Shown here one piece after another: positions 1 through 48,639 of a stretch of 48,639 bases of DNA (within the stretch, counting starts at the first letter, position 1; each line of letters starts with the position of its first letter). This stretch comes from a virus (taxonomy: Duplodnaviria; Heunggongvirae; Uroviricota; Caudoviricetes). The stretch spans positions 1 to 48,639 of the IMG/VR virus record IMGVR_UViG_2778261184_000002. One strand, given 5' to 3'. The notes beneath the pieces are model-generated. The model had not been told where the DNA came from. It made no database searches and worked only from the letters and a program-made list of their open reading frames with translations. A program made the translations under genes and the position numbers.

Positions 1-557
1 TCCTATATACATTATCTATTGTTTTTGTTGGTGGTAATGTCCCGTTCTTTGATAATTGGATTGTATCCCCGTGGGTTTATCACGTTGTAATCCCATTTGT
101 TTATGGAGTATTTGCATCTGTGTTAGCTCCTATTCTCACACTGAAGATATCTAAGCTAACAAGTAAATTATACACTGAAATAAGATATTTAGATGAAGCT
201 GCTGATTATGATAAAAGAATAGAATTGCAAAGAAAGAAAACAAAGTTAAATCAAGCAACCAATGACGCTAAATATTCAAAACAAATCTTAGATGAAAATG
301 AAAATAAACTTAATGACCTAGCTAAGAAACAGCGAGAAATTTGCGGCGCGATAAAACTATTGCATACTGATGTTGGCAGTATTATTGAGCTATATAAAAA
401 TAAGGGGGTTAGCATTGAATCTCCGCAAGATTTATGTGATTTTATAGTCGCTATAAAAAGCACATCATTCTATAATGATGACAAGCATTTTAATAAATTG
501 GTGTCTGATATTTCCAGTTTGTTTGATAATACTGGAATTGATCTTTCAAAAAAATGA
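1..557 (+). CDS. 5'-truncated CDS running off the window start: hydrophobic segment followed by a K/E/N-rich coiled-coil-like tail; function unknown
   Basis: Frame of ORF 120..557 stays open back to nt 3 (IVFVGGNVPFFDNWIVSPWVYHVVIPFVYGVFASVLAPIL...); strongly AT-rich unlike neighbours; hairpin terminator follows. Confidence 0.4.
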   Translation, partial: LYTLSIVFVGGNVPFFDNWIVSPWVYHVVIPFVYGVFASVLAPILTLKISKLTSKLYTEIRYLDEAADYDKRIELQRKKTKLNQATNDAKYSKQILDENENKLNDLAKKQREICGAIKLLHTDVGSIIELYKNKGVSIESPQDLCDFIVAIKSTSFYNDDKHFNKLVSDISSLFDNTGIDLSKK

Positions 558-563
558 AAGCCC

Positions 564-602
564 AGCATAAACTACTAGGCTATGTGTGGTTTATGCTTTT
601 TT
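564..602. terminator. Hairpin terminator between convergent genes
   Basis: AGCATAAAC (564-572) pairs with GTTTATGCT (589-597), followed by T-run 598-602; A-run upstream on + strand. Confidence 0.55.
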
Positions 603-1784
603 CACGTACTCTATAAACATCTTCTCAGCCTGTTCTTGTGGCGTTCCAGCCATGACAAGCGCATCAATGAACGCCTGCTTCTTCAGTGCGAACTGATCGG
701 CAAGGCGTTGCTGAAGTTCCTTATTTTTCTGTTTCTCACGTTGCAAGGCCGCTTCTTTTGCAGCCGCCCGTTTTTTCTGTGCGTCTGACAACTTTCTGGC
801 CCTGGTCAATTGGTCACGTAGCTTGTCGATCTTGCCGTTGTCCTTTGCCAGTTTTGTACTTAAAGCTGCCTGGCGCTTCTGATAGAGCCTCCATTCGCGC
901 TTGGCAGCGTCAACGTTTGTTTTACTGTTGCGATTGCGATTAAACTCCCTCTCGTCTTCTTTTGAGAAGTGTTTGGTTGTACGGCGGCGATCGTCACCAA
1001 ATGCAATTTGCGTTGCGGCCTTTTGTAACGCACGAGCAATACTCATTTGCCAACTAGCGGACTGTAACCGCGTCATTGAGTGGATCACGTGTTTACAGGC
1101 GACGCCTTGTAGCTTAGGGTTACGAACTTTTGGATAGGCGTATTCTTTTGGCGGTGCCAGGGCAAAGTTACCCGCAGTAGCGATGTAACGATACCAGTAT
1201 TGATGACGACCACAGTCACAATCGAAAGACACCCGCCCGGCGCACAGTGATTTAGTGATTTTCAGAGCTGATTTATCGTCTTCTGCGATGTCATCGACCA
1301 TCTGATCCCATTCTTCAAAGCGTATCCGGACGATATGGTGCTGGTGGACGGATATATCCGATGCTTCTACGCGGATATTAATCACGTTGTGGCGAAGAGA
1401 TACAGGTGTAGCTCTTTTGATACCAGATCCGTCATCCACGGCGTTATTTGCACGCTTAATATCGATTGCCTGGCTGGATGCCACCAGCTGGGCGTATGTG
1501 ATGCCAGCCGTCTTGCTGTCATATTTTTCGCGTGTTTTACTCCGTAGCTTTTCGAAACCTTTCAGGTCGTCTCGCGTGAAGAACGTGCCGCCTTTTTTCT
1601 TCCCTAACTTGAGAATATCTTCGGCGGATTTGTTCCTCAGTCTACCTGGCGTCAGCGTCCGGTGAGCTTGTCGGCGCTTACGGGTTTGTTCTTTCCTGAT
1701 AAGGTCGAATAAACGCGTGAAGTCCTTAGAGGACAGGCCGTCAGTGATATAGCGCCCGTCCTGGTTTTTCAGGAAATCAGGCAT
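591..1784 (-). CDS. SWIM-type zinc-finger protein with a long K/R/Q/E-rich C-terminal tail; function unknown
   Basis: 397-aa ORF; CxC-x(n)-CxH pattern (FDCDCGRHQYWY...GVACKHVIH); start overlaps stop of upstream ORF (ATGCCTGA coupling). Confidence 0.5.
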   Translation of the reverse strand: MPDFLKNQDGRYITDGLSSKDFTRLFDLIRKEQTRKRRQAHRTLTPGRLRNKSAEDILKLGKKKGGTFFTRDDLKGFEKLRSKTREKYDSKTAGITYAQLVASSQAIDIKRANNAVDDGSGIKRATPVSLRHNVINIRVEASDISVHQHHIVRIRFEEWDQMVDDIAEDDKSALKITKSLCAGRVSFDCDCGRHQYWYRYIATAGNFALAPPKEYAYPKVRNPKLQGVACKHVIHSMTRLQSASWQMSIARALQKAATQIAFGDDRRRTTKHFSKEDEREFNRNRNSKTNVDAAKREWRLYQKRQAALSTKLAKDNGKIDKLRDQLTRARKLSDAQKKRAAAKEAALQREKQKNKELQQRLADQFALKKQAFIDALVMAGTPQEQAEKMFIEYVKKA

Positions 1785-2106
1785 TTTCTATCTCCGGTTC
1801 CGCGCTTGCGTAATCACGGATCTTGTTCCTCAGCCATGCCACATCAGGAAGAGTTAACGTGGTCCCTGCGGGCATTTCTTCCATTTCTGACTCATGGCCC
1901 ACCAGCACCCGGAATACCCAGCGCAAATCTGCATTGCCATACGCCCTGTAGGCTGCAAGGTCTGAACGATATACTTCATCAATCTTTATCGTGTACTGGA
2001 AATTATCAGAGTGATACTCCGATACCCGCTTAATCATTTCCTGGTGAAACAGCGCACGAAAAATATCGTCTTCAATGTACCTATCGTCGAGTCTGCTATA
2101 GCCCAT
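1777..2106 (-). CDS. Hypothetical protein, translationally coupled to the SWIM protein gene
   Basis: 109-aa ORF overlapping downstream gene by 8 nt; no recognisable motif. Confidence 0.45.
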   Translation of the reverse strand: MGYSRLDDRYIEDDIFRALFHQEMIKRVSEYHSDNFQYTIKIDEVYRSDLAAYRAYGNADLRWVFRVLVGHESEMEEMPAGTTLTLPDVAWLRNKIRDYASAEPEIENA

Positions 2107-2298
2107 AACAAAGCCTCTCAGTCATAACCTGGGGGAAACTGTATGCAGGGTGTGAAATGCGAGAAACAGACAGGCCACCAGTTCAGGGGGATGTGGTTCA
2201 TAAATCCCCTCACTGGTGGCAAGTGACTTTCATTAATCTTTATGCGGGGCCAGCTTCATTTGCTGGCATTAGATTAAAAATTAAACGGAGTGAATGAC

Positions 2299-2433
2299 AT
2301 GGATGTTATTCTAGAATTGTTAAAGCTTATTGATCTGTTTATGAACGCCTCATTGACCACTCAAATACTGGCGTCAATATTTTTGTTACTCTTCTACCTG
2401 GTATTGAGGGAGTTAACAAAGCTACTAATGTGA
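2299..2433 (+). CDS. Candidate 44-aa hydrophobic peptide (MDVILELLKLIDLFMNASLTTQILASIFLLLFYLVLRELTKLLM)
   Basis: ATG 2299 preceded by GGAG; single predicted TM helix; AT-rich; abuts the 3' end of the convergent 217-aa gene. Too short for the ORF track. Confidence 0.25.
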   Translation: MDVILELLKLIDLFMNASLTTQILASIFLLLFYLVLRELTKLLM

Positions 2434-3087
2434 TCAAAGTATCACGGTATCTTCATCAACTTCTTTCCCAGTCAGTGACTTTGGCTGGGAGGTGCCTGCT
2501 TTAACTTTTTCATGCCCAATAATGGACAGGAACGAAGCGAGTATGCCTGTTTTTTGCTCTTTCTCGACTGTACCGATCATCTGCTCTACGTAATCCGCAC
2601 TGGCAACGTTGTGGTATACGGTCGCGTAGCAACACAGGATCATCAAAATATGCTCCGGCCTGATATCCTGCCAGTTCACCCGGTAGACTTCTTCTCCGTT
2701 ACCATTGTATTCGGTATCAACGATAGAGTCGGGGATTTCGAAAGCACCTTTGTTATTTTGCGGCAGGGATAATAGTTTCTGGAGTTTTAACTCTCTGTAT
2801 CTTTCCATCCCGACGATGATTGCTGCTCTACCATCGGCATGACGGGTCTTGAGAGTCACCTGACTTGCTCCGGTGCCAGCGGAGATCGTTGGCGTAATTT
2901 CGTCTACCAGTACCTTAAATTTGCTTTTCCGCAGGGCTGCTATAGCTGGAGGAATTTTTTGCTTTTGCTCCAATGCTGACGCGGGAAGGGGTTTTACTTC
3001 GTTAATAATGAGAGCACCGTCTTTCAGTATTGCAGTGAGCATTTGAGGCTTGCTGGTGGTCAGGCTGAATATTGCGATCTTTTCCAT
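2434..3087 (-). CDS. Hypothetical protein (217 aa from the internal ATG)
   Basis: Track ORF 2434..3129; ATG at 3087 has a strong RBS (GGAGGAAGG) and the upstream 14 codons overlap a terminator-like hairpin. Confidence 0.5.
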   Translation of the reverse strand: MEKIAIFSLTTSKPQMLTAILKDGALIINEVKPLPASALEQKQKIPPAIAALRKSKFKVLVDEITPTISAGTGASQVTLKTRHADGRAAIIVGMERYRELKLQKLLSLPQNNKGAFEIPDSIVDTEYNGNGEEVYRVNWQDIRPEHILMILCCYATVYHNVASADYVEQMIGTVEKEQKTGILASFLSIIGHEKVKAGTSQPKSLTGKEVDEDTVIL

Positions 3088-3368
3088 TGTCCTTCCTCCA
3101 CGGATGACGGATACAAAAAAAGGCCGCACATGGCGGCCTGCTTTGGCGTTATGACTCCCTACCGCGCTTCGGCTGAAAGTTAATCGTCAAAAGAACCTTC
3201 AACGGGAGCCGTTAGCGCGATGGATTATGTGCAGTTTGTTATTTCCAGAATAGTGTCAATAGTCATTTGCTATTTTTTTTGTAAACGATTTGGTGCTTAT
3301 CAAAAAAACAGAGTGGTTAGTTATTATTATTGGGTTGTTGGTCTTGATTTGTGGTGAAAGGTTGAAAA

Positions 3369-4244
3369 GTGAGCAAAAACATATTTCCCAATCGTATTAT
3401 TAAAAAGTTATTCCGATTCAAATTACTGAAGACTGTTGGCGTTGCTCTTCTTCTGTCAAGTCATTCTGCGCTCGCGGATTATGGAAGAAACGCGGTTATA
3501 TCATGGGCTAATGAATACCAGAGCCAACATGGCGCAATGAGCCTTTACTATGAATACAACAGATACGGAGTTGATCCACAAGTGTATCTTATTCGTGAAA
3601 TTAATCGTGCGTGGCAATCTGGGGTGGTAGCCGCTCAACGTGGGCGAGTGATTAATGACGATGAAGCCTATGAGTATGGGTTGCGTCGGATACAGAGGCT
3701 TCGAATCAGCCAGGCGCTGGGGAATGATGTTACGCTATCCCTGACTAATCTGTGGGTTAAAGCGTTGCATGATGGCTGGAACTATGGAAATGCCAACAAT
3801 GGCAGTGTTACACAATCTTCAACGGCCTCTGCTGCAAGTAATAGCGCGCCAACGTTTTCCTGTAAGGTTGACGTAACATACCAAGGGAAGCGTAGTCATT
3901 ATATGGATGAAGCCGGGGCGTGGGATCAGGTAATTACAGACTATGGGACTTATTTCTCGTGGGATTTACCACGTGGCAACCGGGGTAATAGTACCGGGCA
4001 AGATGCATTTAGCGGAATGGATGAGACTCAACCAGTTCTGAACAATAAGCTGATACGCAAAGAGACAGAAAAGGATGGTAGCACGGTCGATGAATTTCGC
4101 ACTGAGGTTAGTTATGGCAGCGACCAGCCAGTTCATAAGTTTGTGTATGCTCGTCGCATAAAACCGAATGGTATTCGTGAATATTATGTTACTGATTTAA
4201 CGGACAAACGTGCGTTTATGTTCCTGAATTGTCAGCAGGACTAG
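3369..4244 (+). CDS. Secreted/periplasmic hypothetical protein
   Basis: 291-aa ORF, GTG start, N-terminal signal-peptide-like segment (LLKTVGVALLLSSHSALA-DYG). Confidence 0.5.
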   Translation: MSKNIFPNRIIKKLFRFKLLKTVGVALLLSSHSALADYGRNAVISWANEYQSQHGAMSLYYEYNRYGVDPQVYLIREINRAWQSGVVAAQRGRVINDDEAYEYGLRRIQRLRISQALGNDVTLSLTNLWVKALHDGWNYGNANNGSVTQSSTASAASNSAPTFSCKVDVTYQGKRSHYMDEAGAWDQVITDYGTYFSWDLPRGNRGNSTGQDAFSGMDETQPVLNNKLIRKETEKDGSTVDEFRTEVSYGSDQPVHKFVYARRIKPNGIREYYVTDLTDKRAFMFLNCQQD

Positions 4245-4280
4245 TAAATTAAAGCCCCGACCTGGCCGGGGCAACAGTAA

Positions 4281-4532
4281 TCAACTAACAATCCAGTCCA
4301 TAGCAACCATATCCTCTGGCGCTAAATCAATAGCATGGATTTTCCCATTCCGGATAGTGCGCCAGTGCTTTCGTGATCCGCCTTCTTGCCATACCCATAC
4401 ACCTTCAGACCATGATGCGCGACGACACACTGTTGCATATCCACTTCTGATCTTCTCTCTGGCTGTATGCAGTGACAGATTATCTTTTGGGATTTCCGGT
4501 AAAGGATGGTGGATTGCCTGAAACATCCCCAT
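4281..4532 (-). CDS. DUF2829-like small protein (Tad2-type fold candidate)
   Basis: 83 aa; V-x-RR-x-(S/A)-W near N-terminus (VCRRASWSEGVWVW) and D-W-I/E-V at C-terminus (MDWIVS), shared with four other ORFs in the window. Confidence 0.5.
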   Translation of the reverse strand: MGMFQAIHHPLPEIPKDNLSLHTAREKIRSGYATVCRRASWSEGVWVWQEGGSRKHWRTIRNGKIHAIDLAPEDMVAMDWIVS

Positions 4533-4534
4533 CT

Positions 4535-4714
4535 TTAATTGAGGATCTCCATCGCATCAAGAGTGAAGCGGGCAGCAAAAATGCAGGGGGTATCAGGAAG
4601 GTATGAGCGAGCTTCTGCTTCGGTAGCAGCCATGACGCAGATATACAGGTGTTTTTGGCAGGAATAGAAACGCCAGATAAATTCAGAATGAGTTGGGGTA
4701 GGGGTAGTAGCCAT
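4535..4714 (-). CDS. icd: Icd-like small protein (host cell-division-inhibitor family)
   Basis: 59-aa ORF not in track (MATTPTPTHSEFIWRFYSCQKHLYICVMAATEAEARSYLPDTPCIFAARFTLDAMEILN); RBS AAGGAGG; FIWRF...AATE-EAR signature shared with ORF 43041..43265; 2 nt upstream of the DUF2829 gene. Confidence 0.5.
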   Translation of the reverse strand: MATTPTPTHSEFIWRFYSCQKHLYICVMAATEAEARSYLPDTPCIFAARFTLDAMEILN

Positions 4715-4898
4715 AATGGCAGCCTCCTTTTGCTAATTTAAGGAGCTACCGCGTGAGGTTCCAATCTCAATGGCGGTAGCACTGACTGGGTTGGAACTAC
4801 CGGCGCAAAAGGGAACCGGCCTGCCTTTCGGCAGCCCAGCCAGCACTACCATTGATCTCTGAGCTAAACGCTACGTATGGCTGTGCGATGGCATGACA

Positions 4899-4921
4899 CA
4901 AAAAAAGACGCTTTCGGCGTC
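4899..4921 (-). terminator. Rho-independent terminator (minus strand)
   Basis: GACGC-tttcg-GCGTC hairpin followed on the minus strand by T7. Confidence 0.5.
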
Positions 4922-5028
4922 TGTGTCGCCTTTTGCATTATCCGGGGTTCCAATCCCGGCACCCGTTTTTCTAAGGTGCCGTAGAAATATACCCCACGAT
5001 AATGCCAGGGCGCAACTGTGTGTTTTCT

Positions 5029-5195
5029 TATGCTTTTCTTTTCTTCTTCCGGGATTGCTTGCAGGCGTAGGCCATTGCTTTAGCTTTCACTTCATCCAGC
5101 TTTCCGGTGATCACTTCTTTACCAAGAGTGACAAACCAGTCATAGCAACCGCCAGTTATGTTCTGGATTTGAAAGTTAAGGTAGCGAACGGTCAT
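5029..5195 (-). CDS. Candidate 55-aa basic-tailed small protein (MTVRYLNFQIQNITGGCYDWFVTLGKEVITGKLDEVKAKAMAYACKQSRKKKRKA)
   Basis: RBS GGAGGGAG 7 nt upstream; preceded by a 31-aa ORF overlapping via ATGA; followed by terminator 4899-4921. Confidence 0.25.
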
Positions 5196-5335
5196 TTTGA
5201 TACTCCCTCCAGTTTTGATGGGAGCAAAGAACGCAGGTTATTGCGTGAGTAGACGGTGAGTGATGGGAAAAGTTTGTAATTGTTCATAGTGACTCCTTGC
5301 TTTCGAAGCCGTCACAGACTGTTCCACGGTCTGGT

Positions 5336-5402
5336 GGCGGCGCAATACAGGTTGGAACACCGTGAGTCAACGGGGGCTTTTAGCCACCTGTATTGCGCTG
5401 CC
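5336..5402 (-). ncRNA. Candidate c4-like structured RNA (long hairpin) upstream of the icd-like gene
   Basis: GCGCAATACAGGT (5340-5352) pairs perfectly with ACCTGTATTGCGC (5386-5398) around a 33-nt loop; shares CAGGTGG with the structured region upstream of the second icd-like gene. Confidence 0.3.
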
Positions 5403-5516
5403 ATAACTATGACATTGGCAATCATACGAAATCCCTGGGGGTTTGTCTCGTTATGTTGACCAGTGGTCCAATCCAATCAAAATGTACAATCAATGAATTT
5501 ATAACTCAACATAAAA

Positions 5517-5533
5517 TGTTAGAAAATTAATTC
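5517..5533 (+). promoter_or_regulatory. Operator-like 17-bp motif copy (TGTTAGAAAATTAATTC)
   Basis: One of at least 14 copies of consensus TGTTAGAAAATTAATTT. Confidence 0.45.
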
Positions 5534-6105
5534 ATCATTTCTTGCACCGTCTGATAGAGCGTCATCTCTTCGGCATTGTGCCGTATAAAATCTGCTTTCC
5601 CGCCTATTTTTCCATCAGCATGAACAGGAACCAACCAGGGATATTGTTCGCGGATCTCTGCTGGCGCTGCGTGCTGGTGGTGCCATTTACACAAAGGGAG
5701 AACGTATTTATGGGCATCTTTAGCCGTTCTGCCAAATATGTGGTGGAGAGATACGACAGGGCTATGCTTCCCGTGAAGATGGCAGGCAATACAGGGGATT
5801 TTGCCTATAGCGTCCTGTATCCGGCGCTCTTCTGCTGTGAGTGATCTCCCTTTTAATCCGCGTGACGTGCGCGTTTTTTTGGGGAGGGCAGACGCCGCTC
5901 TCTCTCTTCTGCGCTGTTCACTTTGCCTCGCTTTTTCAAGTTTCTTTTGACGATATTCAGGCGATGCGGCTTTTTCCCTTGCGCGTTGCTGCTGGCGTTG
6001 AGCCTGCTGAAGACGTTTTGCCCTTTGCTCTTCCCGCCATTCCGGATCAGCCAGTTTTTGCATGGCTTTTTGTCTCTGTTTCTCCCAATAACTCTGTCTC
6101 TGCAT
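5527..6105 (-). CDS. ref: Ref-like HNH endonuclease (P1 recombination enhancement function family)
   Basis: 192 aa; highly charged R/Q/E/K-rich N-terminal ~80 aa followed by HNH-type motif CIACHLHG...SLHHIFGRT...LPLCKWHHQ; operator-like site upstream, as for P1 ref. Confidence 0.7.
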   Translation of the reverse strand: MQRQSYWEKQRQKAMQKLADPEWREEQRAKRLQQAQRQQQRAREKAASPEYRQKKLEKARQSEQRRRERAASALPKKTRTSRGLKGRSLTAEERRIQDAIGKIPCIACHLHGKHSPVVSLHHIFGRTAKDAHKYVLPLCKWHHQHAAPAEIREQYPWLVPVHADGKIGGKADFIRHNAEEMTLYQTVQEMMN

Positions 6106-6152
6106 GTTGGCTGCCTCTTACTTATCAGCGATTTTTTATGATTGATCATATT

Positions 6153-6182
6153 TGTTAGATATTCAAAATTGATTTTCTAACA
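6153..6182 (-). promoter_or_regulatory. 30-bp composite operator-like site (TGTTAGAAAATCAATT-N7-TCTAACA on minus strand)
   Basis: Full motif plus inverted TGTTAGA half-site at fixed 23-nt offset; upstream of ref-like gene. Confidence 0.5.
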
Positions 6183-6377
6183 CAAAACATTAATATCAGT
6201 CGCTGTTTACTGTTTGGGGGACATGATGCTTATAGCCTTAAGTGCGATCCACCAGCCACCTGTGAATGAGATCGGCCTGTTTTATGTGCTGTTTTTCGTC
6301 GCGTTGGCGCTACTTGAGCTTGGTATTGAGCTTTTTGCAGTGCTTATGTTTTGCGTCACGATGCTGGAGAAATTTTG

Positions 6378-7001
6378 ATGGTGAAACGTGTTTTGAAAAT
6401 TTACATCGCGGGTCCGATGACTGGTTATCCAGATTACAACCGTGCGGCGTTTAATGCGAAAGCGAGCGAGCTGATGGCTGAAGGGCATATCGTTCTGAAT
6501 CCAGCTGTGTTACCTGGTGGCCTTTGTCAGAGTGAATACATGGATATTTGCCTGGCAATGGTGCGTTCTGCTGATGCGATCTACTTGCTCAATCGATGGG
6601 AGGAATCGATTGGTGCTCGTGCAGAGCACGCGCTGGCTGAAAAGCTGGGGCTGACTGTAATTTATGAGTCACCAACCAACATTGAATGCCAGGTTGCTCC
6701 GCATATTTACCGGGAACTGGTCAATGCGTTACGTGATGTTGCTATTGAATGTCACGGCACGGATCAGCTTCGCGCTCGCTTAAGCCAAACCCTTTCCAGT
6801 TACCTGTCTTTGGCTGAAGGATACAACCTCCGACAGCGAAGAATGGTCAAATTAATCACTCTTTTATCGCAATCCCTTGCAAATGCTGAACCAACCAATC
6901 CGCTACCTGGTGACGCAATGAATTATCTGAAGTCATGCGGTGTTGTTTCTGAAGATGCAGTTCGTTTTGTGGAGTTTATGTCTCGGAGGATGTCGGCGTG
7001 A
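6378..7001 (+). CDS. Nucleoside 2-deoxyribosyltransferase-like protein (DUF4406-type)
   Basis: KIYIAGPMTG N-terminal motif; start placed at ATG 6378 (GGAG upstream) rather than track start 6351. Confidence 0.45.
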   Translation: MVKRVLKIYIAGPMTGYPDYNRAAFNAKASELMAEGHIVLNPAVLPGGLCQSEYMDICLAMVRSADAIYLLNRWEESIGARAEHALAEKLGLTVIYESPTNIECQVAPHIYRELVNALRDVAIECHGTDQLRARLSQTLSSYLSLAEGYNLRQRRMVKLITLLSQSLANAEPTNPLPGDAMNYLKSCGVVSEDAVRFVEFMSRRMSA

Positions 7002-7315
7002 GCTGGCGGGGATGGGGAAGGGCAGAAATCATGATACTCCGCCAGTGCGCCGGAACTATGACGGTAGAGAGTATTGGGAAGCTGATCGGTCGTACCGGTG
7101 ATGCCGTCAGGACTAAAGCGCGGGAGCTGGGGATCAGCATGATTCTGAAAGGAGACTTTCATCCGTCAGCCAAATACCGGCAGAGCGATATAGAACTGGC
7201 ACGGCAGCTTCATCAGTGTGGTGTTCCCCGCCGTGAGATCGCGGAAAAACTCGAAATGCCCCTGGGCATGATTAATCAGTACGTTTATTTCGAAAGGAGA
7301 GTGCATGAAGTCTGA
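6998..7315 (+). CDS. Small HTH DNA-binding protein
   Basis: 105 aa; two HTH-like segments (TVESIGKLIGRTGDAVRTKAREL; RREIAEKLEMPLGMINQYV); overlaps upstream stop. Confidence 0.45.
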   Translation: MSWRGWGRAEIMILRQCAGTMTVESIGKLIGRTGDAVRTKARELGISMILKGDFHPSAKYRQSDIELARQLHQCGVPRREIAEKLEMPLGMINQYVYFERRVHEV

Positions 7316-7814
7316 AGGTTTAACGCCCGCACAACTGGCAGAGCGTAACGCTGAGTATGTAACGGAAATTTCCCGACTTGAGAAAGAGCGCGCGGCGCTG
7401 GCGGCAGAGAATGCGACACTGAAGGCGATATGTGAGGACCGCCGCACGTTCATTATGAATGGCGTGCAGCTTGGTTTTATCAAGGTGCCAACAGTGGAAA
7501 CAGATCCAGCTCTTGAAACAATTCGTATCGCCATATCACCACAAAAAACCACTCCTGCGACCGATGCTTTCTTGGATGAAATGAAGACTGAAGCACGCAA
7601 GGAAGGGGCTTACTTTGTGGCGAACAGAATGTTGGCTGCCTGGAAAGCTGGTTTTATTGATGATACTGCGAAGAACGCCGAGGATATTGCCCAGATGATT
7701 CTTACCTCTACTGATTTTATGGCTAATGCGCCGGAAGGAGATTTTGACCGCTCATTCTCTGATGGCGTTCTCGAAGATATCGCTGAACAGCTTCGTAAAG
7801 GAGTCATCCAGTGA
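7305..7814 (+). CDS. Ea22-like mosaic protein (paralog 1)
   Basis: Shares coiled-coil block and C-terminal PATDAFL...AEQLRKG cassette with 7811-8449, 11025-11642, 11923-12600. Confidence 0.5.
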   Translation: MKSEGLTPAQLAERNAEYVTEISRLEKERAALAAENATLKAICEDRRTFIMNGVQLGFIKVPTVETDPALETIRIAISPQKTTPATDAFLDEMKTEARKEGAYFVANRMLAAWKAGFIDDTAKNAEDIAQMILTSTDFMANAPEGDFDRSFSDGVLEDIAEQLRKGVIQ

Positions 7815-8449
7815 GCGAGCTTTACTATCCGTTACGTGAACGTTATTCACCGAAACCAGCGCCTAAATGCCCTGTTTGTGGCGAGGAAATGTCAATGCAG
7901 CGCATATCTGGATCACATGTTGTTTATGCCTGTTCCGGCATGGAGGATGACGGATGCTTCAAAACTGGACGAACTTATGCTGACGAGCATTACAAAAATT
8001 CGCGCATATCAGTAGTTGATGGTAGCGATCCTGATGTGATTGAACTGCTGGACGAGAACGTGGAGATGGCCCTAACGCTTGAGAAGCTGCGTGTTGAGCT
8101 GGAGGCTGCTAAACAGCGTATTGCCAAATACGAAAGCAATTACGGGGCGATTGTGGCGGAATGCCAAAGCAAAAAAGCAGCACTTGAGGCAATTCTTTGC
8201 CATTGCCCAATTAATCATCCAGATATAGACATCGCATGTATAGCGAACATCGCTCATAACGAATTAGGCGAGGCGAAAAGCACTACATCTAAGGCATCCC
8301 TTGTAGAAATACAGGCACAAGGGGTGGAGGCATTCGCTTTGACGATGCGCGATACAGGAGATGACCCATTTTTTGATTCCGTTGCTTCTGCTTGCGCGGA
8401 TGCAGCTGATAGGTTCGCCGCCCAGCTTCGCAAAGGAGGCAACCGGTGA
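7811..8449 (+). CDS. Ea22-like mosaic protein (paralog 2) with N-terminal Cys cluster
   Basis: CPVCGEE...C-x-GMEDDGC zinc-ribbon-like N-terminus; LRVELEAAKQRIA coiled coil; C-terminal AAQLRKGGNR. Confidence 0.5.
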   Translation: MSELYYPLRERYSPKPAPKCPVCGEEMSMQRISGSHVVYACSGMEDDGCFKTGRTYADEHYKNSRISVVDGSDPDVIELLDENVEMALTLEKLRVELEAAKQRIAKYESNYGAIVAECQSKKAALEAILCHCPINHPDIDIACIANIAHNELGEAKSTTSKASLVEIQAQGVEAFALTMRDTGDDPFFDSVASACADAADRFAAQLRKGGNR

Positions 8450-8721
8450 ATATCGACACGACAATAACGATCGATACGCTCCTAAATACCGGTCTGGCAC
8501 TTCTCGGTTGGCTTTACATCATGTCCCGCACATGGCGATGGCTGGGTTCCATTTTCCTAAAACAGTGGAAAAAACGGCGCAAACAGGAACTACGCCAGAA
8601 GGCATTAGAAGCGTTCTATGACGCATTTGAGCTTAGCCGCATTGAACCAGGTACAACAGCCAGGATAGCGACAAAAGGCGACCTGATGATAGTGATGTTC
8701 AGACAGGAGAAAACAAAATGA
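8446..8721 (+). CDS. Small membrane protein
   Basis: 91 aa; one hydrophobic helix (LLNTGLALLGWLYIM) then basic stretch. Confidence 0.4.
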   Translation: MNIDTTITIDTLLNTGLALLGWLYIMSRTWRWLGSIFLKQWKKRRKQELRQKALEAFYDAFELSRIEPGTTARIATKGDLMIVMFRQEKTK

Positions 8722-8945
8722 CAGAACAGACGATGACAAATCGCGAACTTGTTGATGCCGCGATTGAACTTGCTGGCGATTTTTATTCCATGATGGGTTA
8801 CGAGCATCGACCTGGTTTTAAGTATTGGGAGTCACCGCATCCGCAAGAACAACAGGTGTTTGAAATGGCCTGCCGCGCTTTTGAAGTTATTCGCGGTTCT
8901 GATGTGATGGACGCGGTTGCTGATTTGGAGGATGTTGCAGAATGA
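8718..8945 (+). CDS. Hypothetical protein
   Basis: 75-aa ORF overlapping both neighbours by 4 nt. Confidence 0.4.
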
Positions 8946-9625
8946 TCACCGTTAACGACCAGGCGTTATATAGCCGTATTGATGGTTCAGGATACAGAAA
9001 CATATGGGTTGTTGGTGATTTGCACGGTTGCTACACCCTGCTTATGAATGAACTCCATCGTGTGGATTTTGACCCGGCGCAGGATTTACTGATATCAGTC
9101 GGCGACCTTATCGATCGCGGCACTGAAAATGTCGAATGCCTGGAGTTATTGCAAATGCCCTGGTTCCGGGCTGTCATGGGTAACCATGAGCGGTTGATGA
9201 TCGATGCGTTAAGCCCAGCTGGAAACGTGAATAACTGGCTAATGAATGGCGGTCAGTGGTTCTTTATGCTGGATAGTGATAAGGAAGTTTTAGCCAGGGC
9301 GCTGGTGGAGCTGGTAAGGCAATTGCCTCATATCATTGAGCTGAACACCGGGCAGGAGACTATTGTCATTGCTCATGCTGACTATCCGGATAGAGAGTAT
9401 CAGTTCGGTAAGGCTGTGCCGCTTTTCAATGTCATCTGGTCGCGCGACCGTGTTAGTGATTCGATAGATGGCATCGGTGAAGAAATTACAGGTGCAGATC
9501 GATTTATCTTCGGACACACCCCGGCTAAAAGCCCAAAAGCATTCTGGAACCAGCATTATATCGATACTGGTGCTGTATTTTGCGGAAACCTGACGCTAAT
9601 GCAGGTGAAGGGAGGGCAACCGTAA
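8942..9625 (+). CDS. Ser/Thr protein phosphatase (lambda NinI/ORF221-like metallophosphoesterase)
   Basis: GDLHG, GDLIDRG, GNHE, and GHTP metallophosphatase motifs in order; 227 aa. Confidence 0.85.
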
Positions 9626-9657
9626 GCCGGGTTACATCGTTTACGCGCTCAAAACCG

Positions 9658-9687
9658 TGTTAGATTGTTGATTTTAATTTTCTAACA
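9658..9687 (-). promoter_or_regulatory. 30-bp composite operator-like site (TGTTAGAAAATTAAAA-N7-TCTAACA on minus strand)
   Basis: Same architecture as 6153-6182; about 40 bp upstream of ORF 9730. Confidence 0.5.
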
Positions 9688-9729
9688 TATTATTTTACCG
9701 CTCGGAACAAAACAGAGTCGGTATGCATT

Positions 9730-10725
9730 ATGAGTGCAATAATCACCCCATATGTCGTAAATGAAACTGGTGTGGCTGTCTTTCCTGTAGATAAGCCCAC
9801 CAGCAATTACATCGGCGCAGGCCGCCGTTTTCTTATCTCCCCATTGCCGCGCGAACAGGCTGAAAACACCCCTGATGGCGTCGTGGACCTGAATTATTCC
9901 CTGGTTGCCAACCAGTCACTGACACCCTTTTTTCAAAGTGAGCGCGTATTTAATGCGTTAGGTGGCGAGGATTCTATCGTTCACTGGGTTAGCACCAACA
10001 TTCACGATTGCCAGGCGCATGATAAGCGCGATTGTAGCCACCAGCTAACCACTCACTTCTATAACGGTTCTGCCGTTCGCCTGTGCTGGAAGCATGATGC
10101 GGAATACATGATGAAGGGGTACAGCAAGCTGGACGACCAGTTATCCCTGAATCGCGCCAACTGGGTTATGAACTGGGCTGCGAGCGAGTTAAAACTACCG
10201 CCAGAACGCGATCTTAGCATGGTTGAACTCACTTTTTGGGCCATTCGCCGGAATCTGAAAGATGAGCTGCCAGATGAAGCCGGGCGCATTGCATTTTGTC
10301 AGCCAAAAACTGAAATCCCTACCGGTACGCTGAAAGAATCAGATATCACCTGGGAGCACAGTACCCGCGAGCTGGTGGACATAACCGCAGAGCAGATCGT
10401 CAACCTGTCTGTAGATGAGGATTCCGGCCTGCTTTATATGCGCCGACCAAAAGCGGTCCTCGGTAAAAGCCCAGCTTATCTCCGGTTTGTGGTTTCTCGT
10501 CCGTGCATCGGATGCGGTGGCAAAGTTAACCACCCGTTCATGTACCGCGCCCGCTCGTTAAACGAACACGACCGCTGGGCTGTTCCTCTTTGCGATGACT
10601 GCGCCAGAAGCGCAGAAAACGATGTCCGGGCATGGGAAAAAGCACATGGCATACGCCTTTACGTAGCCGCTAACCAGCTTTTTGACTTCGCCATCGAGCG
10701 CGGAGTGATCACGTTCAATAACTGA
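9730..10725 (+). CDS. Hypothetical protein with C-terminal Cys/His-rich (HNH- or Zn-ribbon-like) domain
   Basis: C-terminus CIGCGG...H...PLCDDC; N-terminal 250 aa without recognisable motif. Confidence 0.45.
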   Translation: MSAIITPYVVNETGVAVFPVDKPTSNYIGAGRRFLISPLPREQAENTPDGVVDLNYSLVANQSLTPFFQSERVFNALGGEDSIVHWVSTNIHDCQAHDKRDCSHQLTTHFYNGSAVRLCWKHDAEYMMKGYSKLDDQLSLNRANWVMNWAASELKLPPERDLSMVELTFWAIRRNLKDELPDEAGRIAFCQPKTEIPTGTLKESDITWEHSTRELVDITAEQIVNLSVDEDSGLLYMRRPKAVLGKSPAYLRFVVSRPCIGCGGKVNHPFMYRARSLNEHDRWAVPLCDDCARSAENDVRAWEKAHGIRLYVAANQLFDFAIERGVITFNN

Positions 10726-10738
10726 TGGGAACAATGCA

Positions 10739-11038
10739 ATGAGTCAAGGTAATGGTGACGGAGCTGCAAAGTGCAGAATCTCCACTTGTTTGATTAATGA
10801 CAAAACAATAGAACCGTGCGCGGCGTTGGCACAATCTCTGGAGCAGGATGCTGAATACACGACGCGGAAAGGTCTGCTGAAATACAAAATCTATAACCAT
10901 GAATTAATTCATTCACAAGACCTGATCATGCTGCGATCAGGCGAGTTTTCTAAATCGCCGATTCGAATTTCATTTTGCCCGTTCTGTGGTGAAAGTCTGA
11001 AAACGCGGGAAGCGGAGGCAACCAGTGAGCAAAATTAA
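10739..11038 (+). CDS. Small Cys-containing protein (possible zinc ribbon)
   Basis: 99 aa; CRISTC near N-terminus and CPFCG near C-terminus. Confidence 0.4.
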   Translation: MSQGNGDGAAKCRISTCLINDKTIEPCAALAQSLEQDAEYTTRKGLLKYKIYNHELIHSQDLIMLRSGEFSKSPIRISFCPFCGESLKTREAEATSEQN

Positions 11039-11642
11039 CTATCAAGAACTGCGCGAGGCGGCGGAACAGGCAACGCAAGATGAATGGGTAGCATATATTT
11101 TGCCGGGTCATAACGGCATTTATCCTGCGCGCACGTCTGAAGGTAGGCATTGCGGATACTTTATTGACTGGCCTGGCATTGATGGACAAAGGAATGCTGG
11201 TGCTAATGCTCGTTATATCGCTGCTATCCCACCAAAAGTTGCGTTGTCACTACTGGATGAAATTAAACGTCAGGAGGACTCAAATATTGATGCTATGTGC
11301 CGTGTTGCAGAGCTTGAAACTAATATCGCGGCGCTGGTGGCAGAGAACGCCGGACTGAAACACGCAATGGCCGTAACTCTTGAGCATGTGTCGGTAACGG
11401 ATGCAGGGCAGGCCGGAGTTGCTGCGATGATTATTAATGATGCCCTGCACCACAGCGAAACGCCAGCTACCGACGCTTTCCTGGCGGAAGTGCGGGCGCA
11501 GGGGGTGGATATGGCTCGTAACGCGATGATTGATTTTGTTGATGGTGAAGTTGGGCCAAACAAGAACGTTCCGGGGCTGATTAGAGGCGCAGAGATATGC
11601 GTAAGTATTGCTGAACAGCTTCGCAAAGGAGGCAACCAGTGA
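11025..11642 (+). CDS. Ea22-like mosaic protein (paralog 3)
   Basis: NYQELREAAEQA, NARYIAAIPPKVALSLLDE, PATDAFLAEV, AEQLRKGGNQ blocks. Confidence 0.5.
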   Translation: MSKINYQELREAAEQATQDEWVAYILPGHNGIYPARTSEGRHCGYFIDWPGIDGQRNAGANARYIAAIPPKVALSLLDEIKRQEDSNIDAMCRVAELETNIAALVAENAGLKHAMAVTLEHVSVTDAGQAGVAAMIINDALHHSETPATDAFLAEVRAQGVDMARNAMIDFVDGEVGPNKNVPGLIRGAEICVSIAEQLRKGGNQ

Positions 11643-11926
11643 GCGAAATTAATTACCAGGCACTGCGTGAGGCGGCGGAACGTGCAATTCCAGCAATGGA
11701 ACGCCTGTTAATGTTGCCAGCTGATGATGATTTGTTAAGTGAACAAGAACTTAAAGATTACGGTGTGGATATTGATGCGCTCAACGCCTTCAAATTTCTG
11801 GCCGGACCAGAAACCGTGCTGGCGCTGCTGGATGAAAACGAAAGACTGTGTCGCGAGCTGATAGCTCGTAATGGTGAGATTGAAGGGCTTCGGAAGTGGG
11901 CAGAAGAACGGGAGATGCAACCATGA
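11639..11926 (+). CDS. Ea22-like mosaic protein (short paralog 4)
   Basis: INYQALREAAERA and LALLDENERL blocks only. Confidence 0.45.
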   Translation: MSEINYQALREAAERAIPAMERLLMLPADDDLLSEQELKDYGVDIDALNAFKFLAGPETVLALLDENERLCRELIARNGEIEGLRKWAEEREMQP

Positions 11927-12600
11927 TGACTTTTACCAGCGAACAATTAGCTACCTTACGTAAGATAGCGCAACAGGCAACACAGGGCGAATGGCGTGCA
12001 TTCATCTCGCCGGACACTGGTACATATGCGGTGCATACACCTGGTGATAAACGATGTGAAGACGTTATCAAATGGACCGGCTTTGATGGACAGAACAACG
12101 CAGAGAACAACGCTCGTTATATCGCAGCTTTCAACCCTGAAGTAGTGCAGGCACTACTGGATGAACGGGAAAGAAACCAGCAATACATCAAATCCCGCGA
12201 CCAGGAGAACGAGGATATTGCACTAACAGTTGGGAAGCTGAGAGTTGAGCTGGAAGCCGCAGAGAAGCGCATAGCAGAACTGGAAACAAAAGCGAACCAG
12301 CAAACCAGAATAAGCGATAAGGGGCTGACAAAGCTGATTGCCGATGCTGACAAAATGCTGGGTATGCGTTCGCCGGTTATAGACAGCGAGTGGTGGACGC
12401 TTTTACGGCAGTTCCTGATTGAACTTCAGGATCGCCGCAGAAACAGCATTTCTGAATCTGGAATCCGTGCTGAAACCCTGAATGATTTAATCCGACATAT
12501 TGACAGAAACCTGGATATTGACGCGATGAAATCGCCGTTTGAACTGTCATCTGAAATTGTGGATTACGTTAATAGGCAACTGCACAAGGAGAATTCGTAA
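11923..12600 (+). CDS. Ea22-like mosaic protein (paralog 5)
   Basis: NARYIAAFNPEVVQALLDE and LRVELEAAEKRIAELE blocks; start placed at ATG 11923 overlapping upstream stop. Confidence 0.5.
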   Translation: MMTFTSEQLATLRKIAQQATQGEWRAFISPDTGTYAVHTPGDKRCEDVIKWTGFDGQNNAENNARYIAAFNPEVVQALLDERERNQQYIKSRDQENEDIALTVGKLRVELEAAEKRIAELETKANQQTRISDKGLTKLIADADKMLGMRSPVIDSEWWTLLRQFLIELQDRRRNSISESGIRAETLNDLIRHIDRNLDIDAMKSPFELSSEIVDYVNRQLHKENS

Positions 12601-12782
12601 TGCAGGTGGCATTTGTTGGCCTGTTACCGCATCCGATCCGCCTTTGGGCGGATATGTCACTCATAAAAACGCATTTTTTTACTACTGATGGCGGCATTCC
12701 GGCACCAAAGCGCCGCCATACCGGTATTGCAGCGGCACGACGAGCAGCAAAGAAACGCAAACGCAGGAGAACAAAACGATGA
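12600..12782 (+). CDS. Small protein with poly-basic C-terminus
   Basis: 60 aa ending KKRKRRRTKR; overlaps neighbours by ATGA/TAATG junctions. Confidence 0.3.
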   Translation: MQVAFVGLLPHPIRLWADMSLIKTHFFTTDGGIPAPKRRHTGIAAARRAAKKRKRRRTKR

Positions 12783-12955
12783 AAAACCGTAAAGCAAAAT
12801 TACTTCTTTTATCGCGTTCGACGGGGTACGAGAAGCTACCAATCAGCAATCACAAACGGGCGGTGATCGGCATGTTTGGTAGGGTGGTATTCGCATTTAA
12901 CTATAAACCCACCGCGTCGAGGAACAGACGAGAGAAGGGGTACGCAGTGCGATGA
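12779..12955 (+). CDS. Candidate small ORF, 58 aa, N-terminus MKNRKAK
   Basis: First 21 nt nearly identical to the start of ORF 12952; not in track (under 60 aa). Confidence 0.25.
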   Translation: MKNRKAKLLLLSRSTGYEKLPISNHKRAVIGMFGRVVFAFNYKPTASRNRREKGYAVR

Positions 12956-13143
12956 AAAACCGTAAGGCAAAGATGCTGATAGCAAAGCCCGGGCAGCGTA
13001 TCCGTATCTCAAATCGGCTTGTTATTTACTATAGATATCTGGGTTTTAGGGGGTGTTCCTCTATTCGTTTTTACGGTGTCTGGCGGAGCAGAAGCGCGGC
13101 GCAAAACCGCTGGAAAAACCACTTGCGCACTAAAGGAGAGTGA
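12952..13143 (+). CDS. Candidate small ORF, 63 aa, N-terminus MKNRKAK
   Basis: Shares duplicated start sequence with 12779. Confidence 0.3.
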   Translation: MKNRKAKMLIAKPGQRIRISNRLVIYYRYLGFRGCSSIRFYGVWRSRSAAQNRWKNHLRTKGE

Positions 13144-13144
13144 G

Positions 13145-13660
13145 ATGGCGTTAACACACCGCGAACTCTGTCAGATTGCGTACAAGTTCCTTAAGCGCAA
13201 CGGGTTCAAGGTTTGCTTTCATGACCGCTTTATAGCTGTAACCAGTACCGGAGAACAGCCAGATGCTATGGGATTCAGAAATTCAGCATCATGCTTGATA
13301 GAGGCGAAGTGTTCTCGTGCTGACTTGTTGGCAGATAGAAAAAAGCGTTTCCGTAAAAATCCGTCTCTTGGAATGGGCGACTGGCGATTCTTTATTAGTG
13401 AGCCGGGAATTATTTCAGTTGAGGATTTACCTCCCGGCTGGGGATTACTTCACGTTGTTAACGGAAGAGTACGGAAAGTACATGGATGGCCCAAGGGGAA
13501 TTGCTGTTGGGGTAATCCTGACGATAAGCCATTTACTGGGAATAAGCAGGTTGAATGCGATTACATGTTATCTGCATTAAGGCGCATGGAGCTAAGAGGA
13601 CACCTTAATGAAATATATGACGGTGTAATTGTTAATAAGAAAGAAGGAAACGCGGCATGA
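13145..13660 (+). CDS. PD-(D/E)xK-type nuclease candidate
   Basis: D...E-A-K arrangement (PDAMGF ... CLIEAKC); start placed at ATG 13145 with AAGGAGAG RBS instead of track start 13019. Confidence 0.4.
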   Translation: MALTHRELCQIAYKFLKRNGFKVCFHDRFIAVTSTGEQPDAMGFRNSASCLIEAKCSRADLLADRKKRFRKNPSLGMGDWRFFISEPGIISVEDLPPGWGLLHVVNGRVRKVHGWPKGNCCWGNPDDKPFTGNKQVECDYMLSALRRMELRGHLNEIYDGVIVNKKEGNAA

Positions 13661-14148
13661 CAACTTTAACCGACAAAGAAATGATTAAAGAAATCAAAGA
13701 GCGCATAGGCAGCCTGGACGTGCGAGACAATATTGAGCGCCGGGCTTATGAAATTGCTCTGGCATCGCTGGAAGCAGAGCCGGTGGCGTGGAAGGCAACC
13801 TTCACGCAAATTGACAATGAATATAATACGTTCACTGCTCTGTATTCTGACAAAGCAGAAGTCGAACGGTGGGTGCGACTGCATGAAATAGCTGACTTTC
13901 GGGCAGATATAACACCGCTTTATACAGCCCAACCAGCGCCGGTAGCTCCAGATGGTTGGATAAGCTGTAGTGAGCGAATGCCGAAAGGGTATGCTGATGT
14001 GTTAGTGACCGACGGAGAGCATGTCGAGGTTAAATGGTGGGATGAATCTGGGTATTGGAATAGTTGGCCGGAACTTAACTCAGATATCTTTGCCGATGAA
14101 ATAACTCACTGGATGCCGCTACCAGAACCGCCGCAGGAGGCGAAATGA
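13657..14148 (+). CDS. DUF551-like phage protein
   Basis: C-terminal W-ISCSERMPK...HWMPLPEPP signature. Confidence 0.55.
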   Translation: MTTLTDKEMIKEIKERIGSLDVRDNIERRAYEIALASLEAEPVAWKATFTQIDNEYNTFTALYSDKAEVERWVRLHEIADFRADITPLYTAQPAPVAPDGWISCSERMPKGYADVLVTDGEHVEVKWWDESGYWNSWPELNSDIFADEITHWMPLPEPPQEAK

Positions 14149-14405
14149 TGGATGTAAAAGAGAAGGTTTTGCAGGTGATGCGTTCCCGGGCTGCCCTGCA
14201 AGATAAAGCTCTCGGCGGGGAATATCCATTCACGATAGCAACCTGGAATCTGCGGTTGGCAATGGAGAAGGAATTTCCTGATGAAGAATGGCGCTCGGCA
14301 GATTTGCGCAAAATTCTTATGGAACTGGCTAAAGACGGAGCAGTATCCAAAGATACCTATGCCAGCCGGATTGGTCAGGCGGTATGGAGACTGGAGGTGC
14401 GGTAA
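14145..14405 (+). CDS. Hypothetical protein
   Basis: 86-aa ORF, coupled to neighbours. Confidence 0.4.
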   Translation: MMDVKEKVLQVMRSRAALQDKALGGEYPFTIATWNLRLAMEKEFPDEEWRSADLRKILMELAKDGAVSKDTYASRIGQAVWRLEVR

Positions 14406-14686
14406 TGGCTAACCTGCAACTTGCTGTCAAAGGTGAATACTTCGATGCCATGATTCGCGGAGAGAAAACGGAAGAGTATCGCCTGTGTAATGACTACTGG
14501 AATAAGCGAATTATGTTCCGCGAGTATGACCGACTGATTATCACAAAGGGATATCCGAAGCGCGACGATTCCAGTCGCAGAATTGATGTTCCGTATGACG
14601 GATATGAAATCAAGACAATCACACATCCGCACTTTGGAGAGAATCCGGTTAAGGTATTTGCGATAAAGGTTAATATCAATGGCTAA
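14405..14686 (+). CDS. ASCH/PUA-like small protein candidate
   Basis: N-terminal LAVKGEYFDAMIRGEKTEEYRL pattern; start at ATG 14405. Confidence 0.35.
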   Translation: MANLQLAVKGEYFDAMIRGEKTEEYRLCNDYWNKRIMFREYDRLIITKGYPKRDDSSRRIDVPYDGYEIKTITHPHFGENPVKVFAIKVNING

Positions 14687-15083
14687 ATTTCAAAGAAATA
14701 TTATTTTTCTGGCAATGTTATCTGCCTGTCATTTATCTCATGCATCGGTTATTGCTGCGGGAGCTGCGGCAACCGCTGTAATTAGCGCCTCAGCCGCCAG
14801 CGAGCATGAGCAACGTACTGCAATCAATGCATCTGCCAATACCACCACGGTATCAGTAACACAAGAAAAGCCGAATATCGGCTTTGTTACTTGTGGCAAG
14901 CGATATGGTGAAATGGTTGGCTCTCTTGGTTGCGTAATGTGGCAAGACGACGACCGAACAGAAATTCCGTGGAACTCATGGCCTGGCTACATTCTTGGTA
15001 AGAAGCTGCCCACCAGCTATGAAGTAAATGCTATTTCGTTCGACCAATATAACAGTGTTGCAACGGTCTATTTCTCTTATTAA
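14679..15083 (+). CDS. Secreted protein
   Basis: Signal-peptide-like N-terminus (IIFLAMLSACHLSHASVIAAGAAA). Confidence 0.45.
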   Translation: MAKFQRNIIFLAMLSACHLSHASVIAAGAAATAVISASAASEHEQRTAINASANTTTVSVTQEKPNIGFVTCGKRYGEMVGSLGCVMWQDDDRTEIPWNSWPGYILGKKLPTSYEVNAISFDQYNSVATVYFSY

Positions 15084-15095
15084 CACGGAGTAATT

Positions 15096-15389
15096 ATGTG
15101 GCGCGGTAATAATCATGGTGGAAGCCAGATGATACTTACCGAATATCAGCTCGACCACAAAACCAATAAATCACGCTCAGTATATTTGCTTCGGCACAAT
15201 AGCCGCGTAAGGAATACCGTGCTGGAGCAAAATCTGACCGTTGAAATGGATAATTCGGGGAACTTCAAGCCAACAATTTCGCTTGATGATTTTCCGCGTG
15301 GTTTAAGCGAAAGAGAAGCCATGCTGAAATTAGCAGAATGGCTTCAGAGGTTAAGTATTGTTATTGAAGATAACTGGAGTCAACCATAA
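15096..15389 (+). CDS. Hypothetical protein
   Basis: 97-aa ORF. Confidence 0.35.
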   Translation: MWRGNNHGGSQMILTEYQLDHKTNKSRSVYLLRHNSRVRNTVLEQNLTVEMDNSGNFKPTISLDDFPRGLSEREAMLKLAEWLQRLSIVIEDNWSQP

Positions 15390-15565
15390 TGAAAAACAGA
15401 AAGAAATTTTGGATTACTTTTTTGTTTGTATGCCTTTGCGGTTTATTTATTTTATTAGCTGGTGGTGTTAAATGGGGTACGGTGGGGTGTGGTTTTTGGA
15501 GCGGGGTTACTCTTTTCGCAGCCTGGCTTATCGCCAACTTTGAGTCAGGCGGAGGGTATTGGTAA
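15389..15565 (+). CDS. Candidate 58-aa two-helix membrane peptide (MKNRKKFWITFLFVCLCGLFILLAGG...)
   Basis: ATG overlaps upstream TAA; two hydrophobic segments; not in track. Confidence 0.3.
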   Translation: MKNRKKFWITFLFVCLCGLFILLAGGVKWGTVGCGFWSGVTLFAAWLIANFESGGGYW

Positions 15566-15587
15566 GTGGTCTTATTCCCCACTTCAT

Positions 15588-15641
15588 AACGGATATCACG
15601 CTCGTGATAACGGATATTCCAATTTTGATAACGGATAAGGC
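15588..15641 (+). repeat. Three direct repeats of ATAACGGATA at ~18-20 bp spacing
   Basis: cATAACGGATAtcac, gATAACGGATAttcc, gATAACGGATAaggc immediately upstream of ORF 15645. Confidence 0.6.
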
Positions 15642-15644
15642 CAA

Positions 15645-15854
15645 ATGAAGCATTTTTTAAGGTTGGCATTTGTTCTGGCGCTATTTGATCCTCCGGCTGC
15701 AATGGCTGGAGAACAGCAACATTGCACAAAAGAGAATGAACACCCTTTCATCGTTATTCAATGCGATGACGGAACGGTGACTGTGGTTAATGTAAGAAAT
15801 GACCGTGTAGCTGTTTGCCGTAAAGGCGAACCATGCAAGGAAATAAAACTATGA
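15645..15854 (+). CDS. Small secreted Cys-containing protein
   Basis: 69 aa; signal peptide LAFVLALFDPPAAMA; four Cys. Confidence 0.4.
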   Translation: MKHFLRLAFVLALFDPPAAMAGEQQHCTKENEHPFIVIQCDDGTVTVVNVRNDRVAVCRKGEPCKEIKL

Positions 15855-16609
15855 CAAGAATCACTAAAGAGCGTATTTCAGATATTATTTCCCGTATCGA
15901 AATGTATGGTCACGGTGCTGGATATACGGCAGATGAAGTATTGGCACTTGCCCAAATGGCTTTGGCGGCTTGCAAAGATGATAAAAAAATGAAGCTTATC
16001 GACTTGTTAGTGAAGGAGCTGCCTAAGTGCGGCGGGTGGCCTGATGGTATGATCGATTGTCGCCTGCTCAGTGCCAATTTAATGGCGCCATGCGCGACTT
16101 TTGCTTTTGGCTCAGACCACAAAAAAGACACGTTCTTTGGGTGCAATTTTTGTTATGAGATTGAGCTTCCAATTGGTGACCTTGATAGCGATGAATACCT
16201 GTCAGTTGTCACTCGCGAACAATACGAATCAGCTCTCATAGCGTCGCAGAAAGTCGAGTTCAATGGTGATGAACTTGAAAGTAAGACTTACAGGTTGGAT
16301 TTTGGGCAATGGCTGGAACAGCAACGCGGGAAAATCGATGTGGACTGTGGTTGTGTGTCCACTGAAACATTCATGCACTGGCTGCGGGTAGCTTACGAGG
16401 CTGGCAACCATCCGGATTTTCCGGATAGTTCCCAACAATCGCCCAAGAAAAGCGTAAAAACCACTCTGGAAAGAGGCTATCTTGAGGCCGCATTAAAGAT
16501 TAAGCCGGGCCATACGCTAGGCGTCATTGATGCCATGTTGGTTCATGAAATGGCGAAGGCTTTATTGCCGCTGGTGGCTGATAAAATTCCGAATAAAGCC
16601 GATATCTGA
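15851..16609 (+). CDS. Hypothetical Cys-rich protein
   Basis: Start at ATG 15851 overlapping upstream stop (ATGA). Confidence 0.45.
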   Translation: MTRITKERISDIISRIEMYGHGAGYTADEVLALAQMALAACKDDKKMKLIDLLVKELPKCGGWPDGMIDCRLLSANLMAPCATFAFGSDHKKDTFFGCNFCYEIELPIGDLDSDEYLSVVTREQYESALIASQKVEFNGDELESKTYRLDFGQWLEQQRGKIDVDCGCVSTETFMHWLRVAYEAGNHPDFPDSSQQSPKKSVKTTLERGYLEAALKIKPGHTLGVIDAMLVHEMAKALLPLVADKIPNKADI

Positions 16610-16620
16610 TCACCATGCTA

Positions 16621-16651
16621 AAATCCCCTCAATTCACAGAGGGGATTTTTG
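16621..16651. terminator. Rho-independent terminator
   Basis: ATCCCCTC-aattcaca-GAGGGGAT followed by T5. Confidence 0.7.
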
Positions 16652-16921
16652 TATATGTTGCATAGAGTTTTATGGAAAAGCGTTATTGTCGGCGCGATAC
16701 TGGCTATATCTGGGTGTGCAATGGTGCAATACAACGACGGTGAAAAGGTAAGCATACAGTCAGATGGTTGGTATGGCCTGGATAGCCTGCAAAAAACCGC
16801 AGATAAAGCCTGTCAGCAATATGGGAAGTCTAAAGCAGTATATCAGCATAGCGCGAACGCTAACCCTCATCTAGCGCCCGGTTCTGGTGTTCAGAATACC
16901 ATCTGGAAATGTGAGCCTTAA
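16649..16921 (+). CDS. Lipoprotein candidate
   Basis: Lipobox-like LAISGC after a hydrophobic N-terminus. Confidence 0.5.
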
Positions 16922-16923
16922 AT

Positions 16924-17175
16924 ATGAGCGACTGGAATATTGCAGCTAAAAGTCAGGAAGAACGGGATAAGGTTAACGTTGATCTGGCTGCCAGCGGTGT
17001 GGCGTACAAAGAGCGATTGAACATACCTGTCATAGCTGAACAGGTAGCCCGCGAGCAACCAGAGAATCTGCGCACCTATTTCATGGAACGGCTACGGCAC
17101 TACCGGCAGTTAAGCCTCCAGTTGCCAAAAGGGAGCGATCCGGTGTATCAGAACGAGGATGCACCAAAAAAATAA
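16924..17175 (+). CDS. Hypothetical protein
   Basis: 83-aa ORF. Confidence 0.4.
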
Positions 17176-17260
17176 CGGCAAGATGGGGGAGAAATGTGAT
17201 TAGCCCCCAGCGTGGCGCGCCTACAAACCCCGCTTTCACAAACTATTCCTTTTCAATGTA

Positions 17261-17280
17261 TACTGTATGAATAAACAGTA
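17261..17280 (+). promoter_or_regulatory. LexA (SOS) box TACTGTATGAATAAACAGTA
   Basis: CTGT-N8-ACAG with flanking TA/TA, 19 bp upstream of the humD-like start codon. Confidence 0.75.
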
Positions 17281-17298
17281 TCATTGAGGTAAAACGCT

Positions 17299-17688
17299 AT
17301 GGGCTTCCCTTCTCCTGCGGCGGATTATGCAGAGAGCCGCATTTCTCTTGATCAGCAACTAATCAGACATCCTTCCGCGACCTACTTCATGCGGGCGGCA
17401 GACAGCCATCACCGTGAGGGAATATTGCAAGGTGCTTTGCTGGTGGTTGATTCCTCACTTACTCCGGTTGATGGTTCACTGCTTATATGCGCTATGGAGG
17501 GTGAATATCGCATAAAGAGATACAGGAAGTATCCGCGCCAGCACCTGGAGGATTTAAGCACCGGGAAGAAAGAGGCGTTACCAGTAGATGACGATGGATG
17601 CACGGGCAGTAATGCTGTGTTTGGTGTGATCACTCATGTCATTAATGATGCCCGAAGTGGGGAGTTTGATTATAGACCTGTGATTTAA
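17299..17688 (+). CDS. humD: HumD (UmuD'-like translesion-synthesis accessory protein)
   Basis: 129 aa; GFPSPAADY...HPSATYF...collinear with the UmuD' region; lacks the LexA-like cleavage N-terminus, as P1 HumD. Confidence 0.8.
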   Translation: MGFPSPAADYAESRISLDQQLIRHPSATYFMRAADSHHREGILQGALLVVDSSLTPVDGSLLICAMEGEYRIKRYRKYPRQHLEDLSTGKKEALPVDDDGCTGSNAVFGVITHVINDARSGEFDYRPVI

Positions 17689-17698
17689 GGCGCATAAA

Positions 17699-17728
17699 GA
17701 AGCCCGCCAGACCTGGCGGGCTTTTTGT
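17699..17728 (+). terminator. Rho-independent terminator after humD
   Basis: AGCCCGCCAG-ac-CTGGCGGGCT followed by TTTTT. Confidence 0.7.
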
Positions 17729-17733
17729 TGATA

Positions 17734-18828
17734 TCATTCAATGATTTTTTCGGCTGTCAGCCAGCTAATTTCGTGCCTGTCTTTCGGCGGTTTTAGCATG
17801 TGAGCATATTCAGCGACATGCTCCCACGGAATTGTTTTTGCCCACTCAACGATAGCATTGTGATCTGCAGTGAAGAGTGGAATAGTGTGCGATTTCAACC
17901 ATTCTAATGTCGTGACGCCATGTTTTTTGGCGTGGTGCTGCGCATGATGCCGGGCTATCACTCGTAATGGCATTGTCCATTCACTACCATCAGGCATCGA
18001 AAAGCGCATTGTCTTCGGCATATCTGATTCAAGAACAGCCTCCCTAATACCAGGGAACTCACCAAGAATCATACGACGATAGTCATCACTATTTCGCCCG
18101 CCATACCTTTCGGCAAAATGATCAAGATATTCTTGGGTAATAAATGGTGAATCCTCCGCACTCAGCTTAATGGCTTTATATACACCACTCGGATTATCTT
18201 CAGCTAAAGCACGTCCATGATGTGAATCATAAAAAAAGCCTATTTCCTCTGGTGACGGAATTGAAGTGAGCAATATGCGTGAATCACCACTAGTCATGCT
18301 TGCCCACACAATGCTGTATGCCCGATCGCTGATATGTGCGGAATCCACAATAATGAATAAAAGATGGTCGGCGTAGTGACCTGCAATGCTATCTTCATAG
18401 TTAAGGCGGTAGTTACAAAAGCACATTCCCCAAAATTCATTGAACATCAGACCGCTATCACCGACCTTAAAATACTCAATGATAAAAGGTTGTTTTTTCA
18501 GCAATGCCTCCCAACATTGCCACACACATGCAACAATTCCTCTTTTGCAAACATTTGATTTTGGATAAACAATTACTGTCCGGGAATCAGGATACATAAT
18601 CGTATAAAGGGTACTAATAACAGCAAGCACTTGCGGTCGTCCGATCCCATACGGAGTGGTGACAGTAGCTTTTGCATTATTGGGCTGTATAGCTTCAACA
18701 ATTTGTTGTTGCTGGTGGCTTAAATCAATATCAAACAATTCTTTTGCTGCCAGTACCCAATTGTCTTTATATTTCTCCACCAGCGACAGCCAGCGCGGAT
18801 CTTTATAAATATTGCTCTTAGTCGCCAT
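17734..18828 (-). CDS. Terminase-large-subunit ATPase paralog with degenerate Walker A/B motifs (P1 PdcB-like by position)
   Basis: Collinear with N-terminal half of the PacB-like protein (DPRW...HQQQ-I), but Walker A is GIGRP instead of GTGKS and Walker B IVDSA instead of ILDEA; start at ATG 18828 (RBS AGGAAG). Confidence 0.55.
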   Translation of the reverse strand: MATKSNIYKDPRWLSLVEKYKDNWVLAAKELFDIDLSHQQQQIVEAIQPNNAKATVTTPYGIGRPQVLAVISTLYTIMYPDSRTVIVYPKSNVCKRGIVACVWQCWEALLKKQPFIIEYFKVGDSGLMFNEFWGMCFCNYRLNYEDSIAGHYADHLLFIIVDSAHISDRAYSIVWASMTSGDSRILLTSIPSPEEIGFFYDSHHGRALAEDNPSGVYKAIKLSAEDSPFITQEYLDHFAERYGGRNSDDYRRMILGEFPGIREAVLESDMPKTMRFSMPDGSEWTMPLRVIARHHAQHHAKKHGVTTLEWLKSHTIPLFTADHNAIVEWAKTIPWEHVAEYAHMLKPPKDRHEISWLTAEKIIE

Positions 18829-19585
18829 CTGCCACTTCCTTAACTTCTTCTTTGGCCTGTTCTGCAATCGCCGCACGGCATTTCGCCCTGGCTGTAGCGA
18901 TTGCTTCAGCTCGCACATCGTCTGGAATCGTTGACGTGATATACATATCCAGTTCTTCGGCACGGAATACTGTTTGGTCCAGATATTCGCGTAGCATCCA
19001 GGTAAATTCGAAATCACACGCGATAATCTCTGCGCTACCTTCTGCACCATTTGGGAAATGAATAAATGCCTGTTTAGCCAAACCGATAACACGACATGCG
19101 GTTGCCAAAACAGCGACAACCAGGTTTACATTTTCACACGCTACGGGCTGATTAACGCCGGAGATTACTCCATTTAACTGTCGGTTATATGGAAGGTAGT
19201 TTGAGATGCGTTCTACGCGCCATGTGCCAGTCAGGCTGCCATTTTTAAATATAATTGGTGTAACGGATAGCCCAAGCTCGCGTATAAGTCGTTGCGCTAT
19301 AGCAGGATCATTAAACAGGTCTAATGCTACACATTCGAAAGACTGCGCAAGGGCAAACAGTTCTTCCAGAGAGTAGTCTTTGCCCCTGGCGGTGATGTAA
19401 CGACGAACGCCGCTGTCTGCATCACTCCATATAGCTACGCCATGCTCTTCATTCAGCTCTTCATTAAAGCCGAGATACGTCATGATAGTGCGTTCAATCG
19501 TGTCAAACGGCAGTGACATGTCGGCGTTAACAGCCACCAGCAGGCCATTACGCAAGCGGTATTGAATTGTTTTAGTGCTTTCCAT
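18818..19585 (-). CDS. Hypothetical protein
   Basis: 255-aa ORF; stop overlaps downstream start. Confidence 0.45.
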   Translation of the reverse strand: MESTKTIQYRLRNGLLVAVNADMSLPFDTIERTIMTYLGFNEELNEEHGVAIWSDADSGVRRYITARGKDYSLEELFALAQSFECVALDLFNDPAIAQRLIRELGLSVTPIIFKNGSLTGTWRVERISNYLPYNRQLNGVISGVNQPVACENVNLVVAVLATACRVIGLAKQAFIHFPNGAEGSAEIIACDFEFTWMLREYLDQTVFRAEELDMYITSTIPDDVRAEAIATARAKCRAAIAEQAKEEVKEVADGD

Positions 19586-19591
19586 GTCAAA

Positions 19592-20254
19592 TCACTCCAC
19601 AACAAACCAGTCACAGGCCAGCAGGTCGCCAACTGAAGGCACCCACGGAACAACTACACCTTGTGCATTTTTTAAGGCGAAATAAGCACCATACGGAACG
19701 AGGTCGCCGGGGAAATATCCCTTAATGGCTTCCATTCGTGCCGGGTACTGTCCTTCAGGAACCAGCCAGCAGAATTGGTCTTCGCCGTTCCACCCGCGTC
19801 GAGCAACTTTCTTGCCATCCTTCATCCACATCAGCGCGTCAGAAAAGTCGGCTGCTTCAAGGTCGATTTCTTCTTGTAGAGTAGCGATACCGCCAGCAGA
19901 AATAGTTACGTCCCTGGCTGTAATGAATGTCACCCCATTGTGACCTTCAATGCTGAGCGATACCCCATTTTCGGAGGCGTCGTTAACCCGGCTATAGCAT
20001 TTTTCAAATGCTTTCTCTGGCACATAGACCAGATAACCATTTTCAGCAGTGACGAGATATCCTCCTATTTGCGGTCGGAACTTTTCCAAGAACACACCAT
20101 CAACACGAAGCGTCATTCCTTTTGGCTCCACGACTTCGATGCTGCCAAAAATGGGCGCATAAGCTTTGCCGACAATAACAATATCTTTGATTTTCGATGC
20201 CCGAATGATGCTGTGGCATTTGTATTTGGGGAACACCTGAAAAGTGCTGGCCAT
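19592..20254 (-). CDS. Two-domain protein: unknown N-terminal domain fused to C-terminal DUF2829-like domain
   Basis: C-terminal KDGKKVARRGWNGEDQFCWL...DLLACDWFVVE. Confidence 0.5.
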   Translation of the reverse strand: MASTFQVFPKYKCHSIIRASKIKDIVIVGKAYAPIFGSIEVVEPKGMTLRVDGVFLEKFRPQIGGYLVTAENGYLVYVPEKAFEKCYSRVNDASENGVSLSIEGHNGVTFITARDVTISAGGIATLQEEIDLEAADFSDALMWMKDGKKVARRGWNGEDQFCWLVPEGQYPARMEAIKGYFPGDLVPYGAYFALKNAQGVVVPWVPSVGDLLACDWFVVE

Positions 20255-20268
20255 AATCCTTCCTCTAC

Positions 20269-20763
20269 TTAAAACTTTGCGTACTGAAGCGGTGTACGCT
20301 TGATTTCAACGCGGCCTTCCGATGTGCTACCAAAGCCACCAGCACCACGCTCCGTTTCGTTGAGTTCCTCAACCTCGACTAGTGAGACTTGTTCAACACG
20401 CTCAAAAATTCCTTGCATGACAGCCATTCCATGCTTGAGACAAACGCCTTCCCCGCCTGGATCAGTAATCAGTTTTGCCATGATTTCGCCGCGATAATCG
20501 GAGTCGATAATTCCTACGCAGTTAGCCAGGCGAGTATGTTTTTTGCAGCCCAATCCTGATCGCGGATAGAGTTTCAGACACCAGCCGGGCGGGATCTCCA
20601 TAGCCAGTCCGGTATACACCCACCAGCTTGAGGAAATTGCACCATTGCTATCGACGCATGGTTTTATTTCAACAGCCTCAAAATCCATCGCCGCCGATCC
20701 GGAGGTGGCATAAGCTGGAAGTTTTGCTGCCGGATGTAGGCGTTTCACTTTTACGTAAATCAT
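20269..20763 (-). CDS. dut: dUTP diphosphatase (trimeric dUTPase)
   Basis: Motifs PRSGLG, GIIDSDYRGE and RGAGGFGSTS in canonical order. Confidence 0.85.
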   Translation of the reverse strand: MIYVKVKRLHPAAKLPAYATSGSAAMDFEAVEIKPCVDSNGAISSSWWVYTGLAMEIPPGWCLKLYPRSGLGCKKHTRLANCVGIIDSDYRGEIMAKLITDPGGEGVCLKHGMAVMQGIFERVEQVSLVEVEELNETERGAGGFGSTSEGRVEIKRTPLQYAKF

Positions 20764-21236
20764 TGTTTTTTAGCTCTCTGCGTGAAGGTGTAAACCCGAC
20801 GTTTGATATGTGGAACGGTAGGAACAGGAAGACAGGAACTTTCAATAACTCCTTGCTCCTCCAGCGATCGCACCGCCCGCAAGAACTGCGACGTGTCGCC
20901 GCCAAACTGGCGGGCATAGGTGCTGCCGTTATGAAGTATTTGAGCTATTACCCGAGCTTTTGTCTGGCTGTCACGATATGCGAATAGCCGCACGGCCTCT
21001 TCTGGCGCAATCGCTAACTGATAGCCTTTCCCGGCACGGTGTCGAATGAATCCATGCGCCAGTAGGTTTTTGAGTTCGTTACGAGTGCGAACAGATCCGT
21101 AATCCAGGAAGTGTGGATTGATAACGACTGGCTTAAACCATTCCGTAGGTGCTTTAGCTAATAGAGCTAACAGCTTCCCGGACAATTCTGGATAGGAAGA
21201 CGGGTAACAATTCAGAGATGGGTAATAAGTTTTCAC
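20760..21236 (-). CDS. Hypothetical protein
   Basis: 158-aa ORF, overlapping neighbours. Confidence 0.45.
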   Translation of the reverse strand: MKTYYPSLNCYPSSYPELSGKLLALLAKAPTEWFKPVVINPHFLDYGSVRTRNELKNLLAHGFIRHRAGKGYQLAIAPEEAVRLFAYRDSQTKARVIAQILHNGSTYARQFGGDTSQFLRAVRSLEEQGVIESSCLPVPTVPHIKRRVYTFTQRAKKQ

Positions 21237-21577
21237 CGACGCCCCCTTGCCGGATATCGACCTGCATTAGTATCCGGTGCAATAAAGCCGGTAGTGGGGC
21301 GAGTGAAAGCGAGATTAATCTTCTCGACCATAGTGCGATAATTTTCCTGATAGTGGGCCAGGAGTTTTTCGGCGGCAATGATGGTTACTTTCCGGACGTA
21401 GCTTTCTGCTTCCTCCAGATTTCGCCAGTTTTTTTCGAGGGTAAACACAGGGACGGCCTCAAGCCCGGTCATGATGCCGAACACAACGACAGCATGACTA
21501 TTCTTAACACCAGCGGCGAAGGTTACGGTGTAACCATCTACCTTGAAGCGTCTTGATTCCGTGATTTGACTCTGCAA
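21233..21577 (-). CDS. Hypothetical protein
   Basis: 114-aa ORF; first gene of an operon starting below an operator-like motif. Confidence 0.45.
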   Translation of the reverse strand: MQSQITESRRFKVDGYTVTFAAGVKNSHAVVVFGIMTGLEAVPVFTLEKNWRNLEEAESYVRKVTIIAAEKLLAHYQENYRTMVEKINLAFTRPTTGFIAPDTNAGRYPARGRR

Positions 21578-21635
21578 AGCACCCTCCTAAATAGGCGAGG
21601 GTACTTTACAGCAAAGGCGTTAATCTAAAAAGATG

Positions 21636-21652
21636 TGTTAGAAATTTAATTT
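21636..21652 (+). promoter_or_regulatory. Operator-like motif copy (TGTTAGAAATTTAATTT)
   Basis: Between the recombinase gene stop and the start of the 21577 operon. Confidence 0.45.
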
Positions 21653-22679
21653 ACGAATCCATCAGGCGGCTATTAGCCCCCACAGACACGCCGCCACGGC
21701 GAAGATACCGCATAAGTGTTTCCGGTTTCTTCCAGGTTCCTTCCTGCATGATCTCCACCATAGACACCTGCTTTTCAGCCATATCAATAGCGGCCCCGAC
21801 GCGTGCACTATGCCCGGTCCACGTCCGGTATCTTCCTTTGTTTGGCGTAGCATCTCTTTTATTCAGCAACACCCAGGCGTCGCTGAATATTTTCTCCATT
21901 GCAGGTGCAGTAAGGGGCGTTGTCGTGATCCTGGCCTTATTGCTACGGTGTATCGGCGGGAACAGCACTGCGTCAGGATGTTCGCGAAGCCCGGAAACAT
22001 CCAGCCAGTCATTCAGCACAGCGGTAGTGCAACGGGAAAGCACCTTATCAAGCCCGGCGGCGGTCGTTATTGTCTTCGTGTGTGAAATATGTAGCGTGAC
22101 AGTGTCACCTGTTTGGTCCAGATCTCCTACACGAATACGCGAGATTTCCGACATACGCATCAGCGTATTGTATGCAACAAAGAGAAAAGCCCGGTTGCGC
22201 AGATCCACCAGCCGTTCTGACCTGGACAACAGGACGTCGAGCAGTTTCAGATCGTCCCACCGCAGCGGTATAGCCTGGCCTGTTCGTTCGCCTTTTTCAG
22301 TTGCCGCTTCGCGCCGGATGCGCCGCATAGCCAGAGAAACACTTTTATCATCCGAAAGTGGCGGAAGGCCACAATGCGAAAGCAGCATGTTCAGCATGGC
22401 GTAGTGCTTATCAATGGTGGTCGAAGCCAGATCGGCATCATGCAGCTGAAGAAAATACTCGCGGGCCATCTCTGGTGAGATCGGGAACCAGGCGAGCTGG
22501 CGAGCGTGACACCATCTCGCCCAGGAGTGAAACACTAACCGGAGATCGCGCAAAGTATTCGGCGCGTAAGCCCCCTGGTCATTCATGAACCGCATAAAGT
22601 TTTCTGCGGCCTCCTGGTACTCTTTGCCAATGTTGCGCAGAAAACCACTGGAGCTGCCAGAGATAATTAATTCACTCAT
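21651..22679 (-). CDS. dre: Cre-family tyrosine site-specific recombinase (Dre-like)
   Basis: 342 aa; collinear with P1 Cre over the whole length (SWA-WC...WFP, SLAMRRIRRE, AYNTLMRMSEI-RIRV-D, GHSARVGAA-DMA, C-terminal catalytic Tyr region); adjacent rox-type site. Confidence 0.85.
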   Translation of the reverse strand: MSELIISGSSSGFLRNIGKEYQEAAENFMRFMNDQGAYAPNTLRDLRLVFHSWARWCHARQLAWFPISPEMAREYFLQLHDADLASTTIDKHYAMLNMLLSHCGLPPLSDDKSVSLAMRRIRREAATEKGERTGQAIPLRWDDLKLLDVLLSRSERLVDLRNRAFLFVAYNTLMRMSEISRIRVGDLDQTGDTVTLHISHTKTITTAAGLDKVLSRCTTAVLNDWLDVSGLREHPDAVLFPPIHRSNKARITTTPLTAPAMEKIFSDAWVLLNKRDATPNKGRYRTWTGHSARVGAAIDMAEKQVSMVEIMQEGTWKKPETLMRYLRRGGVSVGANSRLMDS

Positions 22680-22831
22680 GAAACTATTTAACCTCTATAT
22701 ACAGATGACGCTACGCGAAAAATATAAAAATGACAGGGTAGCTATAAGTTAATTTTCAAGATTCAAACCTTTGATTCGAGGCACGTATTTTCAGTGATGT
22801 CAACACTGATCATCCACCCATGATTATAGCC

Positions 22832-22863
22832 TAACTTTAAATAATGCCAATTATCTAAAGTTA
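22832..22863. other. lox/rox-type recombination site TAACTTTAAATAAT-GCCA-ATTATCTAAAGTTA
   Basis: 14-bp inverted arms around 4-bp spacer, 150 bp upstream of the recombinase gene; arms differ at one position. Confidence 0.75.
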
Positions 22864-22870
22864 GAAACTT
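22859..22870 (+). promoter_or_regulatory. Operator-like motif copy (AGTTAGAAACTT) overlapping the right arm of the rox-type site
   Basis: Partial match to consensus. Confidence 0.3.
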
Positions 22871-23036
22871 AGGAATTTTTTTCCTTTCCGCGTAGATGGG
22901 CAATGCATTGCTGGCGTGGGCTTTAAGTTATGCCTGGCAGTTTTTAAGCAGAATTTTCTAAATTGGATGATAAAAAAATGCATCTTGATCCTTTACTCAC
23001 CCTGTTATTCGGCATAGATTTGTCATAGTAATTTTA

Positions 23037-23053
23037 TGTTAGAAAACTAAATC
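23037..23053 (+). promoter_or_regulatory. Operator-like motif copy (TGTTAGAAAACTAAATC)
   Basis: 10 bp upstream of the RBS of ORF 23065. Confidence 0.45.
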
Positions 23054-23064
23054 GAGTAGGAATA

Positions 23065-24102
23065 ATGAGTAAGAAGTCGATCGAGAAAGAGTACAAACGG
23101 TTCCTGCAAACCGCTGAACGGTGGAAAGAGCTGGTGGTCGCAAACTCTGTTTTCCATGATACCAGTTATGCCGGCGAGGAATTCCGCCACGTTGCACTAA
23201 CACATGATCAGAATGTGCTAGAAGAAGCTGAAAAGTGCCTCACAGAATGGAAAGCCTTTGTTGACTTGTGCCGTAACGCTGACGGCAAAGCGTCCAACAT
23301 TGTTGAGTCTGTATATTCTCCGATCCCATTCATTATTGAGGACACAAATCAAAGCACGCATATTGTTGTGCAAAGCGCGACCACCACCCGCTCATTTACG
23401 CGCGAAAATCTGCTCAAAAAATATGATGCAATTATAAAGAAAAGCCTGAAAAACAAGATATTTTCGCAGATTGTTGGTGCACTTGAAGAAGAGCGCCGTT
23501 TTTTCGCATCAGAACCTGAAGGGGAAGTTTACCGGGCGCGCAAAGATGGATACACAGATGTAGTGCTTACAACAAACATTGAAGGCAGCAATGCTCTGTC
23601 ACGATTCAGGGTAGGCGCACACGGAGCCTTAGTGTTCGCAAAACTTCCGAACACCACAGTGCCCGTTGTTAATAATGTCGGCGAACGTCGCAGCATTACT
23701 ATTTATTCTGGGGTTGAGTCGATCCCTTGCGGCCTGCTTGGTGACTTTAGTCTCTATCGCGTTCGCGATCTGGAGAAACACCAACCAAGCTATGTTGCGA
23801 AGTCATACATCTTGCGAAACATCGACATCCGCAATGAGAGCTTAAAGAACAAATCAGCCAAAATGCTTGAGGAAGCCGATCCGGCTATTCGCCATATCAT
23901 TGAGCGTAAAATACAGACAGCACGCGAAGCGATGGCGAGACTGAATAAAATGGATCTGGAGTTGTTAGACGTAATGATGACATCCGGAGATGACCTGACA
24001 GGCATAAAACTGACAGACGCGCGGAAAAGATACGGTAAAACCATAGAAGAACGTTACGGGTTCACTTTCTCCCAAACACAGCACGCCGCTAAACTCTGGT
24101 AA
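23065..24102 (+). CDS. Hypothetical protein; positional candidate for the primary immunity repressor (C1 analog)
   Basis: 345 aa; lies between pacB-like gene and the recombination site as c1 does in P1; three operator-like motifs within 210 bp upstream. No sequence motif supports the function. Confidence 0.35.
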   Translation: MSKKSIEKEYKRFLQTAERWKELVVANSVFHDTSYAGEEFRHVALTHDQNVLEEAEKCLTEWKAFVDLCRNADGKASNIVESVYSPIPFIIEDTNQSTHIVVQSATTTRSFTRENLLKKYDAIIKKSLKNKIFSQIVGALEEERRFFASEPEGEVYRARKDGYTDVVLTTNIEGSNALSRFRVGAHGALVFAKLPNTTVPVVNNVGERRSITIYSGVESIPCGLLGDFSLYRVRDLEKHQPSYVAKSYILRNIDIRNESLKNKSAKMLEEADPAIRHIIERKIQTAREAMARLNKMDLELLDVMMTSGDDLTGIKLTDARKRYGKTIEERYGFTFSQTQHAAKLW

Positions 24103-24106
24103 TCAC

Positions 24107-24131
24107 AAGCCCCGCATTGCCGGGGCTTTAT
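24107..24131 (+). terminator. Rho-independent terminator
   Basis: AAGCCCCG-cattg-CGGGGCTT followed by TAT. Confidence 0.6.
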
Positions 24132-24173
24132 CCGGTGCGCCGTAAAACCCCGTCCTTCAGGGCGTGGAGGATG

Positions 24174-25682
24174 TCAAATATCCAGATCTGGCATTTCTAC
24201 ATCTGCAAGAACCTGATCGCGGAAGGTAGCCATTTCAGCGCCGATATCTTCATTAGCAGGAACATAGTCCACCAGCATTGTAAAGCAGTAGGTATCCCAT
24301 CGGTCAGGTGATTTGATGTTCAGCTTTTGCCGCATGTGCTCCTTGCGCATCATCGCCATCTTCCCTTCTTCATTAAGTAAAAAGGGGATTTTTGACGCTT
24401 GCTCTGCCGTTTTAGGGTCGCTGTCTATTCGCATACGACCTGACTTTATGGCATCACGAGCCATAATATTTGCGTAGGCACGCTGGTTAACAAAACGCTC
24501 CTTGTCTTTATTCGAAAACATGGGTTTCCCCCACCGAATCCGTACCGGGTTAGCCCCACGGCGCACCAGCTGCGCACAGGTATCTGAACCAAAACCGTCT
24601 GCGTCAACCGCGATTGTAATATTCGGGTATTTATCCGGCGTGCATTCGTTGTATATAAAGTCAGCAAAAGCCAGCGGGTCCATAGTCCCTGGCATTTCCA
24701 TTACCTTAAAGTTAACAACACGCCGCTTTTCCCGGTGACCAGACACTTTACAGATATTAAGAACTGACTTGTCTCGCCCGTTACCAACGTCAGCAGTAGC
24801 CACCCATCCCCAGTTTTTCTCCAACAACACCTTGCGCCGCGCAGCGCGATCGCATTCATCACGACCAAGCAAATAGCCGTTAATCTCCCGAGGAAACTGA
24901 CCAAGAACCTTGACCATGTACTCAATAGAATCGCGCCCGCCATATTCCAGGAGTTTCTGCCTGATGAATTGTGGTGTGACGAACGGTGATTCTTCTGAGT
25001 TAAGAACAATTGCTGTCCAGATCCCTTTCGGGTTGTCTGGGGTTTTAGCTTGAGAATGGTGCGAATCGTAGAAATAACCACTTGGCCTTGTTGGCTGGGA
25101 TAGCATCAACATTCGGTTATCTTCTTCAGTCAGAGCGCCAGTCATTACGCCGATCGCTTTATCAGATATACCTGATGCTTCATCCAGAATTAGAAGCAAA
25201 TGTGCCGCGTGCTCCCCCGCCAGAGCTTCTTCGTTACCGAGTCGATAGCCTTTGCAGAGAACTTCCCAGATCCCCTTTCGAGAGCGTTCATAAAACATGG
25301 TGTCAGACAGGACAAAATAGGTCTGTAACCACCCATGACGCTTAACGGCATTCGCCCAATACTGTTTAACGTATTTGAATACACCTGTCTTAACCTGACC
25401 TATTTTGTTAGCAACAATGATGACACGGGCATCGGGGAACAGAATCAAATAAATCAGCAACAACATAGCCGTTAGCGACGATTTCCCTGTACCGTGACCA
25501 GAGGTAACAGTGGTTCTGCTCCCTTTTTGCTGTACGGACTGGATAATCTCCTGCTGCTGGTGGGAGGGAAACATCCCGAATATATCAACAACAGCCTGGG
25601 TAAAGTTGTAGCGGTATTTGATTACCATATCGCGCCAGCGTGGATCGCTGGTGACGCATTTAATCTTGCGCCCACCAGCCAT
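24174..25682 (-). CDS. pacB: Terminase large subunit (PacB-like)
   Basis: 502 aa; Walker A GHGTGKSS, Walker B LLILDEASGI; follows pacA-like gene with overlapping stop/start. Confidence 0.8.
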   Translation of the reverse strand: MAGGRKIKCVTSDPRWRDMVIKYRYNFTQAVVDIFGMFPSHQQQEIIQSVQQKGSRTTVTSGHGTGKSSLTAMLLLIYLILFPDARVIIVANKIGQVKTGVFKYVKQYWANAVKRHGWLQTYFVLSDTMFYERSRKGIWEVLCKGYRLGNEEALAGEHAAHLLLILDEASGISDKAIGVMTGALTEEDNRMLMLSQPTRPSGYFYDSHHSQAKTPDNPKGIWTAIVLNSEESPFVTPQFIRQKLLEYGGRDSIEYMVKVLGQFPREINGYLLGRDECDRAARRKVLLEKNWGWVATADVGNGRDKSVLNICKVSGHREKRRVVNFKVMEMPGTMDPLAFADFIYNECTPDKYPNITIAVDADGFGSDTCAQLVRRGANPVRIRWGKPMFSNKDKERFVNQRAYANIMARDAIKSGRMRIDSDPKTAEQASKIPFLLNEEGKMAMMRKEHMRQKLNIKSPDRWDTYCFTMLVDYVPANEDIGAEMATFRDQVLADVEMPDLDI

Positions 25683-27046
25683 TAGTCATCCTCCGGCGGT
25701 TCTATCGCAATATCATCATCTCCGGCGTCATACCCTGCATCTGATGCATCATAATCACCGTAAATTTCAGCCGTTGCCGAAGGGTCAATGTCCAACTCTT
25801 CATCGTTGGCCTCGAATTCCCCAGCCTTACGCTCGCCATTGTGGTCGTAATCTCCGCACCCCAGATCTTCAACAATGGTTGCCACATCCGCCCGGCGCTC
25901 TGCCAGCCATTGCGGATGGTTAGCCTGAAGCGATGCAAACTCCTTCGCTTCTTTGTCCAGCTGTTCATCATCAACATCATTGATGTCAGAAACTGGAGGT
26001 TCGAGAAGAGTGATAGCTTTCGCCGCGCGCGCCGCGAGGATAGCCGGGACACTGACACCCTGACGCTCGATGTATTCAGCAACACCGATATCGTCCAGCT
26101 CCTCGCGCTCACGCATACGTATAGCGGCGGCGATAACTCTGGCTGCGCGTGCGTCAGCGCCAATGCGATATTCAATCTCTTTGCCACGCTGTTCGGCCTG
26201 TAGGCGTGCTAATTCGAGTTTTTCTCTGGCCTCGGCCTCTCTGAATGCTTGCTGGCGAGCACCCTGACGAAGTTTTTCATCACCCTGTCGCAGCTTTTGT
26301 TCGGACTGATATATCGCTGCCAACCTACTGATAAAATCGTTCATGTAGTAGGCCGCGTCACTGATTAGACCGAGAAGTCGCTGCCCAGGGTGCATTCCTT
26401 CTGGCTGTTCATCACCCAGGGCGTCTATCTCCGCCTGTAGGCGTTCGGCCTCCTGATCAACAATGCTTTGGTACTGAAGTGCGCGTTCTTGCGCCATTTG
26501 AATTGCTAACCGCAGGTGCTCTTCTGCGCCGTTCTTCATCATGTCGCGAGCCACACTCGTAGTGGGCAACGTGGCACGCTGCACAGCACCGCCAGGGATC
26601 ATTGCTGAAGATCCCTCGATTTTTGAGGCGCATTTATCTTCGGTGGGGATCATTTTCGCCATTTTTTCGCGCAATGATCTCCTGACAGATTCTTTTATCT
26701 CATTGTTATTATTTGCATTATTTTCATGATCCGAAGTTTTCTTTCTCGGCATACTTCGGAAAGAACCTGTGCCCTGCGAATTGTCAATTTCTGTAAATTT
26801 TGTTGTTTCTGTACCTTCTTCTGGTCTTTTTTTTGCTCTTCCTGCCCGTTTTTTTTGAGGTGATTTGGTGCTTTTTTTTGTAGTCTTCACCTGCGACCGC
26901 ACCTCATTTTTTTTCATATTGAGATGCTTTCTGGCGGTATTGAAGCTAAGGTCGTGTTGCTCGCAGTATTCCTTTACGGTGATCCCTTTTTCTTCACGCA
27001 ACGCTATAAATTTGGCGCGGTGCTCTTCCCAATTAACCAGACTCAT
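25682..27046 (-). CDS. pacA: Terminase small/DNA-recognition subunit (PacA-like)
   Basis: 454 aa; N-terminal HTH-like segment (ITVKEYCEQHDLSFNTARKHLN), basic linker, acidic C-terminus; immediately upstream of terminase large subunit. Confidence 0.6.
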   Translation of the reverse strand: MSLVNWEEHRAKFIALREEKGITVKEYCEQHDLSFNTARKHLNMKKNEVRSQVKTTKKSTKSPQKKRAGRAKKRPEEGTETTKFTEIDNSQGTGSFRSMPRKKTSDHENNANNNNEIKESVRRSLREKMAKMIPTEDKCASKIEGSSAMIPGGAVQRATLPTTSVARDMMKNGAEEHLRLAIQMAQERALQYQSIVDQEAERLQAEIDALGDEQPEGMHPGQRLLGLISDAAYYMNDFISRLAAIYQSEQKLRQGDEKLRQGARQQAFREAEAREKLELARLQAEQRGKEIEYRIGADARAARVIAAAIRMREREELDDIGVAEYIERQGVSVPAILAARAAKAITLLEPPVSDINDVDDEQLDKEAKEFASLQANHPQWLAERRADVATIVEDLGCGDYDHNGERKAGEFEANDEELDIDPSATAEIYGDYDASDAGYDAGDDDIAIEPPEDD

Positions 27047-27435
27047 AAAGAAACACCACGCTTTTTAACGGCGGCATTCCACAGCTTATTCGCCATGTCC
27101 ACCAGCTCTCGTTGCTCTTTTCGCGCCTGTTCGACTGATTTCCTGCTACAGTTTTTAACCAGTAAGCTACCGTATTCAGGGGTGCGCCCGCGCACCTTGA
27201 ACTGATATCCGTTCAGGCCATGCAACCAGTATTTCCGTGGGTAAACACGATCATCAAGCTCACAAATAGCTCGGCTTGACCGCACAAAATGCCGAATGAT
27301 GTTGGTTACACTTACTCGTGAAACATGAAGGTGAGGATATTTTTCTTTAGCTAGAGTGGTGATTTCGGTGACTGTCAGATAGCAGTCAGCCCTAATCATG
27401 ATATCCGCAATTTCTGCGCTGCTGATATGCTCCAT
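27043..27435 (-). CDS. Hypothetical protein; positional candidate for late-promoter activator (Lpa-like)
   Basis: 130 aa; overlaps pacA-like start; operator-like composite site ~80 bp upstream, like P1 lpa. Confidence 0.35.
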   Translation of the reverse strand: MEHISSAEIADIMIRADCYLTVTEITTLAKEKYPHLHVSRVSVTNIIRHFVRSSRAICELDDRVYPRKYWLHGLNGYQFKVRGRTPEYGSLLVKNCSRKSVEQARKEQRELVDMANKLWNAAVKKRGVSL

Positions 27436-27513
27436 TAATCCCCCAGGCAGGAAATGACCGAGGGGATGATAATGAGAATGTTATTTCTGTATAGACTGGC
27501 AAAAAGTTGGTTA

Positions 27514-27543
27514 TATTAGAAAATTAATTCCATTCATCTAACA
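27514..27543 (+). promoter_or_regulatory. 30-bp composite operator-like site (TATTAGAAAATTAATT-N7-TCTAACA)
   Basis: Same architecture and spacing as 6153-6182, 9658-9687 and 43595-43624. Confidence 0.5.
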
Positions 27544-27936
27544 CTACCAGCGATATAAGCGAACGACGTGTTTTACCTTAGCGATCCACTTACCACGTGA
27601 GTTATTAATTACGGCCTGCGCCACCTTTAAGCTGACTTCAAAATCAGCCTTACGACCATCAGAATCCACCAGCGTTGCACCGTCTATTTCCGGCAGGCTT
27701 AAATAATCCTGTTCTACCTCTAATGGCATTGACGGCTCTCTGAATGGTGTCAATTGCCGAGCTTCCCAGATAAAGCGAACTCTCAATCCCCTATAAGCCA
27801 TTACCATGTAGCCTGTTATCGTGCTCTTATGGCCTGCCTCAGTACGCGCAGCATTACACGATACAATCTTACAGGTGACGATATTCCACTCCACATTGGA
27901 GACTTCGTGAATGCTTAATTTTGTTGTCTCGTACAT
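27544..27936 (-). CDS. Hypothetical protein
   Basis: 130-aa ORF; start overlaps upstream stop. Confidence 0.45.
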   Translation of the reverse strand: MYETTKLSIHEVSNVEWNIVTCKIVSCNAARTEAGHKSTITGYMVMAYRGLRVRFIWEARQLTPFREPSMPLEVEQDYLSLPEIDGATLVDSDGRKADFEVSLKVAQAVINNSRGKWIAKVKHVVRLYRW

Positions 27937-28511
27937 CAGAATGCCTCCCAGTCAGTTGCGATAATATCCACGCCAGTTGCGAACCAGTCTGTCTGCGCCT
28001 GTAAATCCCCATTCATCATTACCAGGCGAGGCATAACCATCACATCGCACCCTTCCACAATATCGAATGCCTCTTCCGGCAAGAATTCGAAGAGCTTTTC
28101 TTTGCTGCCAATGCTGCCACGGAACATCGATAAATAGCTCCCTTTAGGCCATGATGCCCGGCGGGCATCCAGCCCCTTCATCATCCAGAACATGGCGGCA
28201 GAAAAATTGATGTTCTTTTTGGCGATGAAAACATTATTGGCTTCTGTTTGCTTCAGAAACTTAATTAGCCTTGCCATCGACTCGGATAACGCTACGTATG
28301 GCTCATGATTGGCTGCGGACACGCTCACACCATGTAATCCAACACTGACTACCGTCATATCGCCGCTTTGAGCGGTTTCAATGTTGACACCTTTGCGAAC
28401 TAACGAGGCATAAAGTTCCTCTCGCTTTTGTGTCCAGCGTTCCCGCTGACCGATGAAGTCACTCAATATGAGATCTGCTTCTGCATACGCGTTATCGTTC
28501 GCCGTTAACAT
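27936..28511 (-). CDS. Protein with C-terminal DUF2829-like domain
   Basis: C-terminal half FSAAMFWMMKGLDARRASWPKGSYL...DIIATDWEAF. Confidence 0.45.
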   Translation of the reverse strand: MLTANDNAYAEADLILSDFIGQRERWTQKREELYASLVRKGVNIETAQSGDMTVVSVGLHGVSVSAANHEPYVALSESMARLIKFLKQTEANNVFIAKKNINFSAAMFWMMKGLDARRASWPKGSYLSMFRGSIGSKEKLFEFLPEEAFDIVEGCDVMVMPRLVMMNGDLQAQTDWFATGVDIIATDWEAF

Positions 28512-28964
28512 AACGTCTCCTTTTTACACGCGCGACCATCCCTCGGTTAAACCGATAGAGATGTCGAAACTTCGTATTAATTAAGGGTTACAGCCTGAGC
28601 GGCTATATGATGAATTGAAAGGAGTTGTGGCGGTGGTGCCTCCACCTGCCAGGTTAGCCACTCCTGGCGACGTCACTTATCAGAACGTAGTGAATGAAAA
28701 TGGCTTCGTCACGAGCGCATAGCCGCAATTACCACAACGGAAACGGCGCTCACGCTAATTAAACGCCTTTTCCTGTTGTGCGCCGTACTCTTCCGGCTGT
28801 CACACCGAATCGCCAGGATGGTGAGTCCTCGGTCCGACGATATGAACGGGGCTTGCACATTCCGGCCACCTGGTTTGTTGCCTGAGCTAGGGGAAAAGGT
28901 AACCCCTTTAACGTCACCAGACCGCTAACGACGCATGTGCCAGACGCCGTGTTACAACCAAATA

Positions 28965-29040
28965 TGGTGGCCCCTACCGGATTTGAACCGATGACCGTGC
29001 GATTATGAGTCGCCTGCTCTAACCACTGAGCTAAGGGGCC
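28965..29040 (-). tRNA. tRNA-Ile (anticodon CAU, lysidine-type ileX-like)
   Basis: GGCCCCTTAGCTCAGTGGTTAGAGCAGGCGACTCATAATCGC...GGTTCAAATCC...GGGGCCACCA; clean cloverleaf, encoded CCA. Confidence 0.9.
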
Positions 29041-29482
29041 AATTAGTTTTTATTTTCGACGTCTGAGATTCTTCGTAACTTGTTCTATTCCGTAGACGAT
29101 CACAAGTAGAAACAGCAAAGACCATCCAGGGTTCTTATCGATATACGTCCAAAAATCCATCATTAGTTCCTGTGTTCACCTTACAGCACTGCCACTGAAA
29201 CCAACTATCCGAACAGTAGTTGTCACTCAATAGACGTGACGTATTTATTAGGTTGCGGTGCCGGGTGCCTCCCGGTGCCTGGCGAAGGTTGCACGCCAGG
29301 CGGGTGAGTATCCACAGAAGGCCGACTGTCAGTCTCAACCTTGACCCGCGTGCGCTTAGCCGCATTCACCGCAATGGTAAGAGCACTTGGCTGGCTGGGC
29401 GGCGATGATGCCTGTACGCATTTGGTGATCCGGTTCTGCTTCCGGCATTCGCTTAATTAGCCAAATACTCTTAACGTTGCGC

Positions 29483-29569
29483 TGGCGGAGAGTAATGGAA
29501 TCGAACCATCATCGCTTGCGCAATGGGACGGTTTTCAAGACCGCTTGAGCACCATGCTCCCTACTCTCC
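29483..29569 (-). tRNA. tRNA-Ser (anticodon UGA), class II with long variable arm
   Basis: GGAGAGT...CGGTCTTGAAAACCG anticodon arm, T-arm GATGGTTCGATTCCATT, acceptor ACTCTCC-G-CCA. Confidence 0.85.
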
Positions 29570-29714
29570 GGCCGTTGTGGTGGCCGGTACTGAATCTCCG
29601 GCATACGGTGCAGCCAATTAGGACTACGGACGATCACCGCTCGCGAAAGGGAAGGTTTGCGGCCGCATTTCCCTAACATCCAAGAAAGCTATCGCATCAG
29701 TCTGCGAATCCACC

Positions 29715-29806
29715 ACAACGTTGAGAACACTGGTTGTCACGCTGCAACGCAACATTTATTCGTAGATTGGGATATGACCCCGTTACGTCAGTGTTCTCAA
29801 CGTTGT
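29715..29806. repeat. Perfect 18-bp inverted repeat (ACAACGTTGAGAACACTG / CAGTGTTCTCAACGTTGT) with 56-bp loop
   Basis: Arms 29715-29732 and 29789-29806, inside the tRNA cluster. Confidence 0.8.
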
Positions 29807-30034
29807 AGTACCGGTTACGGTTCCGGCCAGGCCTCTTCCTCAACGGGGTATTCTCCATACGGACTACCGTTTATTGGTCGTTCCTGCGGTTTATGTTGTG
29901 AAGCCAGATGCTTATCTTCTGGTTGCTTCAAAGAGCTGCACTTCATCACAACGGTAAGGGTACTTCGTAGGGATTCGAACCCTCTGCCAAGCACGGCGAT
30001 CTCCGACGTCGCAAAATACCCTTACCTGTTGTGT

Positions 30035-30110
30035 TGGTGCCGATTAACGGACTCGAACCGCTGACATCCTGCTTACAAGGCAGGCGCTCTACCAACTGAG
30101 CTAAACCGGC
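30035..30110 (-). tRNA. tRNA-Thr (anticodon UGU)
   Basis: GCCGGTTTAGCTCAGTTGGTAGAGCGCCTGCCTTGTAAGCAGG...GGTTCGAGTCC...ATCGGCACCA. Confidence 0.9.
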
Positions 30111-30112
30111 AT

Positions 30113-30189
30113 TGGCGATGGTGGGTGGATTCGAACCACCGACCGACAGCTTAGAAGGCTGCTGCTCTATCCTACTGAGCTACACCATC
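30113..30189 (-). tRNA. tRNA-Arg (anticodon UCU; reads rare AGA/AGG)
   Basis: GATGGTGTAGCTCAGTAGGATAGAGCAGCAGCCTTCTAAGCTGT...GGTGGTTCGAATCCACC-CACCATC-G-CCA. Confidence 0.9.
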
Positions 30190-30693
30190 ACTTGGCCGGG
30201 TACGTCTCCGGCGAGGGCTTCCACCTCCGTATGCTTTTCGGCGCACCGCGCCCTGGCTGCAATTCAGTAACAGGGGATGCATAACCCTGGCTTCCAGCGT
30301 GATTAGCGCCTTCAGCATGACGGGATATACCCGTAACCAACAAACTTTCCCATATACCATCAAACAATGGCTGTTACGCGGGAGGGACGTAACAGGTAAG
30401 GGCGCTGACCAGAAAGACCTGACCCTTCTCATTCATCTGGTTAATCACACCAGCGCCCTTGCCTGTTATGCCTCCCCGTTCCCTAATACACAGACGGGGA
30501 CACTCTGCGGTCGATTTTTTGACGGGGGACGACTCATACCCCGTGGCGTCTGGCTTCTTAGGCCGCTACCATCATCAGATCATCGTTTGCATTTACTTTA
30601 ATGGTCGGTTTCTAAACCGCCGCAAAGCCGCTAACCATGACGAAAACCCTAAAAAAGCCCACCCGAAGATGGGCAAATACGCTACATCTCACA

Positions 30694-30772
30694 CAAGAAA
30701 GAAGCCGACTGCCTGAGCTGGATTCACTTTCAAATGCCCGCAGAAAGGGAACACAAGTCGGCTTCTTTCTTG
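30694..30772. repeat. Perfect 17-bp inverted repeat (CAAGAAAGAAGCCGACT / AGTCGGCTTCTTTCTTG) with 45-bp loop
   Basis: Arms 30694-30710 and 30756-30772 in ORF-free DNA downstream of the tRNA cluster. Confidence 0.8.
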
Positions 30773-31256
30773 ATGCGGCACTCTCTCCGCCCGTCACCGC
30801 TCTGTCTCGGTTGTCGCGTTTGCCACGCCAGCCGTAACGAGGTTTAAAGTCTTTGCACGTTTCCATCACTCGACTGCCGTCTGTGGCTGTTCGTTGCAGC
30901 GGGGGTGCCTCCCCCTGGGGATATCCCCGGCCTTACCCCATTCTTTCAAGACACAATGCAAGGCCGCATCCGCATAGGTGCATTACCGCAACATTAAGGA
31001 GACTTAGGGCAAAAGGTAATCGCCACAAAAAAATCCCTATGCCTCCTTAATGTTGAGGATGTGCATTGATGATGATTCGATGCGGCGAGTCCCGTTACTC
31101 TCTGCCGGACCATCATCAATGAACATCTTAAAAAGACCTTCCGTGGCTCAACATGTCTTGTCGTTTACTCCGTAAAGTGCTCTCTCTGAAACCACTTTAC
31201 GCACTAAACCTGCTGAACTTTGGCTTGCTCGGTGCCAAAGCGAGTCCCTGTATGCA

Positions 31257-31273
31257 TGTAATTTTCTAACACT
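31257..31273 (-). promoter_or_regulatory. Operator-like motif copy (TGTTAGAAAATTACA, minus strand)
   Basis: Consensus match in ORF-free region. Confidence 0.4.
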
Positions 31274-31421
31274 TTAATTTGTTATTTGCTGGTGGGCGAA
31301 CAACAACCAATAAGTGACTATCAAGCCCAGCAAGCGAAATGTGGCAACGCTCCACCAGCAAGGAAAATTCTAAGTTAAGTTACTCTCACAATCAATATGT
31401 TCGTTTGGTGAAATTAGATTT

Positions 31422-31438
31422 CTAACACATTATTTCCC
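31422..31438 (-). promoter_or_regulatory. Operator-like motif copy (TGTTAGAAATCTAAT, minus strand), internally palindromic
   Basis: Overlaps stop codon of ORF 31430..32650. Confidence 0.4.
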
Positions 31439-32650
31439 ATAAAGATCTTCTACGCCCCCATTCTTCTTGTCCCATTCGTTAGCCCACACCCGGCAGGCAT
31501 CAATAATTTCTTGACGACGGTCGCCCTGCATAAAGGGGATGCTTTCATGAAAACTACTTGGGATACAGGCCACGCTGAATACGGTATCAAACGCAGTCTG
31601 TTTGATAGCTTCCAACGTCTCTGGGCGCATTTTCAATTCATCGATCGGCGCATCCTTAGAGTCCATAATCCGGCGATGCAGGCGCGGGAAATCAGTCTCC
31701 AGGTACGCCATAATTTTATCTGCCAGGCATTCGTCTATATCGGTATTCCAGTCCGTTTCGAAGCCGGGCAGGCGATAGTAAAGCGGCGTTCCCCATACTG
31801 ATGGGATCACATCCATCGTCAGCAGGCGGTTGGTTCTAATTTGTTGATGGTAATTAGCCGTCAACAGAGCTTCACCACGCTGACCAGTCTCCGCAACCAG
31901 ACCATGCGGGTACTCATGGATATAGGCAATAGCATCCACCCCGTCATACATGAGCGGGAATGTCTCTGGCCTTTGTCCCATACCACAAGCGCGGTTCAGA
32001 TCATGACCAAGCTGTGAACACTCTCGTTTCAGCGTTTCAATAATGTTCTGCGCTGCTGCTAACTTTTTACGCAGTGTGACACCTTCGCCTTGATACTTAA
32101 TGCACTGCTGATTCAGCTCTGTTAAACGCTCTTTTAGTTCCCGACGCTCTCTTTTCAGCGCACGGTTATCCTTCTCCGCAACATCCAGTCGTTTTGACAG
32201 ACTGGCTGGATAGTCTTTTTTGTAACGACTCAAATCGGCTTCTGCGGATTTGCGCAGTGTGTTTGCCTGTTCAAGACGCGCTTCCAGATTGCCGATCTCA
32301 CTACGCATATTCGCGGCAAATTGATTAACAGCATTGCCAAGACTTTCAACTGTCGCTGATACGCCTGTGACTTGTGAAAAACGGATCAAGCCATCATTAA
32401 CGGCTTGTTGATATTCCTCAAACTGATCCACCAGCTTGTTGTAATCAACCGTCCCTTCCTCAAGTAGCTGGTTGATCTCCGCGACCAGGTTATCAGTAGT
32501 GGCAATGACGCTCTCATGTAGCCGTCTAGACAGGTCATCCCCCGGATTCCGCTTTTGAATAAGGGCGATCTGTGTCCGCAGCGTTTCAATCGCGGCTGAG
32601 ATGATTTCCAGATTAGAAGTATCAGTTTGTTGACTCATTGCAGTTCCCAT
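31430..32650 (-). CDS. Coiled-coil protein with C-terminal globular domain; function unknown
   Basis: 406-aa ORF (alternative start ATG 32638); heptad-rich N-terminal 220 aa; operator-like motif directly upstream. Confidence 0.5.
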   Translation of the reverse strand: MGTAMSQQTDTSNLEIISAAIETLRTQIALIQKRNPGDDLSRRLHESVIATTDNLVAEINQLLEEGTVDYNKLVDQFEEYQQAVNDGLIRFSQVTGVSATVESLGNAVNQFAANMRSEIGNLEARLEQANTLRKSAEADLSRYKKDYPASLSKRLDVAEKDNRALKRERRELKERLTELNQQCIKYQGEGVTLRKKLAAAQNIIETLKRECSQLGHDLNRACGMGQRPETFPLMYDGVDAIAYIHEYPHGLVAETGQRGEALLTANYHQQIRTNRLLTMDVIPSVWGTPLYYRLPGFETDWNTDIDECLADKIMAYLETDFPRLHRRIMDSKDAPIDELKMRPETLEAIKQTAFDTVFSVACIPSSFHESIPFMQGDRRQEIIDACRVWANEWDKKNGGVEDLYGK

Positions 32651-32661
32651 TGTTTTTGCAA

Positions 32662-32678
32662 AATTAGTTTTCTAACAT
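32662..32678 (-). promoter_or_regulatory. Operator-like motif copy (TGTTAGAAAACTAATTT, minus strand)
   Basis: 12-25 bp upstream of the 406-aa ORF start. Confidence 0.45.
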
Positions 32679-32752
32679 ATTTTATTAGTATGAGAACAAG
32701 ATCGAAAGATGTGATAAACAAAAAACCCGCTAATCGGCGGGTTTTTGAGCGG

Positions 32753-33067
32753 TTATTGTGTCATTGCCTGGTAGATAAAATACACGATGCATACCGGTAC
32801 GATAGCCCATTGCAGCAATGAAAGCAGCCTCATGGCTGTCATTGGAGTAACTCCGTCTACGTATTCCTTCTCTGACATTTTCCCTAACCAACTAACCGAC
32901 AAAAGGGTCGAGTTCTCCCCCATTTCCAGCTCCCTGAGGGCTTCCCGGATTAAAGGCGCTGTTACCACCTTGCGGGCAGTGTTGAGCGTAATGCTCCGCG
33001 TCCTCCCGGCGTCATCGGCAAACGCCAGGTTCACATGATATTTTTTGCTCAATGTACAAACTCCCAA
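32753..33067 (-). CDS. Small protein with C-terminal transmembrane helix
   Basis: 104 aa; C-terminal LLSLLQWAIVPVCIVYFIYQA. Confidence 0.4.
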   Translation of the reverse strand: MGVCTLSKKYHVNLAFADDAGRTRSITLNTARKVVTAPLIREALRELEMGENSTLLSVSWLGKMSEKEYVDGVTPMTAMRLLSLLQWAIVPVCIVYFIYQAMTQ

Positions 33068-33249
33068 TCATCAGCGCCTGTACTTTCCGGGGTAATGTGA
33101 ACCTTATCACCAGTGACAATATTCCGAGCCTCTATTGTTCCATTGCTGTGTTTCAACAACTCAACACACAATGGTTGCTGCCAGGAACGACGGCGAGCAA
33201 CAACGTTAGCACCAGCAGGGATAAGTTCAGCCACGTTAAGTAAACGCAA
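33049..33249 (-). CDS. DUF2829-like small protein
   Basis: 66 aa; VARRRSW ... DDWEFVH. Confidence 0.4.
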   Translation of the reverse strand: MRLLNVAELIPAGANVVARRRSWQQPLCVELLKHSNGTIEARNIVTGDKVHITPESTGADDWEFVH

Positions 33250-33263
33250 AACGATTTCTCCGT

Positions 33264-33416
33264 TTAATCAAGACAAACATATTCCGTGATAGCTTTTATG
33301 GCTTCAGCGGCACTGCGCGCCTCAAAGCAGTAGTAACCTGCTTCGGTGAGGCGAGTCATCCAGACGAGTTGTTCGGGAGTCAGGCGATTTCTCCCATGTT
33401 TCATCTCAATGCGCAT
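33264..33416 (-). CDS. Candidate 50-aa small protein (MRIEMKHGRNRLTPEQLVWMTRLTEAGYYCFEARSAAEAIKAITEYVCLD)
   Basis: Not in track; sits immediately upstream of the DUF2829-like gene, same position icd occupies in the other two modules. Confidence 0.25.
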   Translation of the reverse strand: MRIEMKHGRNRLTPEQLVWMTRLTEAGYYCFEARSAAEAIKAITEYVCLD

Positions 33417-33442
33417 TCCGTGGTATCCCCCACAAGCAAGGT

Positions 33443-33754
33443 CTATAGAAAGACGGGATATCCCTTCTTTTGGCCCTCTGCCACCATTTTTATTGCCGTC
33501 CTTATGCCTCGCAGACCGCCGTTTGGAGTGGCGTGTGTATGCTCATACACATAGCGCATATTGCGATACAACCAATCCAGGACGCGTACCTGCTCGTAAT
33601 GCTCATGGTTCCTTTTGATTAGATCTGGGTTTTTCTCCAGTTCTCTGAGAGCTGCGGCATGTGGGGATGTTTCAGAATATTCACTGCGACGCCTTCTTTT
33701 TCTCGCTATTTTTCTAACACACCCATTGATAGTAAATAAGCGAAATAATAACAA
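33443..33754 (-). CDS. Uncertain ORF
   Basis: Track ORF whose first codons overlap an operator-like motif (33704-33719); true start unclear. Confidence 0.2.
   Translation of the reverse strand: MLLFRLFTINGCVRKIARKRRRRSEYSETSPHAAALRELEKNPDLIKRNHEHYEQVRVLDWLYRNMRYVYEHTHATPNGGLRGIRTAIKMVAEGQKKGYPVFL
33704..33719 (-). promoter_or_regulatory. Operator-like motif copy, degenerate (TGTTAGAAAAATAGCG, minus strand)
   Basis: Left half conserved. Confidence 0.3.
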
Positions 33755-33893
33755 CTGCGTTAGATTTGTAAAACAAGAGAGATACTACTCAAGGCTGGGC
33801 TATATGCAACAGGTCGGATTTGCTTTTAGAGTAAAAAGTGACCTTAATCAACAAGGAGGGTAAATCGCATGGCATTTACCCAACTTGTTATTT

Positions 33894-34154
33894 TTAAAGG
33901 TTTATTTTATCCGGTTCGGATATTTCTGTGATTGTCTTGTCGATTGCGATCAACCACCCTTCATAGGTTAAATCATCAACAAGCTCTACCAGTTTGTCTT
34001 CTGTATGAGGGAAGTATACCCAGCTCCAGCTCGCTGGGTTTTCTGCTTTTCGCAGCGTAAAAACCTTCTTGTAACGGTGAAACTCAAGGACATACCCCTT
34101 CGATATGGAATATTCCTTTAGGTCTTCGACCGTAAACCTACGATTCTTTCGCAT
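33894..34154 (-). CDS. Hypothetical protein
   Basis: 86-aa ORF downstream of DarB-like gene. Confidence 0.45.
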   Translation of the reverse strand: MRKNRRFTVEDLKEYSISKGYVLEFHRYKKVFTLRKAENPASWSWVYFPHTEDKLVELVDDLTYEGWLIAIDKTITEISEPDKINL

Positions 34155-34156
34155 GG

Positions 34157-34591
34157 CTACCCCATGATTCGATATTTCTCTATTGACTCGTCGTAACTTG
34201 TGTACACGTATGGCTCTGTATCATCAGCATAAGGTGCGACTTCCAGAGCATGAACGGGATTGTACACCGCGTCATTTTCCAGGCGATCGCTCGAATACAG
34301 ATGCCCAGCCAAAACCGTAAGCGCCGGGCGACTCATTTTGTAGATCTCTGCCACATCACTATCTACAACTTGTCCAAATGATATGTCGCCGCGCTCCAGC
34401 AATATCGTTTTGAGCGCGGGCCACCACGGACCATAAAGGTGATAAAGCTGTGGATTTTTCTTCAGTCTTTCTACCATGCCATCAAGATAAACTGTCAGGT
34501 ATTCTTCTTCACTCCTGCCATTGAGTGCCTGCGGCAAGATTTCCTCAAGGTAGGATTCCGTCGGTTTTACAGTGTCAATTAGTGTCGTCAT
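34157..34591 (-). CDS. Hypothetical protein
   Basis: 144-aa ORF. Confidence 0.45.
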   Translation of the reverse strand: MTTLIDTVKPTESYLEEILPQALNGRSEEEYLTVYLDGMVERLKKNPQLYHLYGPWWPALKTILLERGDISFGQVVDSDVAEIYKMSRPALTVLAGHLYSSDRLENDAVYNPVHALEVAPYADDTEPYVYTSYDESIEKYRIMG

Positions 34592-34627
34592 TCAAATTCG
34601 GCCCCGGTTGGGGCCGCTCCTTATCTG

Positions 34628-37600
34628 TTAGGCCGCATCGGCGATTATTTTACGCAGTTCATCTACCGAGTAACGCGTAGATACCATCCACGCCGGACGG
34701 TCAAAGTTCACATCAGCAACCGGGTTTGCTTCAAAATTCCAGAAACGCCCGCCAATCTTCTTAATCGCGTCTTTGGCGTTCCGTATTGTCGAGGAACCTG
34801 GCTGGTCGGCAATGAGATAAACCGCGCCAACGTCTTCGCTGACGCTCCACCAGCGCCCGCGAACACGCGCCTTAGCGCGAATCGGCTTATCATTAACCAC
34901 AATGATATAGTCATCATTCGCCGCTTCATCAGCTCTGGCTTCAGCCACTGCCGCCTGCTCTTCTCTTTTGCTTTCAGCCTGCTCAAGCCTTTCCGCGATC
35001 TCTGATTCAGTGGCCCCGCCGTTTTTCAGCGATACATAGTCCTGCCACGTTGCCGATTTGAGCGCATCCGGCAACTCATTCACATAGTCGCCGTCTTTCA
35101 ACTCACGGGCGCGACGGGTGGCCATTTCTACCAGGCGATTAACAGAAACAGCATCAGCAAAATCGTCCTTACTAATGTGTTTTTCATCAAATGCATTGAT
35201 GACAGCCCCCACCTTAATCCACTGCGCTGCTGGCGAATCCAGAGGATTATCGGCCTGAACAATGGCTAATTTCGCTCCATCGACACCATTATTAGCCAGC
35301 TGCTCCAATGCCGACCAGCCATCGGCATCGCTGAGTGATTTATATTGCTCAAACAATGCATCGCGCCAGGCCACCAGCGCAGCTCGTGTTTTCTCAATTT
35401 TCGCCGTAATTTTCGCGGCCTTCACCTGATTAAACATCCGTTCAATGTCATCAGTGTTGCTAAAGGCTTTCATCCTGCCCTGGAATAAACGGTATGCCAC
35501 CACGGTCTTCCAGAAAGATTCCAGCCCTTCTCCGGACGGTTTACGGAACAGGCTAAGAATATCTTCAGAAGTAACTTTATTAAGTGAGCGACCGGACAAA
35601 CCACGCCCTGCCATCCAGTTTTCAAACTCCTGGGAAACATCATCCATCGTGGCCTGTGACCCCCATGCCTGCATTCCCTGGATGTAATCATATCCATACA
35701 ATGCCTGGAGGAATCCCTCGCCGTCCACGACATTCAGCGGGTTATCACTGGCTTGTATTTTTGCCACTTCACGCTTCAGCGCCTCATCGTTGCCATCAGG
35801 GTAAATCCACCGCTCAGGCGCTATATCCGATGCTCGCCCGATTTTTTGACCTATTACGCCATCATAAGCCGATGACAGTGCAATCTGACCATCATCGGTG
35901 CGATAAGCCCAGTATTTAATAGCTGAACCACCGCCCCATACTCTACCAGGCTTCCCGGCAGTGACATTCATTACCCCATTGCGAATAGCATCATAGAACT
36001 GATCGCGCGTAAGTGTTGTTGATAGCTGGTGGCATTGAACACCACGTGCAGCTGTTTCACGCGATTCTGCAACTCCCTCTTCAAAGGTTACCGATTCAAT
36101 TATCAGGTTAAAGGGCAAAAATAATGCCGTCCCCGGAGAACGAGAGTAACGACTAGCCACATCCAGCCAGGATATGCGGCACGTACACCCGCCCCTTTCC
36201 GCATCAATGGCTGTAACACGAACAATTGCTGTCGTATTGTGATTCTCATCGATGATCGCGCGATAATGGCTGCCCTTGTGCAACAAGATATTTTTCTCAG
36301 TGCGTACATACTCCTGTGGGTTCTGCAATACATCGGCATCAAGCTCCAGAACCCCGGCTTTAATCGCACGTTCCAGATCACCACGAGAACGTTTCATAAC
36401 GGTGTCAGCGTCTTTAGCTCTGGTGATCGCAAAGCGTAGCTCCCGCACACGTTTTCTGTAGTCTCGCAACTGTTCCAGAACATATTTCTGCCCGTTCCTG
36501 TTCGTCCCCGCTTTAATCAGGTCGTCAAGATTGCGCTGGTAATGCTCTACCTGCTCCATCGCGCTTTTCAGTTCTGTCTCCATCATGCCGATATCTTTCC
36601 CGGCAGCATTCGCCGCTTTCAGGTAGTTATCGAGAGCATTATTGGCTTCGCGTAGGGCTTTCAGTTTCAGACGTTCTTCACGCTCTTGCGCCTGACGAGT
36701 CATGATTGCACGGCGTTCTTCCGGATTTGCCGCCAGCATAATGGCGCGTTCATCTGCGTCATCCGCATCACCATTGGCGATCTCTGACATGTCGGAGGTC
36801 ATCACCATATTGATCCAGTCCTTCTTACGTTTCAGCGTATCCAGACGGAAGTCATCAAATGTGCCTTTGCCACAATAGTAGTGAACATTGACCTTTTCTT
36901 GTGGTGAGCCTACCCGAGCGCCGCGCCCATTACGTTGGTCGATACTGGCAGGAGTCCAGGGTAGTGTCAGATGGTGGATATCGGTTGTCCCGATGTGCAA
37001 GTTAATACCTACTTCAGCCTTCTTGTTACAGATTATGATGCGCGTGCGACCTTCGTTATAGTCGGCGGCAATACCTTCCATGCCCTCAAGGCCAGCATCA
37101 TTTTTAGCTGAGAGATAATCCTCATATTGGGCAAGTTTGCTGTAGTAGGTTTCCCATGCACCTTCTTTGTATTCACCGTTTTTATTTGGCGTAGGTTCAG
37201 TCGGCTTATTCACCTTCTTCAGCTTGACGCCGCCAGCCTGGCTAACTGTCGTCGCATTGATAATGCCTATCTCCTGCTCCGGCATTTGCAGTGCACTGGC
37301 AATAATACGGCGCAGCTTCTGGTGCTGGGCTTTTTCATCAATGAAGACGATTTGTTTACCGTTCTTCAGACCTTCACGAAGGTTTTCGATCAGCGCGGCA
37401 TACTTCGGCGGGATGGGGTGTGATACCTGCTGCATATCAATACCGGCAGCCGCAATGGCCTTCAGTATTTCAGCTTCCAGTTCAATGCCAGCACGTATTT
37501 CAACATGCGACGGATGTTCGCTAAAGGTGGTCTTCACTACCTTGCTGGTACGCGTACTTACCAGCCCACCAGCGCCATCTTCTTCGGCCTCGTCTGCATC

Positions 37601-40600
37601 ATCTGCCACTTTACCGCCAGCTACTTTTGGCAGGGCATCAGCAATAGCTTTTACCTTGTCTGCAAGCTCAACGGGGAACTGGAATGTAATCGCACTGGCA
37701 TACAGATCAGGATCTATAGCAACCTTATCCATGTCGCGGATGATGGAGAAGATGAAATCATCCGGTTTTTCGTTTGTGATATGCCCGTTTTCATCGACCG
37801 TCAGCGCATCTTTACTACTTAACTCCTGTGCACGCTTACGAAGTTCTTCGTAAATGGCCTCTTGCTCTCCTGTCATCGGGATCTGCAAGGTATTCTCGAC
37901 AATATCAGGGATTTTTACCGTCGCCCCGACGTCCGCAGCAGTCTTCAGAGTAGTCCAGCGATGGAAAATACCACGCAGACCATCCAGGTTCTGGAAGCCC
38001 ACCAGTCCCTGCTTCTCTTCCACCTCACCGGAAATTTTCTGAACCTGAACTGTGGCTGTTTTACCGAACACGCGAACGAAATCATCCGGCGTAACAATAC
38101 CCATGCGCATCCACTCTTCCTGCGGAATGACAGTAGACAGCATGTTGAAAGCATCAATCGGGCTGTTCACCAGCGGTGTTGCCGTCAGCATAACCACACC
38201 ACGCCCGTTGTTGCGTTTCATCATGTACGCAGCTTTTACAGCCATGTCGCGGGCCATTTTGGATACTGCCGGGTTAGGCAAATATGCCAGTTGCCCCGCT
38301 TCGCGCCCGGCGCTAAAGGAGTTGCGGTAGTTATGCCCTTCGTCGGCAATTACGCTATCGAAGTTCATATCCTCAAAATACGGGATATTCTGCTTCTTCG
38401 TTGTACCGGTATTTGCGGCCTGGTCCTTAATCTTGTTCTTCTTCTGCGCGTCACGGTGTTTGCCAGATGCCAGGTCAAGACGCCCCATTTCCACAGCATT
38501 AAAGACCGCTTGCTGTGAGTTTTCCTCAATGGTTTCTTCTCGTAGCGGGATAGACGCGAATTGCTCTTTTGTCATGATGACCGTTCGCCAATTTGACGAC
38601 GGGATCATGTTCATGCGCTGAACGATAACGGCGCTGGCGGACTCTTTCACAACATTTCGGGTAAGAGCCTGCCCGTTACTGTCGAGGCGTGGTTCGCCAT
38701 TTTCATCAAGCACCGGCGCGGTCAGAATATTTCCGCTGTCATCACGAACTTCATCCAAACCGATAAACATCATATTGGCGAAGGCATCAGCACTGTAGAA
38801 ACTCTGTGCCTCGTGATACCAGTTCTGATAAACCGCCTTCGGAACAACAATACACGTGCGTTTAGTGCGACCTGTTTCGAAGTTATACGCCTCAAGCGCA
38901 AGCGCGGTCGTGGTTTTACCCAGCCCGGTGCCAAATCCCATGATGCCGCGCCCATCTTCTGATAAGCGACGAACTTCTTCATTCTGATAAGTCAGAGGAA
39001 TGCGCTTCCCACTAATCCCCTCCAGGCCAAGCGGTGCGTCAGAATGCGTAAACGGGATGAAGCCATTAAATGCGTCGTTATAGTCGCGGGCTATCTGATC
39101 AGCCTGCGGGTGAGTGCGTAACCAGTCGTTGAAGCTAATTTCCAGTTGAGCAATCTTATCCAGGTACTCGTTAGCGTTCTGCCCACGCGGTTTAATGCCG
39201 TTCAGGTAGTTTTCTAACTGGTTCAGGAAGCCGTCTTTATTGTTGGCCTTCTTGAACTCATTCCCGTTTTTGCCGTTTACGGTTCGTAGTTGATAGCCAG
39301 TAAATACCCCGTCCTTACCTTCGTAATCGTCCGGAGATACCAGAATGCCGTCCTCAACCTTAAGGTCGGGTTCTGTATACTTAAACTCGTCATAGCCCTG
39401 CTCTGCCAGGAACTCTTTTATCAAGCGGCGATCCAGCCAGCGGGCGTTCAGATTAACGGTGACTTTATTTAGTGGCGTGAAAATGCGTTTCTCTTCGATT
39501 TTCGCCAACTGACGCTCAAAGTTCGCTTTCTGCTCACCTGTTGACGCATCACGCCAGCCCACCAGCAATGCTGTTTTGGTTGCAATATCGCCGCTGGTGG
39601 CGCGGTCCATCGGCAGCAGGCAGCCATACCCATCAATAGCGATATCATCAAATTTCGCCAGGTATTCCAGAGCAGCATCGTCGTCTCCTGGCAGTTCGCC
39701 AGCAAACGCCTCACGAAAATCGTCCAGTGTGATTGGATTAAGTGCCACGTCACTGAAAAGGTGGGTTACAACTTGTTCCGGGCGTGTAAAGTCAATACCG
39801 GCAGCACCATCCGTTACATCAAGTCGTCCAGCAAGGAGGTCAGAAGCAGAGCCGTCCTGTTTCACGTTGCCAGTGAAAGTCATCCAGTTTTTAGCGCCAG
39901 CTTCAGCAATCCCATTCAGCTTAATCGCGTGCGGCGGACCATACTTCGCAATTTCGGCTTCCGCCAGGCGCGCGGCATCAGCAAGTACATCATCAACATT
40001 TTCCCCCAGATTACGCTTATCAAGCGCCTTGTTGATCAACTGCCCTATCAGTGCGCCGCGCATAACGCGTTCTCTGTCTTTTTCTCTCTGCTTGCCAGCA
40101 AAGCGAATCATTGCCGCTACTTCATCACTGATAACCGATGGATAGTCGGACGCGATCGCCGATATCTGGTCCCATGACAACGCCAGAATGCCATTTGTTG
40201 ACTGAAACGCGATCTGCAGATCACCAAACGTCGTAACACCATATCGATTTACATCAAGCGCGGAGGATTTGGTTGTCGCGTCCTTGACCCATTTCAGACC
40301 ATCAAACTCATGCCAGATGCCGCCTACAAGGCGTTTATCGCCCACTTTCGCGCCCTGCCATGCCTGAGTAGTTACGCCAAGCAAATCCCAATTAATGCGG
40401 CTTTCAAAGCGGCGCGATAGAGCGGTTTTCATCGACTCATTGGATACACGACCGTCCTTTTTCACCACCAGGGTATTGCGGAAGCTGGTACGCTCCATAT
40501 CGCCGTAAACAAATCGCTTCCCTTCGGTTGTAAACCATTTTCCTTTGAGGAAGGTATCCCAAAGGACGTTTGCCGATTTGAGCGTTGCATCATCCGTGTC

Positions 40601-41467
40601 GGGGATCATCTCCAGGAAGGTTTCCGGGTGTTTACGCAATACCCATACGTCCACCACGGTATCTGTACCGGATTCGCTGAACGTACCAGAAGGCATACGA
40701 TGTGCGCCCAAAAATTCCGCTTTACGGCTGACTTTATCGCGCAATTTTTTGTATTTCGTACCATCGGTCATGCCATTCGGCACCACCAATACAATTAGTC
40801 CACCAGGTTTAACCTTGTCGATCGTGCGCAACACAAAGTAATTGCCAACGTTCTTCTCGTTTGCATATGCCGGATCAAGCCCGGCAACGCCGGAACGCCC
40901 TTCACCAAACGGTACGTTACCAACAGCGTGGTCATACATTGCGTCTTTCGCCGCCAGCGCCTCAAACGCCCCGATATTCACATCGTCTTCCGGGTGCAAA
41001 AGCTGGTTTATTCGACCGGAAATCGGAGACAGTTCGGCGCTGGTCATTATCATGCCCTGCCGTTTTGTCTCCTGGAAAATACCTGTGCCCGCTGATGGTT
41101 CCAGTACGTGCCCACCATCAATACCGTAGTCAGCAAACAGATCCCATATACCTTCAGCCATAAACTGTGGCGTGTAGTATTCGTATTGGCTGCCCTCACC
41201 ATCTGTCAGGCCGCCCTCACCGGTATACCCGGCAAGAATCTGACGTTGTTCGTCAGTTAATTTCGCCCCATCGAAGCCGGGCGGAAGGGAATTAAGAAGA
41301 TTTACTGCGGCATTGTTTGCTGCCCGGCGTGTTTTCTGAATACTGACGCCATCGGCTTTCCTGACGCCAAAGGTCGCAACAGCACGTAATTTATGCAACC
41401 GACTAACAATTTCAATCAGTTCGCCTAAGCTGGAGGCTTCACTGATTGAATGAAGTAGTTTGTCCAA
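34628..41467 (-). CDS. darB: DarB-like giant protein: N-terminal N6-adenine methyltransferase-like domain plus SF2 (DEAH/SNF2-type) helicase core
   Basis: 2279 aa; MTase motif I LEPSAGTGIF and motif IV-like GNVPFG; helicase Walker A GFGTGLGKTT, DEGH box (VIADEGHNY), motif VI QRNGRGARVG; apparent TTG start with GAGGGGG RBS. Confidence 0.8.
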   Translation of the reverse strand: MDKLLHSISEASSLGELIEIVSRLHKLRAVATFGVRKADGVSIQKTRRAANNAAVNLLNSLPPGFDGAKLTDEQRQILAGYTGEGGLTDGEGSQYEYYTPQFMAEGIWDLFADYGIDGGHVLEPSAGTGIFQETKRQGMIMTSAELSPISGRINQLLHPEDDVNIGAFEALAAKDAMYDHAVGNVPFGEGRSGVAGLDPAYANEKNVGNYFVLRTIDKVKPGGLIVLVVPNGMTDGTKYKKLRDKVSRKAEFLGAHRMPSGTFSESGTDTVVDVWVLRKHPETFLEMIPDTDDATLKSANVLWDTFLKGKWFTTEGKRFVYGDMERTSFRNTLVVKKDGRVSNESMKTALSRRFESRINWDLLGVTTQAWQGAKVGDKRLVGGIWHEFDGLKWVKDATTKSSALDVNRYGVTTFGDLQIAFQSTNGILALSWDQISAIASDYPSVISDEVAAMIRFAGKQREKDRERVMRGALIGQLINKALDKRNLGENVDDVLADAARLAEAEIAKYGPPHAIKLNGIAEAGAKNWMTFTGNVKQDGSASDLLAGRLDVTDGAAGIDFTRPEQVVTHLFSDVALNPITLDDFREAFAGELPGDDDAALEYLAKFDDIAIDGYGCLLPMDRATSGDIATKTALLVGWRDASTGEQKANFERQLAKIEEKRIFTPLNKVTVNLNARWLDRRLIKEFLAEQGYDEFKYTEPDLKVEDGILVSPDDYEGKDGVFTGYQLRTVNGKNGNEFKKANNKDGFLNQLENYLNGIKPRGQNANEYLDKIAQLEISFNDWLRTHPQADQIARDYNDAFNGFIPFTHSDAPLGLEGISGKRIPLTYQNEEVRRLSEDGRGIMGFGTGLGKTTTALALEAYNFETGRTKRTCIVVPKAVYQNWYHEAQSFYSADAFANMMFIGLDEVRDDSGNILTAPVLDENGEPRLDSNGQALTRNVVKESASAVIVQRMNMIPSSNWRTVIMTKEQFASIPLREETIEENSQQAVFNAVEMGRLDLASGKHRDAQKKNKIKDQAANTGTTKKQNIPYFEDMNFDSVIADEGHNYRNSFSAGREAGQLAYLPNPAVSKMARDMAVKAAYMMKRNNGRGVVMLTATPLVNSPIDAFNMLSTVIPQEEWMRMGIVTPDDFVRVFGKTATVQVQKISGEVEEKQGLVGFQNLDGLRGIFHRWTTLKTAADVGATVKIPDIVENTLQIPMTGEQEAIYEELRKRAQELSSKDALTVDENGHITNEKPDDFIFSIIRDMDKVAIDPDLYASAITFQFPVELADKVKAIADALPKVAGGKVADDADEAEEDGAGGLVSTRTSKVVKTTFSEHPSHVEIRAGIELEAEILKAIAAAGIDMQQVSHPIPPKYAALIENLREGLKNGKQIVFIDEKAQHQKLRRIIASALQMPEQEIGIINATTVSQAGGVKLKKVNKPTEPTPNKNGEYKEGAWETYYSKLAQYEDYLSAKNDAGLEGMEGIAADYNEGRTRIIICNKKAEVGINLHIGTTDIHHLTLPWTPASIDQRNGRGARVGSPQEKVNVHYYCGKGTFDDFRLDTLKRKKDWINMVMTSDMSEIANGDADDADERAIMLAANPEERRAIMTRQAQEREERLKLKALREANNALDNYLKAANAAGKDIGMMETELKSAMEQVEHYQRNLDDLIKAGTNRNGQKYVLEQLRDYRKRVRELRFAITRAKDADTVMKRSRGDLERAIKAGVLELDADVLQNPQEYVRTEKNILLHKGSHYRAIIDENHNTTAIVRVTAIDAERGGCTCRISWLDVASRYSRSPGTALFLPFNLIIESVTFEEGVAESRETAARGVQCHQLSTTLTRDQFYDAIRNGVMNVTAGKPGRVWGGGSAIKYWAYRTDDGQIALSSAYDGVIGQKIGRASDIAPERWIYPDGNDEALKREVAKIQASDNPLNVVDGEGFLQALYGYDYIQGMQAWGSQATMDDVSQEFENWMAGRGLSGRSLNKVTSEDILSLFRKPSGEGLESFWKTVVAYRLFQGRMKAFSNTDDIERMFNQVKAAKITAKIEKTRAALVAWRDALFEQYKSLSDADGWSALEQLANNGVDGAKLAIVQADNPLDSPAAQWIKVGAVINAFDEKHISKDDFADAVSVNRLVEMATRRARELKDGDYVNELPDALKSATWQDYVSLKNGGATESEIAERLEQAESKREEQAAVAEARADEAANDDYIIVVNDKPIRAKARVRGRWWSVSEDVGAVYLIADQPGSSTIRNAKDAIKKIGGRFWNFEANPVADVNFDRPAWMVSTRYSVDELRKIIADAA

Positions 41468-41560
41468 AGGATTTCCCCCTCTAAACCGTAAAAAATTCCG
41501 CTATGCGGTACGGTTGAGAGGGTATGGAGAATGTTATTTTCAGGGGGACGATACTACCGT

Positions 41561-41574
41561 CAAAATCACATACT
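41561..41574 (+). promoter_or_regulatory. Candidate late-promoter element CAAAATCACATACT
   Basis: 44 bp upstream of CHAP-hydrolase ATG; near-identical element (CAAATCACATACT) 41 bp upstream of the portal-like gene on the minus strand (47578-47590). Confidence 0.3.
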
Positions 41575-41618
41575 CCCCATAGTTTGCCTACTTATTAACC
41601 CATGACCGGGAGAAAAAT

Positions 41619-42104
41619 ATGGCAAACATTGAACCTCGCTGGCTAATTGAAGCCCGTAAGCACATTGGCCTGACTGAAATAAAAGGCGCTAAACACAACC
41701 CTGAAATCGTTCAGTTCTGGCGCGACATCAAGCGCGGCGGAATTAAAGACGATGAAACGCCGTGGTGCGCAGCATTTGTCGGTGCAATGCTGGAACGTGT
41801 AGGCATCCGCTCAACAAGATTTGAGTCGGCAAAATCCTATCTGGATTGGGGCGAGAAATTAGATACACCGGCATACGGATGTATCGTTGTATTTACCCGC
41901 GTAGGCGGTGGGCACGTAGGCTTCGTTGTCGGACGCCGTGCCAATGGCGATCTGCTTGTCCTGGGTGGGAACCAGGGGGATGCTGTTAATATTCGCGCAT
42001 TCCCAACATCAAGAGTGTCTGGCTATCGCTGGCCTGCTGGCGAACCACGCAATACCGCTCTGTTACCAGTCGGAGACGCAGCAACCTCAACTAATGAGGC
42101 ATGA
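41619..42104 (+). CDS. CHAP/NlpC-P60-type cell-wall hydrolase (endolysin-like)
   Basis: 161 aa; catalytic-Cys context PWCAAFVGAML and His context GGHVGFVVG. Confidence 0.6.
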   Translation: MANIEPRWLIEARKHIGLTEIKGAKHNPEIVQFWRDIKRGGIKDDETPWCAAFVGAMLERVGIRSTRFESAKSYLDWGEKLDTPAYGCIVVFTRVGGGHVGFVVGRRANGDLLVLGGNQGDAVNIRAFPTSRVSGYRWPAGEPRNTALLPVGDAATSTNEA

Positions 42105-42131
42105 AAAAAGCCCCGGCCAGGCCGGGGCATC
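42104..42131 (-). terminator. Rho-independent terminator (minus strand)
   Basis: GCCCCGGCC-ag-GCCGGGGC hairpin followed on the minus strand by T6. Confidence 0.6.
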
Positions 42132-42136
42132 ACGCT

Positions 42137-42337
42137 TCAATTCACGATCCAATCATTACCGACTATATCAGCCGTCGATAAATCAACTTCCCGGATCTGG
42201 AGTCCATTAATACAAAACCATCCGGTAGTAGAGTAATTATCAGGCCAGGCCCATACACCAACACTCCATGCTTTACGGCGGCACACTTCAGCCTGTCCTT
42301 CCCTGATTTTTTTTACCGCCTGCATGATGTCCATCAC
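42137..42337 (-). CDS. DUF2829-like small protein
   Basis: 66 aa; VCRRKAWSVGVWAW ... NDWIVN. Confidence 0.5.
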   Translation of the reverse strand: MMDIMQAVKKIREGQAEVCRRKAWSVGVWAWPDNYSTTGWFCINGLQIREVDLSTADIVGNDWIVN

Positions 42338-43040
42338 TCACCTCCCCAACCGATCACCTGGAATTGCCCCATTTTGGGGTGATACCAGCGTTTTCCTCGG
42401 TGTTCAGCCTCCGACATCATCCGGTTAAAAGCATTCATGAAGGGAGATAAGGCCACGATGGAACGACGCAACAATACCCCCTCTGGAGTTAAAAACTCAT
42501 GTGTATCGGTGGGGATCCGGTAAGCGTTAACCAGGTTGCGACATTTGGCTTCGGTCAGGCCGCATTTTGCCGCCAGCTGGCGGTAGCCAATGTAACCTTC
42601 CGGCATGTTGCCCTTCTTGATTTGCTCGACGGTTTCTACCACCTGGCTAACCTTTGACTCAACAACATGAAGCCGCTTTTGCTGCTGAACTGCATTTGCA
42701 GCCATTGCGGCGATCATCTCTATTTCGGTCAACGGCTGGCGTGCTTGTTCTTCCAGTTCGCGCCAGCGGTCCACCAGCCGGGCAGTAAACTCAGGACAAA
42801 GCTGTGCGACTACAATGATACTGTCTCGTTTGCCTTGCTCGTCGCTAAATCGGAACACCTGAATTAATCGAGAACGCCCCATTACATCTATTTTTGGTTC
42901 ATCCTCAATTTGAGGACGAACAATAACGCCGGATTCGGCTAATGTTTCAATGGTACGCTTCACATTGTCATGACGTTTTCCCACCAGCTCCGCGATCTCA
43001 ATGCTGGTCATTGATGGCTTTTCAAGAATGCAGATATCCA
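42334..43040 (-). CDS. Rha-family phage regulatory protein (antirepressor candidate)
   Basis: N-terminal TSIEIAELVGKRHDNVKRTIETL signature; start placed at ATG 43040, abutting icd-like stop. Confidence 0.6.
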
Positions 43041-43265
43041 TCAGTGTGCCTCCGCAATTCCGGGATTGGTAATATTGCGATACCAAGGATTAGTGTTTGG
43101 TTGTGATGAAGTAGAGAAACGGCCAGTCAGGACGCCATGTTGATCAGGGATCAGAGAACGGGCTTCTTTTTCAGTTGCGGCAATTGCGAAGTGATCGCAG
43201 TGTTTTTGCAGGGAGTGGAAACGCCAGATGAATTCTGGACGTGAGCAAGGATTGGCATTAACCAT
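43041..43265 (-). CDS. icd: Icd-like small protein
   Basis: EFIWRF...AIAATEKEARSLIP signature; followed directly by Rha/Ant-like gene, as icd-ant in P1 immI. Confidence 0.55.
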   Translation of the reverse strand: MVNANPCSRPEFIWRFHSLQKHCDHFAIAATEKEARSLIPDQHGVLTGRFSTSSQPNTNPWYRNITNPGIAEAH

Positions 43266-43267
43266 AG

Positions 43268-43400
43268 TTACGGCCTCACTAACAGGTTTAACAACCTGCT
43301 ACCCGCTGTCAAACAGGTGGCAGGACGTGACAGGGTTGACAGACTGGCGTTAGTGAAACCAGCAGGCCGAAGCCTCCCCATCACGCCCCACCATAATTCG
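43268..43400 (-). ncRNA. Candidate c4-like antisense/structured RNA region upstream of icd
   Basis: Nested inverted repeats (CCTCACTAAC/GTTAGTGAAA; CTGTCAA/TTGACAG; CAGGTGG) between operator-like site and icd start. Confidence 0.3.
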
Positions 43401-43594
43401 GGCGTAACGCGGTTTACGGACACAAAAATACCGCAATATCGGAAATCTGCGGTTGTCCGCACTAACATTCAGGCTGTCAAACCTGGTCGCAGAATTTGCT
43501 ACGACGGCATGAATATAAGCCTGAAAACATGGAAGATCAACTAAAAATTTCAGCAATGGATGACTTCAGTCGATGATGCAGATCATACATTCCG

Positions 43595-43624
43595 ATTTAG
43601 AAACGGCAAATTAATTTTCTAACA
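43595..43624 (-). promoter_or_regulatory. 30-bp composite operator-like site (TGTTAGAAAATTAATT-N7-TCTAAAT on minus strand)
   Basis: Upstream of the c4-like/icd/ant module, analogous to P1 Op51. Confidence 0.5.
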
Positions 43625-43678
43625 CAAAATGTCGAGCGAGCATTTTCCGATCATTGGGATGTTTTGTAGACGCACAGG

Positions 43679-44641
43679 TCATCCCCTAAAGCCAGCCGGG
43701 ATTGACCAATCCTCACGGTCAAATTCAGACCGATAGCCACGCTGTTTCATCAGGTCAAAGGCTTCACCAATGGTTGCACACCCCTGGGAGCCAGAATAAT
43801 CCATTGAGAAATCCAGGGCACTGGATTGTTTAGGCTTATTCACTGCGGTAGCGGCACTACGTATCCATGCAAATTTTTTTGCCAGCTTTTCAGCGGTACG
43901 ATACAGAGCCTGCCGTTTTGTGTGCCCCTCGTCTGAACGACGCTTTGCAGCTCTCGCTTTTGCCGCCGCCAGGCAGTGGTTGGTCTGTTCTTCCCTGATT
44001 ACTGTTTTTTTATCCAGTACCCCGTTATCCGTTTGAGAACTATCTGCTGGTGAAGCCTTTGGCTGAACCGCGCATGATCTTTCTCTTCTTTTGGCTATAG
44101 AGTGACTCTTATTTTCTATTGGCTGTTCATTTTGAACATGGGGGGACTTGTTCAATTTGAACAGGGGGTTCCCAGTTTCAAAAAAATAACGAACCTTTGA
44201 AATCAACTGCTTAACCAGTTTTGTGGCGTTGGCAAATTTGATGCCCTGCTTACCCCCTATCTCCATTGCTACATGAATGAAGTGGAGAAATAGTGTCGTA
44301 AACCGATATACGTTACACACCTGGGCATTGTTATTCGCTACCTGATGTTGCTTAACAAGCATTCCGCACTTCGTCGCTTCAGCAAATGCCCGGCGTACAG
44401 TAGAAATACTGCGTCCTGTAATCTCGGACATATCAGCATATGAGCGACGGATCATGTATTCATCGGTAGACCCTGCCAGGTTGGCGAACTCGGCAATAAT
44501 GGCGCTATGTGAAGGGGAAAGAAGACCGCTATGACGAGCAAAAAAACTCAACTGATGACCTTTGATTTTTTTGTGGTATTCAGTGTTGTTTTTATACTCA
44601 GAAGTGTTGAAAGTTACTGAAACTGAATTTAAAATATTCAT
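43679..44641 (-). CDS. Hypothetical HTH-containing protein
   Basis: 320 aa; HTH-like MSEITGRSISTVRRAFAEATKCGML. Confidence 0.45.
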   Translation of the reverse strand: MNILNSVSVTFNTSEYKNNTEYHKKIKGHQLSFFARHSGLLSPSHSAIIAEFANLAGSTDEYMIRRSYADMSEITGRSISTVRRAFAEATKCGMLVKQHQVANNNAQVCNVYRFTTLFLHFIHVAMEIGGKQGIKFANATKLVKQLISKVRYFFETGNPLFKLNKSPHVQNEQPIENKSHSIAKRRERSCAVQPKASPADSSQTDNGVLDKKTVIREEQTNHCLAAAKARAAKRRSDEGHTKRQALYRTAEKLAKKFAWIRSAATAVNKPKQSSALDFSMDYSGSQGCATIGEAFDLMKQRGYRSEFDREDWSIPAGFRG

Positions 44642-44814
44642 CAGATAGTTCCGTGCAAAAATCTATCTACCGTATAAATCTATGCCAGTGGATTTATACA
44701 CCAAAAAGCCGCTTCTCAGCGGCTTTTGCTTTTTTTGGCAGTCGCTACCGGAGCAGTGACCGCGATCCTACTCGATCACATCGGACAGGATCAACAGTGT
44801 ATATAAATACACTA

Positions 44815-44831
44815 TGTTAGAAATTTAATTT
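44815..44831 (+). promoter_or_regulatory. Operator-like motif copy (TGTTAGAAATTTAATTT) preceded by near-palindrome AGTGTATATAAATACACT
   Basis: Intergenic between pro-like and the 320-aa gene. Confidence 0.4.
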
Positions 44832-44841
44832 CATGCAGCGG

Positions 44842-45840
44842 TTATCCCCGTCGCGAAACGAAGAGTAATGGGGTAGTATTTTTGCTCTCCTTCGGCGATA
44901 ACTCCGGCTCTTTCTTGCCTGATATCGGCAAGCCATAAGTCGCATTTGCCCCCAGAGATTCAAGCATCGCAGCCACTATGCGAGCATCATCTTCAGACTG
45001 CATACGGCAGAGCGCCCGACGCTGTTCTGCGCTGATAAAAACAGGCAGCTCCTGGATAGCATCACGCAAAATCCTACGGCATTTCTTCGCATCTTCGCCC
45101 TGGCTTTCCATCATTGCGGCCTGGTTGCGTAATTTGTCGCGAAGTTGCATATTTTCCACTTCAAGGAGCATCAATTCTGACTCAAGGGCTTCACGCTGTG
45201 CTGACTCGAAAATAGCCTGCTGATTCTTCATTGCTGAAAAGTGGTGAACAAGATCCGTAGCCGCGTTATCGGTAAAACCTTGTTCGATAAGTGCCGCATG
45301 AATAGCCGCGTCGCGCTCTTCTGCTGATTCCAGCATCAGACTTTTCTTGTCGAGGCTGATATAGTTAGGCACAGTTACGTAATCAAAGCCGTGGAAAGAC
45401 TTTACCAGGGATACCGATGAATCTGGACCAGATGTAGCCCACGACCAACCACCAGCACCAGAGTTAATCATGCCCTGAACAATACGCCCGGTGTCTGTAT
45501 CCAGTATTTCCTGCGTATGAGTAACAATGCCGTTGTCGTCAATCGAAATGTCGATAGTCCTGTTTGACGGCACGTTCTCCAATACAACAGGCTTCCCATC
45601 TACCATCACAACAGAGACTTCCGGCAAGTTCAGGCTTTTCGTTTTGTTATAGTGCATCGCCCGGCGACCATGACCGTAATAACCATACATCTCACCCAGC
45701 GCGATACGCTCTTTTGTTTCTGGCGAGTTGAATGTGTCTCGTACCGACTGAATGACGTAATTTCGGTTGTTCTGCGGTGTGTGTTTGCGGATTTTCTCTA
45801 CCAGGGAGAAGCGATCCGTAACAGTATTCAGTGATTGCAT
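44842..45840 (-). CDS. Head morphogenesis protein (Pro-like protease/scaffold candidate)
   Basis: 332 aa; follows portal-like gene by 14 nt; C-terminal coiled coil. Functional call by synteny only. Confidence 0.35.
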   Translation of the reverse strand: MQSLNTVTDRFSLVEKIRKHTPQNNRNYVIQSVRDTFNSPETKERIALGEMYGYYGHGRRAMHYNKTKSLNLPEVSVVMVDGKPVVLENVPSNRTIDISIDDNGIVTHTQEILDTDTGRIVQGMINSGAGGWSWATSGPDSSVSLVKSFHGFDYVTVPNYISLDKKSLMLESAEERDAAIHAALIEQGFTDNAATDLVHHFSAMKNQQAIFESAQREALESELMLLEVENMQLRDKLRNQAAMMESQGEDAKKCRRILRDAIQELPVFISAEQRRALCRMQSEDDARIVAAMLESLGANATYGLPISGKKEPELSPKESKNTTPLLFVSRRG

Positions 45841-45853
45841 TATTTCCCTCCGG

Positions 45854-47536
45854 TTAATTGCTCATCACAAATTTTGCAAAGTTTATTAACTGTTCTGGCG
45901 TCCAGTTTTCCGGATCGTCACCGGACGACAACGGCGCGGATTCGTACATACCATGCTCGTTGTTTTGCTCTGATTCATTCGCCTTAAACTCTTTGATCAT
46001 GGTGTTGAGAGTGTCATCGTCGATGTGCAACTGCTCAGTGAACAGATAACGCATAAACGCGTCGCTACCAGCCAGTTTCGGGTTGTTCTGGATCTGGTCC
46101 ATAATTTGGGAGATGACAGCAACAAAGTTGGCGCGTGCATCCAGTTCTCGGTTTTCCTCTTCCTGGATAGCAGTGTTCATTGAGTTGAATTGCACGTCAT
46201 AAGGGCGGTTTGTTTCGGTGTAAACCTTGCCGTATTTATAAGCGAGGTGAATGTCCAGAAGCCGATAAATAGTTCGCTGGGCGGCCTGTCTGATCCAGTT
46301 CGCACGCAATGCAGCCTGGATAGCAGTTTGCTGCCAGCCGCCTTCTCCAAGCCCTCCGCTCATCTGATCAGCCCAGCCAAGCATTGTTGCGTCAATGCCG
46401 AGGCTTGCAGCAAGCTGCCGGAGGTGAAACATAACGTCTTCGATACCACTGATATCTGCGGGTATGGATTGCGTATCAATGGTGATGCCGTTCTTCCCGT
46501 CTCCCATAACAGGTATCAGATGGTTAAGCACAGTCGGAATAGCGTTGGCATTAATCGACCTTTGCGCCACCAGGTCACTATGACGCTTCAATGCCTGGCT
46601 GACGCCACGCGTATAGTTCGCCGCATTAACCGGGTCCAGTGTGTTCGTCGTAAGAGCAATCAGGCGGTCAATTTTGGCTGCATTATTTCGCGTTGATTTC
46701 AGCGCGGCGAGCGAAGCACATAAATTAAGGTAAGGTTCATAGCTGTATTCCAGGAATGAAGTTCCGTAATTCTGCGTCTCCATTAACGGCTTATCAGCCT
46801 GATCACTTAACAGTGAATACCCTTTTGTACCGTAGCTAACCGGAATAACCTTATGCTGCGGCGTCCAATACGGGTTTTTCATGGAAACAAGATTCCACGG
46901 TTCGGTTATTACCCTGCGCAAACTATGCGTATCCAGAATGTAATCACCACTAAAACCGACCAGCTGGCTACCGCGATAAAATTCCTGGACGAAGTGTGGA
47001 AGAGTGTAATAACTGGATTCAATGCCAGTTATCCCTCTGCCCTGTTCAGCATAAGGTCGGACATAAGACACCCCAAAGATCGCCATAATCATGGCCCATG
47101 AAGGAAGTCCGTCATTAATCATTGCCCCCAAATCAGCTGTTAACTCTTCACACCTACTTACCGCCTCGGCATCGGAACCATCTTTTGGCGAAAGCATGAA
47201 TGCCAGCCCGGTTTTCTTTGAAGGCGCAAGCGCATGTGCAATATGAATGTTTAAAGCCGTTGAGATAGTCGGGCTTTTAGCCATCGTTTCCAGGATGTTG
47301 TACTTTTGCAGGCGCTCGCCGGGCAGTTCAGCGGATAAAGAAATTGAATCTGCTGCACTCGTCATGCCATCGCTGTTGCTACCCAGGATGCCTGGACGTA
47401 AAGCGGACAGGCCGGAACGAGCAACGACACTATGCCCGCTCGTAAAAACGACCGGATCGGCGGGCGTAACATCACCACCGTTGAAGGCTTTCTTCAATGC
47501 CGACAGAAAGCCTTTGTTTTTGTCTTTCGTTGCCAT
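45854..47536 (-). CDS. Portal protein candidate (Prt-like)
   Basis: 560 aa; size and position beside pro-like and darB-like genes. Confidence 0.4.
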   Translation of the reverse strand: MATKDKNKGFLSALKKAFNGGDVTPADPVVFTSGHSVVARSGLSALRPGILGSNSDGMTSAADSISLSAELPGERLQKYNILETMAKSPTISTALNIHIAHALAPSKKTGLAFMLSPKDGSDAEAVSRCEELTADLGAMINDGLPSWAMIMAIFGVSYVRPYAEQGRGITGIESSYYTLPHFVQEFYRGSQLVGFSGDYILDTHSLRRVITEPWNLVSMKNPYWTPQHKVIPVSYGTKGYSLLSDQADKPLMETQNYGTSFLEYSYEPYLNLCASLAALKSTRNNAAKIDRLIALTTNTLDPVNAANYTRGVSQALKRHSDLVAQRSINANAIPTVLNHLIPVMGDGKNGITIDTQSIPADISGIEDVMFHLRQLAASLGIDATMLGWADQMSGGLGEGGWQQTAIQAALRANWIRQAAQRTIYRLLDIHLAYKYGKVYTETNRPYDVQFNSMNTAIQEEENRELDARANFVAVISQIMDQIQNNPKLAGSDAFMRYLFTEQLHIDDDTLNTMIKEFKANESEQNNEHGMYESAPLSSGDDPENWTPEQLINFAKFVMSN

Positions 47537-47620
47537 GAATCACCGCGAATTGTTTCCAGTTTCGCGGCAGCATAATCAGTATGTGATTTGATAGGAGAGT
47601 TTTATTGGTGCTGTTAATGA

Positions 47621-47953
47621 TTACTTACACGCTTCCCTGCCCACATAGTCAGCGATGGAACCACTTACAATCCCCCCCATTTTGGGATCAGGTTTTGAAT
47701 TTTTCATCTGTTCAAGCGTCTCCCCAGAACCAAGATACTTCACTTCATTTGTCATGCAATTATATATTCTCTTCGAATATGCTGTCCCAGATGGGCCTTC
47801 CCTTTTTGTAATGATAGTTTTATATTCACCTTCACGACCAATATCCAGCACTGTATAAGTAGCTTTTGGATCAGAAGGGATTTTTATCTTATAGGGCGCA
47901 GCACAAACTGATGCAGAAGCTAATAAAGCACAAACCAGGATTATATTTCTCAT
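47621..47953 (-). CDS. Small secreted protein (AT-rich moron)
   Basis: 110 aa; signal peptide ILVCALLASASVCAAP; markedly lower GC than flanks. Confidence 0.45.
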   Translation of the reverse strand: MRNIILVCALLASASVCAAPYKIKIPSDPKATYTVLDIGREGEYKTIITKREGPSGTAYSKRIYNCMTNEVKYLGSGETLEQMKNSKPDPKMGGIVSGSIADYVGREACK

Positions 47954-47997
47954 AACTATACTCCATGTTATAAATTATCAAAGCTAAGTAAGTAAAA

Positions 47998-48555
47998 CTA
48001 ATCTGGATCAACAATAAGTTGTGAAACCTTCGCTGCAAGTCTTATATAGCGTTCAGCTTCATTTCTGGTGATTTCAAAATCCAGAAAGTGCGCGGCTTCA
48101 TTTCTTAGCGAGCGAAGCCGTTTTAACAGCAAAGCAGCGGAATCTTCAAGTTTTCCTTCTTGAATCAACCAGTCAATGAATAGTTCTGGATTCCGTTTCG
48201 GCTTTAACCCTCCCTGTATAAAACCAGAGCGCCCGGCAGCCTCCTCTACCATCAACCATGACTCCATAATAGCAGCTCTAGGTGAAAAATCAGCAATTCT
48301 CTCTAATTGTGCGATTTTATTTATATATTCAGAGTTATTATTGCCATTGTTAATATTTTTATTCCCAACTGATGCATCTGTTGCTAATACTTCTGCTGCG
48401 GTTAGTCCCGCATTAAACTCAGCTTCAGCTGCTCCAATCTTGAATCTACTCAGACGTACTATTAACTCCTTAATATCAACCCCATACTTATTAACAAACC
48501 ACACAAACACCAATGGCCATGCAAGAGCTGAAACCAAATCTGTAAATGATGACAT
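47998..48555 (-). CDS. Membrane-anchored protein with HEPN-like Rx4H motif (abortive-infection-type candidate)
   Basis: 185 aa; N-terminal hydrophobic helix (LVSALAWPLVFVWFV); C-terminal LRSLRNEAAHF; AT-rich. Confidence 0.35.
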   Translation of the reverse strand: MSSFTDLVSALAWPLVFVWFVNKYGVDIKELIVRLSRFKIGAAEAEFNAGLTAAEVLATDASVGNKNINNGNNNSEYINKIAQLERIADFSPRAAIMESWLMVEEAAGRSGFIQGGLKPKRNPELFIDWLIQEGKLEDSAALLLKRLRSLRNEAAHFLDFEITRNEAERYIRLAAKVSQLIVDPD

Positions 48556-48639
48556 CGGTTATCCTCATTCATTATATTCTCAGCTAGTTTACATATTATT
48601 AAACAGGAACAAAAATGAATTATGCGCCCATCTTCAGAT

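Follow-up and report, generated by a model that had tools for sequence, protein, structure and literature searches.

The region at positions 7305–12600 of a 48,639-nucleotide stretch of viral DNA (the whole stretch analysed, hereafter the window) contains an array of related genes with repeated sequences at their boundaries, and raises the question of how such genes are assembled and whether their boundaries serve as sites of exchange. D6-like phage-plasmids are 91–99% identical to the window, which is judged from this similarity to be a P1/D6-like phage-plasmid of E. coli. The region would belong to an extended accessory operon with translational coupling, encoded on the + strand, that has two variable slots, one after a DNA-binding-protein gene and the other after a upf87.4-like gene; members of the lambdoid Ead/Ea22 family occupy both. 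The features are listed in Table 1.

Table 1. Positions of the genes, junctions and conserved blocks in the window
Feature	Positions	Strand	Description
Gene A	7305..7814	+	169 aa; without Ea22 head; AALAAENATLK coil block, PATDAFL hinge, GDFDRSFSDGVLEDI C-terminal cassette, AEQLRKGVIQ tail
Gene B	7811..8449	+	212 aa, Ea22-like (PF13935); CxxC...C...C N-terminal segment, LLDE, LRVELEAA coil (lambda type), C-related C-terminal part, AAQLRKGGNR tail
Gene C	11025..11642	+	205 aa, full-length Ea22-like; head made of NYQELREAAE, a beta-rich insert and NARYIAA, LLDE, AALVAENAGLK coil, PATDAFL hinge, C-terminal cassette, AEQLRKGGNQ tail
Gene D	11639..11926	+	95 aa; lambda-type Ea22 head only (MSEINYQALREAAE...LLDEN), truncated after LLDE block
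Gene E	11923..12600	+	225 aa, Ea22-like; 933W-type head with NARYIAA, lambda-type LLDERERNQQYIK...LRVELEAA coil, own C-terminal domain; tail AAGGAGAATTCGTAATG with SD of next ORF embedded
DUF4752 gene	8446..8721	+	served by linker copy 2
upf87.4-like gene	10739..11038	+	phrog_4030; 3' end holds linker copy 3 in other frame
Linker copy 1	7780..7827	+	tail codons, SD (GGAG), TGA stop overlapping GTG start of B
Linker copy 2	8415..8451	+	tail of B, SD GGAGG, GTGA
Linker copy 3 and head block	10992..11073	+	60-nt repeat D5, 87% identical to 11628–11687
Linker copy 4 and head block	11606..11687	+	repeats D1, D3, D5
Second linker type	13131..13147	+	AAAGGAGAGTGAGATG (..TKGE and stop, then ATG); same sequence as lambda ea22 tail
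NYQxLREAAE block of C; D	11037..11066; 11651..11680		
NARYIAA block of C; E	11205..11225; 12109..12129		
LRVELEAA block of B; E	8087..8110; 12238..12261		
AALAAENA coil block of A	7391..7423	+	85% identical to 11327–11359 in C (repeat D7)
LRVELEAA coil block of B	8054..8135	+	73% identical to 12205–12286 (repeat D2)
PATDAFL hinge of C	11463..11483	+	partner in A at 7554–7574; 5' boundary of exchangeable C-terminal cassette
LLDE block of D	11816..11845	+	intragenic breakpoint; pairs with 12145–12174 in E (repeat D4)
Coil module of E, LLDE to LRVELEAA	12145..12257	+	widely shared; breakpoints on both sides

Five copies of the early-protein family of lambda Ea22 lie in the window in shuffled form, and a short conserved linker with a ribosome-binding site and start joins them. 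The five ORFs that an earlier note on this DNA had taken for Ea22-like paralogs are all found on the + strand, and every sequence block named there was located in the window. The assignment holds for B, C, D and E, which match PF13935 (Ead_Ea22) with scores of 45, 87, 71 and 110 bits respectively (Pfam cutoff 27), but not for A, which lacks the Ea22 head and has no Pfam match. The C-terminal two thirds of A match phrog_614, phrog_368 and phrog_492 (phrog_14548 is also among the matches of A), and its coil, hinge, C-terminal region and tail are common to A and C. Alignment of the five proteins by pairwise BLASTP, proposed as a check on the block similarities, gives significant E-values of 2e-20 to 8e-6: 43% identity over 102 aa between the heads of C and E (2e-20), 30% between the C-terminal parts of B and C (5e-9), 64% over 28 aa between the coils of B and E (4e-7), 26% over 154 aa between A and C (1e-5) and 33% between the heads of C and D (8e-6). 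Over the coil region, the E protein has 54% identity to lambda Ea22 (5e-22), and over 133 aa of head and coil it has 47% identity to 933W Ea22 (1e-24); the head of D matches that of lambda Ea22. Gene D is probably a remnant; the ORF at the corresponding position of a relative is annotated by NCBI as a partial pseudogene.

Pairwise BLASTP, the block locations and database homologues agree with the proposal that these proteins are mosaics, assembled differently from five parts, namely a head, a coiled coil of either of two types, a hinge (PATDAFL), a C-terminal cassette that has several alternatives and a tail common to them. The head consists of NYQxLREAAE, in some cases a beta-rich insert with NARYIAA at its end, and LLDE, which is found in B, C, D and E. 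The coil is of the AALxAENA type in A and C and of the LRVELEAA type in B and E. The common tail may be written as A-x-Q-L-R-K-G-G-N-Q, with [AE]QLRKG found in A, B and C. Database homologues combine the C-type head, coil and hinge with no fewer than five different C-terminal cassettes, including the cassette of A (P0084, P0107).

Three genes had been reported to end with nearly identical DNA. These ends are present at 7780–7814, 8415–8449 and 11608–11642 (80–89% identical), but the repeat has four copies in the window, not three. It does span the stop codon and the overlapping start of the next gene, although the gene that follows the copy at 8432–8449 encodes DUF4752, not an Ea22 protein. 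Four copies of AAAGGAGNCANCCRGTGA are found with at most 2 mismatches, against 0.04 expected from shuffles, and four of the core GGAGGCAACCAGTGAGC with at most 3 mismatches, against 0.09 expected; the longest perfect identity between copies is only 17 nt. Identity among the three tails is at a background of 7–47% up to about 30 nt before the stop, and then 80–93%. GGAGG lies at −12 to −8 of the GTG, which overlaps the TGA. The linker is foremost a translation-initiation region, composed of a Shine-Dalgarno (SD) sequence, a 7-nt spacer and GTG overlapping TGA. The copy at 11011–11030, which contains the GTG start of C, is the 3' end of an unrelated gene (10739–11038) read in a different frame (..EAEATSEQN, then stop), indicating that the conserved core is the SD, the spacer and the overlapping stop/GTG start, not only a C-terminal peptide. 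Gene E ends with a different junction, AAGGAGAATTCGTAATG. An SD sequence lies 6–8 nt before a start or start relic in this tail and in those of lambda (AAAGGAGAGTGAGATC) and 933W (AGAGGTGAGTAATG), and a non-Ea22 ORF ends with the same K-G-E-stop sequence at 13131–13143. The K/R-G-E with which Ea22 proteins end, described in the literature as unexplained, can be read as the ribosome-binding site of the next gene.

The 18-nt junction is present in at least 120 IMG/VR contigs, a set picked by the linker motif itself. The upstream gene uses the other frame in 14 of the 112 unique junctions among the matches listed, and the core also stands behind frames that are open for only 11–21 codons. In linker-bearing junctions collected by their heads alone, synonymous variants number 14 and 13 at the Ala codons −10 and −9, and nearly all variation in the last four codons (G-G-N-Q) is non-synonymous. 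The latter result indicates that the core is conserved at the nucleotide level rather than at the peptide level. The linker precedes 61% of 96 Ea22 heads sampled independently of it, and the other heads mostly follow a few other recurrent junction types. Conservation drops to background past about −31 and +50. Functionally unrelated cassettes, namely DUF4752, methyltransferase, PAPS reductase and upf87.4-like genes, stand behind the same linker, which occurs in lambdoid, P22-like and P1-like phages. Arrays hold 1–5 direct copies of it.

The proposal that cassettes are exchanged at the gene boundaries is borne out in related sequences by module assortment, switch points and an indel of gene C; the exchanges themselves are probably homologous. 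Among the matches listed, the 112 unique IMG/VR junctions bring together 37 sequence clusters upstream of the linker and 40 downstream of it in 90 distinct combinations, compared with 100 ± 2.5 under random assortment and at most 40 under complete linkage; by these counts, modules appear to assort across the linker close to randomly. In pairs of loci that share one side at 95% identity or more and are unrelated on the other, the switch mostly falls between about −25 and +9 of the GTG, and otherwise at the end of the NYQALRE head block (upstream at −16 to −25 in 62 of 92 pairs; downstream at +5 to +9 in 56 and at +30 to +44 in 38 of 113 pairs). Plasmid NZ_CP150992, which is 98.5% identical to the window, lacks gene C by an exact 614-bp indel, flanked by two 60-nt junction repeats (boundaries at 10992..11073 on the left and 11606..11687 on the right), with the crossover inside GGAGGCAACCAGTGAGC. 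The right-hand interval also holds 33 homology starts. In another D6-like plasmid, L168, the tail of A is linked via the same linker to a D-type head, not to B.

Exchange is not confined to gene boundaries, and the intragenic blocks LLDE, LRVELEAA, AALxAENA and PATDAFL are breakpoints too. Homology boundaries at 165 loci pile up on the named blocks, with 33 ends at 11820–11860 in the LLDE block of D, and 70 starts at 12140–12160 and 79 ends at 12240–12300 at the coil module of E. The AALAAENA block is the joint of the chimeric orf91 in phage D6, which combines the head of A with the middle of C. A fusion of D and E in relatives has its joint within the LLDE block, where only 3–8 nt are common to the alleles present in the window, so that some joints may be illegitimate or come from other donors. 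Breakpoints on conserved blocks are also expected if unrelated sequences have a functionally constrained motif in common.

The preferred reading, with a probability of about 0.75, is that the parts of Ea22 genes interchange and that the linker is both a translation coupler and a source of homology for recombination. The linker, about 35–60 nt long, comprises the tail, the SD, GTGA and the start of the head, and the last codons of the tail double as the SD (GGAGG) and 7-nt spacer of the next gene. It would have two jobs. The first would be to tie translation of the downstream gene to the translation of the gene before it, a coupling suggested by the geometry of the junctions. The second would be to offer the homologous sequence for recombination events in which whole genes are exchanged, deleted or inserted, since the linker is the same whatever flanks it on either side. 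Conserved intragenic blocks would play the same role at sub-gene scale. Likely agents would be RecA in P1-like elements, perhaps with the neighbouring Ref nuclease as a helper, and recombinases of the Red/RecT/Erf type in lambdoid phages; no recombinase of the latter type is annotated in the window-matching part of the plasmid of a 98.9%-identical relative.

These junctions could instead result from illegitimate recombination followed by selection (the Hendrix model), in which joints form anywhere, only those at gene or domain boundaries survive, and the linker is not a recombination substrate but is kept purely as a good ribosome-binding site and start and as a structurally required ancestral helix end. 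The overlapping stop/start junctions throughout the operon, the several other junction types before Ea22 heads (including a few singletons), the short identity at the LLDE joint and the synonymous variation in the tail Ala codons, which reflects constraint at the protein level, would fit this explanation, as does the statement in PMC3029335 that most phage mosaic joints lack boundary sequences. It is nevertheless unlikely. The spacer GCAACCA, the sequence of which is irrelevant to translation, is largely conserved in the head-ascertained sample and in both frames, and linker length is constant over 37 × 40 module types among the matches listed. Switch points fall within about 34 nt, the gene-C indel is exact with 60-nt repeats at both ends, and a few recurrent types, rather than unique ones, make up most junctions.

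Two further explanations are less probable still. Direct linker copies within an array, functionally unrelated cassettes behind them and the Ref nuclease gene adjoining the array in P1-like elements are reminiscent of a dedicated integron-like cassette system, with the linker as the site of a specific recombinase or nuclease. However, neither an inverted repeat nor significant structure is found in the linker (z-scores −0.4 to +1.2), the lambdoid, P22-like and P1-like contexts have no recombinase gene as a constant neighbour, and Ref is RecA-dependent and not sequence-specific. Selection might also act on the C-terminal peptide itself (AEQLRKGGNQ or K/R-G-E), for example as a tag for degradation or interaction, and the DNA similarity would then be a by-product. 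In favour of this, A-x-Q-L-R in the tail keeps its amino acids while its codons vary synonymously, and K/R-G-E ends all Ea22 proteins studied (PMC7093339). Against such a peptide, the core lies in a second frame behind unrelated genes (at 11011 and in the 14 of 112 junctions among the matches listed) and behind the very short frames, changes in the last four codons are nearly all non-synonymous, the lambda, 933W and E tails all carry an SD, and K-G-E also ends a non-Ea22 ORF. K-G-G-N-Q cannot be recoded without changing the SD.

The reading as interchangeable parts joined by a dual-purpose linker may be compared with known systems. The Pfam model of lambda/Stx-phage Ea22 (PF13935, exo–xis region) recognises B, C, D and E; E has the LLDERERNQQYIK..LRVELEAA coil in common with lambda and 933W Ea22, and D and lambda Ea22 both have the MSEINxQALREAAE head and a GTG start overlapping the preceding stop. 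PMC10834534, PMC7093339 and PMC8614690 describe Ea22 as having a variable N-terminus, a coiled coil, unrelated C-terminal domains and mosaic genes, with ea22 split in 933W and several variants per genome (at most three in PMC10834534), and this description also fits the five genes of the window. By analogy with lambda and Stx-phage Ea22, the P1/D6-like proteins would be made early, form oligomers and bias the decision between lysis and lysogeny. Unlike lambda and Stx phages, where ea22 lies between exo and xis, the window has five copies, placed between ref and hot/humD, with A headless and D truncated and with a K-G-G-N-Q rather than a K/R-G-E tail; none of its C-terminal domains resembles the solved lambda Ea22 C-terminal domain (no PDB match). 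De Paepe et al. 2014 (PMC3945230) describe phage Rad52-like recombinases as recombining short, diverged homologies into mosaics, in which stretches of about 100 bp within genes are often exchanged. Module sizes in the window are similar (100–600 nt), whereas only Ref, which depends on RecA, is found in the part of the P1-like element examined, and the enzymology given above is presumptive. As in stop/start translational coupling, the operon repeatedly shows GTGA/ATGA overlaps preceded at 7 nt by GGAGG, but here dozens of unrelated gene pairs have one particular coupling sequence in common. An established proposal is that recombination is focused at short conserved boundary sequences (PMC3029335, with Clark 2001 and Susskind and Botstein 1978 as its sources); Clark et al. 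2001, on HK620, reportedly described seven of them. Like these, the linker is a short conserved sequence at module borders whatever flanks it, the flanking modules assort freely and the exchange points lie inside it. Unlike these, it additionally serves as a coding tail, an SD and a start, and acts between single small genes and within genes, whereas lambdoid boundary sequences border large functional modules. The idea of exchange at the boundary is the established boundary-sequence model for lambdoid phages, and the Ea22 array with its linker clearly exemplifies this known idea rather than a new kind of system.

The ~35-nt linker, which consists of a tail, a Shine-Dalgarno (SD) sequence, a spacer and a GTG start overlapping the upstream stop, is present in four copies in the window, as compared with 0.04 expected, when AAAGGAGNCANCCRGTGA is searched for with up to 2 mismatches allowed. 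The earlier note described a nearly identical junction at three gene ends; this junction is real, but the number of copies is four. The three tails show background identity (7-47%) up to ~30 nt before the stop and 80-93% identity thereafter. The fourth copy is located at the 3' end of an unrelated gene, such that the GTG start of C, one of the Ea22-like genes, falls inside this gene. The proposal that the junction spans the stop and the overlapping start of the next gene holds for three copies, in which GTG overlaps TGA (GTGA at 7811, 8446 and 11639), but not for the copy at 11025, in which the same SD sequence precedes GTG and the stop codon of the upstream gene, TAA (11036-11038), comes 14 nt later. 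All four copies contain GGAGG at positions -12 to -8 of GTG (positions are counted from the GTG start of the downstream gene). The gene served by the copy following B encodes a DUF4752 protein and is not of the Ea22 family, and E ends in a junction different from the four copies, with AAGGAG upstream of TAATG at 12600. The layout of the linker is the standard geometry for translational coupling, suggesting that the successive genes are translationally coupled. None of the four copies forms a significant RNA fold (z-scores -0.4 to +1.2). A 5-bp hairpin (CAGCUUC/GGAGGC), which would hide the SD sequence, is possible in 20 of the 37 types of upstream sequence found across phages, with neither covariation nor significant stability; its 3' arm is invariant, so that its retention reflects sequence conservation only. 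A frameshift or readthrough fusion across the junction is rejected, because the downstream frame is -1 and a slippery sequence is absent.

All five ORFs that were proposed as Ea22-like paralogs are present (A to E in the table). Four of them exceed the gathering score of Pfam PF13935 (Ead_Ea22), which is 27 bits; A does not. A matches PHROG families covering the C-terminal two thirds of Ea22-like proteins. Because A has no Pfam match, it is an Ea22 relative through its C-terminal parts only.

Features of the array and of related Ea22 tails (positions in the window)
Feature	Position	Strand	Remarks
A	7305-7814	+	no Pfam match
B	7811-8449	+	PF13935, 45.4 bits
C	11025-11642	+	PF13935, 86.6 bits
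D	11639-11926	+	PF13935, 70.8 bits
E	11923-12600	+	PF13935, 109.6 bits
Fourth linker copy	11011-11030	+	3' end of unrelated gene 10739-11038, other frame (..EAEATSEQN-stop)
Tail of E			AAGGAGAATTCGTAATG; serves ORF at 12600
Tail of 933W Ea22			AAAAGAGGTGAGTAATG; serves unannotated 51-aa ORF homologous to window 12600-12782 (E 8e-13)
Tail of lambda Ea22			AAAGGAGAGTGAGATC; sequence of 13131-13147 minus its ATG
Lambda-type tail in window	13131-13147		AAAGGAGAGTGAGATG; ..TKGE-stop, then ATG; serves gene starting at 13145
Small basic ORF	12600-12782		
Small basic ORFs, tandem paralogues	12779-12955, 12952-13143		both start MKNRKAK; repeat D13, 95% identical
Homology boundary peak	11600-11660		33 starts
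Homology boundary peak	11820-11860		33 ends
Homology boundary peak	12140-12160		70 starts
Homology boundary peak	12240-12300		79 ends

Every block that was said to be recombined among these genes is located at definite coordinates, and the DNA repeats behind the blocks (repeat families D1-D7) are found independently. Pairwise BLASTP shows that the similarity is block-wise: the heads (N-termini of the NYQxLREAAE type) of C and E are 43% identical over 102 aa (E 2e-20) and those of C and D 33% identical, the coils of B and E are 64% identical over 28 aa, the C-terminal parts of B and C are 30% identical (E 5e-9), and A and C are 26% identical over 154 aa (E 1e-5). In the protein alignment, the head is followed by the coil, the hinge (PATDAFL) and a variable cassette. 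A lacks the head. D is truncated to the head, its C-terminal part being absent, and the NCBI pipeline flags the corresponding ORF in a relative as partial. E and lambda Ea22 have homologous coils. In homologues, the head, coil and hinge of C are joined to at least five different cassettes, one of which is the cassette of A, and every one of which ends in A-x-Q-L-R-K-G-G-N-Q. The four longer paralogues contain two types of coil, AALxAENAxLK in A and C (about 7392-7424 and 11328-11360) and LRVELEAA in B and E (8087-8110 and 12238-12261). Because either gene cluster contains one member of each pair, this distribution suggests that specific A-C and B-E hetero-oligomers may form. In B, CPVCGEE...YACSG..DDGC (aa 20-49) occupies the N-terminus, where the usual Ea22 head would be. 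This segment is a possible zinc-ribbon; the B N-terminus also matches Pfam YdjO weakly (E 0.008), below the cutoff.

In Ea22 proteins, the N-terminal segment is followed by a coiled coil and then by a C-terminal domain that varies; the ea22 genes of Stx phages are mosaic, one genome containing up to three variants, and 933W ea22 is split by an insertion (PMC10834534, PMC7093339, PMC8614690). Tetramerization and the favouring of lysogeny are documented for lambda and Stx Ea22 only (PMC7093339, PMC10834534). The AF2 model of C, built from a 21-sequence alignment, is of low confidence (mean pLDDT 53.9, pTM 0.31); a long helix at residues 70-121 has pLDDT ~70-75, and the coil helix alone is moderately confident. 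Sequence searches of the PDB with A, C and E give nothing significant, the best match overall being a non-significant one of 40 aa between the C-terminal domain of E (aa 184-223) and YoeB/RelB-type chains (E 0.17). PADLOC finds no defence-system match among eight proteins.

Four results of sequence comparison show the linker core to be conserved as nucleic acid and not as the peptide K-G-G-N-Q. Within the window, the 17-nt core GGAGGCAACCAGTGAGC also occurs behind another gene, where it is read in another frame, and in 14 of the 112 unique viral-contig junctions among the matches listed the upstream gene reads it as ..KETTSERN-stop. When 96 Ea22 heads are sampled by a head-only pattern, by which the linker is not selected for, 59 (61%) of those listed carry it with at most 3 mismatches, and several of these junctions keep GGAGGCAACCAGTGAGC even though the upstream sequence does not encode QLRK. 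In this sample, 14 and 13 synonymous variants are found at the Ala codons -10 and -9, respectively, which points to constraint at the protein level on the helix A-x-Q-L-R; almost all changes in the last four codons are non-synonymous (GGC to GAC; AAC to AGC or AAA), and three CAG-to-CAA changes turn the GTG start into ATG. Finally, other tails of the family, those of E, 933W Ea22 and lambda Ea22, serve a downstream ORF or match a window sequence that does so. The 51-aa ORF of 933W (NC_000924, 3948-4103, minus strand) overlaps the ea22 stop (TAATG) and is absent from the RefSeq annotation; three small basic ORFs downstream of E (window 12600-13147) match the unannotated stretch downstream of 933W ea22. 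The terminal K/R-G-E of Ea22 proteins has been reported as a motif of unexplained significance (PMC7093339). Because the core is conserved as nucleic acid and these tails resemble it in function, K/R-G-E is most simply an SD sequence read as codons.

At least 120 IMG/VR contigs contain the junction motif, and the linker together with a head occurs in 430 phage records, which include lambdoid (HK97, mEp phages, HK633 and Stx phages), P22-like (EaD/EaE) and P1-like phages. Among the matches listed, the motif is followed by many variants of the Ea22 head; it is also followed by unrelated genes (DUF4752, upf87.4-like, methyltransferase, PAPS reductase and homologues of window 8718-8945) and is preceded by at least 15 different C-terminal cassettes. 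When 260 nt on each side of the 112 unique junctions among the matches listed are clustered at 80% identity, 37 upstream and 40 downstream types are found in 90 combinations, as compared with 100 +/- 2.5 expected for random assortment and at most 40 for complete linkage; this sample is ascertained through the motif itself, which the head-ascertained sample partly corrects. With one representative per combination, column conservation falls to background beyond ~ -31 and +50. A lambda-like Ea22 head with 84% DNA identity is also found in Xanthomonas phage vB_XooS_NR08 (OQ055246.1, 1345-1395), where it is taxonomically out of place and may represent contamination or a chimeric assembly.

The points at which sequences diverge map onto the linker. 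In module-dereplicated pairs that are at least 95% identical on one side of the linker and unrelated on the other, downstream divergence starts at +5 to +9 in 56 of 113 pairs and at +30 to +44, where the NYQALRE block ends, in 38 of 113, among the matches listed. In pairs that are identical downstream and unrelated upstream, divergence starts at -16 to -25 in 62 of 92, again among the matches listed. In NZ_CP150992, a 98.5% identical plasmid, C is missing through an exact 614-bp indel, the ends of which are the 60-nt repeats 11014-11073 and 11628-11687, with the crossover within the 17-nt GGAGGCAACCAGTGAGC. In NZ_CP173593, the tail of A is joined through the linker to a D-type head, not to B. 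Per D6-like array, the linker is present in one to five copies. Within genes, D and E are fused into a single gene in two relatives, with the joint in the LLDE block and window 11845-12144 missing; this is the lambda layout, because lambda Ea22 consists of a D-type head, an E-type coil and its own C-terminal domain. Phage D6 orf91 consists of the start of A and the middle of C, joined at the AALxAENA block. In 165 loci, segments of at least 85% identity start or end most often at the positions listed in the table; smaller peaks coincide with the other junctions or lie near the PATDAFL and AALxAENA blocks, up to about 20 nt away. Breakpoints thus also fall at the conserved intragenic blocks.

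Two explanations are usually given for phage mosaicism: illegitimate recombination with subsequent selection, and exchange by homology at short boundary sequences. The former explanation is weakened for this locus, because the spacer is conserved, the length of the linker is constant, the switch interval is narrow and the indel of C is exact. The explanation that the tail is kept as a functional C-terminal peptide is also weakened, by the frame-independence of the core and the substitution pattern of the last codons. A dedicated site-specific, integron-like cassette system does not agree with the lack of a significant fold at any of the four window copies, nor with the finding that no recombinase is consistently adjacent across P1-like, lambdoid and P22-like contexts. 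Assortment, switch points and the exact 614-bp indel agree with the proposal of the earlier note that the gene boundaries are repeats at which cassettes are swapped, probably by homologous exchange.

The window is 91% identical to Escherichia phage D6 and up to 99% identical to ~90-kb E. coli plasmids, the annotation of which is that of a P1-like phage-plasmid (Ref, Ppp, PdcB/DUF968, Hot, HumD, a Cre-like recombinase, PacA/B, RepL, portal and head genes). The published account of D6-like plasmid populations does not mention this region. In the plus-strand gene run from 6351 to ~14150, stop and start overlap at almost every boundary (GTGA, ATGA, TAATG). The sole sizeable intergenic gap in the operon, AT-rich and located between ppp and the DUF968/pdcB gene (9626-9729), may contain an internal promoter. 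A gene for a Ref-family recombination-enhancement nuclease (5527-6105, minus strand) lies upstream of the variable operon, ~250 nt from its start, and occupies the same place beside the array in all D6-like relatives examined. At other places on its plasmid (1130-1795 and 27438-28013), the closest relative, NZ_CP196102, has genes for a toxin-antitoxin pair, HigB/HigA, and for a Tad2-family Thoeris anti-defence protein.

The two variable slots of the early accessory operon hold Ea22-family genes assembled from exchangeable parts, as anatomy, module assortment and breakpoints show. We infer that the linker couples the translation of successive genes. Because it is common to many junctions, the linker would also supply the homology by which recombination swaps, deletes or inserts cassettes, and the intragenic blocks would act likewise at the scale of domains. 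For P1-like elements, RecA is a possible agent, perhaps with Ref; for lambdoid phages, the candidate enzymes are Red/RecT/Erf, genes of which type sit in the same operon as ea22 in lambda and 933W. It is unlikely, in our estimation, that the linker is in addition a self-propagating 'plug-and-play' adaptor, which ensures expression of any gene behind it through SD, spacer and start and provides the homology for its capture or exchange, such that Ea22 slots, in lambdoid phages as in P1-like phage-plasmids, are recombinase-independent, integron-like arrays, in which the adjoining Ref could boost exchange in P1-like elements. If so, the K/R-G-E motif would be settled as an embedded ribosome-binding site.

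To our knowledge, clear boundary sequences are hard to find. The ~35-nt linker provides a countable example, which dozens of gene pairs, otherwise unrelated, share across hundreds of temperate phages of enterobacteria, and onto which breakpoints and one exact cassette indel map. It illustrates that protein tail, ribosome-binding site, start codon and recombination homology can all reside in a single sequence, and it suggests a simple reason for the K/R-G-E terminus of Ea22 proteins, left open in the literature. It also documents the passage of early-operon cassettes between lambdoid phages and P1-like phage-plasmids. The boundary-sequence idea has already been proposed for lambdoid phages by Susskind and Botstein 1978 and Clark et al. 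2001 (HK620) (both as cited in PMC3029335), and phage recombinases exchange short, diverged homologies, including ~100-bp pieces within genes (PMC3945230). The five-copy P1-like array, the quantified linker and the ribosome-binding-site reading of K/R-G-E appear to be additional to what is known, with Clark et al. 2001 covered through secondary citations. The lambdoid ea22 gene is located between exo and xis in the pL early operon, whereas the genes described here are located between ref and hot/humD in a P1/D6-like phage-plasmid; the difference lies in the context and does not concern the protein family. As in the boundary-sequence model, a short sequence is kept at the module borders whatever the flanks, the flanking modules occur in many combinations, and the exchange points lie inside the conserved sequence. 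This locus is an unusually clear case of an already known idea.

Follow-up and report, generated by a model that had tools for sequence, protein, structure and literature searches.

The humD locus of the D6-like phage-plasmid analyzed here is very probably repressed by host LexA and derepressed during the SOS response, with a product that joins host UmuC; for this locus, we infer LexA occupancy, induction and a physiological benefit. The locus is located in a stretch of 48,639 nucleotides of viral DNA (Caudoviricetes; IMG/VR record IMGVR_UViG_2778261184_000002, positions 1 to 48,639), in the following called the window. It represents a further copy of the P1-type combination of humD and LexA operator, which is already described and annotated. 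An earlier note, made from the letters of the window alone, had proposed a pre-activated UmuD′ analogue behind an SOS operator. As far as sequence comparison can tell, this proposal is supported by the match to the HumD family, the annotation of P1 and P7, the literature, and the conservation of the LexA box.

Over most of its length, the window is ~92-93% identical to coliphage D6, and its region 15800-20500 is 99.8% identical to the E. coli plasmid pEHP91H1-2 (NZ_CP149812.1), a circular element of 89.7 kb of the same type. Therefore, the window was assigned to a D6-like, P1-related phage-plasmid of E. coli. The following features were found at and around humD:

16924-17175, plus strand: hot, DNA polymerase III theta homologue (83 aa; Pfam PF06440, 116 bits), annotated as hot in P1 and RCS47
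17235-17264, plus strand: sigma-70-like promoter TTCACA-N18-TATACT, from a pattern scan (10/12 matches), conserved in D6 and RCS47
17261-17280, plus strand: LexA operator, the 20-mer TACTGTATGAATAAACAGTA
17286-17289, plus strand: Shine-Dalgarno sequence GAGG, 9 nt before the ATG, read from the sequence and conserved in the alignment of the upstream region
17299-17688, plus strand: humD coding sequence, 129 aa plus stop codon, UmuD′-type protein without N-terminal arm
17697-17729, plus strand: intrinsic terminator hairpin directly 3′ of humD, with a GC-rich stem, the loop GACC and a subsequent U-run
17734-18828, minus strand: hypothetical gene (364 aa) with no Pfam or NCBIfam match, converging on the humD terminator

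Between the operator TACTGTATGAATAAACAGTA and the ATG at 17299 there are 18 nt, and the A of the ATG lies 19 nt past the last base of the box, in agreement with the earlier note, which had placed a LexA box 19 bp before the gene. Compared to the 20-bp E. coli LexA consensus TACTGTATATATATACAGTA, the operator shows three mismatches, all of them within the spacer. Nowhere else in the 48.6 kb does a site come within three mismatches of the consensus, and such sites were absent from all 100 dinucleotide-preserving shuffles. With the form TACTGT-(AT-rich)8-ACAGTA, the palindrome is thus near the consensus and beyond chance. For scoring, 26 SOS boxes of E. coli were combined into a symmetric position matrix; the matrix scores and the heterology index (HI) values are approximate. 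In this LexA-binding prediction, which had been suggested as a check in the same note, the operator reached 25.2 bits, the top score in the window, compared to a maximum of 21.4 bits over 200 shuffles. Its approximate HI of ~3.1 lies between those of umuDC and recA, and because this value is low, tight repression is predicted. A similar strength is predicted for the E. coli umuDC operator (approximate HI of 2.6 vs 3.1 for the humD box).

The box is conserved in both close and distant relatives, which supports a function. In all 80 IMG/VR loci encoding close relatives, CTG-N10-CAG is present 18-19 nt before the ATG. Among these loci 11 box variants occur, in which the CTG and CAG cores are invariant and nearly all substitutions are found in the spacer or at the outermost bases. 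A box of 20-25 bits was also present upstream of each of eight diverged homologues with 44-67% protein identity (N15, phiKO2, HK140, HK639, Huey, pAEv1818, yong1, and vB_Ecl_MII_003 (MII_003)). Here, the distance from box to start is usually 14-44 nt; in HK140 it is 262 nt, and the box is located before a small intervening ORF. In a box-anchored comparison of 10 sequences (44-95% protein identity), conservation was 0.91 for the arm columns, compared to 0.46 in the flank 5′ of the box and 0.53 in the one 3′ of it. The diverged homologues that were read begin at the UmuD′ N-terminus with MGFPSPA, with MGMPKFASPA as variant start in pAEv1818. Thus N15 (gp26), phiKO2 (gp23), HK639, HK140 and others have the same module, i.e., a LexA box followed by a pre-truncated UmuD′-like ORF and often by a terminator, although their proteins share only 44-67% identity with HumD of the window and the neighborhoods differ (after tail genes, beside sopB or beside an integrase gene). 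In phiKO2, a lexA site is annotated before the UmuD-like gp23 and is shared with a divergent dinI-like gene. In phage Huey, the annotated ORF of a "UmuD-like protein" (218-697) starts 183 nt upstream of MGFPSPA, contains the LexA box (364-383) and stops before the end of the homology; probably, its start was mis-called or the gene is disrupted.

The statement of the earlier note that the window contains only one full LexA box has to be corrected. The strict motif CTGT-N8-ACAG occurs twice, at 4463 and 17263, and a second near-canonical LexA-like box, TACTGTTTTTTTATCCAGTA, is located at 44000-44019. The match at 4463-4478, CTGTATGCAGTGACAG, combines a spacer rich in GC with poor flanks, and its approximate HI is ~18.7; with ~0.6 matches expected per window, it is most likely due to chance and was rejected. 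The box TACTGTTTTTTTATCCAGTA scored 22.9 bits, above all 200 shuffles, and is one base off the E. coli uvrB box. It is located within a repL-like lytic replication gene (43679-44641, minus strand) at codons ~208-214, i.e., in coding sequence. Of 21 relatives, 20 retain its CTG-N10-CAG core, while the remaining one has lost it by deletion; D6 has TACTGGTTTTTTATCCAGTA at this position. No promoter overlapping the repL-internal box was found on either strand. The lytic origin of P1 lies within repL, and the C1-type repressor of this phage-plasmid is not known to be RecA-cleavable. If LexA binds the repL-internal box, the SOS status of the host could directly gate lytic replication, in parallel to switching on a pre-activated Pol V subunit. 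We consider it unlikely, though, that the element holds such a two-site LexA regulon consisting of the humD operator and the TACTGTTTTTTTATCCAGTA box.

With regard to immunity functions, nothing above 6.8 bits was obtained with the matrix in the c1/dre immunity region of the window (20000-24500). With the same matrix, the immC region of P1 (93000-94800) gave nothing above ~6 bits, and a LexA site is also missing from the annotation of this region in the P1 record. An individual statement in PMC4713147 describes a LexA site overlapping the P1 coi promoter (Pcoi). Elsewhere in the window, Rfam detected a pair of distinct C4 antisense RNA genes with 76.7 and 68.8 bits on the minus strand, the first adjoined by an isrK-type sRNA and the second by a c4 a1/b1 target element:

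4769-4856, 4901-4979, 43313-43398 and 43466-43518, minus strand: RNA features by Rfam (two C4, isrK-type sRNA, c4 a1/b1 element)

Apparently, the element thus has two immunity loci of the C4 RNA type, compared to the one known from P1. Also, three tRNA genes are present on the minus strand (28968-29040, 30038-30110 and 30116-30189) in a region homologous to the tRNA cluster of P1 and P7.

At the protein level, HumD of the window matches the NCBIfam equivalog NF051876 ("HumD family translesion DNA polymerase") with 209.4 bits at a cutoff of 120, residues 1-129 covering profile positions 1-129. It is 95% identical to HumD of P1, and identities are 96% for P7, 95% for RCS47 and 94% for D6; E. coli UmuD shares 45% identity over the UmuD′ part. 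In alignments to solved structures, Gly2 of the window protein corresponds to Gly25 of full-length UmuD (8gmt_B) and to the first residue of UmuD′ (1umu_A). An in-frame TAA is present at 17290-17292, three codons 5′ of the humD ATG, and the ATG at 17299 is the first one after it; therefore, a longer N-terminus of HumD is excluded. Judged by the alignment, the N-terminus is the exact point where RecA-stimulated cleavage leaves UmuD′. While the 24-residue arm of E. coli UmuD is removed by RecA-stimulated self-cleavage, HumD is made without it, and the Gly2 alignment together with the upstream stop codon confirms that the protein is UmuD′-like and lacks the cleavable arm, as had been noted before. 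An Ala/Cys-Gly cleavage site within an N-terminal arm or linker was not found in HumD, which begins at the Gly following that site. At the other end, HumD has a C-terminal extension of 14 residues (GEFDDCPV-like), which is absent from UmuD′ and conserved among HumD-like phage proteins.

The predicted promoter, a pattern match, shares bases with the operator. Its −10 hexamer extends into the left arm of the box, and the predicted transcription start (~17271) is located inside the box, so that bound LexA would occlude both the −10 region and the start site. Upstream, hot is encoded on the same strand with a spacer of 123 bp to humD. Downstream, a simple terminator scan after humD gave no match, and the hairpin with its U-run was found by RNA folding instead: it folds at −24.7 kcal/mol (z = −4.6), and none of 200 shuffles folded as well. 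Since the next gene converges on this terminator, termination in both directions is probable. This hypothetical gene overlaps an isaA-like gene (18818-19585). It is found in place of the phd-doc addiction module, which lies 3′ of humD in P1, P7, RCS47 and D6 and is absent here. Due to the terminator and the convergent gene, humD forms a transcription unit of one gene, and umuC does not follow it. The features listed for the 99.8% identical complete plasmid in the PLSDB gene table, which is incomplete by design, include no Y-family polymerase. As is characteristic of the HumD family, the gene thus stands alone and does not form an operon with a umuC homologue, while E. coli umuD is co-transcribed with umuC. 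Since no umuC partner was found, host UmuC would have to be used.

The closest characterized system is phage P1 (NC_005856), in which humD is located at 87584-87973 and the LexA site at 87545-87564. Both HumD proteins have 129 aa and the same start, MGFPSPAADY, and in both elements humD lacks a umuC partner. The arms of the P1 operator are identical to those of the window; two bases of the spacer differ (TATGAATAAAC here vs TATAAATGAAC in P1), the ATG is 19 nt away in P1 vs 18 nt here, and the −10 region reads TGTACT in P1 vs TATACT here. In P1, the operator is shared with the divergent gene lxr ("LexA regulated function"), whereas lxr is absent from the window and hot is located upstream instead. 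Also, humD is followed by phd-doc in P1 and by the terminator and the convergent hypothetical gene here. The P1 reference record describes 87545-87564 as "LexA binding site in the regulatory region of lxr and humD" and states for humD that it can functionally complement UmuD′; the P7 record has the same LexA binding site annotation for humD. D6 (orf108) and RCS47 do not differ from the window in the LexA box and the sequence just upstream of it. As in the window, hot and humD are neighbors in RCS47 and lxr is missing (95% identity over 590 bp), while D6 has a truncated hot of 147 bp, which is intact here. McLenigan et al. reportedly found in 1999 (J Bacteriol 181:7005) that P1 HumD complements UmuD′ and binds UmuC and RecA filaments, with complementation mainly on overexpression and poor native expression. 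Transferred from the 95% identical P1 protein, the replacement of UmuD′ in mutagenesis, the formation of a dimer and the interaction with UmuC and RecA filaments may be assumed for HumD of the window. Statements in later papers point in the same direction: P1 HumD is referred to as a shortened UmuD that is active from the start (PMC7092418), and its ability to replace UmuD′ in mutagenesis is given in the title of the primary study and in citing statements (PMC7092418), while a passage of PMC9603915 names humD as a LexA-regulated SOS gene.

Taken together, the following sequence of events is proposed. In an unstressed lysogen, a host LexA dimer would occupy the 20-bp operator, covering the −10 hexamer and the predicted start, and humD would be off. 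After DNA damage, activated RecA would induce self-cleavage of LexA, and humD would be transcribed as a single-gene unit ending at the hairpin terminator. As HumD already has the length and the N-terminus of UmuD′, no RecA-mediated processing would be required. The HumD dimer could thereby assemble with SOS-induced host UmuC to a Pol V-like translesion polymerase without the delay of RecA-dependent cleavage, and this enzyme might provide more damage tolerance and mutagenesis for host and prophage. Against a strict form of this model, the missing terminator fold between hot and humD means that part of the humD transcripts could start further upstream, where the promoter occlusion has no effect. 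An entry in PMC10695390 lists P1 humD as "NE" by CRISPRi; lytic growth does not require the gene, and a benefit to the phage is therefore a putative one.

Several other readings of the locus were weighed. Short palindromes are generally frequent, and the looser CTGT-N8-ACAG is expected ~0.6 times per window, so that the palindrome before humD might be a match without any regulatory role. The shuffles, none of which gave a site within three mismatches of the 20-bp consensus, and the retention of the box in 80 of 80 relatives and 8 of 8 diverged homologues while the flanks diverge leave this reading a practically negligible probability; as judged by the comparison, conservation effectively refutes it already. 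It is also highly improbable that the protein is a working self-cleaving S24 peptidase or a LexA-like regulator instead of a UmuD′-type polymerase subunit. Such a function is suggested by the Pfam match to Peptidase_S24 (35 bits), by database names ("S24 family peptidase", as for WP_032342035.1, the humD product annotated in the 99.8% identical plasmid, and "LexA family transcriptional regulator"), and by Ser36 and Lys73, which align with the catalytic Ser60 and Lys97 of UmuD and are also present in P1 HumD. However, HumD has neither a DNA-binding domain nor a cleavable arm; it comprises 129 aa with a UmuD′ N-terminus and an in-frame stop three codons upstream, and it scores only 25.8 bits with the lexA model, far under the cutoff of 111. 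Moreover, the catalytic columns vary among HumD-like phage proteins (Ser to Thr, Gln or Tyr; Lys to Met or Arg), so that proteolysis appears not to be under selection in this group. This drift would fit a protein no longer needing self-cleavage and speaks against a proteolytic role. Cleavage of host UmuD or LexA in trans via Ser36 and Lys73 was also considered and is unlikely, since both positions vary among HumD-like proteins.

Two further readings accept the UmuD′-type protein and shift its expression or its function. The LexA site could be real and most humD expression still stem from read-through, starting at hot or at lytic or late promoters further upstream, with LexA as a weak roadblock at most. 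HumD would then chiefly assist lytic replication beside Hot and not serve the lysogen as an SOS mutagenesis factor. The 123-bp spacer between hot and humD shows no terminator-like structure by RNA folding (z = +0.44), so that read-through is possible; hot has the late promoter LPhot in P1, and both genes, adjacent in the window, RCS47 and D6, encode accessory subunits of host polymerases. We nevertheless regard this reading as quite unlikely: the region upstream of hot in the window, where LPhot was sought, does not align with LPhot of P1, a good predicted promoter overlaps the box itself, and the box is kept in the absence of a neighboring hot gene, for example in N15, HK639 and yong1, where humD follows tail genes. 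The dispensability of P1 humD for lytic growth, as listed in PMC10695390, argues against it as well. Alternatively, HumD might mainly modulate the SOS program of the host, for example by forming heterodimers with uncleaved host UmuD or by acting on the alpha or beta subunit of Pol III, thereby altering the timing of the UmuD checkpoint. UmuD and UmuD′ form heterodimers and interact with Pol III subunits, and the conserved C-terminal extension absent from UmuD′ would leave room for such a role. This is very unlikely, since the characterized P1 protein complements UmuD′ in mutagenesis, as far as the available statements on it go, and nothing in the sequence specifically indicates an inhibitory role. 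The LexA-controlled supply of a UmuD′-type subunit for host UmuC hence is the preferred reading of the locus.

The P1 case was described in 1999 and is annotated in reference genomes, and the window adds a copy in an arrangement without lxr and without phd/doc. A true SOS operator and a truncated UmuD′ could be recognized here from the raw letters alone. The module of LexA box and truncated UmuD′ is conserved across many temperate enterobacterial phages, in which the catalytic Ser/Lys dyad drifts. By such a module, a mobile element would supply its host with an already activated Pol V subunit and thereby remove the RecA-cleavage delay that normally restrains mutagenesis.

Follow-up and report, generated by a model that had tools for sequence, protein, structure and literature searches.

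A nuclease-less, catalytically degenerate PacB paralog carried as an accessory gene by P1/D6-type phage-plasmids

The 48,639-nucleotide phage stretch analysed here (the window) encodes, besides its own large terminase, a pseudoenzyme that descends from a PacB-type enzyme, namely from its ATPase half (17734–18828, minus strand, 364 aa). This paralog combines the large-terminase ATPase fold with a C-terminal domain of about 100 aa. We are highly confident in the following description as a whole: a PacB-derived, catalytically dead paralog whose nuclease half has been exchanged, which is under purifying selection, accessory and last in a six-gene string, and whose N-domain is swapped between plasmids. 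A second, shortened copy of a packaging enzyme is kept by selection here, and its role likely lies in conflict, not in packaging.

The ATPase half of PacB without its catalytic motifs

The paralog gene runs from an ATG at 18828 to a stop at 17734 on the minus strand, and PGAP made the same call on NZ_CP069886, a plasmid 100% identical. A Shine-Dalgarno sequence (AAGGAAG) lies 6 nt 5' of the start, which overlaps the stop of the preceding isaA-like gene by 11 nt. BLASTP aligned aa 7–259 at 37% identity (E 9e-61) with the resident true large terminase PacB (24174–25682, minus strand, 502 aa), which is the paralog's closest relative inside the element and has both Walker motifs intact (A, GTGKS; B, LDEAS). 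The first-pass annotation had aligned this ORF to the ATPase half of PacB, and both its coordinates and its frame were correct. The full-length protein matched PHROG 5902, annotated as unknown function (E 2e-163). Structural modelling, which that annotation had proposed, recovered the TerL ATPase fold: pLDDT of the AlphaFold2 model exceeded 90 across aa 10–260, and the best PDB matches by Foldseek were the ATPase domains of T4 gp17, Sf6 gp2 and P74-26 TerL.

In the N-domain (aa 1–260; 18049–18828, minus strand), which the mosaic analysis below shows to be a hypervariable, exchangeable cassette, alignments and a motif census found the Walker A, Walker B and C-motif sequences degenerate. The whole ATPase domain is homologous to that of PacB, with a common fold, HQQ motif, P-loop glycines, LAG, SxP C-motif backbone, and YFYDSHH and YGGR lid motifs in both proteins. 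The regions most similar to PacB were the N-terminal helices and the non-catalytic C-motif plus lid segment (43% identity), and paralogs and terminases share about 20 invariant or near-invariant non-catalytic positions. In contrast to PacB, the paralog lacks the Walker A lysine and serine (SGHGTGKS in PacB, TPYGIGRP in the paralog; K to R, S to P), the Walker B aspartate and conserved glutamate (LILDEAS, IIVDSAH; D to V, catalytic E to D), the glutamate of LAGEH, the C-motif Thr/Arg and the nuclease domain. The earlier claim that the Walker residues are replaced thus holds for the Walker A lysine and the Walker B aspartate, but the glutamate change is only conservative.

The same losses were found across the clade of nuclease-less paralogs (17 members with degenerate motifs), and terminases of about 500 aa retain the motifs, both Walker motifs being kept in 101 of 112 terminases of at least 420 aa. 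Across 10 paralog lineages, the Walker A lysine position reads R/Q/H/E/R/M/T/C/T/I and the Walker B aspartate position V/T/M/I/V/T/L/P/P/P, and the catalytic glutamate position is D, E, N, H or Q across the clade. No shifted register restored the motifs. An ATPase active through non-canonical motifs would use the Arg (or an out-of-register Lys) together with an Asp at the catalytic-Glu position; the window allele has both the Arg and the Asp, in the alleles GIGQKT and GIGHKS a Lys-Thr/Ser pair sits one residue further on, out of register, and HQQ and the P-loop glycines are conserved. Such activity is nevertheless very improbable: the C-motif Thr and adjacent Arg are gone, and no catalytic position is under constraint, because the Lys, Asp and Glu positions all vary across the clade. 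Judging from their motifs, the GIGQKT and GIGHKS alleles may retain residual nucleotide binding.

Beyond aa 259, BLASTP found no similarity between the paralog and PacB. The nuclease half had been described as absent, and the RNase-H-like nuclease is indeed missing; however, this is not a simple absence, since an unrelated domain of about 100 aa (the C-domain, aa ~265–364; 17737–18036, minus strand) replaces it. The C-domain also occurs as stand-alone proteins of about 100 aa (P0067, P0086, P0101, P0120, P0150 and Cronobacter phage JK004 gene_35) and at the end of Xanthomonas phage CP2 ORF36 (511 aa). The JK004 gene directly follows a DnaB-type helicase gene, and in CP2 the domain is fused to a DUF1351 protein with Erf, exonuclease and SSB as neighbours. 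AlphaFold2 confidence for the C-domain was only 30–70. We conclude that a small domain with an independent circulation among phages has taken the place of the nuclease domain.

Distribution, selection and exchange of the N-domain

Full-length paralogs were present in 163 of 746 PacB-bearing PLSDB plasmids (~22% of P1-family plasmids), and the window allele in 36 of 5426 complete E. coli genomes, plasmid-borne every time. Searches of P1, P7, SJ46 and D6 returned the PacB match only, and the junctions in P1 and D6 are clean. Because P1, P7 and D6 lack the gene and only about 22% of the plasmids carry it, the paralog is accessory in P1/D6-type phage-plasmids and packaging does not need it. It had been suggested to be a conserved P1-family feature, with P1 pdcB as a PacB-related example; this distribution contradicts the former, and PdcB, annotated as an HNH endonuclease, has no similarity to the paralog. 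P1 IsaB and the paralog likewise showed no similarity.

In P1, the isaA-IS1-isaB region is variable region RD-2 of P1-like plasmids (PMC6906374), and CRISPRi showed that neither isaA nor its neighbours are essential (PMC10695390). P1 IsaA is homologous to the product of the gene upstream of the paralog in the window (48% identity). In MH422554 and vB_EcoM-813R1, P1 relatives without IS1, isaA is followed by an overlapping 364-aa paralog 51% identical to that of the window; the identity of P1 to both stops exactly at the isaA end, with IS1 and an unrelated isaB in the paralog's place. The pair directly follows ssb in P1-type elements, whereas in the window it belongs to a dre-proximal operon.

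Mosaic analysis revealed N-domains with 43–65% nucleotide identity between plasmids whose flanks are 95–99% identical on both sides. CP088573 and AP018804, for instance, have 100% identical PacB and 50% identical N-domains, and the C-domain is 96–98% identical between alleles with 50% identical N-domains. Identity of the paralog to any PacB is 33–38%. Plasmids that are otherwise near-identical therefore swap the N-domain, whichever PacA, PacB and IsaA they carry. Unlike PacB, the paralog has no pacA beside it, can be dispensed with, has a patchy distribution and evolves faster, exchanging alleles. These results weaken its proposed role as a packaging regulator: P1 and D6 are infectious without the gene, and its N-domain allele does not track the resident PacA or PacB, so the paralog is no regulator tuned to the element's own terminase.

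Comparison with pE2863-2 gave a dN/dS of 0.08 (25.5 synonymous and 8.5 non-synonymous differences); the gene is intact and purifying selection acts on it. The loss of all catalytic motifs, the dispensability and patchiness of the gene, and a C-terminal frameshift in the phage 813R1 copy would fit a functionless, pseudogenised remnant of a terminase duplication. We consider such decay extremely improbable, given the low dN/dS in close comparisons, the intact 364–366-aa ORF in three allele groups (48–65% identical) and in the 163 plasmids, the near-invariant non-catalytic positions, the translationally coupled start with its Shine-Dalgarno sequence, and the gain of a specific second domain.

The six-gene string and its transcription signals

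The paralog closes a string of six genes on the minus strand, in the order orf117-like, orf116-like, dUTPase, Tad2-family, IsaA-like, paralog. The first gene (21233–21577, 114 aa) has a TTG start and a Shine-Dalgarno sequence (AGGAGG) at 21583–21588; it is a homologue of D6 orf117 (PHROG 1968). The second (20760–21236, 158 aa) is a homologue of D6 orf116 (PHROG 6669), and its product matched nothing in Pfam, PDB or PADLOC; both PHROGs are annotated as unknown function. The dUTPase (20269–20763, 164 aa) matched Pfam PF00692 (E 1.2e-14) and NCBIfam NF001862 (121 bits; cut-off 103). The next product (19592–20254) belongs to the Tad2 family (DUF2829; PF11195 Tad2-like, E 2.7e-22, aa 136–219); the domain at aa 132–220 also matched the solved structures of ModTad2 (9eib) and Tad2 (8v3e) at E ~1e-19, as well as AcrIIA7 and SPO1 gp34.65. 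It shares its domain with the Tad2/AcrIIA7 sponges but adds an N-terminal domain of about 130 aa; a sponge role is predicted. This gene is hypervariable between related plasmids. The IsaA-like protein (18818–19585, 255 aa) precedes the paralog, and fold matches of IsaA were weak. Pfam, PHROG and NCBIfam thus agreed with the dUTPase, DUF2829 fusion and three unknowns listed by the first-pass annotation, which did not include the current assignment of DUF2829 as the Tad2 anti-Thoeris family.

The string is preceded, at a distance of 73 bp, by a Dre-type tyrosine recombinase gene (21651–22679, likewise on the minus strand; Pfam Phage_integrase; D6 homologue annotated dre). No terminator was seen in this gap, and dre may be co-transcribed with the string. 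An operator-like 17-mer, TTAAATTTCTAACACAT, at 21633–21649 (minus strand) occurs with up to 3 mismatches in 10 copies in the window against 0.25 expected, and its core TTTCTAACA in 11 copies against 0.44; judging from this sequence, it is probably a D6-type C1 repressor site. The P1 operator consensus was searched for and was absent. Directly downstream lies a weak sigma-70-like promoter candidate (TTTTTA-17 nt-TAAAGT; 21603–21631, minus strand), identified by eye and below the scan threshold; the sole strong promoter-like site within 17000–23200, at 22823–22850, overlaps rox. Read-through from the dre promoter and transcription from the string's own weak promoter are equally possible. The earlier picture of co-transcription from an operator-flanked promoter therefore stands for the tight co-directional string and one operator-like site, but only this single site was found and the promoter is weak. 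A GC-rich hairpin (17700–17723; RNA fold -19.3 kcal/mol, z -3.0) separates the paralog gene from the convergent humD and is a probable bidirectional terminator closing the operon. After its 10-bp stem come UUCUUU on the minus strand and TTTTT on the plus strand. Its 34-bp stretch is the right-hand junction in common with D6, which lacks the paralog.

Candidate roles in conflict and DNA metabolism

In line with the regulator or decoy idea of the first-pass annotation, a dead ATPase could act as a poison subunit that joins the terminase of a competing P1-family phage, or titrates one of its partners (PacA, PacB ring or portal), and stalls that phage's packaging motor, resulting in exclusion or competition, or in tuning of the element's own packaging. 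A ring ATPase can be stalled by a single inactive subunit, as in the motors of T4 and phi29. The conserved parts of the paralog are the non-catalytic C-motif, lid and N-terminal helices while the catalytic sites have decayed, and its hypervariable alleles would be in keeping with an arms race against rival terminases. Such interference is unlikely, however: P1 and D6 package without the paralog, its low identity to any PacB makes co-assembly uncertain, and the operator-like site points to a gene repressed in the lysogen, the state where exclusion would be required. Also missing from the paralog is TerL's C-terminal half, where several phages have portal contacts. Prophage-encoded packaging blockers do exist: TERi/TerI of Listeria phages is a temperate-phage accessory protein targeting the terminase complex of other phages (bioRxiv 10.1101/2025.02.27.640495), but it is a small, unrelated, lysogen-expressed protein with self-immunity partners and no homology to the paralog, relevant only to interference.

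Alternatively, the two domains may have left packaging for a role as a non-catalytic adaptor that binds DNA or protein alongside IsaA, Ref, SSB or Ban-type functions, perhaps to process concatemers or intermediates of replication or recombination. The position of the isaA-paralog pair after ssb, a short-form paralog overlapping a Ref-family nuclease gene, and the DnaB-type, Erf, exonuclease and SSB neighbours of the C-domain agree with this. A role of this kind is nonetheless rather improbable: the IsaA fold matches are weak, the genes preceding other paralogs vary (IsaA, Ref nuclease, radical-SAM protein), no DNA-binding motif was found, and such N-domain hypervariability between near-identical plasmids would be unusual in a housekeeping factor.

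We tentatively favour a binding-only TerL mimic acting in phage-host or phage-phage conflict, without catalysis. Once the repressor is lifted by infection or induction, the paralog would be made together with the counter-defence proteins of its operon, a timing inferred from one operator-like motif. Its variable N-domain would structurally mimic the terminase ATPase domain and engage the usual binders of that domain, most likely terminase-directed host sensors or inhibitors (Avs1-3/Upx-type sensors, TerI-like packaging blockers). Loss of the ATP site would keep the paralog itself from triggering them, while a second, fixed contact would come from the constant C-domain. The Tad2-family company in the operon and the variability are typical of counter-defence loci and were counted in favour of this mimicry, as was the content of this slot in Enterobacter relatives, an N6/N4 DNA methyltransferase plus a Tad2-like protein; PADLOC and anti-defence annotation of the paralog gave no match. 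A DNA-metabolism role is equally pointed to by the homes of the C-domain (DnaB/Ban; Erf, exonuclease, SSB) and the place of the module after ssb in P1-type elements.

In the literature, Avs2, Avs3 and Upx bind the ATPase domain of large terminases directly and also contact the bound ATP and active-site residues. Because terminase-bound ATP and Walker residues serve as contacts, a Walker-dead mimic may not bind Avs2 or Avs3. Two further observations speak against mimicry: binding usually activates Avs and does not block it, and the genes upstream of paralogs are not conserved. The closest precedent, likened by description, is T4 vs.8, a protein of T4-like phages that is a stand-alone copy of their own TerL ATPase domain without nuclease and binds the EcAvs2 pocket, for which the authors suggest that an anti-defence function is possible (PMC13601566). 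Whereas vs.8 derives from a gp17-type terminase, keeps Walker A and B and is a reported EcAvs2 activator (PMC13601566), the paralog derives from a PacB-type terminase, has lost all catalytic motifs and has an additional domain at its C-terminus. T4 vs.8 is limited to one phage lineage (PMC13601566).

Pseudo-ATPase paralog of the large terminase

The minus-strand ORF 17734-18828 (364 aa) had been described in the first-pass annotation as a terminase-ATPase paralog with replaced Walker residues, and both parts of this description were borne out. The gene starts at an ATG at 18828, with an AAGGAAG Shine-Dalgarno sequence 6 nt before it and an 11-nt overlap with the isaA-like stop, and PGAP called the same start and stop. 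Residues 7-259 aligned with the resident PacB (24174-25682, minus strand, 502 aa) at 37% identity (E 9e-61) and with P1 PacB at 32%. The AlphaFold2 model reached pLDDT >90 over residues 10-260, and its top PDB matches in Foldseek were the ATPase domains of T4 gp17, Sf6 gp2 and P74-26 TerL (E 3e-8 to 1e-7), with the PhiV-1 terminase from the Avs3 complex also among the matches. The modelled N-terminal region has the ASCE ATPase fold of the TerL N-domain, which was recognised by fold search only; a PDB sequence search returned no significant match. The paralog matched the unnamed phage family PHROG 5902 over its full length (E 2.3e-163; aa 4-363 on profile positions 2-358 of 359), and positions 3-260 of this profile were also matched by the short-form homologues P0011, P0014, P0015 and P0017. 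Pfam, NCBIfam and PADLOC gave no match for the paralog.

Comparison of the catalytic motifs showed that Walker A (GxxxxGK[ST]) is lost, with TPYGIGRP in the paralog at the place of SGHGTGKS in PacB (Lys to Arg, Ser to Pro). Similarly, Walker B reads IIVDSAH against LILDEAS, replacing the Mg-binding Asp by Val and the catalytic Glu by Asp, and the coupling Thr of the C-motif is missing (SIPSPE against SQPTR in PacB). Intact motifs in a shifted register were looked for in the alignments, and no register rescued them. Over ten paralog lineages, the position of the Walker A Lys was occupied by R/Q/H/E/R/M/T/C/T/I, that of the Walker B Asp by V/T/M/I/V/T/L/P/P/P and that of the catalytic Glu by D/E/D/N/N/D/H/N/Q/D; the Walker B, catalytic Glu and C-motif Thr positions are without constraint within the paralog clade. 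A HMMER search of the protein library found 763 relatives, and a motif census was taken on the best 150 of the 763 together with the loci compared. Both Walker motifs were present in 101 proteins of at least 420 aa, with an EE Walker B in 7 further ones, and both were lost in 17 proteins shorter than 420 aa in which the motif region was present; 9 short proteins in which the motifs are intact seem to be pieces of true terminases. The residues kept in true terminases and lost in the paralogs were exactly Walker A, the Glu/His of LAGEH, Walker B and the Gln/Thr/Arg of the C-motif, and the non-catalytic C-motif and lid region is the paralog segment closest to PacB (43% identity). Two alleles (GIGQKT and GIGHKS) carry a lysine one residue out of register, so some residual nucleotide binding is conceivable for them; residual ATPase activity as the explanation of the paralog is very unlikely, with the Walker A, Walker B and C-motif residues replaced.

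The nuclease half had also been reported as absent. This held in that the paralog has no RNase-H-like nuclease domain, the PacB alignment ending at aa 259 and the last 105 aa being unrelated to PacB residues 265-502, but the half is not merely missing: a separate domain occupies aa ~265-364 instead. The gene is not paired with a small terminase gene and lies in a separate operon, about 5.3 kb from pacB. These results establish the paralog as a terminase-derived pseudo-ATPase with a swapped-in C-terminal domain. The label 'terminase large subunit', which it carries in some records, is a misannotation, as the paralog cannot be one; elsewhere it is unannotated, and a literature search found no paper that describes it.

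The C-terminal domain (~100 aa) also occurs alone or fused in the homologous proteins P0067, P0086, P0101, P0113, P0120 and P0150, of which P0086 and P0150, for example, are stand-alone proteins of ~100 aa. It stands alone in gene_35 of Cronobacter phage JK004 (locus L006, 4001-4297), two genes after a DnaB-type helicase; in Xanthomonas phage CP2 it makes up the C-terminal end of ORF36 (511 aa; locus L007, 1768-3303), beside genes for Erf, an exonuclease and SSB. Its start recurs as '...TMPDGS.W.VP...IA..HA...', and the domain often stands beside genes of replication or recombination. It is covered by no Pfam family, AlphaFold2 confidence over it was low, and a large-database word search with the domain alone returned two fragments only. 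There are also nuclease-less paralogs that comprise nothing but the ATPase domain (252-266 aa), and one of 444 aa carries a different tail. Short Walker-dead forms (263-264 aa) lie directly behind other genes in two loci: on the Citrobacter freundii plasmid NZ_CP114569 (L010, 5333-6789) after a Ref-family recombination-enhancement nuclease, with a 4-nt overlap, and on a metagenomic contig (L022, 4027-5795) after a radical-SAM protein gene. Another short form lies near ParM-type partition genes, and the short forms therefore have no conserved upstream partner. IMG/VR scans with P0014, P0011 and P0017 gave no match, and PLSDB held no close copies of P0014 or P0011. A role of the paralog as a replication or recombination adaptor would fit the genes found next to the module and next to its C-terminal domain (ssb, Ref, DnaB); we consider this rather unlikely, and if it were true, the paralog would be a modest addition to the known phage pseudoenzymes.

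Operon composition and control

The paralog belongs to a string of six minus-strand ORFs (21577-17734) that abut or overlap. As claimed from the sequence alone, the string combines a dUTPase and a DUF2829 fusion with three unknown proteins. The dUTPase (20269-20763, minus strand, 164 aa) scored 121.4 bits with NF001862 (cut-off 103) and 54.6 with PF00692 (cut-off 22). The DUF2829 protein (19592-20254, minus strand, 220 aa) matched PF11195 'Tad2-like' (E 2.7e-22; 79.5 bits, cut-off 25) as well as the solved structures of ModTad2 (9eib) and Tad2 (8v3e) at E ~1e-19, and also AcrIIA7 and SPO1 gp34.65; it has an extra N-terminal ~130 aa (PHROG 11049/872), and the D6 version is shorter (146 aa). Phages use Tad2 to soak up the signalling molecules of Thoeris, as a sponge (bioRxiv 10.1101/2023.05.01.538930). 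For the minus-strand orf117-like (114 aa) and orf116-like (158 aa) products, nothing beyond unnamed PHROGs was found. The IsaA-like protein (255 aa, minus strand) gave a model with pLDDT 81.5 and weak fold matches only. Pfam, NCBIfam and PADLOC returned nothing for IsaA, orf116 or orf117, and PADLOC-DB contained no family at E 0.01 or better for any of the six operon proteins. The operon is established as variable and, by family assignment, as holding at least one bona fide anti-defence family (Tad2).

The operon was also said to be transcribed from an operator-flanked promoter, which was upheld in part. The P1 operator consensus ATTGCTCTAATAAATTT had no match in the window at up to 3 mismatches. 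The 17-mer TTAAWTTTCTAACAYAT was strongly over-represented there, with 11 occurrences of its core (0.44 expected) and 10 of the 17-mer itself (0.25 expected). Sites of this type, mostly intergenic, were located at 5514-5530, 6150-6185, 9674-9690, 21633-21649, 23037-23045, 31258-31274, 31414-31430, 32664-32680, 33711-33719, 43611-43627 and 44812-44828. They probably form the operator set of the C1-like repressor of the element (23065-24102, plus strand), whose binding we infer. The copy at 21633-21649 lies in the 73-bp gap between the stop of the Dre-type recombinase gene (21651-22679, minus strand) and orf117, directly followed by a promoter candidate (TTTTTA, 17 nt, TAAAGT) and a strong Shine-Dalgarno sequence. 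One operator-like site thus stands beside a candidate promoter, but this promoter is weak and was not scored in the promoter consensus scan. Only one promoter in the region looks strong and sigma-70-like (TTGGCA, 16 nt, TATAAT); it lies upstream of dre, overlaps rox and points into dre. The string may thus use a repressor-controlled promoter of its own, depend on read-through from dre, or combine the two. The rox-like inverted repeat (22831-22864; 22823-22864 with the overlapping promoter) reads TAACTTTAGATAAT-TGGC-ATTATTTAAAGTTA, with arms 93% complementary and one mismatch.

At the other end, a hairpin at 17700-17723 (10-bp GC-rich stem, -19.3 kcal/mol, z -3.0), between the convergent paralog and humD (17299-17688, plus strand) genes, is the predicted terminator that closes the operon. 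The phd-doc addiction module is missing from the window at this place (17689-17733), and humD directly adjoins the common terminator hairpin; in D6 (L001) and the closest plasmid relatives (loci compared: L001, L009, L011 and L013), phd-doc lies between humD and the paralog or isaA. Further upstream on the humD side, a 90-aa ORF (16649-16921, plus strand) has a lipoprotein-like signal (…ILAISGC…) and no family match, and a homologue of hot (Pol III theta) lies just downstream of it (16924-17175).

Allele exchange, selection and distribution

Four plasmids were compared along the operon in sliding steps, which revealed two hypervariable blocks within a string otherwise 95-100% identical. The first is the Tad2-like gene (53-77% nucleotide identity, with sides ~99% identical), and the second is the N-domain of the paralog (43-65% nucleotide identity), whose flanks, isaA and the C-terminal domain, are 95-99% identical to those of pE16EC0256-4 (CP088573). 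Between CP088573 and AP018804, PacB was 100% and PacA 99% identical, the paralog C-terminal domains 98% and the N-domains 50%. Each paralog allele is about equally far from any PacB (33-38% identity), and the N-domain alleles differ more from one another than do the PacB N-domains of D6 and P1 (61% identical). From these alignments, the paralog N-domain is an exchangeable cassette. Co-variation of the paralog allele with the resident PacB (24174-25682) and PacA (25682-27046, both minus strand), or with IsaA, was looked for and not found; the ideas that the paralog is a cognate regulator of its own terminase and that IsaA and the paralog form an obligate pair were therefore dropped. Interference with the packaging of rival phages or of the element itself has a precedent in the TERi system, but is somewhat unlikely, since the allele does not follow the resident terminase and the gene is presumably repressed in lysogens.

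The window belongs to the P1 family of phage-plasmids as a member of D6 type. It is 92-97% identical to phage D6 where alignable, and its paralog has a 100% identical copy on NZ_CP069886, a 91.6-kb E. coli plasmid. Full-length paralog ORFs are kept in three allele groups, at 64-66% and 51% protein identity to the window allele, and comparison with the copy of pE2863-2 gave 25.5 synonymous and 8.5 non-synonymous differences (dN/dS 0.08). Among 746 PLSDB plasmids with a PacB-type match, 163 also had a match covering at least 80% of the paralog, and a search of 5426 complete E. coli genomes found the window allele at full length in 36, in every case on plasmids of ~90 kb. No paralog was present in P1, P7, SJ46 or D6. 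Its pattern of substitution and distribution establishes the paralog as a selected, accessory gene, and a merely decaying duplicate is extremely improbable. Since P1 and D6 are infectious phages without the paralog, it appears dispensable for packaging.

The IsaA-like protein encoded upstream of the paralog is 48% identical to P1 IsaA. In MH422554 and vB_EcoM-813R1, P1 relatives without IS1, ssb is followed by isaA and then by an overlapping 364-aa paralog, 51% identical to that of the window. In vB_EcoM-813R1, the paralog copy aligns only with a frameshift near the C-terminus (L004, 5987-6076), which could reflect a mistake in sequencing or decay of the copy. The identity between P1 (L005, 3533-4528) and MH422554 (L003, 4995-6089) stops exactly at the end of isaA, beyond which P1 carries IS1 and the unrelated isaB; the classic isaA-IS1-isaB region of P1 is thus an isaA-paralog module disrupted by IS1. 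In D6, the match ends ~25 bp before the end of isaA and restarts in 34 bp holding the terminator. A tblastn search for a paralog remnant in P1 and D6 at E up to 10 found none, and the junctions are clean. More distant D6-like plasmids (from Raoultella and Enterobacter, plus one assembled from public run data) have an operon that ends at isaA and middle slots filled otherwise, e.g., by an N6/N4 DNA methyltransferase and a Tad2-like protein. The isaA-IS1-isaB segment is known to vary among P1-like plasmids (PMC6906374), and P1 isaA and its neighbours were non-essential in a CRISPRi screen (PMC10695390). The annotation of this P1 region is corrected here along with the terminase label.

P1 IsaB showed no similarity to the paralog. 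Neither did P1 PdcB (best BLASTP 14 bits, E 5.5), which RefSeq names an HNH endonuclease, contrary to the suggestion that pdcB is PacB-related. The first-pass observation was therefore confirmed and its interpretation in part, the pseudo-ATPase paralog standing and the kinship to pdcB not.

Possible roles in phage conflict

The paralog belongs to a barely explored kind of protein, the terminase-ATPase-only paralogs. For bacterial immune receptors (Avs1-3, Upx), the large terminase is one of the main proteins that mark a tailed phage, and it is also a target of inhibitors encoded by prophages. The terminase ATPase domain is a direct ligand of Avs2, Avs3 and Upx, which also read bound ATP and active-site residues (PMC13601566). 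T4 vs.8, a paralog consisting of the TerL ATPase domain only, fits the EcAvs2 pocket and was suggested to be perhaps an anti-defence protein (PMC13601566). By its published description, vs.8 resembles the present paralog as a stand-alone homologue of the ATPase domain of the phage's own TerL, without the nuclease domain; unlike it, vs.8 is reported to have conserved Walker A and B motifs (PMC13601566).

On these grounds, we tentatively favour the reading that the paralog imitates the terminase ATPase domain, acts by binding only and serves in conflict. Its expression would accompany that of the counter-defence genes once repression is lifted, and its targets would be host factors able to bind the large terminase. 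Against this mimicry, a Walker-dead copy may fail to bind such sensors, and sensor binding normally activates. A more specific proposal, which we regard as doubtful, is that the paralog serves as a Walker-dead decoy of the element's own immune-recognised pattern, occupying terminase-sensing receptors (Avs1-3, Upx) or inhibitors directed at terminase, or causing them to assemble wrongly. PacB proper, produced at a later stage, would thereby escape detection, and the fast exchange of N-domain alleles would reflect an arms race with terminase sensors. If true, the paralog would be the first anti-Avs decoy to come from the very protein that is sensed, and a function for proteins like T4 vs.8 would suggest itself as well. 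The remaining probability falls to something not yet imagined.

A conserved, selected, catalytically dead and fast-diversifying copy of this domain in a counter-defence-type operon, within a phage-plasmid family widespread in E. coli, is therefore a candidate for a new form of conflict between phage and host or between phages. It is a clear, testable candidate in a topical area, whose functional reading stays predicted, and nature supplies both a series of alleles and knock-outs (P1, D6) for experiments. Elsewhere in the window, a giant ORF (34628-41467, minus strand, 2279 aa) carries N6-methylase, SNF2/ResIII helicase and Helicase_C domains and is presumably the DarB-type antirestriction protein of the element.

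Follow-up and report, generated by a model that had tools for sequence, protein, structure and literature searches.

The window analyzed here (the whole 48,639-nt stretch of the Caudoviricetes record IMGVR_UViG_2778261184_000002 in IMG/VR) encodes a Cre-family tyrosine recombinase, beside which lies a rox-type recombination site whose two arms differ at a single position. This raises the question of whether the asymmetric arm is a natural and usable form of the site or a defect of one sequence and, further, whether the same arm doubles as a binding site for the neighboring prophage repressor, as a first-pass annotation of this DNA had suggested. The reading that we favor, with a probability of about 85%, is that the locus is the Dre/rox cassette of a D6-like plasmid prophage, that the T-to-C difference is a widespread allele of the arm facing c1 and is likely to be usable, and that the overlap of this arm with an operator-like 8-mer (GTTAGAAA) is due to chance. 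The Dre/rox system is already well known, and the C allele is a minor natural polymorphism; since Dre/rox is a standard genome-engineering tool, the locus offers no new biology of kind, and what it adds is modest, namely, rox as a natural point of reassortment and a conserved overlap of the site with a promoter-like element.

The recombinase, its site, and the host element

The coordinates of the features discussed here are collected in Table 1. The 342-aa product of dre matches the Phage_integrase domain of Pfam and, in line with the proposal that it is collinear with Cre, its residues 22 to 341 align with residues 21 to 340 of Cre in structures of the latter (E = 5.5e-69), with about 40% identity over the 320 collinear residues. 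Alignment with the published Dre of Escherichia phage D6 identifies the protein as Dre, as had been presumed; the two align without gaps at 99.4% identity and differ only by G11S and R217C. All the catalytic positions are intact (R175, K202, H290, R293, W316, and Y325; the published list for Dre comprises R175, H290, R293, W316, and Y325 [PMC4777119]). The window protein likewise has the Dre-type specificity residues R44, P259, and K263, located by alignment offsets from Cre; R, P, and K at positions 43, 259, and 263 of Cre turn that enzyme to rox specificity (Karimova et al., PMC4957104).

Table 1. Features of the window and their positions
Feature	Position	Strand	Score or comparison
Strong operator-like sites, 22 nt (start positions)	5514, 6164, 9669, 21633, 23034, 27511, 31253, 31409, 32659, 33701, 43606, 44812		18-31 bits
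Strong operator-like site ATGTGTTAGAAATTTAATTTAC, over dre stop codon, between dre and the next minus-strand gene	21633..21654	+	30.2 bits
dre, Cre-type tyrosine recombinase, 342 aa	21651..22679	-	340/342 identical to AAV84949 (D6 Dre)
GATC (Dam) site	22809..22812		GTTC in D6
Sigma-70-type promoter-like element, TTGGCA-16 nt-TATAAT, directed into dre (putative dre promoter)	22823..22850	-	11/12 consensus match
TATAAT (-10) hexamer	22828..22823	-	
TTGGCA (-35) hexamer	22850..22845	-	
rox, natural asymmetric allele, TAACTTTAAATAATGCCAATTATCTAAAGTTA	22832..22863		31/32 match to D6 rox
rox left arm, TAACTTTAAATAAT	22832..22845		exact match to D6 rox
rox central GCCA	22846..22849		exact match to D6 rox
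rox right arm, TAACTTTAGATAAT	22850..22863		13/14 match to D6 rox
C for T in right arm (position 25 of the 34-bp lox frame, 22831-22864)	22855		T in D6
Weak partial operator-like match TAAAGTTAGAAACTTAGGAATT at rox right arm	22856..22877	+	3.8 bits
Variable segment, rox to c1 promoter region	22864..22995		~68% identity to D6 over about 130 bp
T-run beyond rox, AGGAATTTTTTTCCTTT	22870..22886		
Strong operator-like site TTATGTTAGAAAACTAAATCGA, just upstream of c1 start codon	23034..23055	+	28.4 bits
c1, P1-C1-like prophage repressor, 345 aa, allele distinct from that of D6	23065..24102	+	identity to D6 c1 of 90% (amino acids) and 84.8% (nucleotides)

A rox-type site had been predicted about 150 bp upstream of the recombinase gene, and it is indeed found there, at a distance of 152 bp from the dre ATG (the same distance as in D6), with 14-bp inverted arms around a 4-bp GCCA spacer. 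The arms are imperfectly symmetric, unlike those of the reference: the D6 records (AY753669 and MF356679) read ATTATTTAAAGTTA with fully symmetric arms, and this canonical 32-mer is also the form printed in the literature. With T at this position in both the D6 records and the literature, the difference in the right, c1-facing arm is real; the statement of the first-pass annotation that the Dre target has symmetric arms agrees with the records. Neither of the variant 14-mers was found in the searchable literature. Within the window TAACTTTAAATAATGCCAATTATCTAAAGTTA occurs once, where shuffled sequences gave none (0 of 100 shuffles), and searches of the window allowing up to 3 mismatches, as well as a half-site search, recovered no second or pseudo rox besides the two arms themselves. 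When both sites are viewed in the 13-8-13 frame, the outermost pair is complementary in the window (C...G at 22831/22864) and is C...T in D6 (positions 2704/2737 of L001; L numbers are our handles for the elements compared), so that each of the two sites has exactly one asymmetric arm position, at different places: 10/25 in the window and the outermost C1/T34 in D6.

The setting of the cassette is that of D6. The order dut-orf3-orf2-dre-rox-c1-pacB-pacA is common to both, and the only phage record matched by the region from 21400 to 23100 in megablast is Escherichia phage D6 (93 to 96% nucleotide identity), whose annotations beneath the match are dre, rox, and c1, the last being described, both there and in related plasmids, as a phage repressor. 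In PLSDB the locus is present in about 116 plasmids, nearly all of them ~90 kb in size and non-mobilizable; a 22-kb stretch of the window is 98 to 99% identical to several of these ~90-kb plasmids, and one (NZ_CP069886.1) is 100% identical over the locus, both Dre substitutions included. Among 5,426 complete Escherichia coli genomes, 91 carry the locus, in one copy per genome and on a plasmid every time. From the D6 gene order and this plasmid-only, single-copy occurrence (91/91), we conclude that the source of the window is a D6-like (P1-like) circular plasmid prophage of Enterobacteriaceae. A second copy of the site at the other end of the genome, which the first-pass annotation had suggested looking for, is absent from the window and from the 91 E. 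coli genomes with the locus; none is expected of a circular plasmid prophage. An Rfam scan of 21000 to 24200 yielded only a subthreshold match to HgcC (18.5 bits against a cutoff of 50; E = 0.32), which we take as chance.

The closest known system is thus the Dre/rox of D6 itself (Sauer & McDermott 2004, as cited in PMC4777119 and PMC4957104), which the window resembles in protein, site, and spacing, in its neighbors (orf2, c1, pacB, and pacA), and in the two strong operator-like sites that flank dre. It differs from D6 in the C at position 25, in the two Dre substitutions, in the rox-to-c1 segment, in its c1 allele, and in the place of its arm asymmetry in the 13-8-13 frame, D6 being asymmetric at C1/T34 where the window is a symmetric C1/G34. 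By homology with Cre, one Dre monomer would bind each rox arm, two sites would come together in a tetrameric synapse, and Tyr325 would cleave and exchange strands within the central ATGCCAAT. Dre/rox is the D6 counterpart of P1 Cre/loxP, with which it shares the fold, the catalytic residues, and a site placed between the recombinase gene and c1/pac; it differs in arm positions 8 to 10 and in the specificity residues (K43/R259/G263 in Cre versus R44/P259/K263 in Dre; PMC4957104). By analogy with P1, the reaction is presumed to serve D6-like elements in two ways: it would circularize terminally redundant phage DNA after infection, and it would resolve plasmid dimers, allowing proper segregation of the low-copy prophage.

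Distribution, linkage, and expected effect of the C allele

A pattern scan of IMG/VR returned 35 loci, 29 of which have the GCCA spacer of D6. The C allele is present in 8 of these 29 D6-type sites, each time in the dre-distal arm, the remaining 21 being symmetric at this position; it is also present in 8/8 sampled plasmids (from E. coli, Shigella, and Salmonella), which were picked for their window-type c1 flank and are, like the sampled elements in general, not independent of each other. The carriers are L010, L012, L018, L019, L021, L029, L032, L036, and L040 to L047. When IMG/VR was searched with one arm and the spacer kept constant and the other arm left free, no arm polymorphism other than T/C was recovered. 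A further 23 matches from the half-site scan (L048 to L070) were set aside as chance hits in unrelated viruses, each without an inverted partner.

That only one base differs from the reference might be taken to mean that the C arose as an error of sequencing or assembly or that the site is decaying in a defective prophage. The same base, however, recurs in other independent assemblies, at least 16 in number, which come from various hosts and countries, and the adjacent dre is intact with all its catalytic residues, as are the D6-like genes around it. This recurrence refutes the error-or-decay explanation, whose likelihood we regard as negligible. The T-to-C difference is therefore a common natural allele rather than a private mutation, in keeping with the suggestion of the first-pass annotation that it might be a natural variant.

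The allele is tied to one side of the site. Alignment with D6 and comparison of segment identities across the 35 loci showed that the sequence starts to diverge from D6 where the right arm ends, whereas on the dre side elements with D6-type and window-type flanks are 96 to 100% identical. Of 31 elements, 30 have the T/C base that goes with the type of their right, c1-side flank; L037 does not. In contrast, all 42 common SNPs on the dre side (those with the minor allele in at least 5 of the 31 elements) occur in all four allele combinations with the right-flank type, among them SNPs as close to the left edge of rox as 14, 23, and 28 bp. Among equally common dre-side SNP pairs that lie <60 bp apart, only 12/107 (11%) display all four combinations. 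The free reassortment of dre-side SNPs with the flank, set against this low figure for nearby pairs, indicates that exchange is concentrated at rox; the interval in which linkage breaks is ~37 bp long, its bounds being a point 14 bp outside the left edge of rox and the T/C base, which is position 24 of the 32-bp site, and the crossover region falls inside it. The simplest reading of this pattern, in a sample that is not random and whose members are not independent, is that co-resident D6-like plasmids have exchanged DNA at rox repeatedly, although part of the reassortment could be due to homologous recombination that stops at the edge of rox, where homology runs out. Repeated exchange at rox implies that T-rox must recombine with C-rox, and we infer that elements with the two forms have evidently recombined in nature, with their dre and c1 sides exchanged repeatedly. 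In the evolution of these phage-plasmids, rox would then be a natural module boundary. The rox-to-c1 segment and c1 circulate in at least three allelic forms, namely, the D6 type, the window type, and a third (L005, L017, L026, and L030) with ~80% identity to both; these forms are freely combined with dre-side haplotypes, and the strong operator-like sites are common to D6 and the window.

Several observations bear on how the C allele might affect recombination. Position 25 belongs to the 8-10/25-27 triplets that separate loxP from rox specificity (PMC4957104), and for this reason some loss of affinity on the c1-side arm is possible. Dre, for its part, recombines sites whose half-sites carry 2 to 4 mismatches each (PMC10250229). 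No change in Dre compensating for the C allele was found linked to it among the C-allele elements examined: a Dre identical to the D6 protein adjoins C-rox in five of them (L012, L036, L042, L043, and L044), G11S and R217C are not common to the other C-allele elements, and G11S also occurs beside a T-rox in L034. As no substitution is common to these elements, there is no compensating Dre change. We consider it most likely, judging from these comparisons, that C-rox is a fully usable Dre substrate and that the allele is neutral or nearly so; it would be inherited with one allele of c1 and its flank and would not call for a matching change in Dre. The unmodified enzyme evidently copes with a common rox that is asymmetric at one base, a point that bears on the prediction of off-target sites and on the design of half-site mutants.

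The alternative is that the asymmetry is itself functional, with a weaker or different contact of Dre on the c1-side arm and with the allele held by selection; it might, for instance, favor one strand pair as the first to be exchanged, or it might tune the occupancy of the site by Dre and hence the activity of a dre promoter. The location of the substitution within the 25-27 specificity triplet (PMC4957104), its presence on the same arm every time, and the placement of this arm just upstream of the -35 hexamer of a promoter-like element (see below) are all compatible with this possibility, as is the asymmetry of the native sites of Dre relatives, which lies at 10/25 in Pantoea-type sites (L008, L015, L020, and L077) and in Rosenbergiella (L072) and at 9/26 in Mixta (L076). 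That the relatives share a position is, however, partly built into the search, since the pattern used to find them let only positions 9 and 10 vary. Moreover, D6 and the 21 of 29 IMG/VR sites that are symmetric at this position belong to a form that the literature describes as fully functional in the laboratory, the co-segregation of the allele with one flank type is as expected of a neutral linked mutation, and Dre tolerates mismatches (PMC10250229). We therefore regard selection for a functional asymmetry as very improbable and retain the reading of a neutral or nearly neutral, usable site.

Another close known system is Panto/pox of Pantoea sp. (PMC4957104). Panto is a recombinase of the Cre type with 52% identity to Dre, and each of the two enzymes recombines the site of the other, Panto that of Dre (rox) and Dre that of Panto (pox; PMC4957104 and PMC10250229). 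The native Panto site likewise has a single arm asymmetry at position 10/25, which was symmetrized for laboratory use (PMC4957104), and it differs from rox in having A rather than T as the outer arm base, another spacer, and no TATAAT beside the site. Across Dre relatives, position 10/25 appears tolerant. More generally, in the lox-like sites of Dre and Panto relatives the arms differ at position 10 (T/A or T/C) or 9 (G/A), the carriers being the four Pantoea-type elements, Rosenbergiella collisarenosi (whose site lies beside a Dre-like gene and has arms that differ at position 10), and Mixta tenebrionis; the Pantoea-type asymmetry is kept across different spacers. A scan of genomes at the species level gave 8 matches, and in the DNA retrieved a Dre-like gene lies beside the site in only 2 of them. 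Natural variation also extends to the spacer: L009 (3706-3737) has a rox with central GCTA beside a Dre only ~70% identical, and L024 (12405-12436) has one with central CCCC beside a Dre with 2 substitutions. These spacer changes should prevent recombination with standard rox.

The operator-like motif family and the right arm of rox

The 8-mer GTTAGAAA is over-represented in the window, with 13 copies against 1.6 expected, and belongs to a longer motif, RTGTTAGAAAWYTAATTT, of which the window has a strong family of 12 members, comprising 11 copies, from which the scoring matrix was built, and one close variant (the site at 27511; 25.5 bits). All 12 lie in gaps between genes. Because the motif is both over-represented and intergenic, the family is probably the operator set of a D6-type C1-like repressor, by analogy with the dispersed C1 operators of P1; no description of it was found in the literature searched. 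Two of its strong members flank dre, and both are kept in D6: the site just upstream of the c1 start codon is identical there, and the site over the dre stop codon retains its TGTTAGAAA core at the equivalent position.

The first-pass annotation had noted that the right arm of rox overlaps a copy of this motif, and literally it does, GTTAGAAA starting at 22860 so that it lies inside and just past the arm. The overlap is of the core only. The match lacks the T before the core, which is present in 11/11 matrix sites, and it lacks the 3' AATTT half. Against the full motif of ~18 nt, on which the strong family scores 18 to 31 bits, it reaches 3.8 bits and ranks 32nd in the window, where ~18 such scores are expected by chance from shuffled sequence. 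Four of the eight bases of the core are in any case dictated by the rox arm. Nor is the copy conserved in a relative with the same type of repressor, D6 having GTTATAAA at this position.

From the overlap it had been proposed that recombination-site occupancy is coupled with repressor binding, which in its full form would mean that the right arm doubles as a C1 operator at which C1 and Dre compete or cooperate, linking recombination to the lysogenic state. The marked excess of the 8-mer, one copy of which begins within the arm, speaks for such a role, and further points can be cited: relatives of the window type read GTTAGAAA(T/C/A)TTA, which gives 12 bases as in some of the strong copies, the base that varies in this string also varies among the strong sites, and several unrelated right-flank types likewise start with GAA. 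Against this stand the score, far below those of the 12 strong sites and of a kind matched ~18 times by chance, the missing T and AATTT tail, the constraint placed by rox on half of the core, and the lack of a c1-directed promoter-like element at rox. D6, with a C1 that is 90% identical and the same two strong sites, nevertheless has GTTATAAA here. Given the weak score, the core fixed by rox, and the D6 sequence, we do not accept a coupling of repressor and rox, which we regard as very improbable; we read the rox-adjacent GTTAGAAA as resembling part of the operator-like motif by chance rather than as a working operator.

A promoter-like element overlapping rox

On the minus strand, a sigma-70-type promoter-like element with a 16-nt spacing between its hexamers runs through rox into dre. 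Its -35 hexamer consists of the rox spacer plus one base on either side, 14 of the 16 bases between the hexamers are those of the left arm (the remainder come from GCC at 22829-22831), and 3 bp separate the outer end of the left arm from the -10 hexamer. In the region from 21500 to 23150 there is no other promoter-like match, and in the 48.6-kb window the element is alone in having at least 11/12 consensus positions, where 0.68 is expected. The TATAAT is found at the same spacing in all the Dre lineages retrieved, including one that is ~70% identical at the amino-acid level, while the surrounding bases vary. No promoter directed toward c1 was found at or near rox, either by scan or by eye. We infer that the element is a putative dre promoter.

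Since rox overlaps the -35 hexamer and the inter-hexamer spacer of this element, bound Dre may repress dre, and autoregulation of Dre through the overlap is plausible on the basis of this arrangement. The nearest precedent is provided by the resolvases of Tn3 and gamma-delta, whose sites at res overlap the tnpR promoter and which repress their own gene. The rox arrangement resembles these in placing a recombination site over the promoter of the recombinase; it differs in that the resolvases are serine recombinases acting at a three-subsite res, and the overlap at rox is predicted from sequence. In P1, by contrast, the nearest annotated cre promoter is 104 to 129 bp from the center of lox and does not overlap it. 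Should the overlap be real, it would neatly illustrate autoregulation by a recombinase and would call for caution in the use of rox in expression constructs.

A broader proposal can be built on this: crossover would take place at a site, rox, that also forms the core of the dre promoter, bound Dre would shut off dre, the T/C allele of the promoter-upstream arm would adjust the occupancy of the site, and the shuffling of immunity (c1) and recombinase modules among co-resident plasmids would occur mainly there. As a whole we hold this only tentatively, as a possibility that is more doubtful than probable.

A TTGACA hexamer is also present upstream of dre, and the GATC (Dam) site of the window is located between it and the promoter-like element; the regulatory region of P1 cre has three Dam sites. 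On the other side of rox, each right-flank type except that of L009 has a run of 6 to 9 T located 10 to 20 bp past the right arm, and in two of the right-flank types a short hairpin-like element (AGGAA/TTCCT and GGGA/TCCC) encloses it. The T-run could contribute to DNA bending or could act as a weak terminator or an upstream promoter element.

Follow-up and report, generated by a model that had tools for sequence, protein, structure and literature searches.

Which products does a phage-plasmid obtain from an interval that holds four tRNA genes and next to no protein-coding sequence? We analyzed such a region of the window, by which we mean the whole 48,639-nucleotide stretch of DNA; the region is bounded exactly by the start codon of one ORF (27936-28511, minus strand) and the stop codon of another (31430-32650, minus strand). 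A preliminary description had reported four tRNAs, a T-loop fragment and two long hairpins here, and had guessed at additional structured RNAs or cassette exchange. We found all of these features where they had been reported, and both parts of the guess are supported computationally. The window itself is a P1-like phage-plasmid, with 94% identity to phage D6. In a homology comparison, the P1 counterpart of the region is the leader of the ban operon, which is under repressor control; there the P1 record annotates the C1 operator Oban, Pban, tRNAs, tciABC and ban. We propose that the region is the D6-lineage version of this untranslated, repressor-controlled leader, acting as a tRNA/sRNA precursor with processed modules, a reading to which we assign a probability of about 0.6.

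The P1/P7 ban-operon leader (Pban/Op72, dicF-like region, tRNA-Asn, tRNA-Thr, tciABC, tRNA-Ile, ban) is the closest known system. Homology of 89-93% extends across window positions 28779-29040 and 29695-30677, and the leader and the window have in common the order of tRNAs, hairpin 1, T-arm element, hairpin H5, terminator and unit B, as well as an upstream promoter that would be repressor-controlled in the window as it is in P1. The two lineages also differ. The D6-lineage array lies between pmgS and orf6-orf5-lpa, whereas that of P1 lies between dmt and ban; in the D6 lineage, units A and C are extra, hairpin 2 replaces the dicF-like body, tRNA-Arg(UCU) replaces tRNA-Asn(GUU), tRNA-Ser is present, and tciA and tciB are lost. 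Lytically growing P1 expresses the ban-operon genes and tRNAs, and these respond when hfq is lost (bioRxiv 10.64898/2025.12.28.696737). We found no description of structured RNAs in the ban leader in the database records examined or the accessible literature; the P1 annotation places the ORFs plp and upl over them.

tRNA genes

The tRNAs that ARAGORN calls in the 48.6-kb window number exactly four, each of them inside the region and on the minus strand, in agreement with the preliminary description: tRNA-Ile2 (CAU, ileX-like; 28965-29040), a type II tRNA-Ser(UGA) (29483-29569), tRNA-Thr(UGU) (30035-30110), and tRNA-Arg(UCU) (30113-30189). The Rfam tRNA model backs three of the four with 67-73 bits; for tRNA-Ser, the best Rfam match is the tRNA-Sec model (46.6 bits against a gathering score of 47). 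The P1 orthologue of the CAU tRNA is annotated as tRNA-Ile2 and is 89% identical to ileX, and tRNA-Ser is missing in P1, SJ46 and others. The chassis of tRNA-Arg(UCU), that is, its acceptor stem and T-arm, is the one found in tRNA-Asn(GUU) of D6 and P1 (alignment A2), with the anticodon arm and D-loop (A20) replaced between the two. The A-ending codons read by the four tRNAs (AUA, AGA, ACA and UCA) occur at 9.8, 5.3, 13.8 and 12.2 per 1000 in the ORFs of the window, about twice the E. coli average.

Coding potential of the region

The earlier statement that the region holds no convincing ORF was nearly right, the exception being a plausible 37-aa ORF (29050-29163, minus strand) for a TciC-like membrane peptide, the only plausible coding sequence. 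By eye, it resembles P1 TciC (MGFWDFADKHP... versus MMDFWTYIDKNP...), it occupies the same place directly upstream of tRNA-Ile, and RefSeq annotates orthologous small coding sequences in two relatives (L007 and L009). Pfam gave no match for any ORF inside the region, the 37-aa ORF included.

That the region is protein-coding, for example through the plus-strand genes plp (lipoprotein) and upl that the P1 record annotates here, is nonetheless what the 97% identity between Plp and a plus-strand 135-aa window ORF (29657-30064) would suggest. We consider this most improbable. The ORF overlaps tRNA-Thr on the opposite strand, its start is not ATG (the P1 translation begins with Leu, and the window has TTG), and it has no Pfam match. 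Among relatives, plp is broken by stop codons in L009 and L011 and by a frameshift in L012, is truncated or interrupted by insertions in L003, L004, L008 and L010, and, like upl, is unannotated in the P7 record and the RefSeq plasmids. The minus strand, in turn, carries all the tRNAs and all matches to the two RNA models described below (STnc100 and R1), and reading the unit helices from the opposite strand would turn 23 G·U cells into A·C mismatches.

A family of long hairpins

Six long stem-loops of the region, all read from the minus strand, form one family, with a base of consensus YAYAAC/GUUGYG, usually a bulged A, and then NNUAAGRG/CYCUUANN. The family arms covary, compensatory changes distinguish its members from one another, and relatives freely exchange the interiors. 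Members outside the window occur in SfV, ST64B, phiES15, BUCT610 and BUCT554, where the base and the bulged A are common and the NN/arm changes compensatory. Three to five of the hairpins each precede a multi-helix unit; these include H0 before unit A (28729-28784; RNAfold -25.8 kcal/mol), H2 before unit B (29363-29484; -46.1 kcal/mol), with UGCUCUUA in its 3' arm, and H6 before unit C (30984-31060; -32.9 kcal/mol), whose arms (CUCAAC-AUUAAGGAG.../...CUCCUUAAU-GUUG) show two compensatory changes among relatives. H5 (CAUAAC-AGG-C-AAGGGCGCUG/...; 30379-30479; -50.4 kcal/mol) carries a compensatory change from U-A to C-G in about 43 P1-clade loci, and its 3' arm could form an alternative hairpin (30371-30395; z = -5.4). 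The two remaining members, H3 and H4, are the long hairpin 1 and the T-arm element of the preliminary description; with hairpin 2, treated below, they are not the three unconnected oddities listed there.

Hairpin 1 (H3; 29708-29812) has a 22-bp stem and is found in 64 related loci. Its arms (29712-29732 and 29789-29809) are 21 nt long, 95% complementary and separated by 56 nt, with 18 nt pairing perfectly, and its fold has z = -6.5. The perfect stem that had been described therefore exists in the window but is not the typical state, as nearly all of the 64 relatives have one mismatch. Among the orthologues, substitutions favour pairing no more than neutral change would: 9 preserve it and 5 disrupt it.

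The T-arm fragment is also real (GGGTTCGAATCCC at about 29968-29982, minus strand) and forms the interior of H4 (29944-30038). The inverted repeat said to flank it proved to have arms of 13 nt (29953-29965 and 30014-30026; 92% complementary; I10), and the RNA is predicted to fold with roughly 18 bp in its closing stem (z = -4.9 relative to shuffles). As had been claimed, it is not a cloverleaf: neither ARAGORN, with default settings or with thresholds of 80%, nor Rfam (E<=10) called a tRNA. The interior contains a canonical T-loop (UUCGAAU), a D-arm-like hairpin (GCGA-CGUCGGAGA-UCGC) and a 3-bp stub where an anticodon arm would be expected; a 3' CCA is absent. With its canonical T-loop, the GG of its D-loop and its acceptor-like helix, a combination likened to the tRNA-like elements of YrlA/Y-RNA, mascRNA and viral TLS, it could form a tRNA elbow. 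It differs from those elements in that the acceptor-like helix extends as an 18-bp closed stem without a free 3' end or CCA, and in the reduction of the anticodon arm to the stub. The Rfam YrlA model gave weak matches only (24-26 bits against a gathering score of 69), sited on the neighbouring true tRNAs. Enterobacter phage BUCT554 has the same interior with four compensatory changes in the acceptor-like stem, and elsewhere unrelated sequences take its place, one in P7/L011 and another in L009, and the arms there are compensated.

The second long hairpin had been described correctly: the arms of hairpin 2 (30694-30710 and 30756-30772) are 17 nt long, 100% complementary and 45 nt apart, giving a stem of 17-19 bp on the minus strand (30690-30776; inverted repeat and fold; z = -4.5). 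It falls outside the CAAC/GUUG family, lies directly upstream of a conserved intrinsic terminator, and is limited to D6-like relatives (9 loci); the dicF-like body at this place in P1 is unrelated. Conservation is likewise confined to D6-like relatives for an imperfect long hairpin, I4 (31053-31132, minus strand; inverted repeat of 27 nt, 81% complementary), and a further hairpin, I7 (31163-31209; 22 nt, 82% complementary).

Multi-helix units related to STnc100

Between the tRNAs and hairpins lie multi-helix units of about 110-130 nt, which end in an AGGCA-loop hairpin adjoining the closing stem and are sub-threshold relatives of the prophage sRNA STnc100/PasD. Unit B (29249-29378, minus strand) matches the Rfam STnc100 model with 36.4 bits (gathering score 47; E = 1e-6) and consists of a closing stem (UUGCGGUG/CACCGCAA), a P2 hairpin (UGCG-GCUAAG-CGCA) and the hairpin CCGGG-AGGCA-CCCGG. 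It shares 93% identity with an element of the lambdoid phages mEp460, SfV and SfIV, and its interior is unlike that of every other P1/D6-like locus fetched; three interior variants exist, with conserved ends. The Rfam model does not detect units A or C. A covariance model, R1, built solely from homologues of one unit and without units A and C, returned these two as its top non-self matches in a search of the whole window, which bears out the suggestion of additional structured RNAs. Unit A (28621-28741, minus strand; 49.1 bits, E = 4e-10) has the closing stem GUUGUGG/CCACAAC and the hairpin GGUGG-AGGCA-CCACC and is kept in all D6-like loci, and unit C (30890-30995, minus strand; 19.1 bits, E = 0.006, the third-best window match) has GUUGCGG/CUGCAAC and GGGGG-AGGCA-CCCCC.

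Across 28 distinct sequences, 97% of helix cells were paired, compared with 31-52% when the partners were slid; for example, pair 8/206 is CG in 14 and UA in 14, and the hairpin pairs are of GC, CG and UA types. The AGGCA hairpin occurs exactly three times in 97 kb (both strands), all inside the region, on one strand and with covarying stems, against a mean of 0.72 in shuffles, where three were reached in 5 of 200. Several unit interiors contain CUCCUU-type anti-Shine-Dalgarno motifs.

STnc100 and PasD are Hfq-bound prophage sRNAs, detected by RIL-seq, that differ in their seeds (bioRxiv 10.64898/2026.05.13.724894). The core of STnc100 (Rfam RF02076)/PasD is that of the units (closing stem ..UGGUG/CACCA.., GAAU junction, and CCGGGAGGCACCCGG hairpin beside the 3' closing strand), with model positions 31-147 aligning with unit B, and both groups are prophage-borne, with variable seed regions and with tRNAs and TerB/DUF3927 genes nearby. 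However, every unit-family score stays under the Rfam gathering threshold (33-40 bits versus 47), and the window units, which each follow a family hairpin that the Rfam model lacks, form a tandem array in a tRNA operon and, unlike their lambdoid counterparts, have no terminator and U-tail of their own. Hfq-dependent sRNAs normally need a terminator and U-tail.

Two weaker matches were also found on the minus strand. Unit D (29571-29722), a degenerate unit that is marginal in R1 (15.3 bits, E = 0.05), ends 2 nt ahead of tRNA-Ser and has an 11-bp closing stem (CGUUGUGGUGG/CCACCACAACG; inverted repeat I13, 11 nt, 100% complementary); orthologous matches to the unit occur in L012 and L009. A possible reduced unit E (29892-29955; closing stem GUUGUGA.GAAG/CUUCACAAC) is weak in both model (13.4 bits, E = 0.13) and fold (z = -1.5).

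Candidate promoter, putative operator and intrinsic terminator

The sole sigma-70-like match in 28300-31700, a weak one, is TTGATT-17-TAGAAT (31367-31395, minus strand); the non-coding operon may start at this site, which follows the pmgS-like stop codon by 35-63 nt. Close by lie a putative D6-type C1 operator (AAATTAGATTTCTAACAC; 31411-31428, plus strand) and a second, partial copy (31263-31279). With at most one mismatch allowed, the window contains 13 copies of the operator core TTTCTAACAC, where 3.0 are expected, and a count of 13 was reached by 0 of 100 shuffles; the copies are mostly intergenic, have a common AAATTAnn extension, and include one upstream of c1 and one upstream of each of two C4 RNA loci. 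This over-representation is the support for regarding the motif, by analogy with Op72 at Pban of P1, as a putative C1 operator. An intrinsic terminator (GCCCAUC-UUCG-GGUGGGC followed by U6; 30651-30674, minus strand) is about 96% conserved in all P1-like loci despite differing upstream sequence (E6 positions 104-130).

Such an arrangement could also mean that the hairpin and unit pairs are not sRNA genes but cis-acting, put/nut-like antiterminators or attenuators, through which polymerase crosses the conserved terminator and escapes Rho in a 3-kb untranslated operon, with the tRNAs and lpa/ban being expressed. Untranslated operons, such as rrn operons and CRISPR arrays, generally require Rho protection. 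In the window, the putative promoter is followed by unit C and then by the one strong terminator, which P1 has kept though its upstream sequence differs. In SfV, ST64B, phiES15 and PhiR29_1, the hairpin and unit are early-left elements that follow the repressor gene and precede an intrinsic terminator and kil/gam-type early genes, a position that corresponds to nutL-N in lambda and putL in HK022; a search for shared operator words that would place the lambdoid unit relative to PL found none. HK022 putL/putR and the lambdoid homologues are alike in being structured RNAs upstream of a terminator in the early-left region of temperate phages, with no dedicated protein evident close by. In each pre-hairpin, the 3' arm overlaps with the closing stem of the next unit, namely its 5' strand, and that stem is often sacrificed in minimum-free-energy folds of hairpin plus unit; these competing pairings of a GUUGYG strand common to two helices resemble an expression platform. 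Several 3' arms also have UGCUCUUA or UGCUCUUU, which match the boxA consensus, but this octamer is near chance in the window (13 versus about 6 expected by a rough estimate) and base-paired in the hairpins. Moreover, put consists of two stems in about 70 nt without likeness to the unit in sequence or architecture, and the unit is absent from HK022. As put antitermination has a reach of 10 kb (PMC9378689), there would be no need for several copies within 3 kb, and members of the unit family are documented as discrete Hfq-bound sRNAs. We therefore regard antitermination as unlikely in comparison with a tRNA/sRNA precursor.

Exchange of modules between phages

In line with the suggested cassette exchange, tRNAs and RNA modules behave as discrete cassettes that vary among 73 related loci, and conserved stems are kept while relatives replace what they enclose. 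Unit interiors, hairpin interiors and whole tRNAs (±Tyr, ±Ser) are swapped, and one tRNA chassis even exchanges its anticodon arm (Asn↔Arg).

This mosaicism might indicate that the array is largely debris, in which decayed tRNAs and sRNA fragments from illegitimate or homologous recombination in a tRNA hotspot persist as harmless leftovers and the hairpins are by-products of inverted duplication. The T-arm element does resemble a tRNA minus its anticodon arm, many relatives dispense with modules, units D and E are degenerate, and hairpin 1 shows near-neutral substitutions and a mismatch in most relatives; relaxed ARAGORN reports more tRNA-like scraps, at a threshold rich in spurious calls. Yet compensatory changes keep stems across phage families that otherwise share nothing, as in the four changes of the BUCT554 tRNA-like stem or GGGUA/UACCC becoming GAGCA/UGCUC, the AGGCA loop and P2 hairpin are invariant over the 28 divergent sequences, and the order of hairpin then unit is conserved in P1-like, lambdoid and epsilon15-like phages. 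Debris is thus a doubtful account of the array.

It is less probable still, and in our view very unlikely, that the CAAC/GUUG hairpins are DNA-level sites, recombined as folded single strands in the manner of integron attC to exchange tRNA/sRNA cassettes. Modules are indeed present or absent in cassette fashion, and the hairpins bear a superficial likeness to attC in their conserved ...AAC/GTT... base, in the extra-helical base of their imperfect stems, and in their interiors, which vary and span 50-120 nt. The attC consensus is R'' RYYYAAC and R' GTTRRRY, which the arm bases CACAAC/GUUGUG do not match. Variant junctions lie several nucleotides past GTT, for example after ...CCGTTGTGATGAA, which fits homologous exchange and not G|TT cleavage, and the G·U pairs favour a one-strand RNA over a DNA site. 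We know of no integron-type integrase in P1 or D6.

Proposed explanation

We infer that the leader is most likely transcribed as one long minus-strand precursor, which would start at the operator-flanked promoter just downstream of pmgS, pass one intrinsic terminator, cross the whole array, and reach the downstream Tad2-like anti-defence gene, orf5 and lpa. This precursor would comprise the four tRNAs and, between them, structured-RNA modules of two kinds arranged in tandem: long CAAC/GUUG stem-loops with a conserved stem base and a replaceable interior, and the multi-helix units related to Hfq-binding prophage sRNAs. The host enzymes RNase P and RNase E may cut at the tRNAs, and host RNase III within the perfect 17-22 bp stems; the freed units could then act as trans-acting sRNAs, with the replaceable interior serving for target recognition. 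The conserved stems would double as short homologies for swapping interiors and whole modules among P1-like, lambdoid and epsilon15-like temperate phages.

The phage T4 tRNA cluster is a polycistronic precursor that mixes tRNAs with the stable RNAs C and D, and T7 uses paralogous inter-cistronic hairpins in RNase III processing. Neither is known to have homology to the window region. In the window, by contrast, the hairpins surround cargo that can be replaced, and the relatives of the non-tRNA units are Hfq-binding sRNAs. Because relatives mix and match these related structured-RNA modules, an apparently empty 2.9-kb stretch provides an example of how temperate phages shuffle non-coding RNA cargo.

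The region is homologous to the tRNA-bearing leader of the P1 ban operon

The region under study (28512-31429) is 94% identical to Escherichia phage D6 and matches P1, P7, RCS47 and SJ46 in pieces at 89-93% identity, which identifies the window as a P1-like phage-plasmid belonging to the D6 lineage. In PLSDB the region is matched by about 1,170 plasmids, with coverage of 80% or more of its length in 95 of these. On the minus strand it is flanked by a PmgS-like gene (31430-32650) and by a homologue of D6 orf6 (27936-28511), with orf5, lpa and pacAB next downstream. As annotated in P1, homologous sequence forms the leader of the ban operon, which C1 represses, in the order Pban and operator Oban, a 'dicF-like region', tRNA-Asn, tRNA-Thr, tciABC, tRNA-Ile2 and ban, with plp and upl annotated on the opposite strand between tRNA-Thr and tciABC; the P7 record states explicitly that the operator controls the tRNAs. 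P1vir expresses the tRNAs and the genes of the ban operon during lytic growth, and their expression responds to hfq loss; the preprint on this transcriptome mentions neither plp, nor upl, nor any phage-encoded RNA of the region besides the tRNAs (bioRxiv 10.64898/2025.12.28.696737).

The only promoter-like site that we found, TTGATT-17-TAGAAT on the minus strand (31395-31367), lies just after pmgS and is bracketed by copies of an 18-bp asymmetric motif, AAATTAnnTTTCTAACAY, the core of which occurs 13 times in the window where 3 copies are expected. These copies (at sites including 6174, 9679, 21635, 23036, 31419, 32669, 43616 and 44814) are mostly intergenic, and some lie upstream of c1 and of each of two C4 antisense-RNA loci identified with Rfam (4769-4979 and 43313-43518, both minus strand). 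By analogy with the dispersed C1 operators of P1, they are probably a D6-type C1 operator set; with the P1 operator consensus they have only an AATTT end in common. One of the C4 loci has isrK adjacent to it and the other an a1/b1 target element. Two C4-type modules in one element are unusual, since P1 has a single immI locus.

We also observed that the orf6 homologue, immediately 3' of the tRNAs and structured elements described below, carries a Tad2-like (Thoeris anti-defence 2) domain (PF11195, 38.7 bits, E = 1.5e-9). Given this neighbour, the tRNA/sRNA array may be part of an early counter-defence operon.

Four tRNAs and an apparent identity switch

The preliminary description listed four minus-strand tRNAs, and ARAGORN indeed returns four, all on that strand and the only ones in 48.6 kb. 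Three are backed by the Rfam tRNA model (67-73 bits), the type II tRNA-Ser is matched by the tRNA-Sec model only (46.6 bits), and all four encode CCA. Following the P1 annotation, the CAU tRNA is an ileX-like tRNA-Ile2. The ORFs of the window use AUA, AGA, ACA and UCA at 9.8, 5.3, 13.8 and 12.2 per 1000 codons. These frequencies are about double the E. coli mean and fit the codon-supply role usual for phage tRNAs.

When comparing the window with D6, we found that tRNA-Arg(UCU) (30113-30189) occupies the same locus as tRNA-Asn(GUU) of D6 (3758-3833 of the D6 locus, L001). In the alignment, the acceptor stem and discriminator are identical and the T-arm nearly so throughout; the differences are confined to the D-loop (with A20 in the Arg form) and the anticodon arm, and the pair is therefore an apparent identity switch on one tRNA chassis. 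The D6 record (L001/L078; NC_050154.1 7145-7850 and about 6084-6159) places three tRNA features on the plus strand, where ARAGORN assigns them to the minus strand, and lacks a tRNA-Ile2(CAU) gene, one of which ARAGORN finds at 2067-2142 of L001. In the window, lowering the ARAGORN thresholds to 80% adds two weak minus-strand folds: Ala-AGC (28835-28918), which contains CTGAGCTAGGGG, resembling the 5' part of tRNA-Ile, and Ser-GCT (31281-31364), closed by a 10-bp perfect inverted repeat. These may be tRNA remnants or chance folds.

STnc100-like units recur between the tRNAs

An Rfam scan had been suggested as a check on the region. Run permissively, it yielded one informative match beyond the tRNAs, to STnc100 (RF02076) at 29254-29373 on the minus strand (36.4 bits, E = 1e-6, model positions 31-147), below the gathering score of 47 bits; weak matches to miRNA, tmRNA and YrlA models in the window and its sub-regions were dismissed as chance. 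We call this element unit B. Its homologues in SfV, ST64B and P1 score 39.5, 35.1 and 33.4 bits, likewise below the gathering score, and two further units, A and C, have no STnc100 match at E<=10, so that by Rfam's criterion the units of the window are relatives of STnc100 and not members. Their core is the STnc100 core, namely a closing stem, a small 5' hairpin and a 5-bp hairpin with an AGGCA loop that abuts the 3' closing strand. Exactly three such AGGCA hairpins occur in the window, all of them minus-strand and inside the region, with covarying stems (GGUGG/CCACC, CCGGG/CCCGG and GGGGG/CCCCC); shuffled sequences contained 0.72 on average and reached three in 5 of 200 cases.

To describe the units we used R1, a covariance model trained on 12 homologues of unit B only, taken from P1-like loci and from lambdoid and other phages (SfV, ST64B, phiES15 and BUCT610), and searched it against the whole window with filters off. 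All five matches are on the minus strand: unit B (29249-29378; 118 bits, E = 1.7e-26), itself a member of the training alignment, unit A (28621-28741; 49.1 bits, E = 4e-10), unit C (30890-30995; 19.1 bits, E = 0.006), unit D (29571-29722; 15.3 bits, E = 0.05) and unit E (29892-29955; 13.4 bits, E = 0.13). Every remaining match has E > 0.2. Among 28 distinct hits from 21 sources, in an alignment fitted to the model, 97% of cells in the unit helices are paired, as against 31-52% with the partners slid. In the closing stem, pair 8/206 is divided equally between CG and UA (14 sequences each), and in the AGGCA hairpin both partners change at three pairs. The 23 G·U cells would read as A·C mismatches on the opposite strand, evidence for a minus-strand RNA. 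Compensatory changes across phage families speak against the idea that the array is evolutionary debris, which we regard as unlikely.

With regard to their 3' ends, the window has no intrinsic terminator after units A, B or C, where STnc100 has a terminator and U-tail (model positions about 165-206); SfV, phiES15 and BUCT554 have an intrinsic terminator after the unit, and some P1-like variants a U-run. STnc100 and PasD are Hfq-bound prophage sRNAs detected by RIL-seq, with differing seeds, and are found near tRNAs and TerB genes (bioRxiv 10.64898/2026.05.13.724894). By analogy, the Hfq binding of these sRNAs and the CUCCUU-type motifs in several unit interiors support a trans-acting role for the units. 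In ST64B, the STnc100-like unit has an isrK sRNA (13-89 of L075, minus strand, 64 bits) about 2.4 kb away, and the window too carries both kinds of element.

A covarying hairpin family precedes the units

Both long inverted repeats noted earlier are present at the coordinates given, and as minus-strand RNA they fold much more stably than shuffled sequences, with z = -6.5 (hairpin 1, 29708-29812) and z = -4.5 (hairpin 2, 30690-30776). Hairpin 1 proved to be one of six long minus-strand stem-loops of the same design in the window, as did the T-arm element discussed below. Specifically, H0 (28729-28784) lies upstream of unit A, H2 (29363-29484) of unit B, H3 (hairpin 1) of unit D, H4 (the T-arm element, 29944-30038) of unit E and H6 (30984-31060) of unit C; no unit follows H5 (30379-30479). 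The design consists of a 6-bp base, YAYAAC/GUUGYG, usually one bulged A, and then NNUAAGRG/CYCUUANN, in which the NN positions covary (GG/CC, GC/GC, GA/UC, AU/AU and GU/AC). A family hairpin likewise stands upstream of the unit in SfV, ST64B, phiES15, BUCT610 and BUCT554. The earlier guess that the region encodes additional structured RNAs is thus borne out computationally, by the covarying R1 units and by this six-member family. That the CAAC/GUUG hairpins are attC-like DNA sites is very improbable, as their arm bases (CACAAC, CAUAAC and CUCAAC with GUUGUG(G/A) or GUUGCGG) depart from the core RYYYAAC...GTTRRRY, and the junctions between variants lie beyond GTT, whereas attC recombination takes place between G and TT.

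Wherever a unit follows, the GUUGYG in the hairpin's 3' arm doubles as the 5' closing strand of that unit, and the unit ends in CRCAAC. The two helices therefore compete, and joint minimum-free-energy folds usually retain the hairpin over the closing stem. We consider it possible, at low probability, that CAAC/GUUG hairpin and AGGCA unit together make up a cis-acting RNA switch of a class not recognised before, occurring in P1-like, lambdoid and epsilon15-like temperate phages. The GUUGYG strand would then toggle between the upstream hairpin and the closing stem of the unit, the tRNA-like interior of H4 would be a handle for RNase P or tRNA-elbow recognition, and the switch would govern the elongation, termination or processing of phage operons that are long and untranslated, and so amount to a second, put-independent, RNA-only antitermination/attenuation system.

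Hairpin 2 falls outside the CAAC/GUUG family and lies directly upstream of the sole strong intrinsic terminator of the region (30657-30674 plus U6), which is about 96% conserved in all P1-like loci and has unrelated sequences upstream. We found no Rfam DicF match either in the hairpin 2/terminator region (30640-30780, E<=10) or in the 'dicF-like region' of P1 (E<=1), and rejected that identity for both. The position of unit C upstream of the conserved terminator, together with the lambdoid order of repressor gene, hairpin and unit, terminator and early genes, favours the main rival to a trans-acting role, in which hairpin and unit act in cis in antitermination or attenuation; the unit has no similarity to HK022 put, and we hold this explanation to be improbable. 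As for put RNA itself (putL/putR), a two-stem fold of some 70 nt whose terminator read-through in cis depends on the beta' zinc-binding domain, the HK022 genome has no AGGCA hairpin or R1 match and its putL sequence is unrelated, so that this identity was rejected. A boxA (NusB/E) reading of UGCUCUUA in the hairpin arms was set aside as a lead only, the octamer being near chance frequency and base-paired. In SfV, the sequence upstream of the lambdoid homologue shared no words with OR when searched for PL operators.

The T-arm element is a structured, tRNA-like cargo

The interior of H4 had been described as a T-arm-containing fragment that does not fold into a cloverleaf, and this holds: ARAGORN does not call it at default or 80% thresholds and Rfam gives no tRNA match at E<=10. 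Relaxed further, to 60%, ARAGORN added 24 calls in the region, mostly spurious, and this output was treated as noise. The inverted-repeat arms around the fragment were also recovered, with a fold z of -4.9 against shuffles. It has a canonical T-arm, AGGG-UUCGAAU-CCCU (G53-C61, loop UUCGAAU); with those of the four true tRNAs, this brings the GGAWTCGAACC-type copies of the region to five. It also has a D-arm-like hairpin, GCGA-CGUCGGAGA-UCGC, with GG in the loop, only 12 nt from the T-arm, and a 3-bp stub at the position of the anticodon arm. The acceptor-like helix extends into CCCUUACC paired with GGUAAGGG and forms a closed stem, about 18 bp long, that leaves no free CCA end. Lacking an anticodon arm, free 3' end, discriminator and CCA, the element was rejected as a tRNA.

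When we searched phage genomes for a full-length tRNA ancestor of this element, we found only P1-like copies and Enterobacter phage BUCT554. In this epsilon15-like Uetakevirus the tRNA-like interior recurs, with four compensatory changes in the acceptor-like stem. At about 1780-2140 of the BUCT554 locus (L082), the full set lies between genes, close to those for terminase and portal of this podovirus: a hairpin with the tRNA-like interior, then the STnc100-like unit and the intrinsic terminator, with a second family hairpin upstream.

Stems are kept while interiors are exchanged

Comparison with 12 annotated relatives and 61 IMG/VR contigs agrees with the suggestion of cassette exchange, as both tRNAs and modules vary cassette-like among them. 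The tRNA set has either Asn-GUU or Arg-UCU, with or without Tyr-GUA and with or without Ser-UGA, and RNA modules are gained and lost as cassettes. The H4 stem is kept around three unrelated interiors, its arms compensated (GGGUA/UACCC vs GAGCA/UGCUC); our pattern scan of viral contigs for H4-type stems had a gap limit of 60 and thus returned only the P7-type interior, the window variant measuring 62 nt. In unit B the ends are invariant and the interior takes three forms. The form in the window is absent from every other P1/D6-like locus compared; it is 93% identical to mEp460, SfV and SfIV and 86% to ST64B, and the similarity to lambdoid phages stops at the unit ends. Conserved stems around swapped interiors are the rule at every level, down to the Asn/Arg anticodon arm.

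The region has one plausible gene

The statement that the region holds no convincing ORF stands for its longest frames and needs qualification for a short one. The largest ORF (29657-30064, plus strand) is a homologue of P1 plp. Part of it lies antisense to tRNA-Thr, and relatives carry broken versions, with stop codons in L009 and L011, a frameshift in L012, and truncations or insertions in L003, L004, L008 and L010; plp is therefore probably an annotation artefact. P7 and the RefSeq plasmids leave plp and upl unannotated. In P1 (4160-4729 of L002), H2, unit D, hairpin 1 and the tRNA-like element are covered by CDSs annotated as upl and plp, the latter again antisense to part of tRNA-Thr. A Pfam match was found for none of the seven ORFs tested inside the region, and together with the disruption of plp this makes a protein-coding role for the region highly unlikely. 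The only plausible gene inside it encodes a TciC-like peptide of 37 amino acids (29050-29163, minus strand), directly upstream of tRNA-Ile, as tciC is in P1; relative to D6, tciA and tciB are lost from the window.

Interpretation

We propose, with a probability of roughly 0.6, that the region would be transcribed as an untranslated, repressor-controlled polycistronic RNA that is processed to four tRNAs and several STnc100/PasD-like small RNAs, a reading drawn from sequence comparison. The long stems may serve as processing or stability elements of this precursor and, at the DNA level, could provide short homologies for module exchange.

The tRNAs and the operon are already known from P1, and STnc100 and PasD are known as sRNAs. 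In the database records and literature that we examined, what appear to be undescribed are the tandem array of STnc100-like units inside a tRNA operon, the covarying CAAC/GUUG family with both its replaceable cargo and its fixed coupling to the unit in three groups of phages, the tRNA-like cargo with its conserved structure, and the Asn/Arg swap on one tRNA chassis. P1 is among the best-studied phages, and D6-like phage-plasmids are common in E. coli, Salmonella and Klebsiella. Yet records show nothing, or doubtful ORFs (plp, upl), over about 2 kb of the P1 ban-operon leader and over 2.9 kb in the D6-like phage-plasmids, an annotation that is corrected by the ordered array of tRNAs, STnc100/PasD-like units and covarying hairpins of a family that lambdoid and epsilon15-like phages share. 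The array also ties the tRNA region of P1 to lambdoid prophages, those of Stx phages among them, whose leaders are rich in sRNAs, and offers concrete, testable candidates for phage sRNAs or RNA-based control of elongation. Finally, the pattern of kept stems and swapped interiors is a tidy case of phages re-tooling non-coding cargo and, given the Tad2-like anti-defence gene immediately downstream, the swapping may bear on escape from host defences that target tRNAs.
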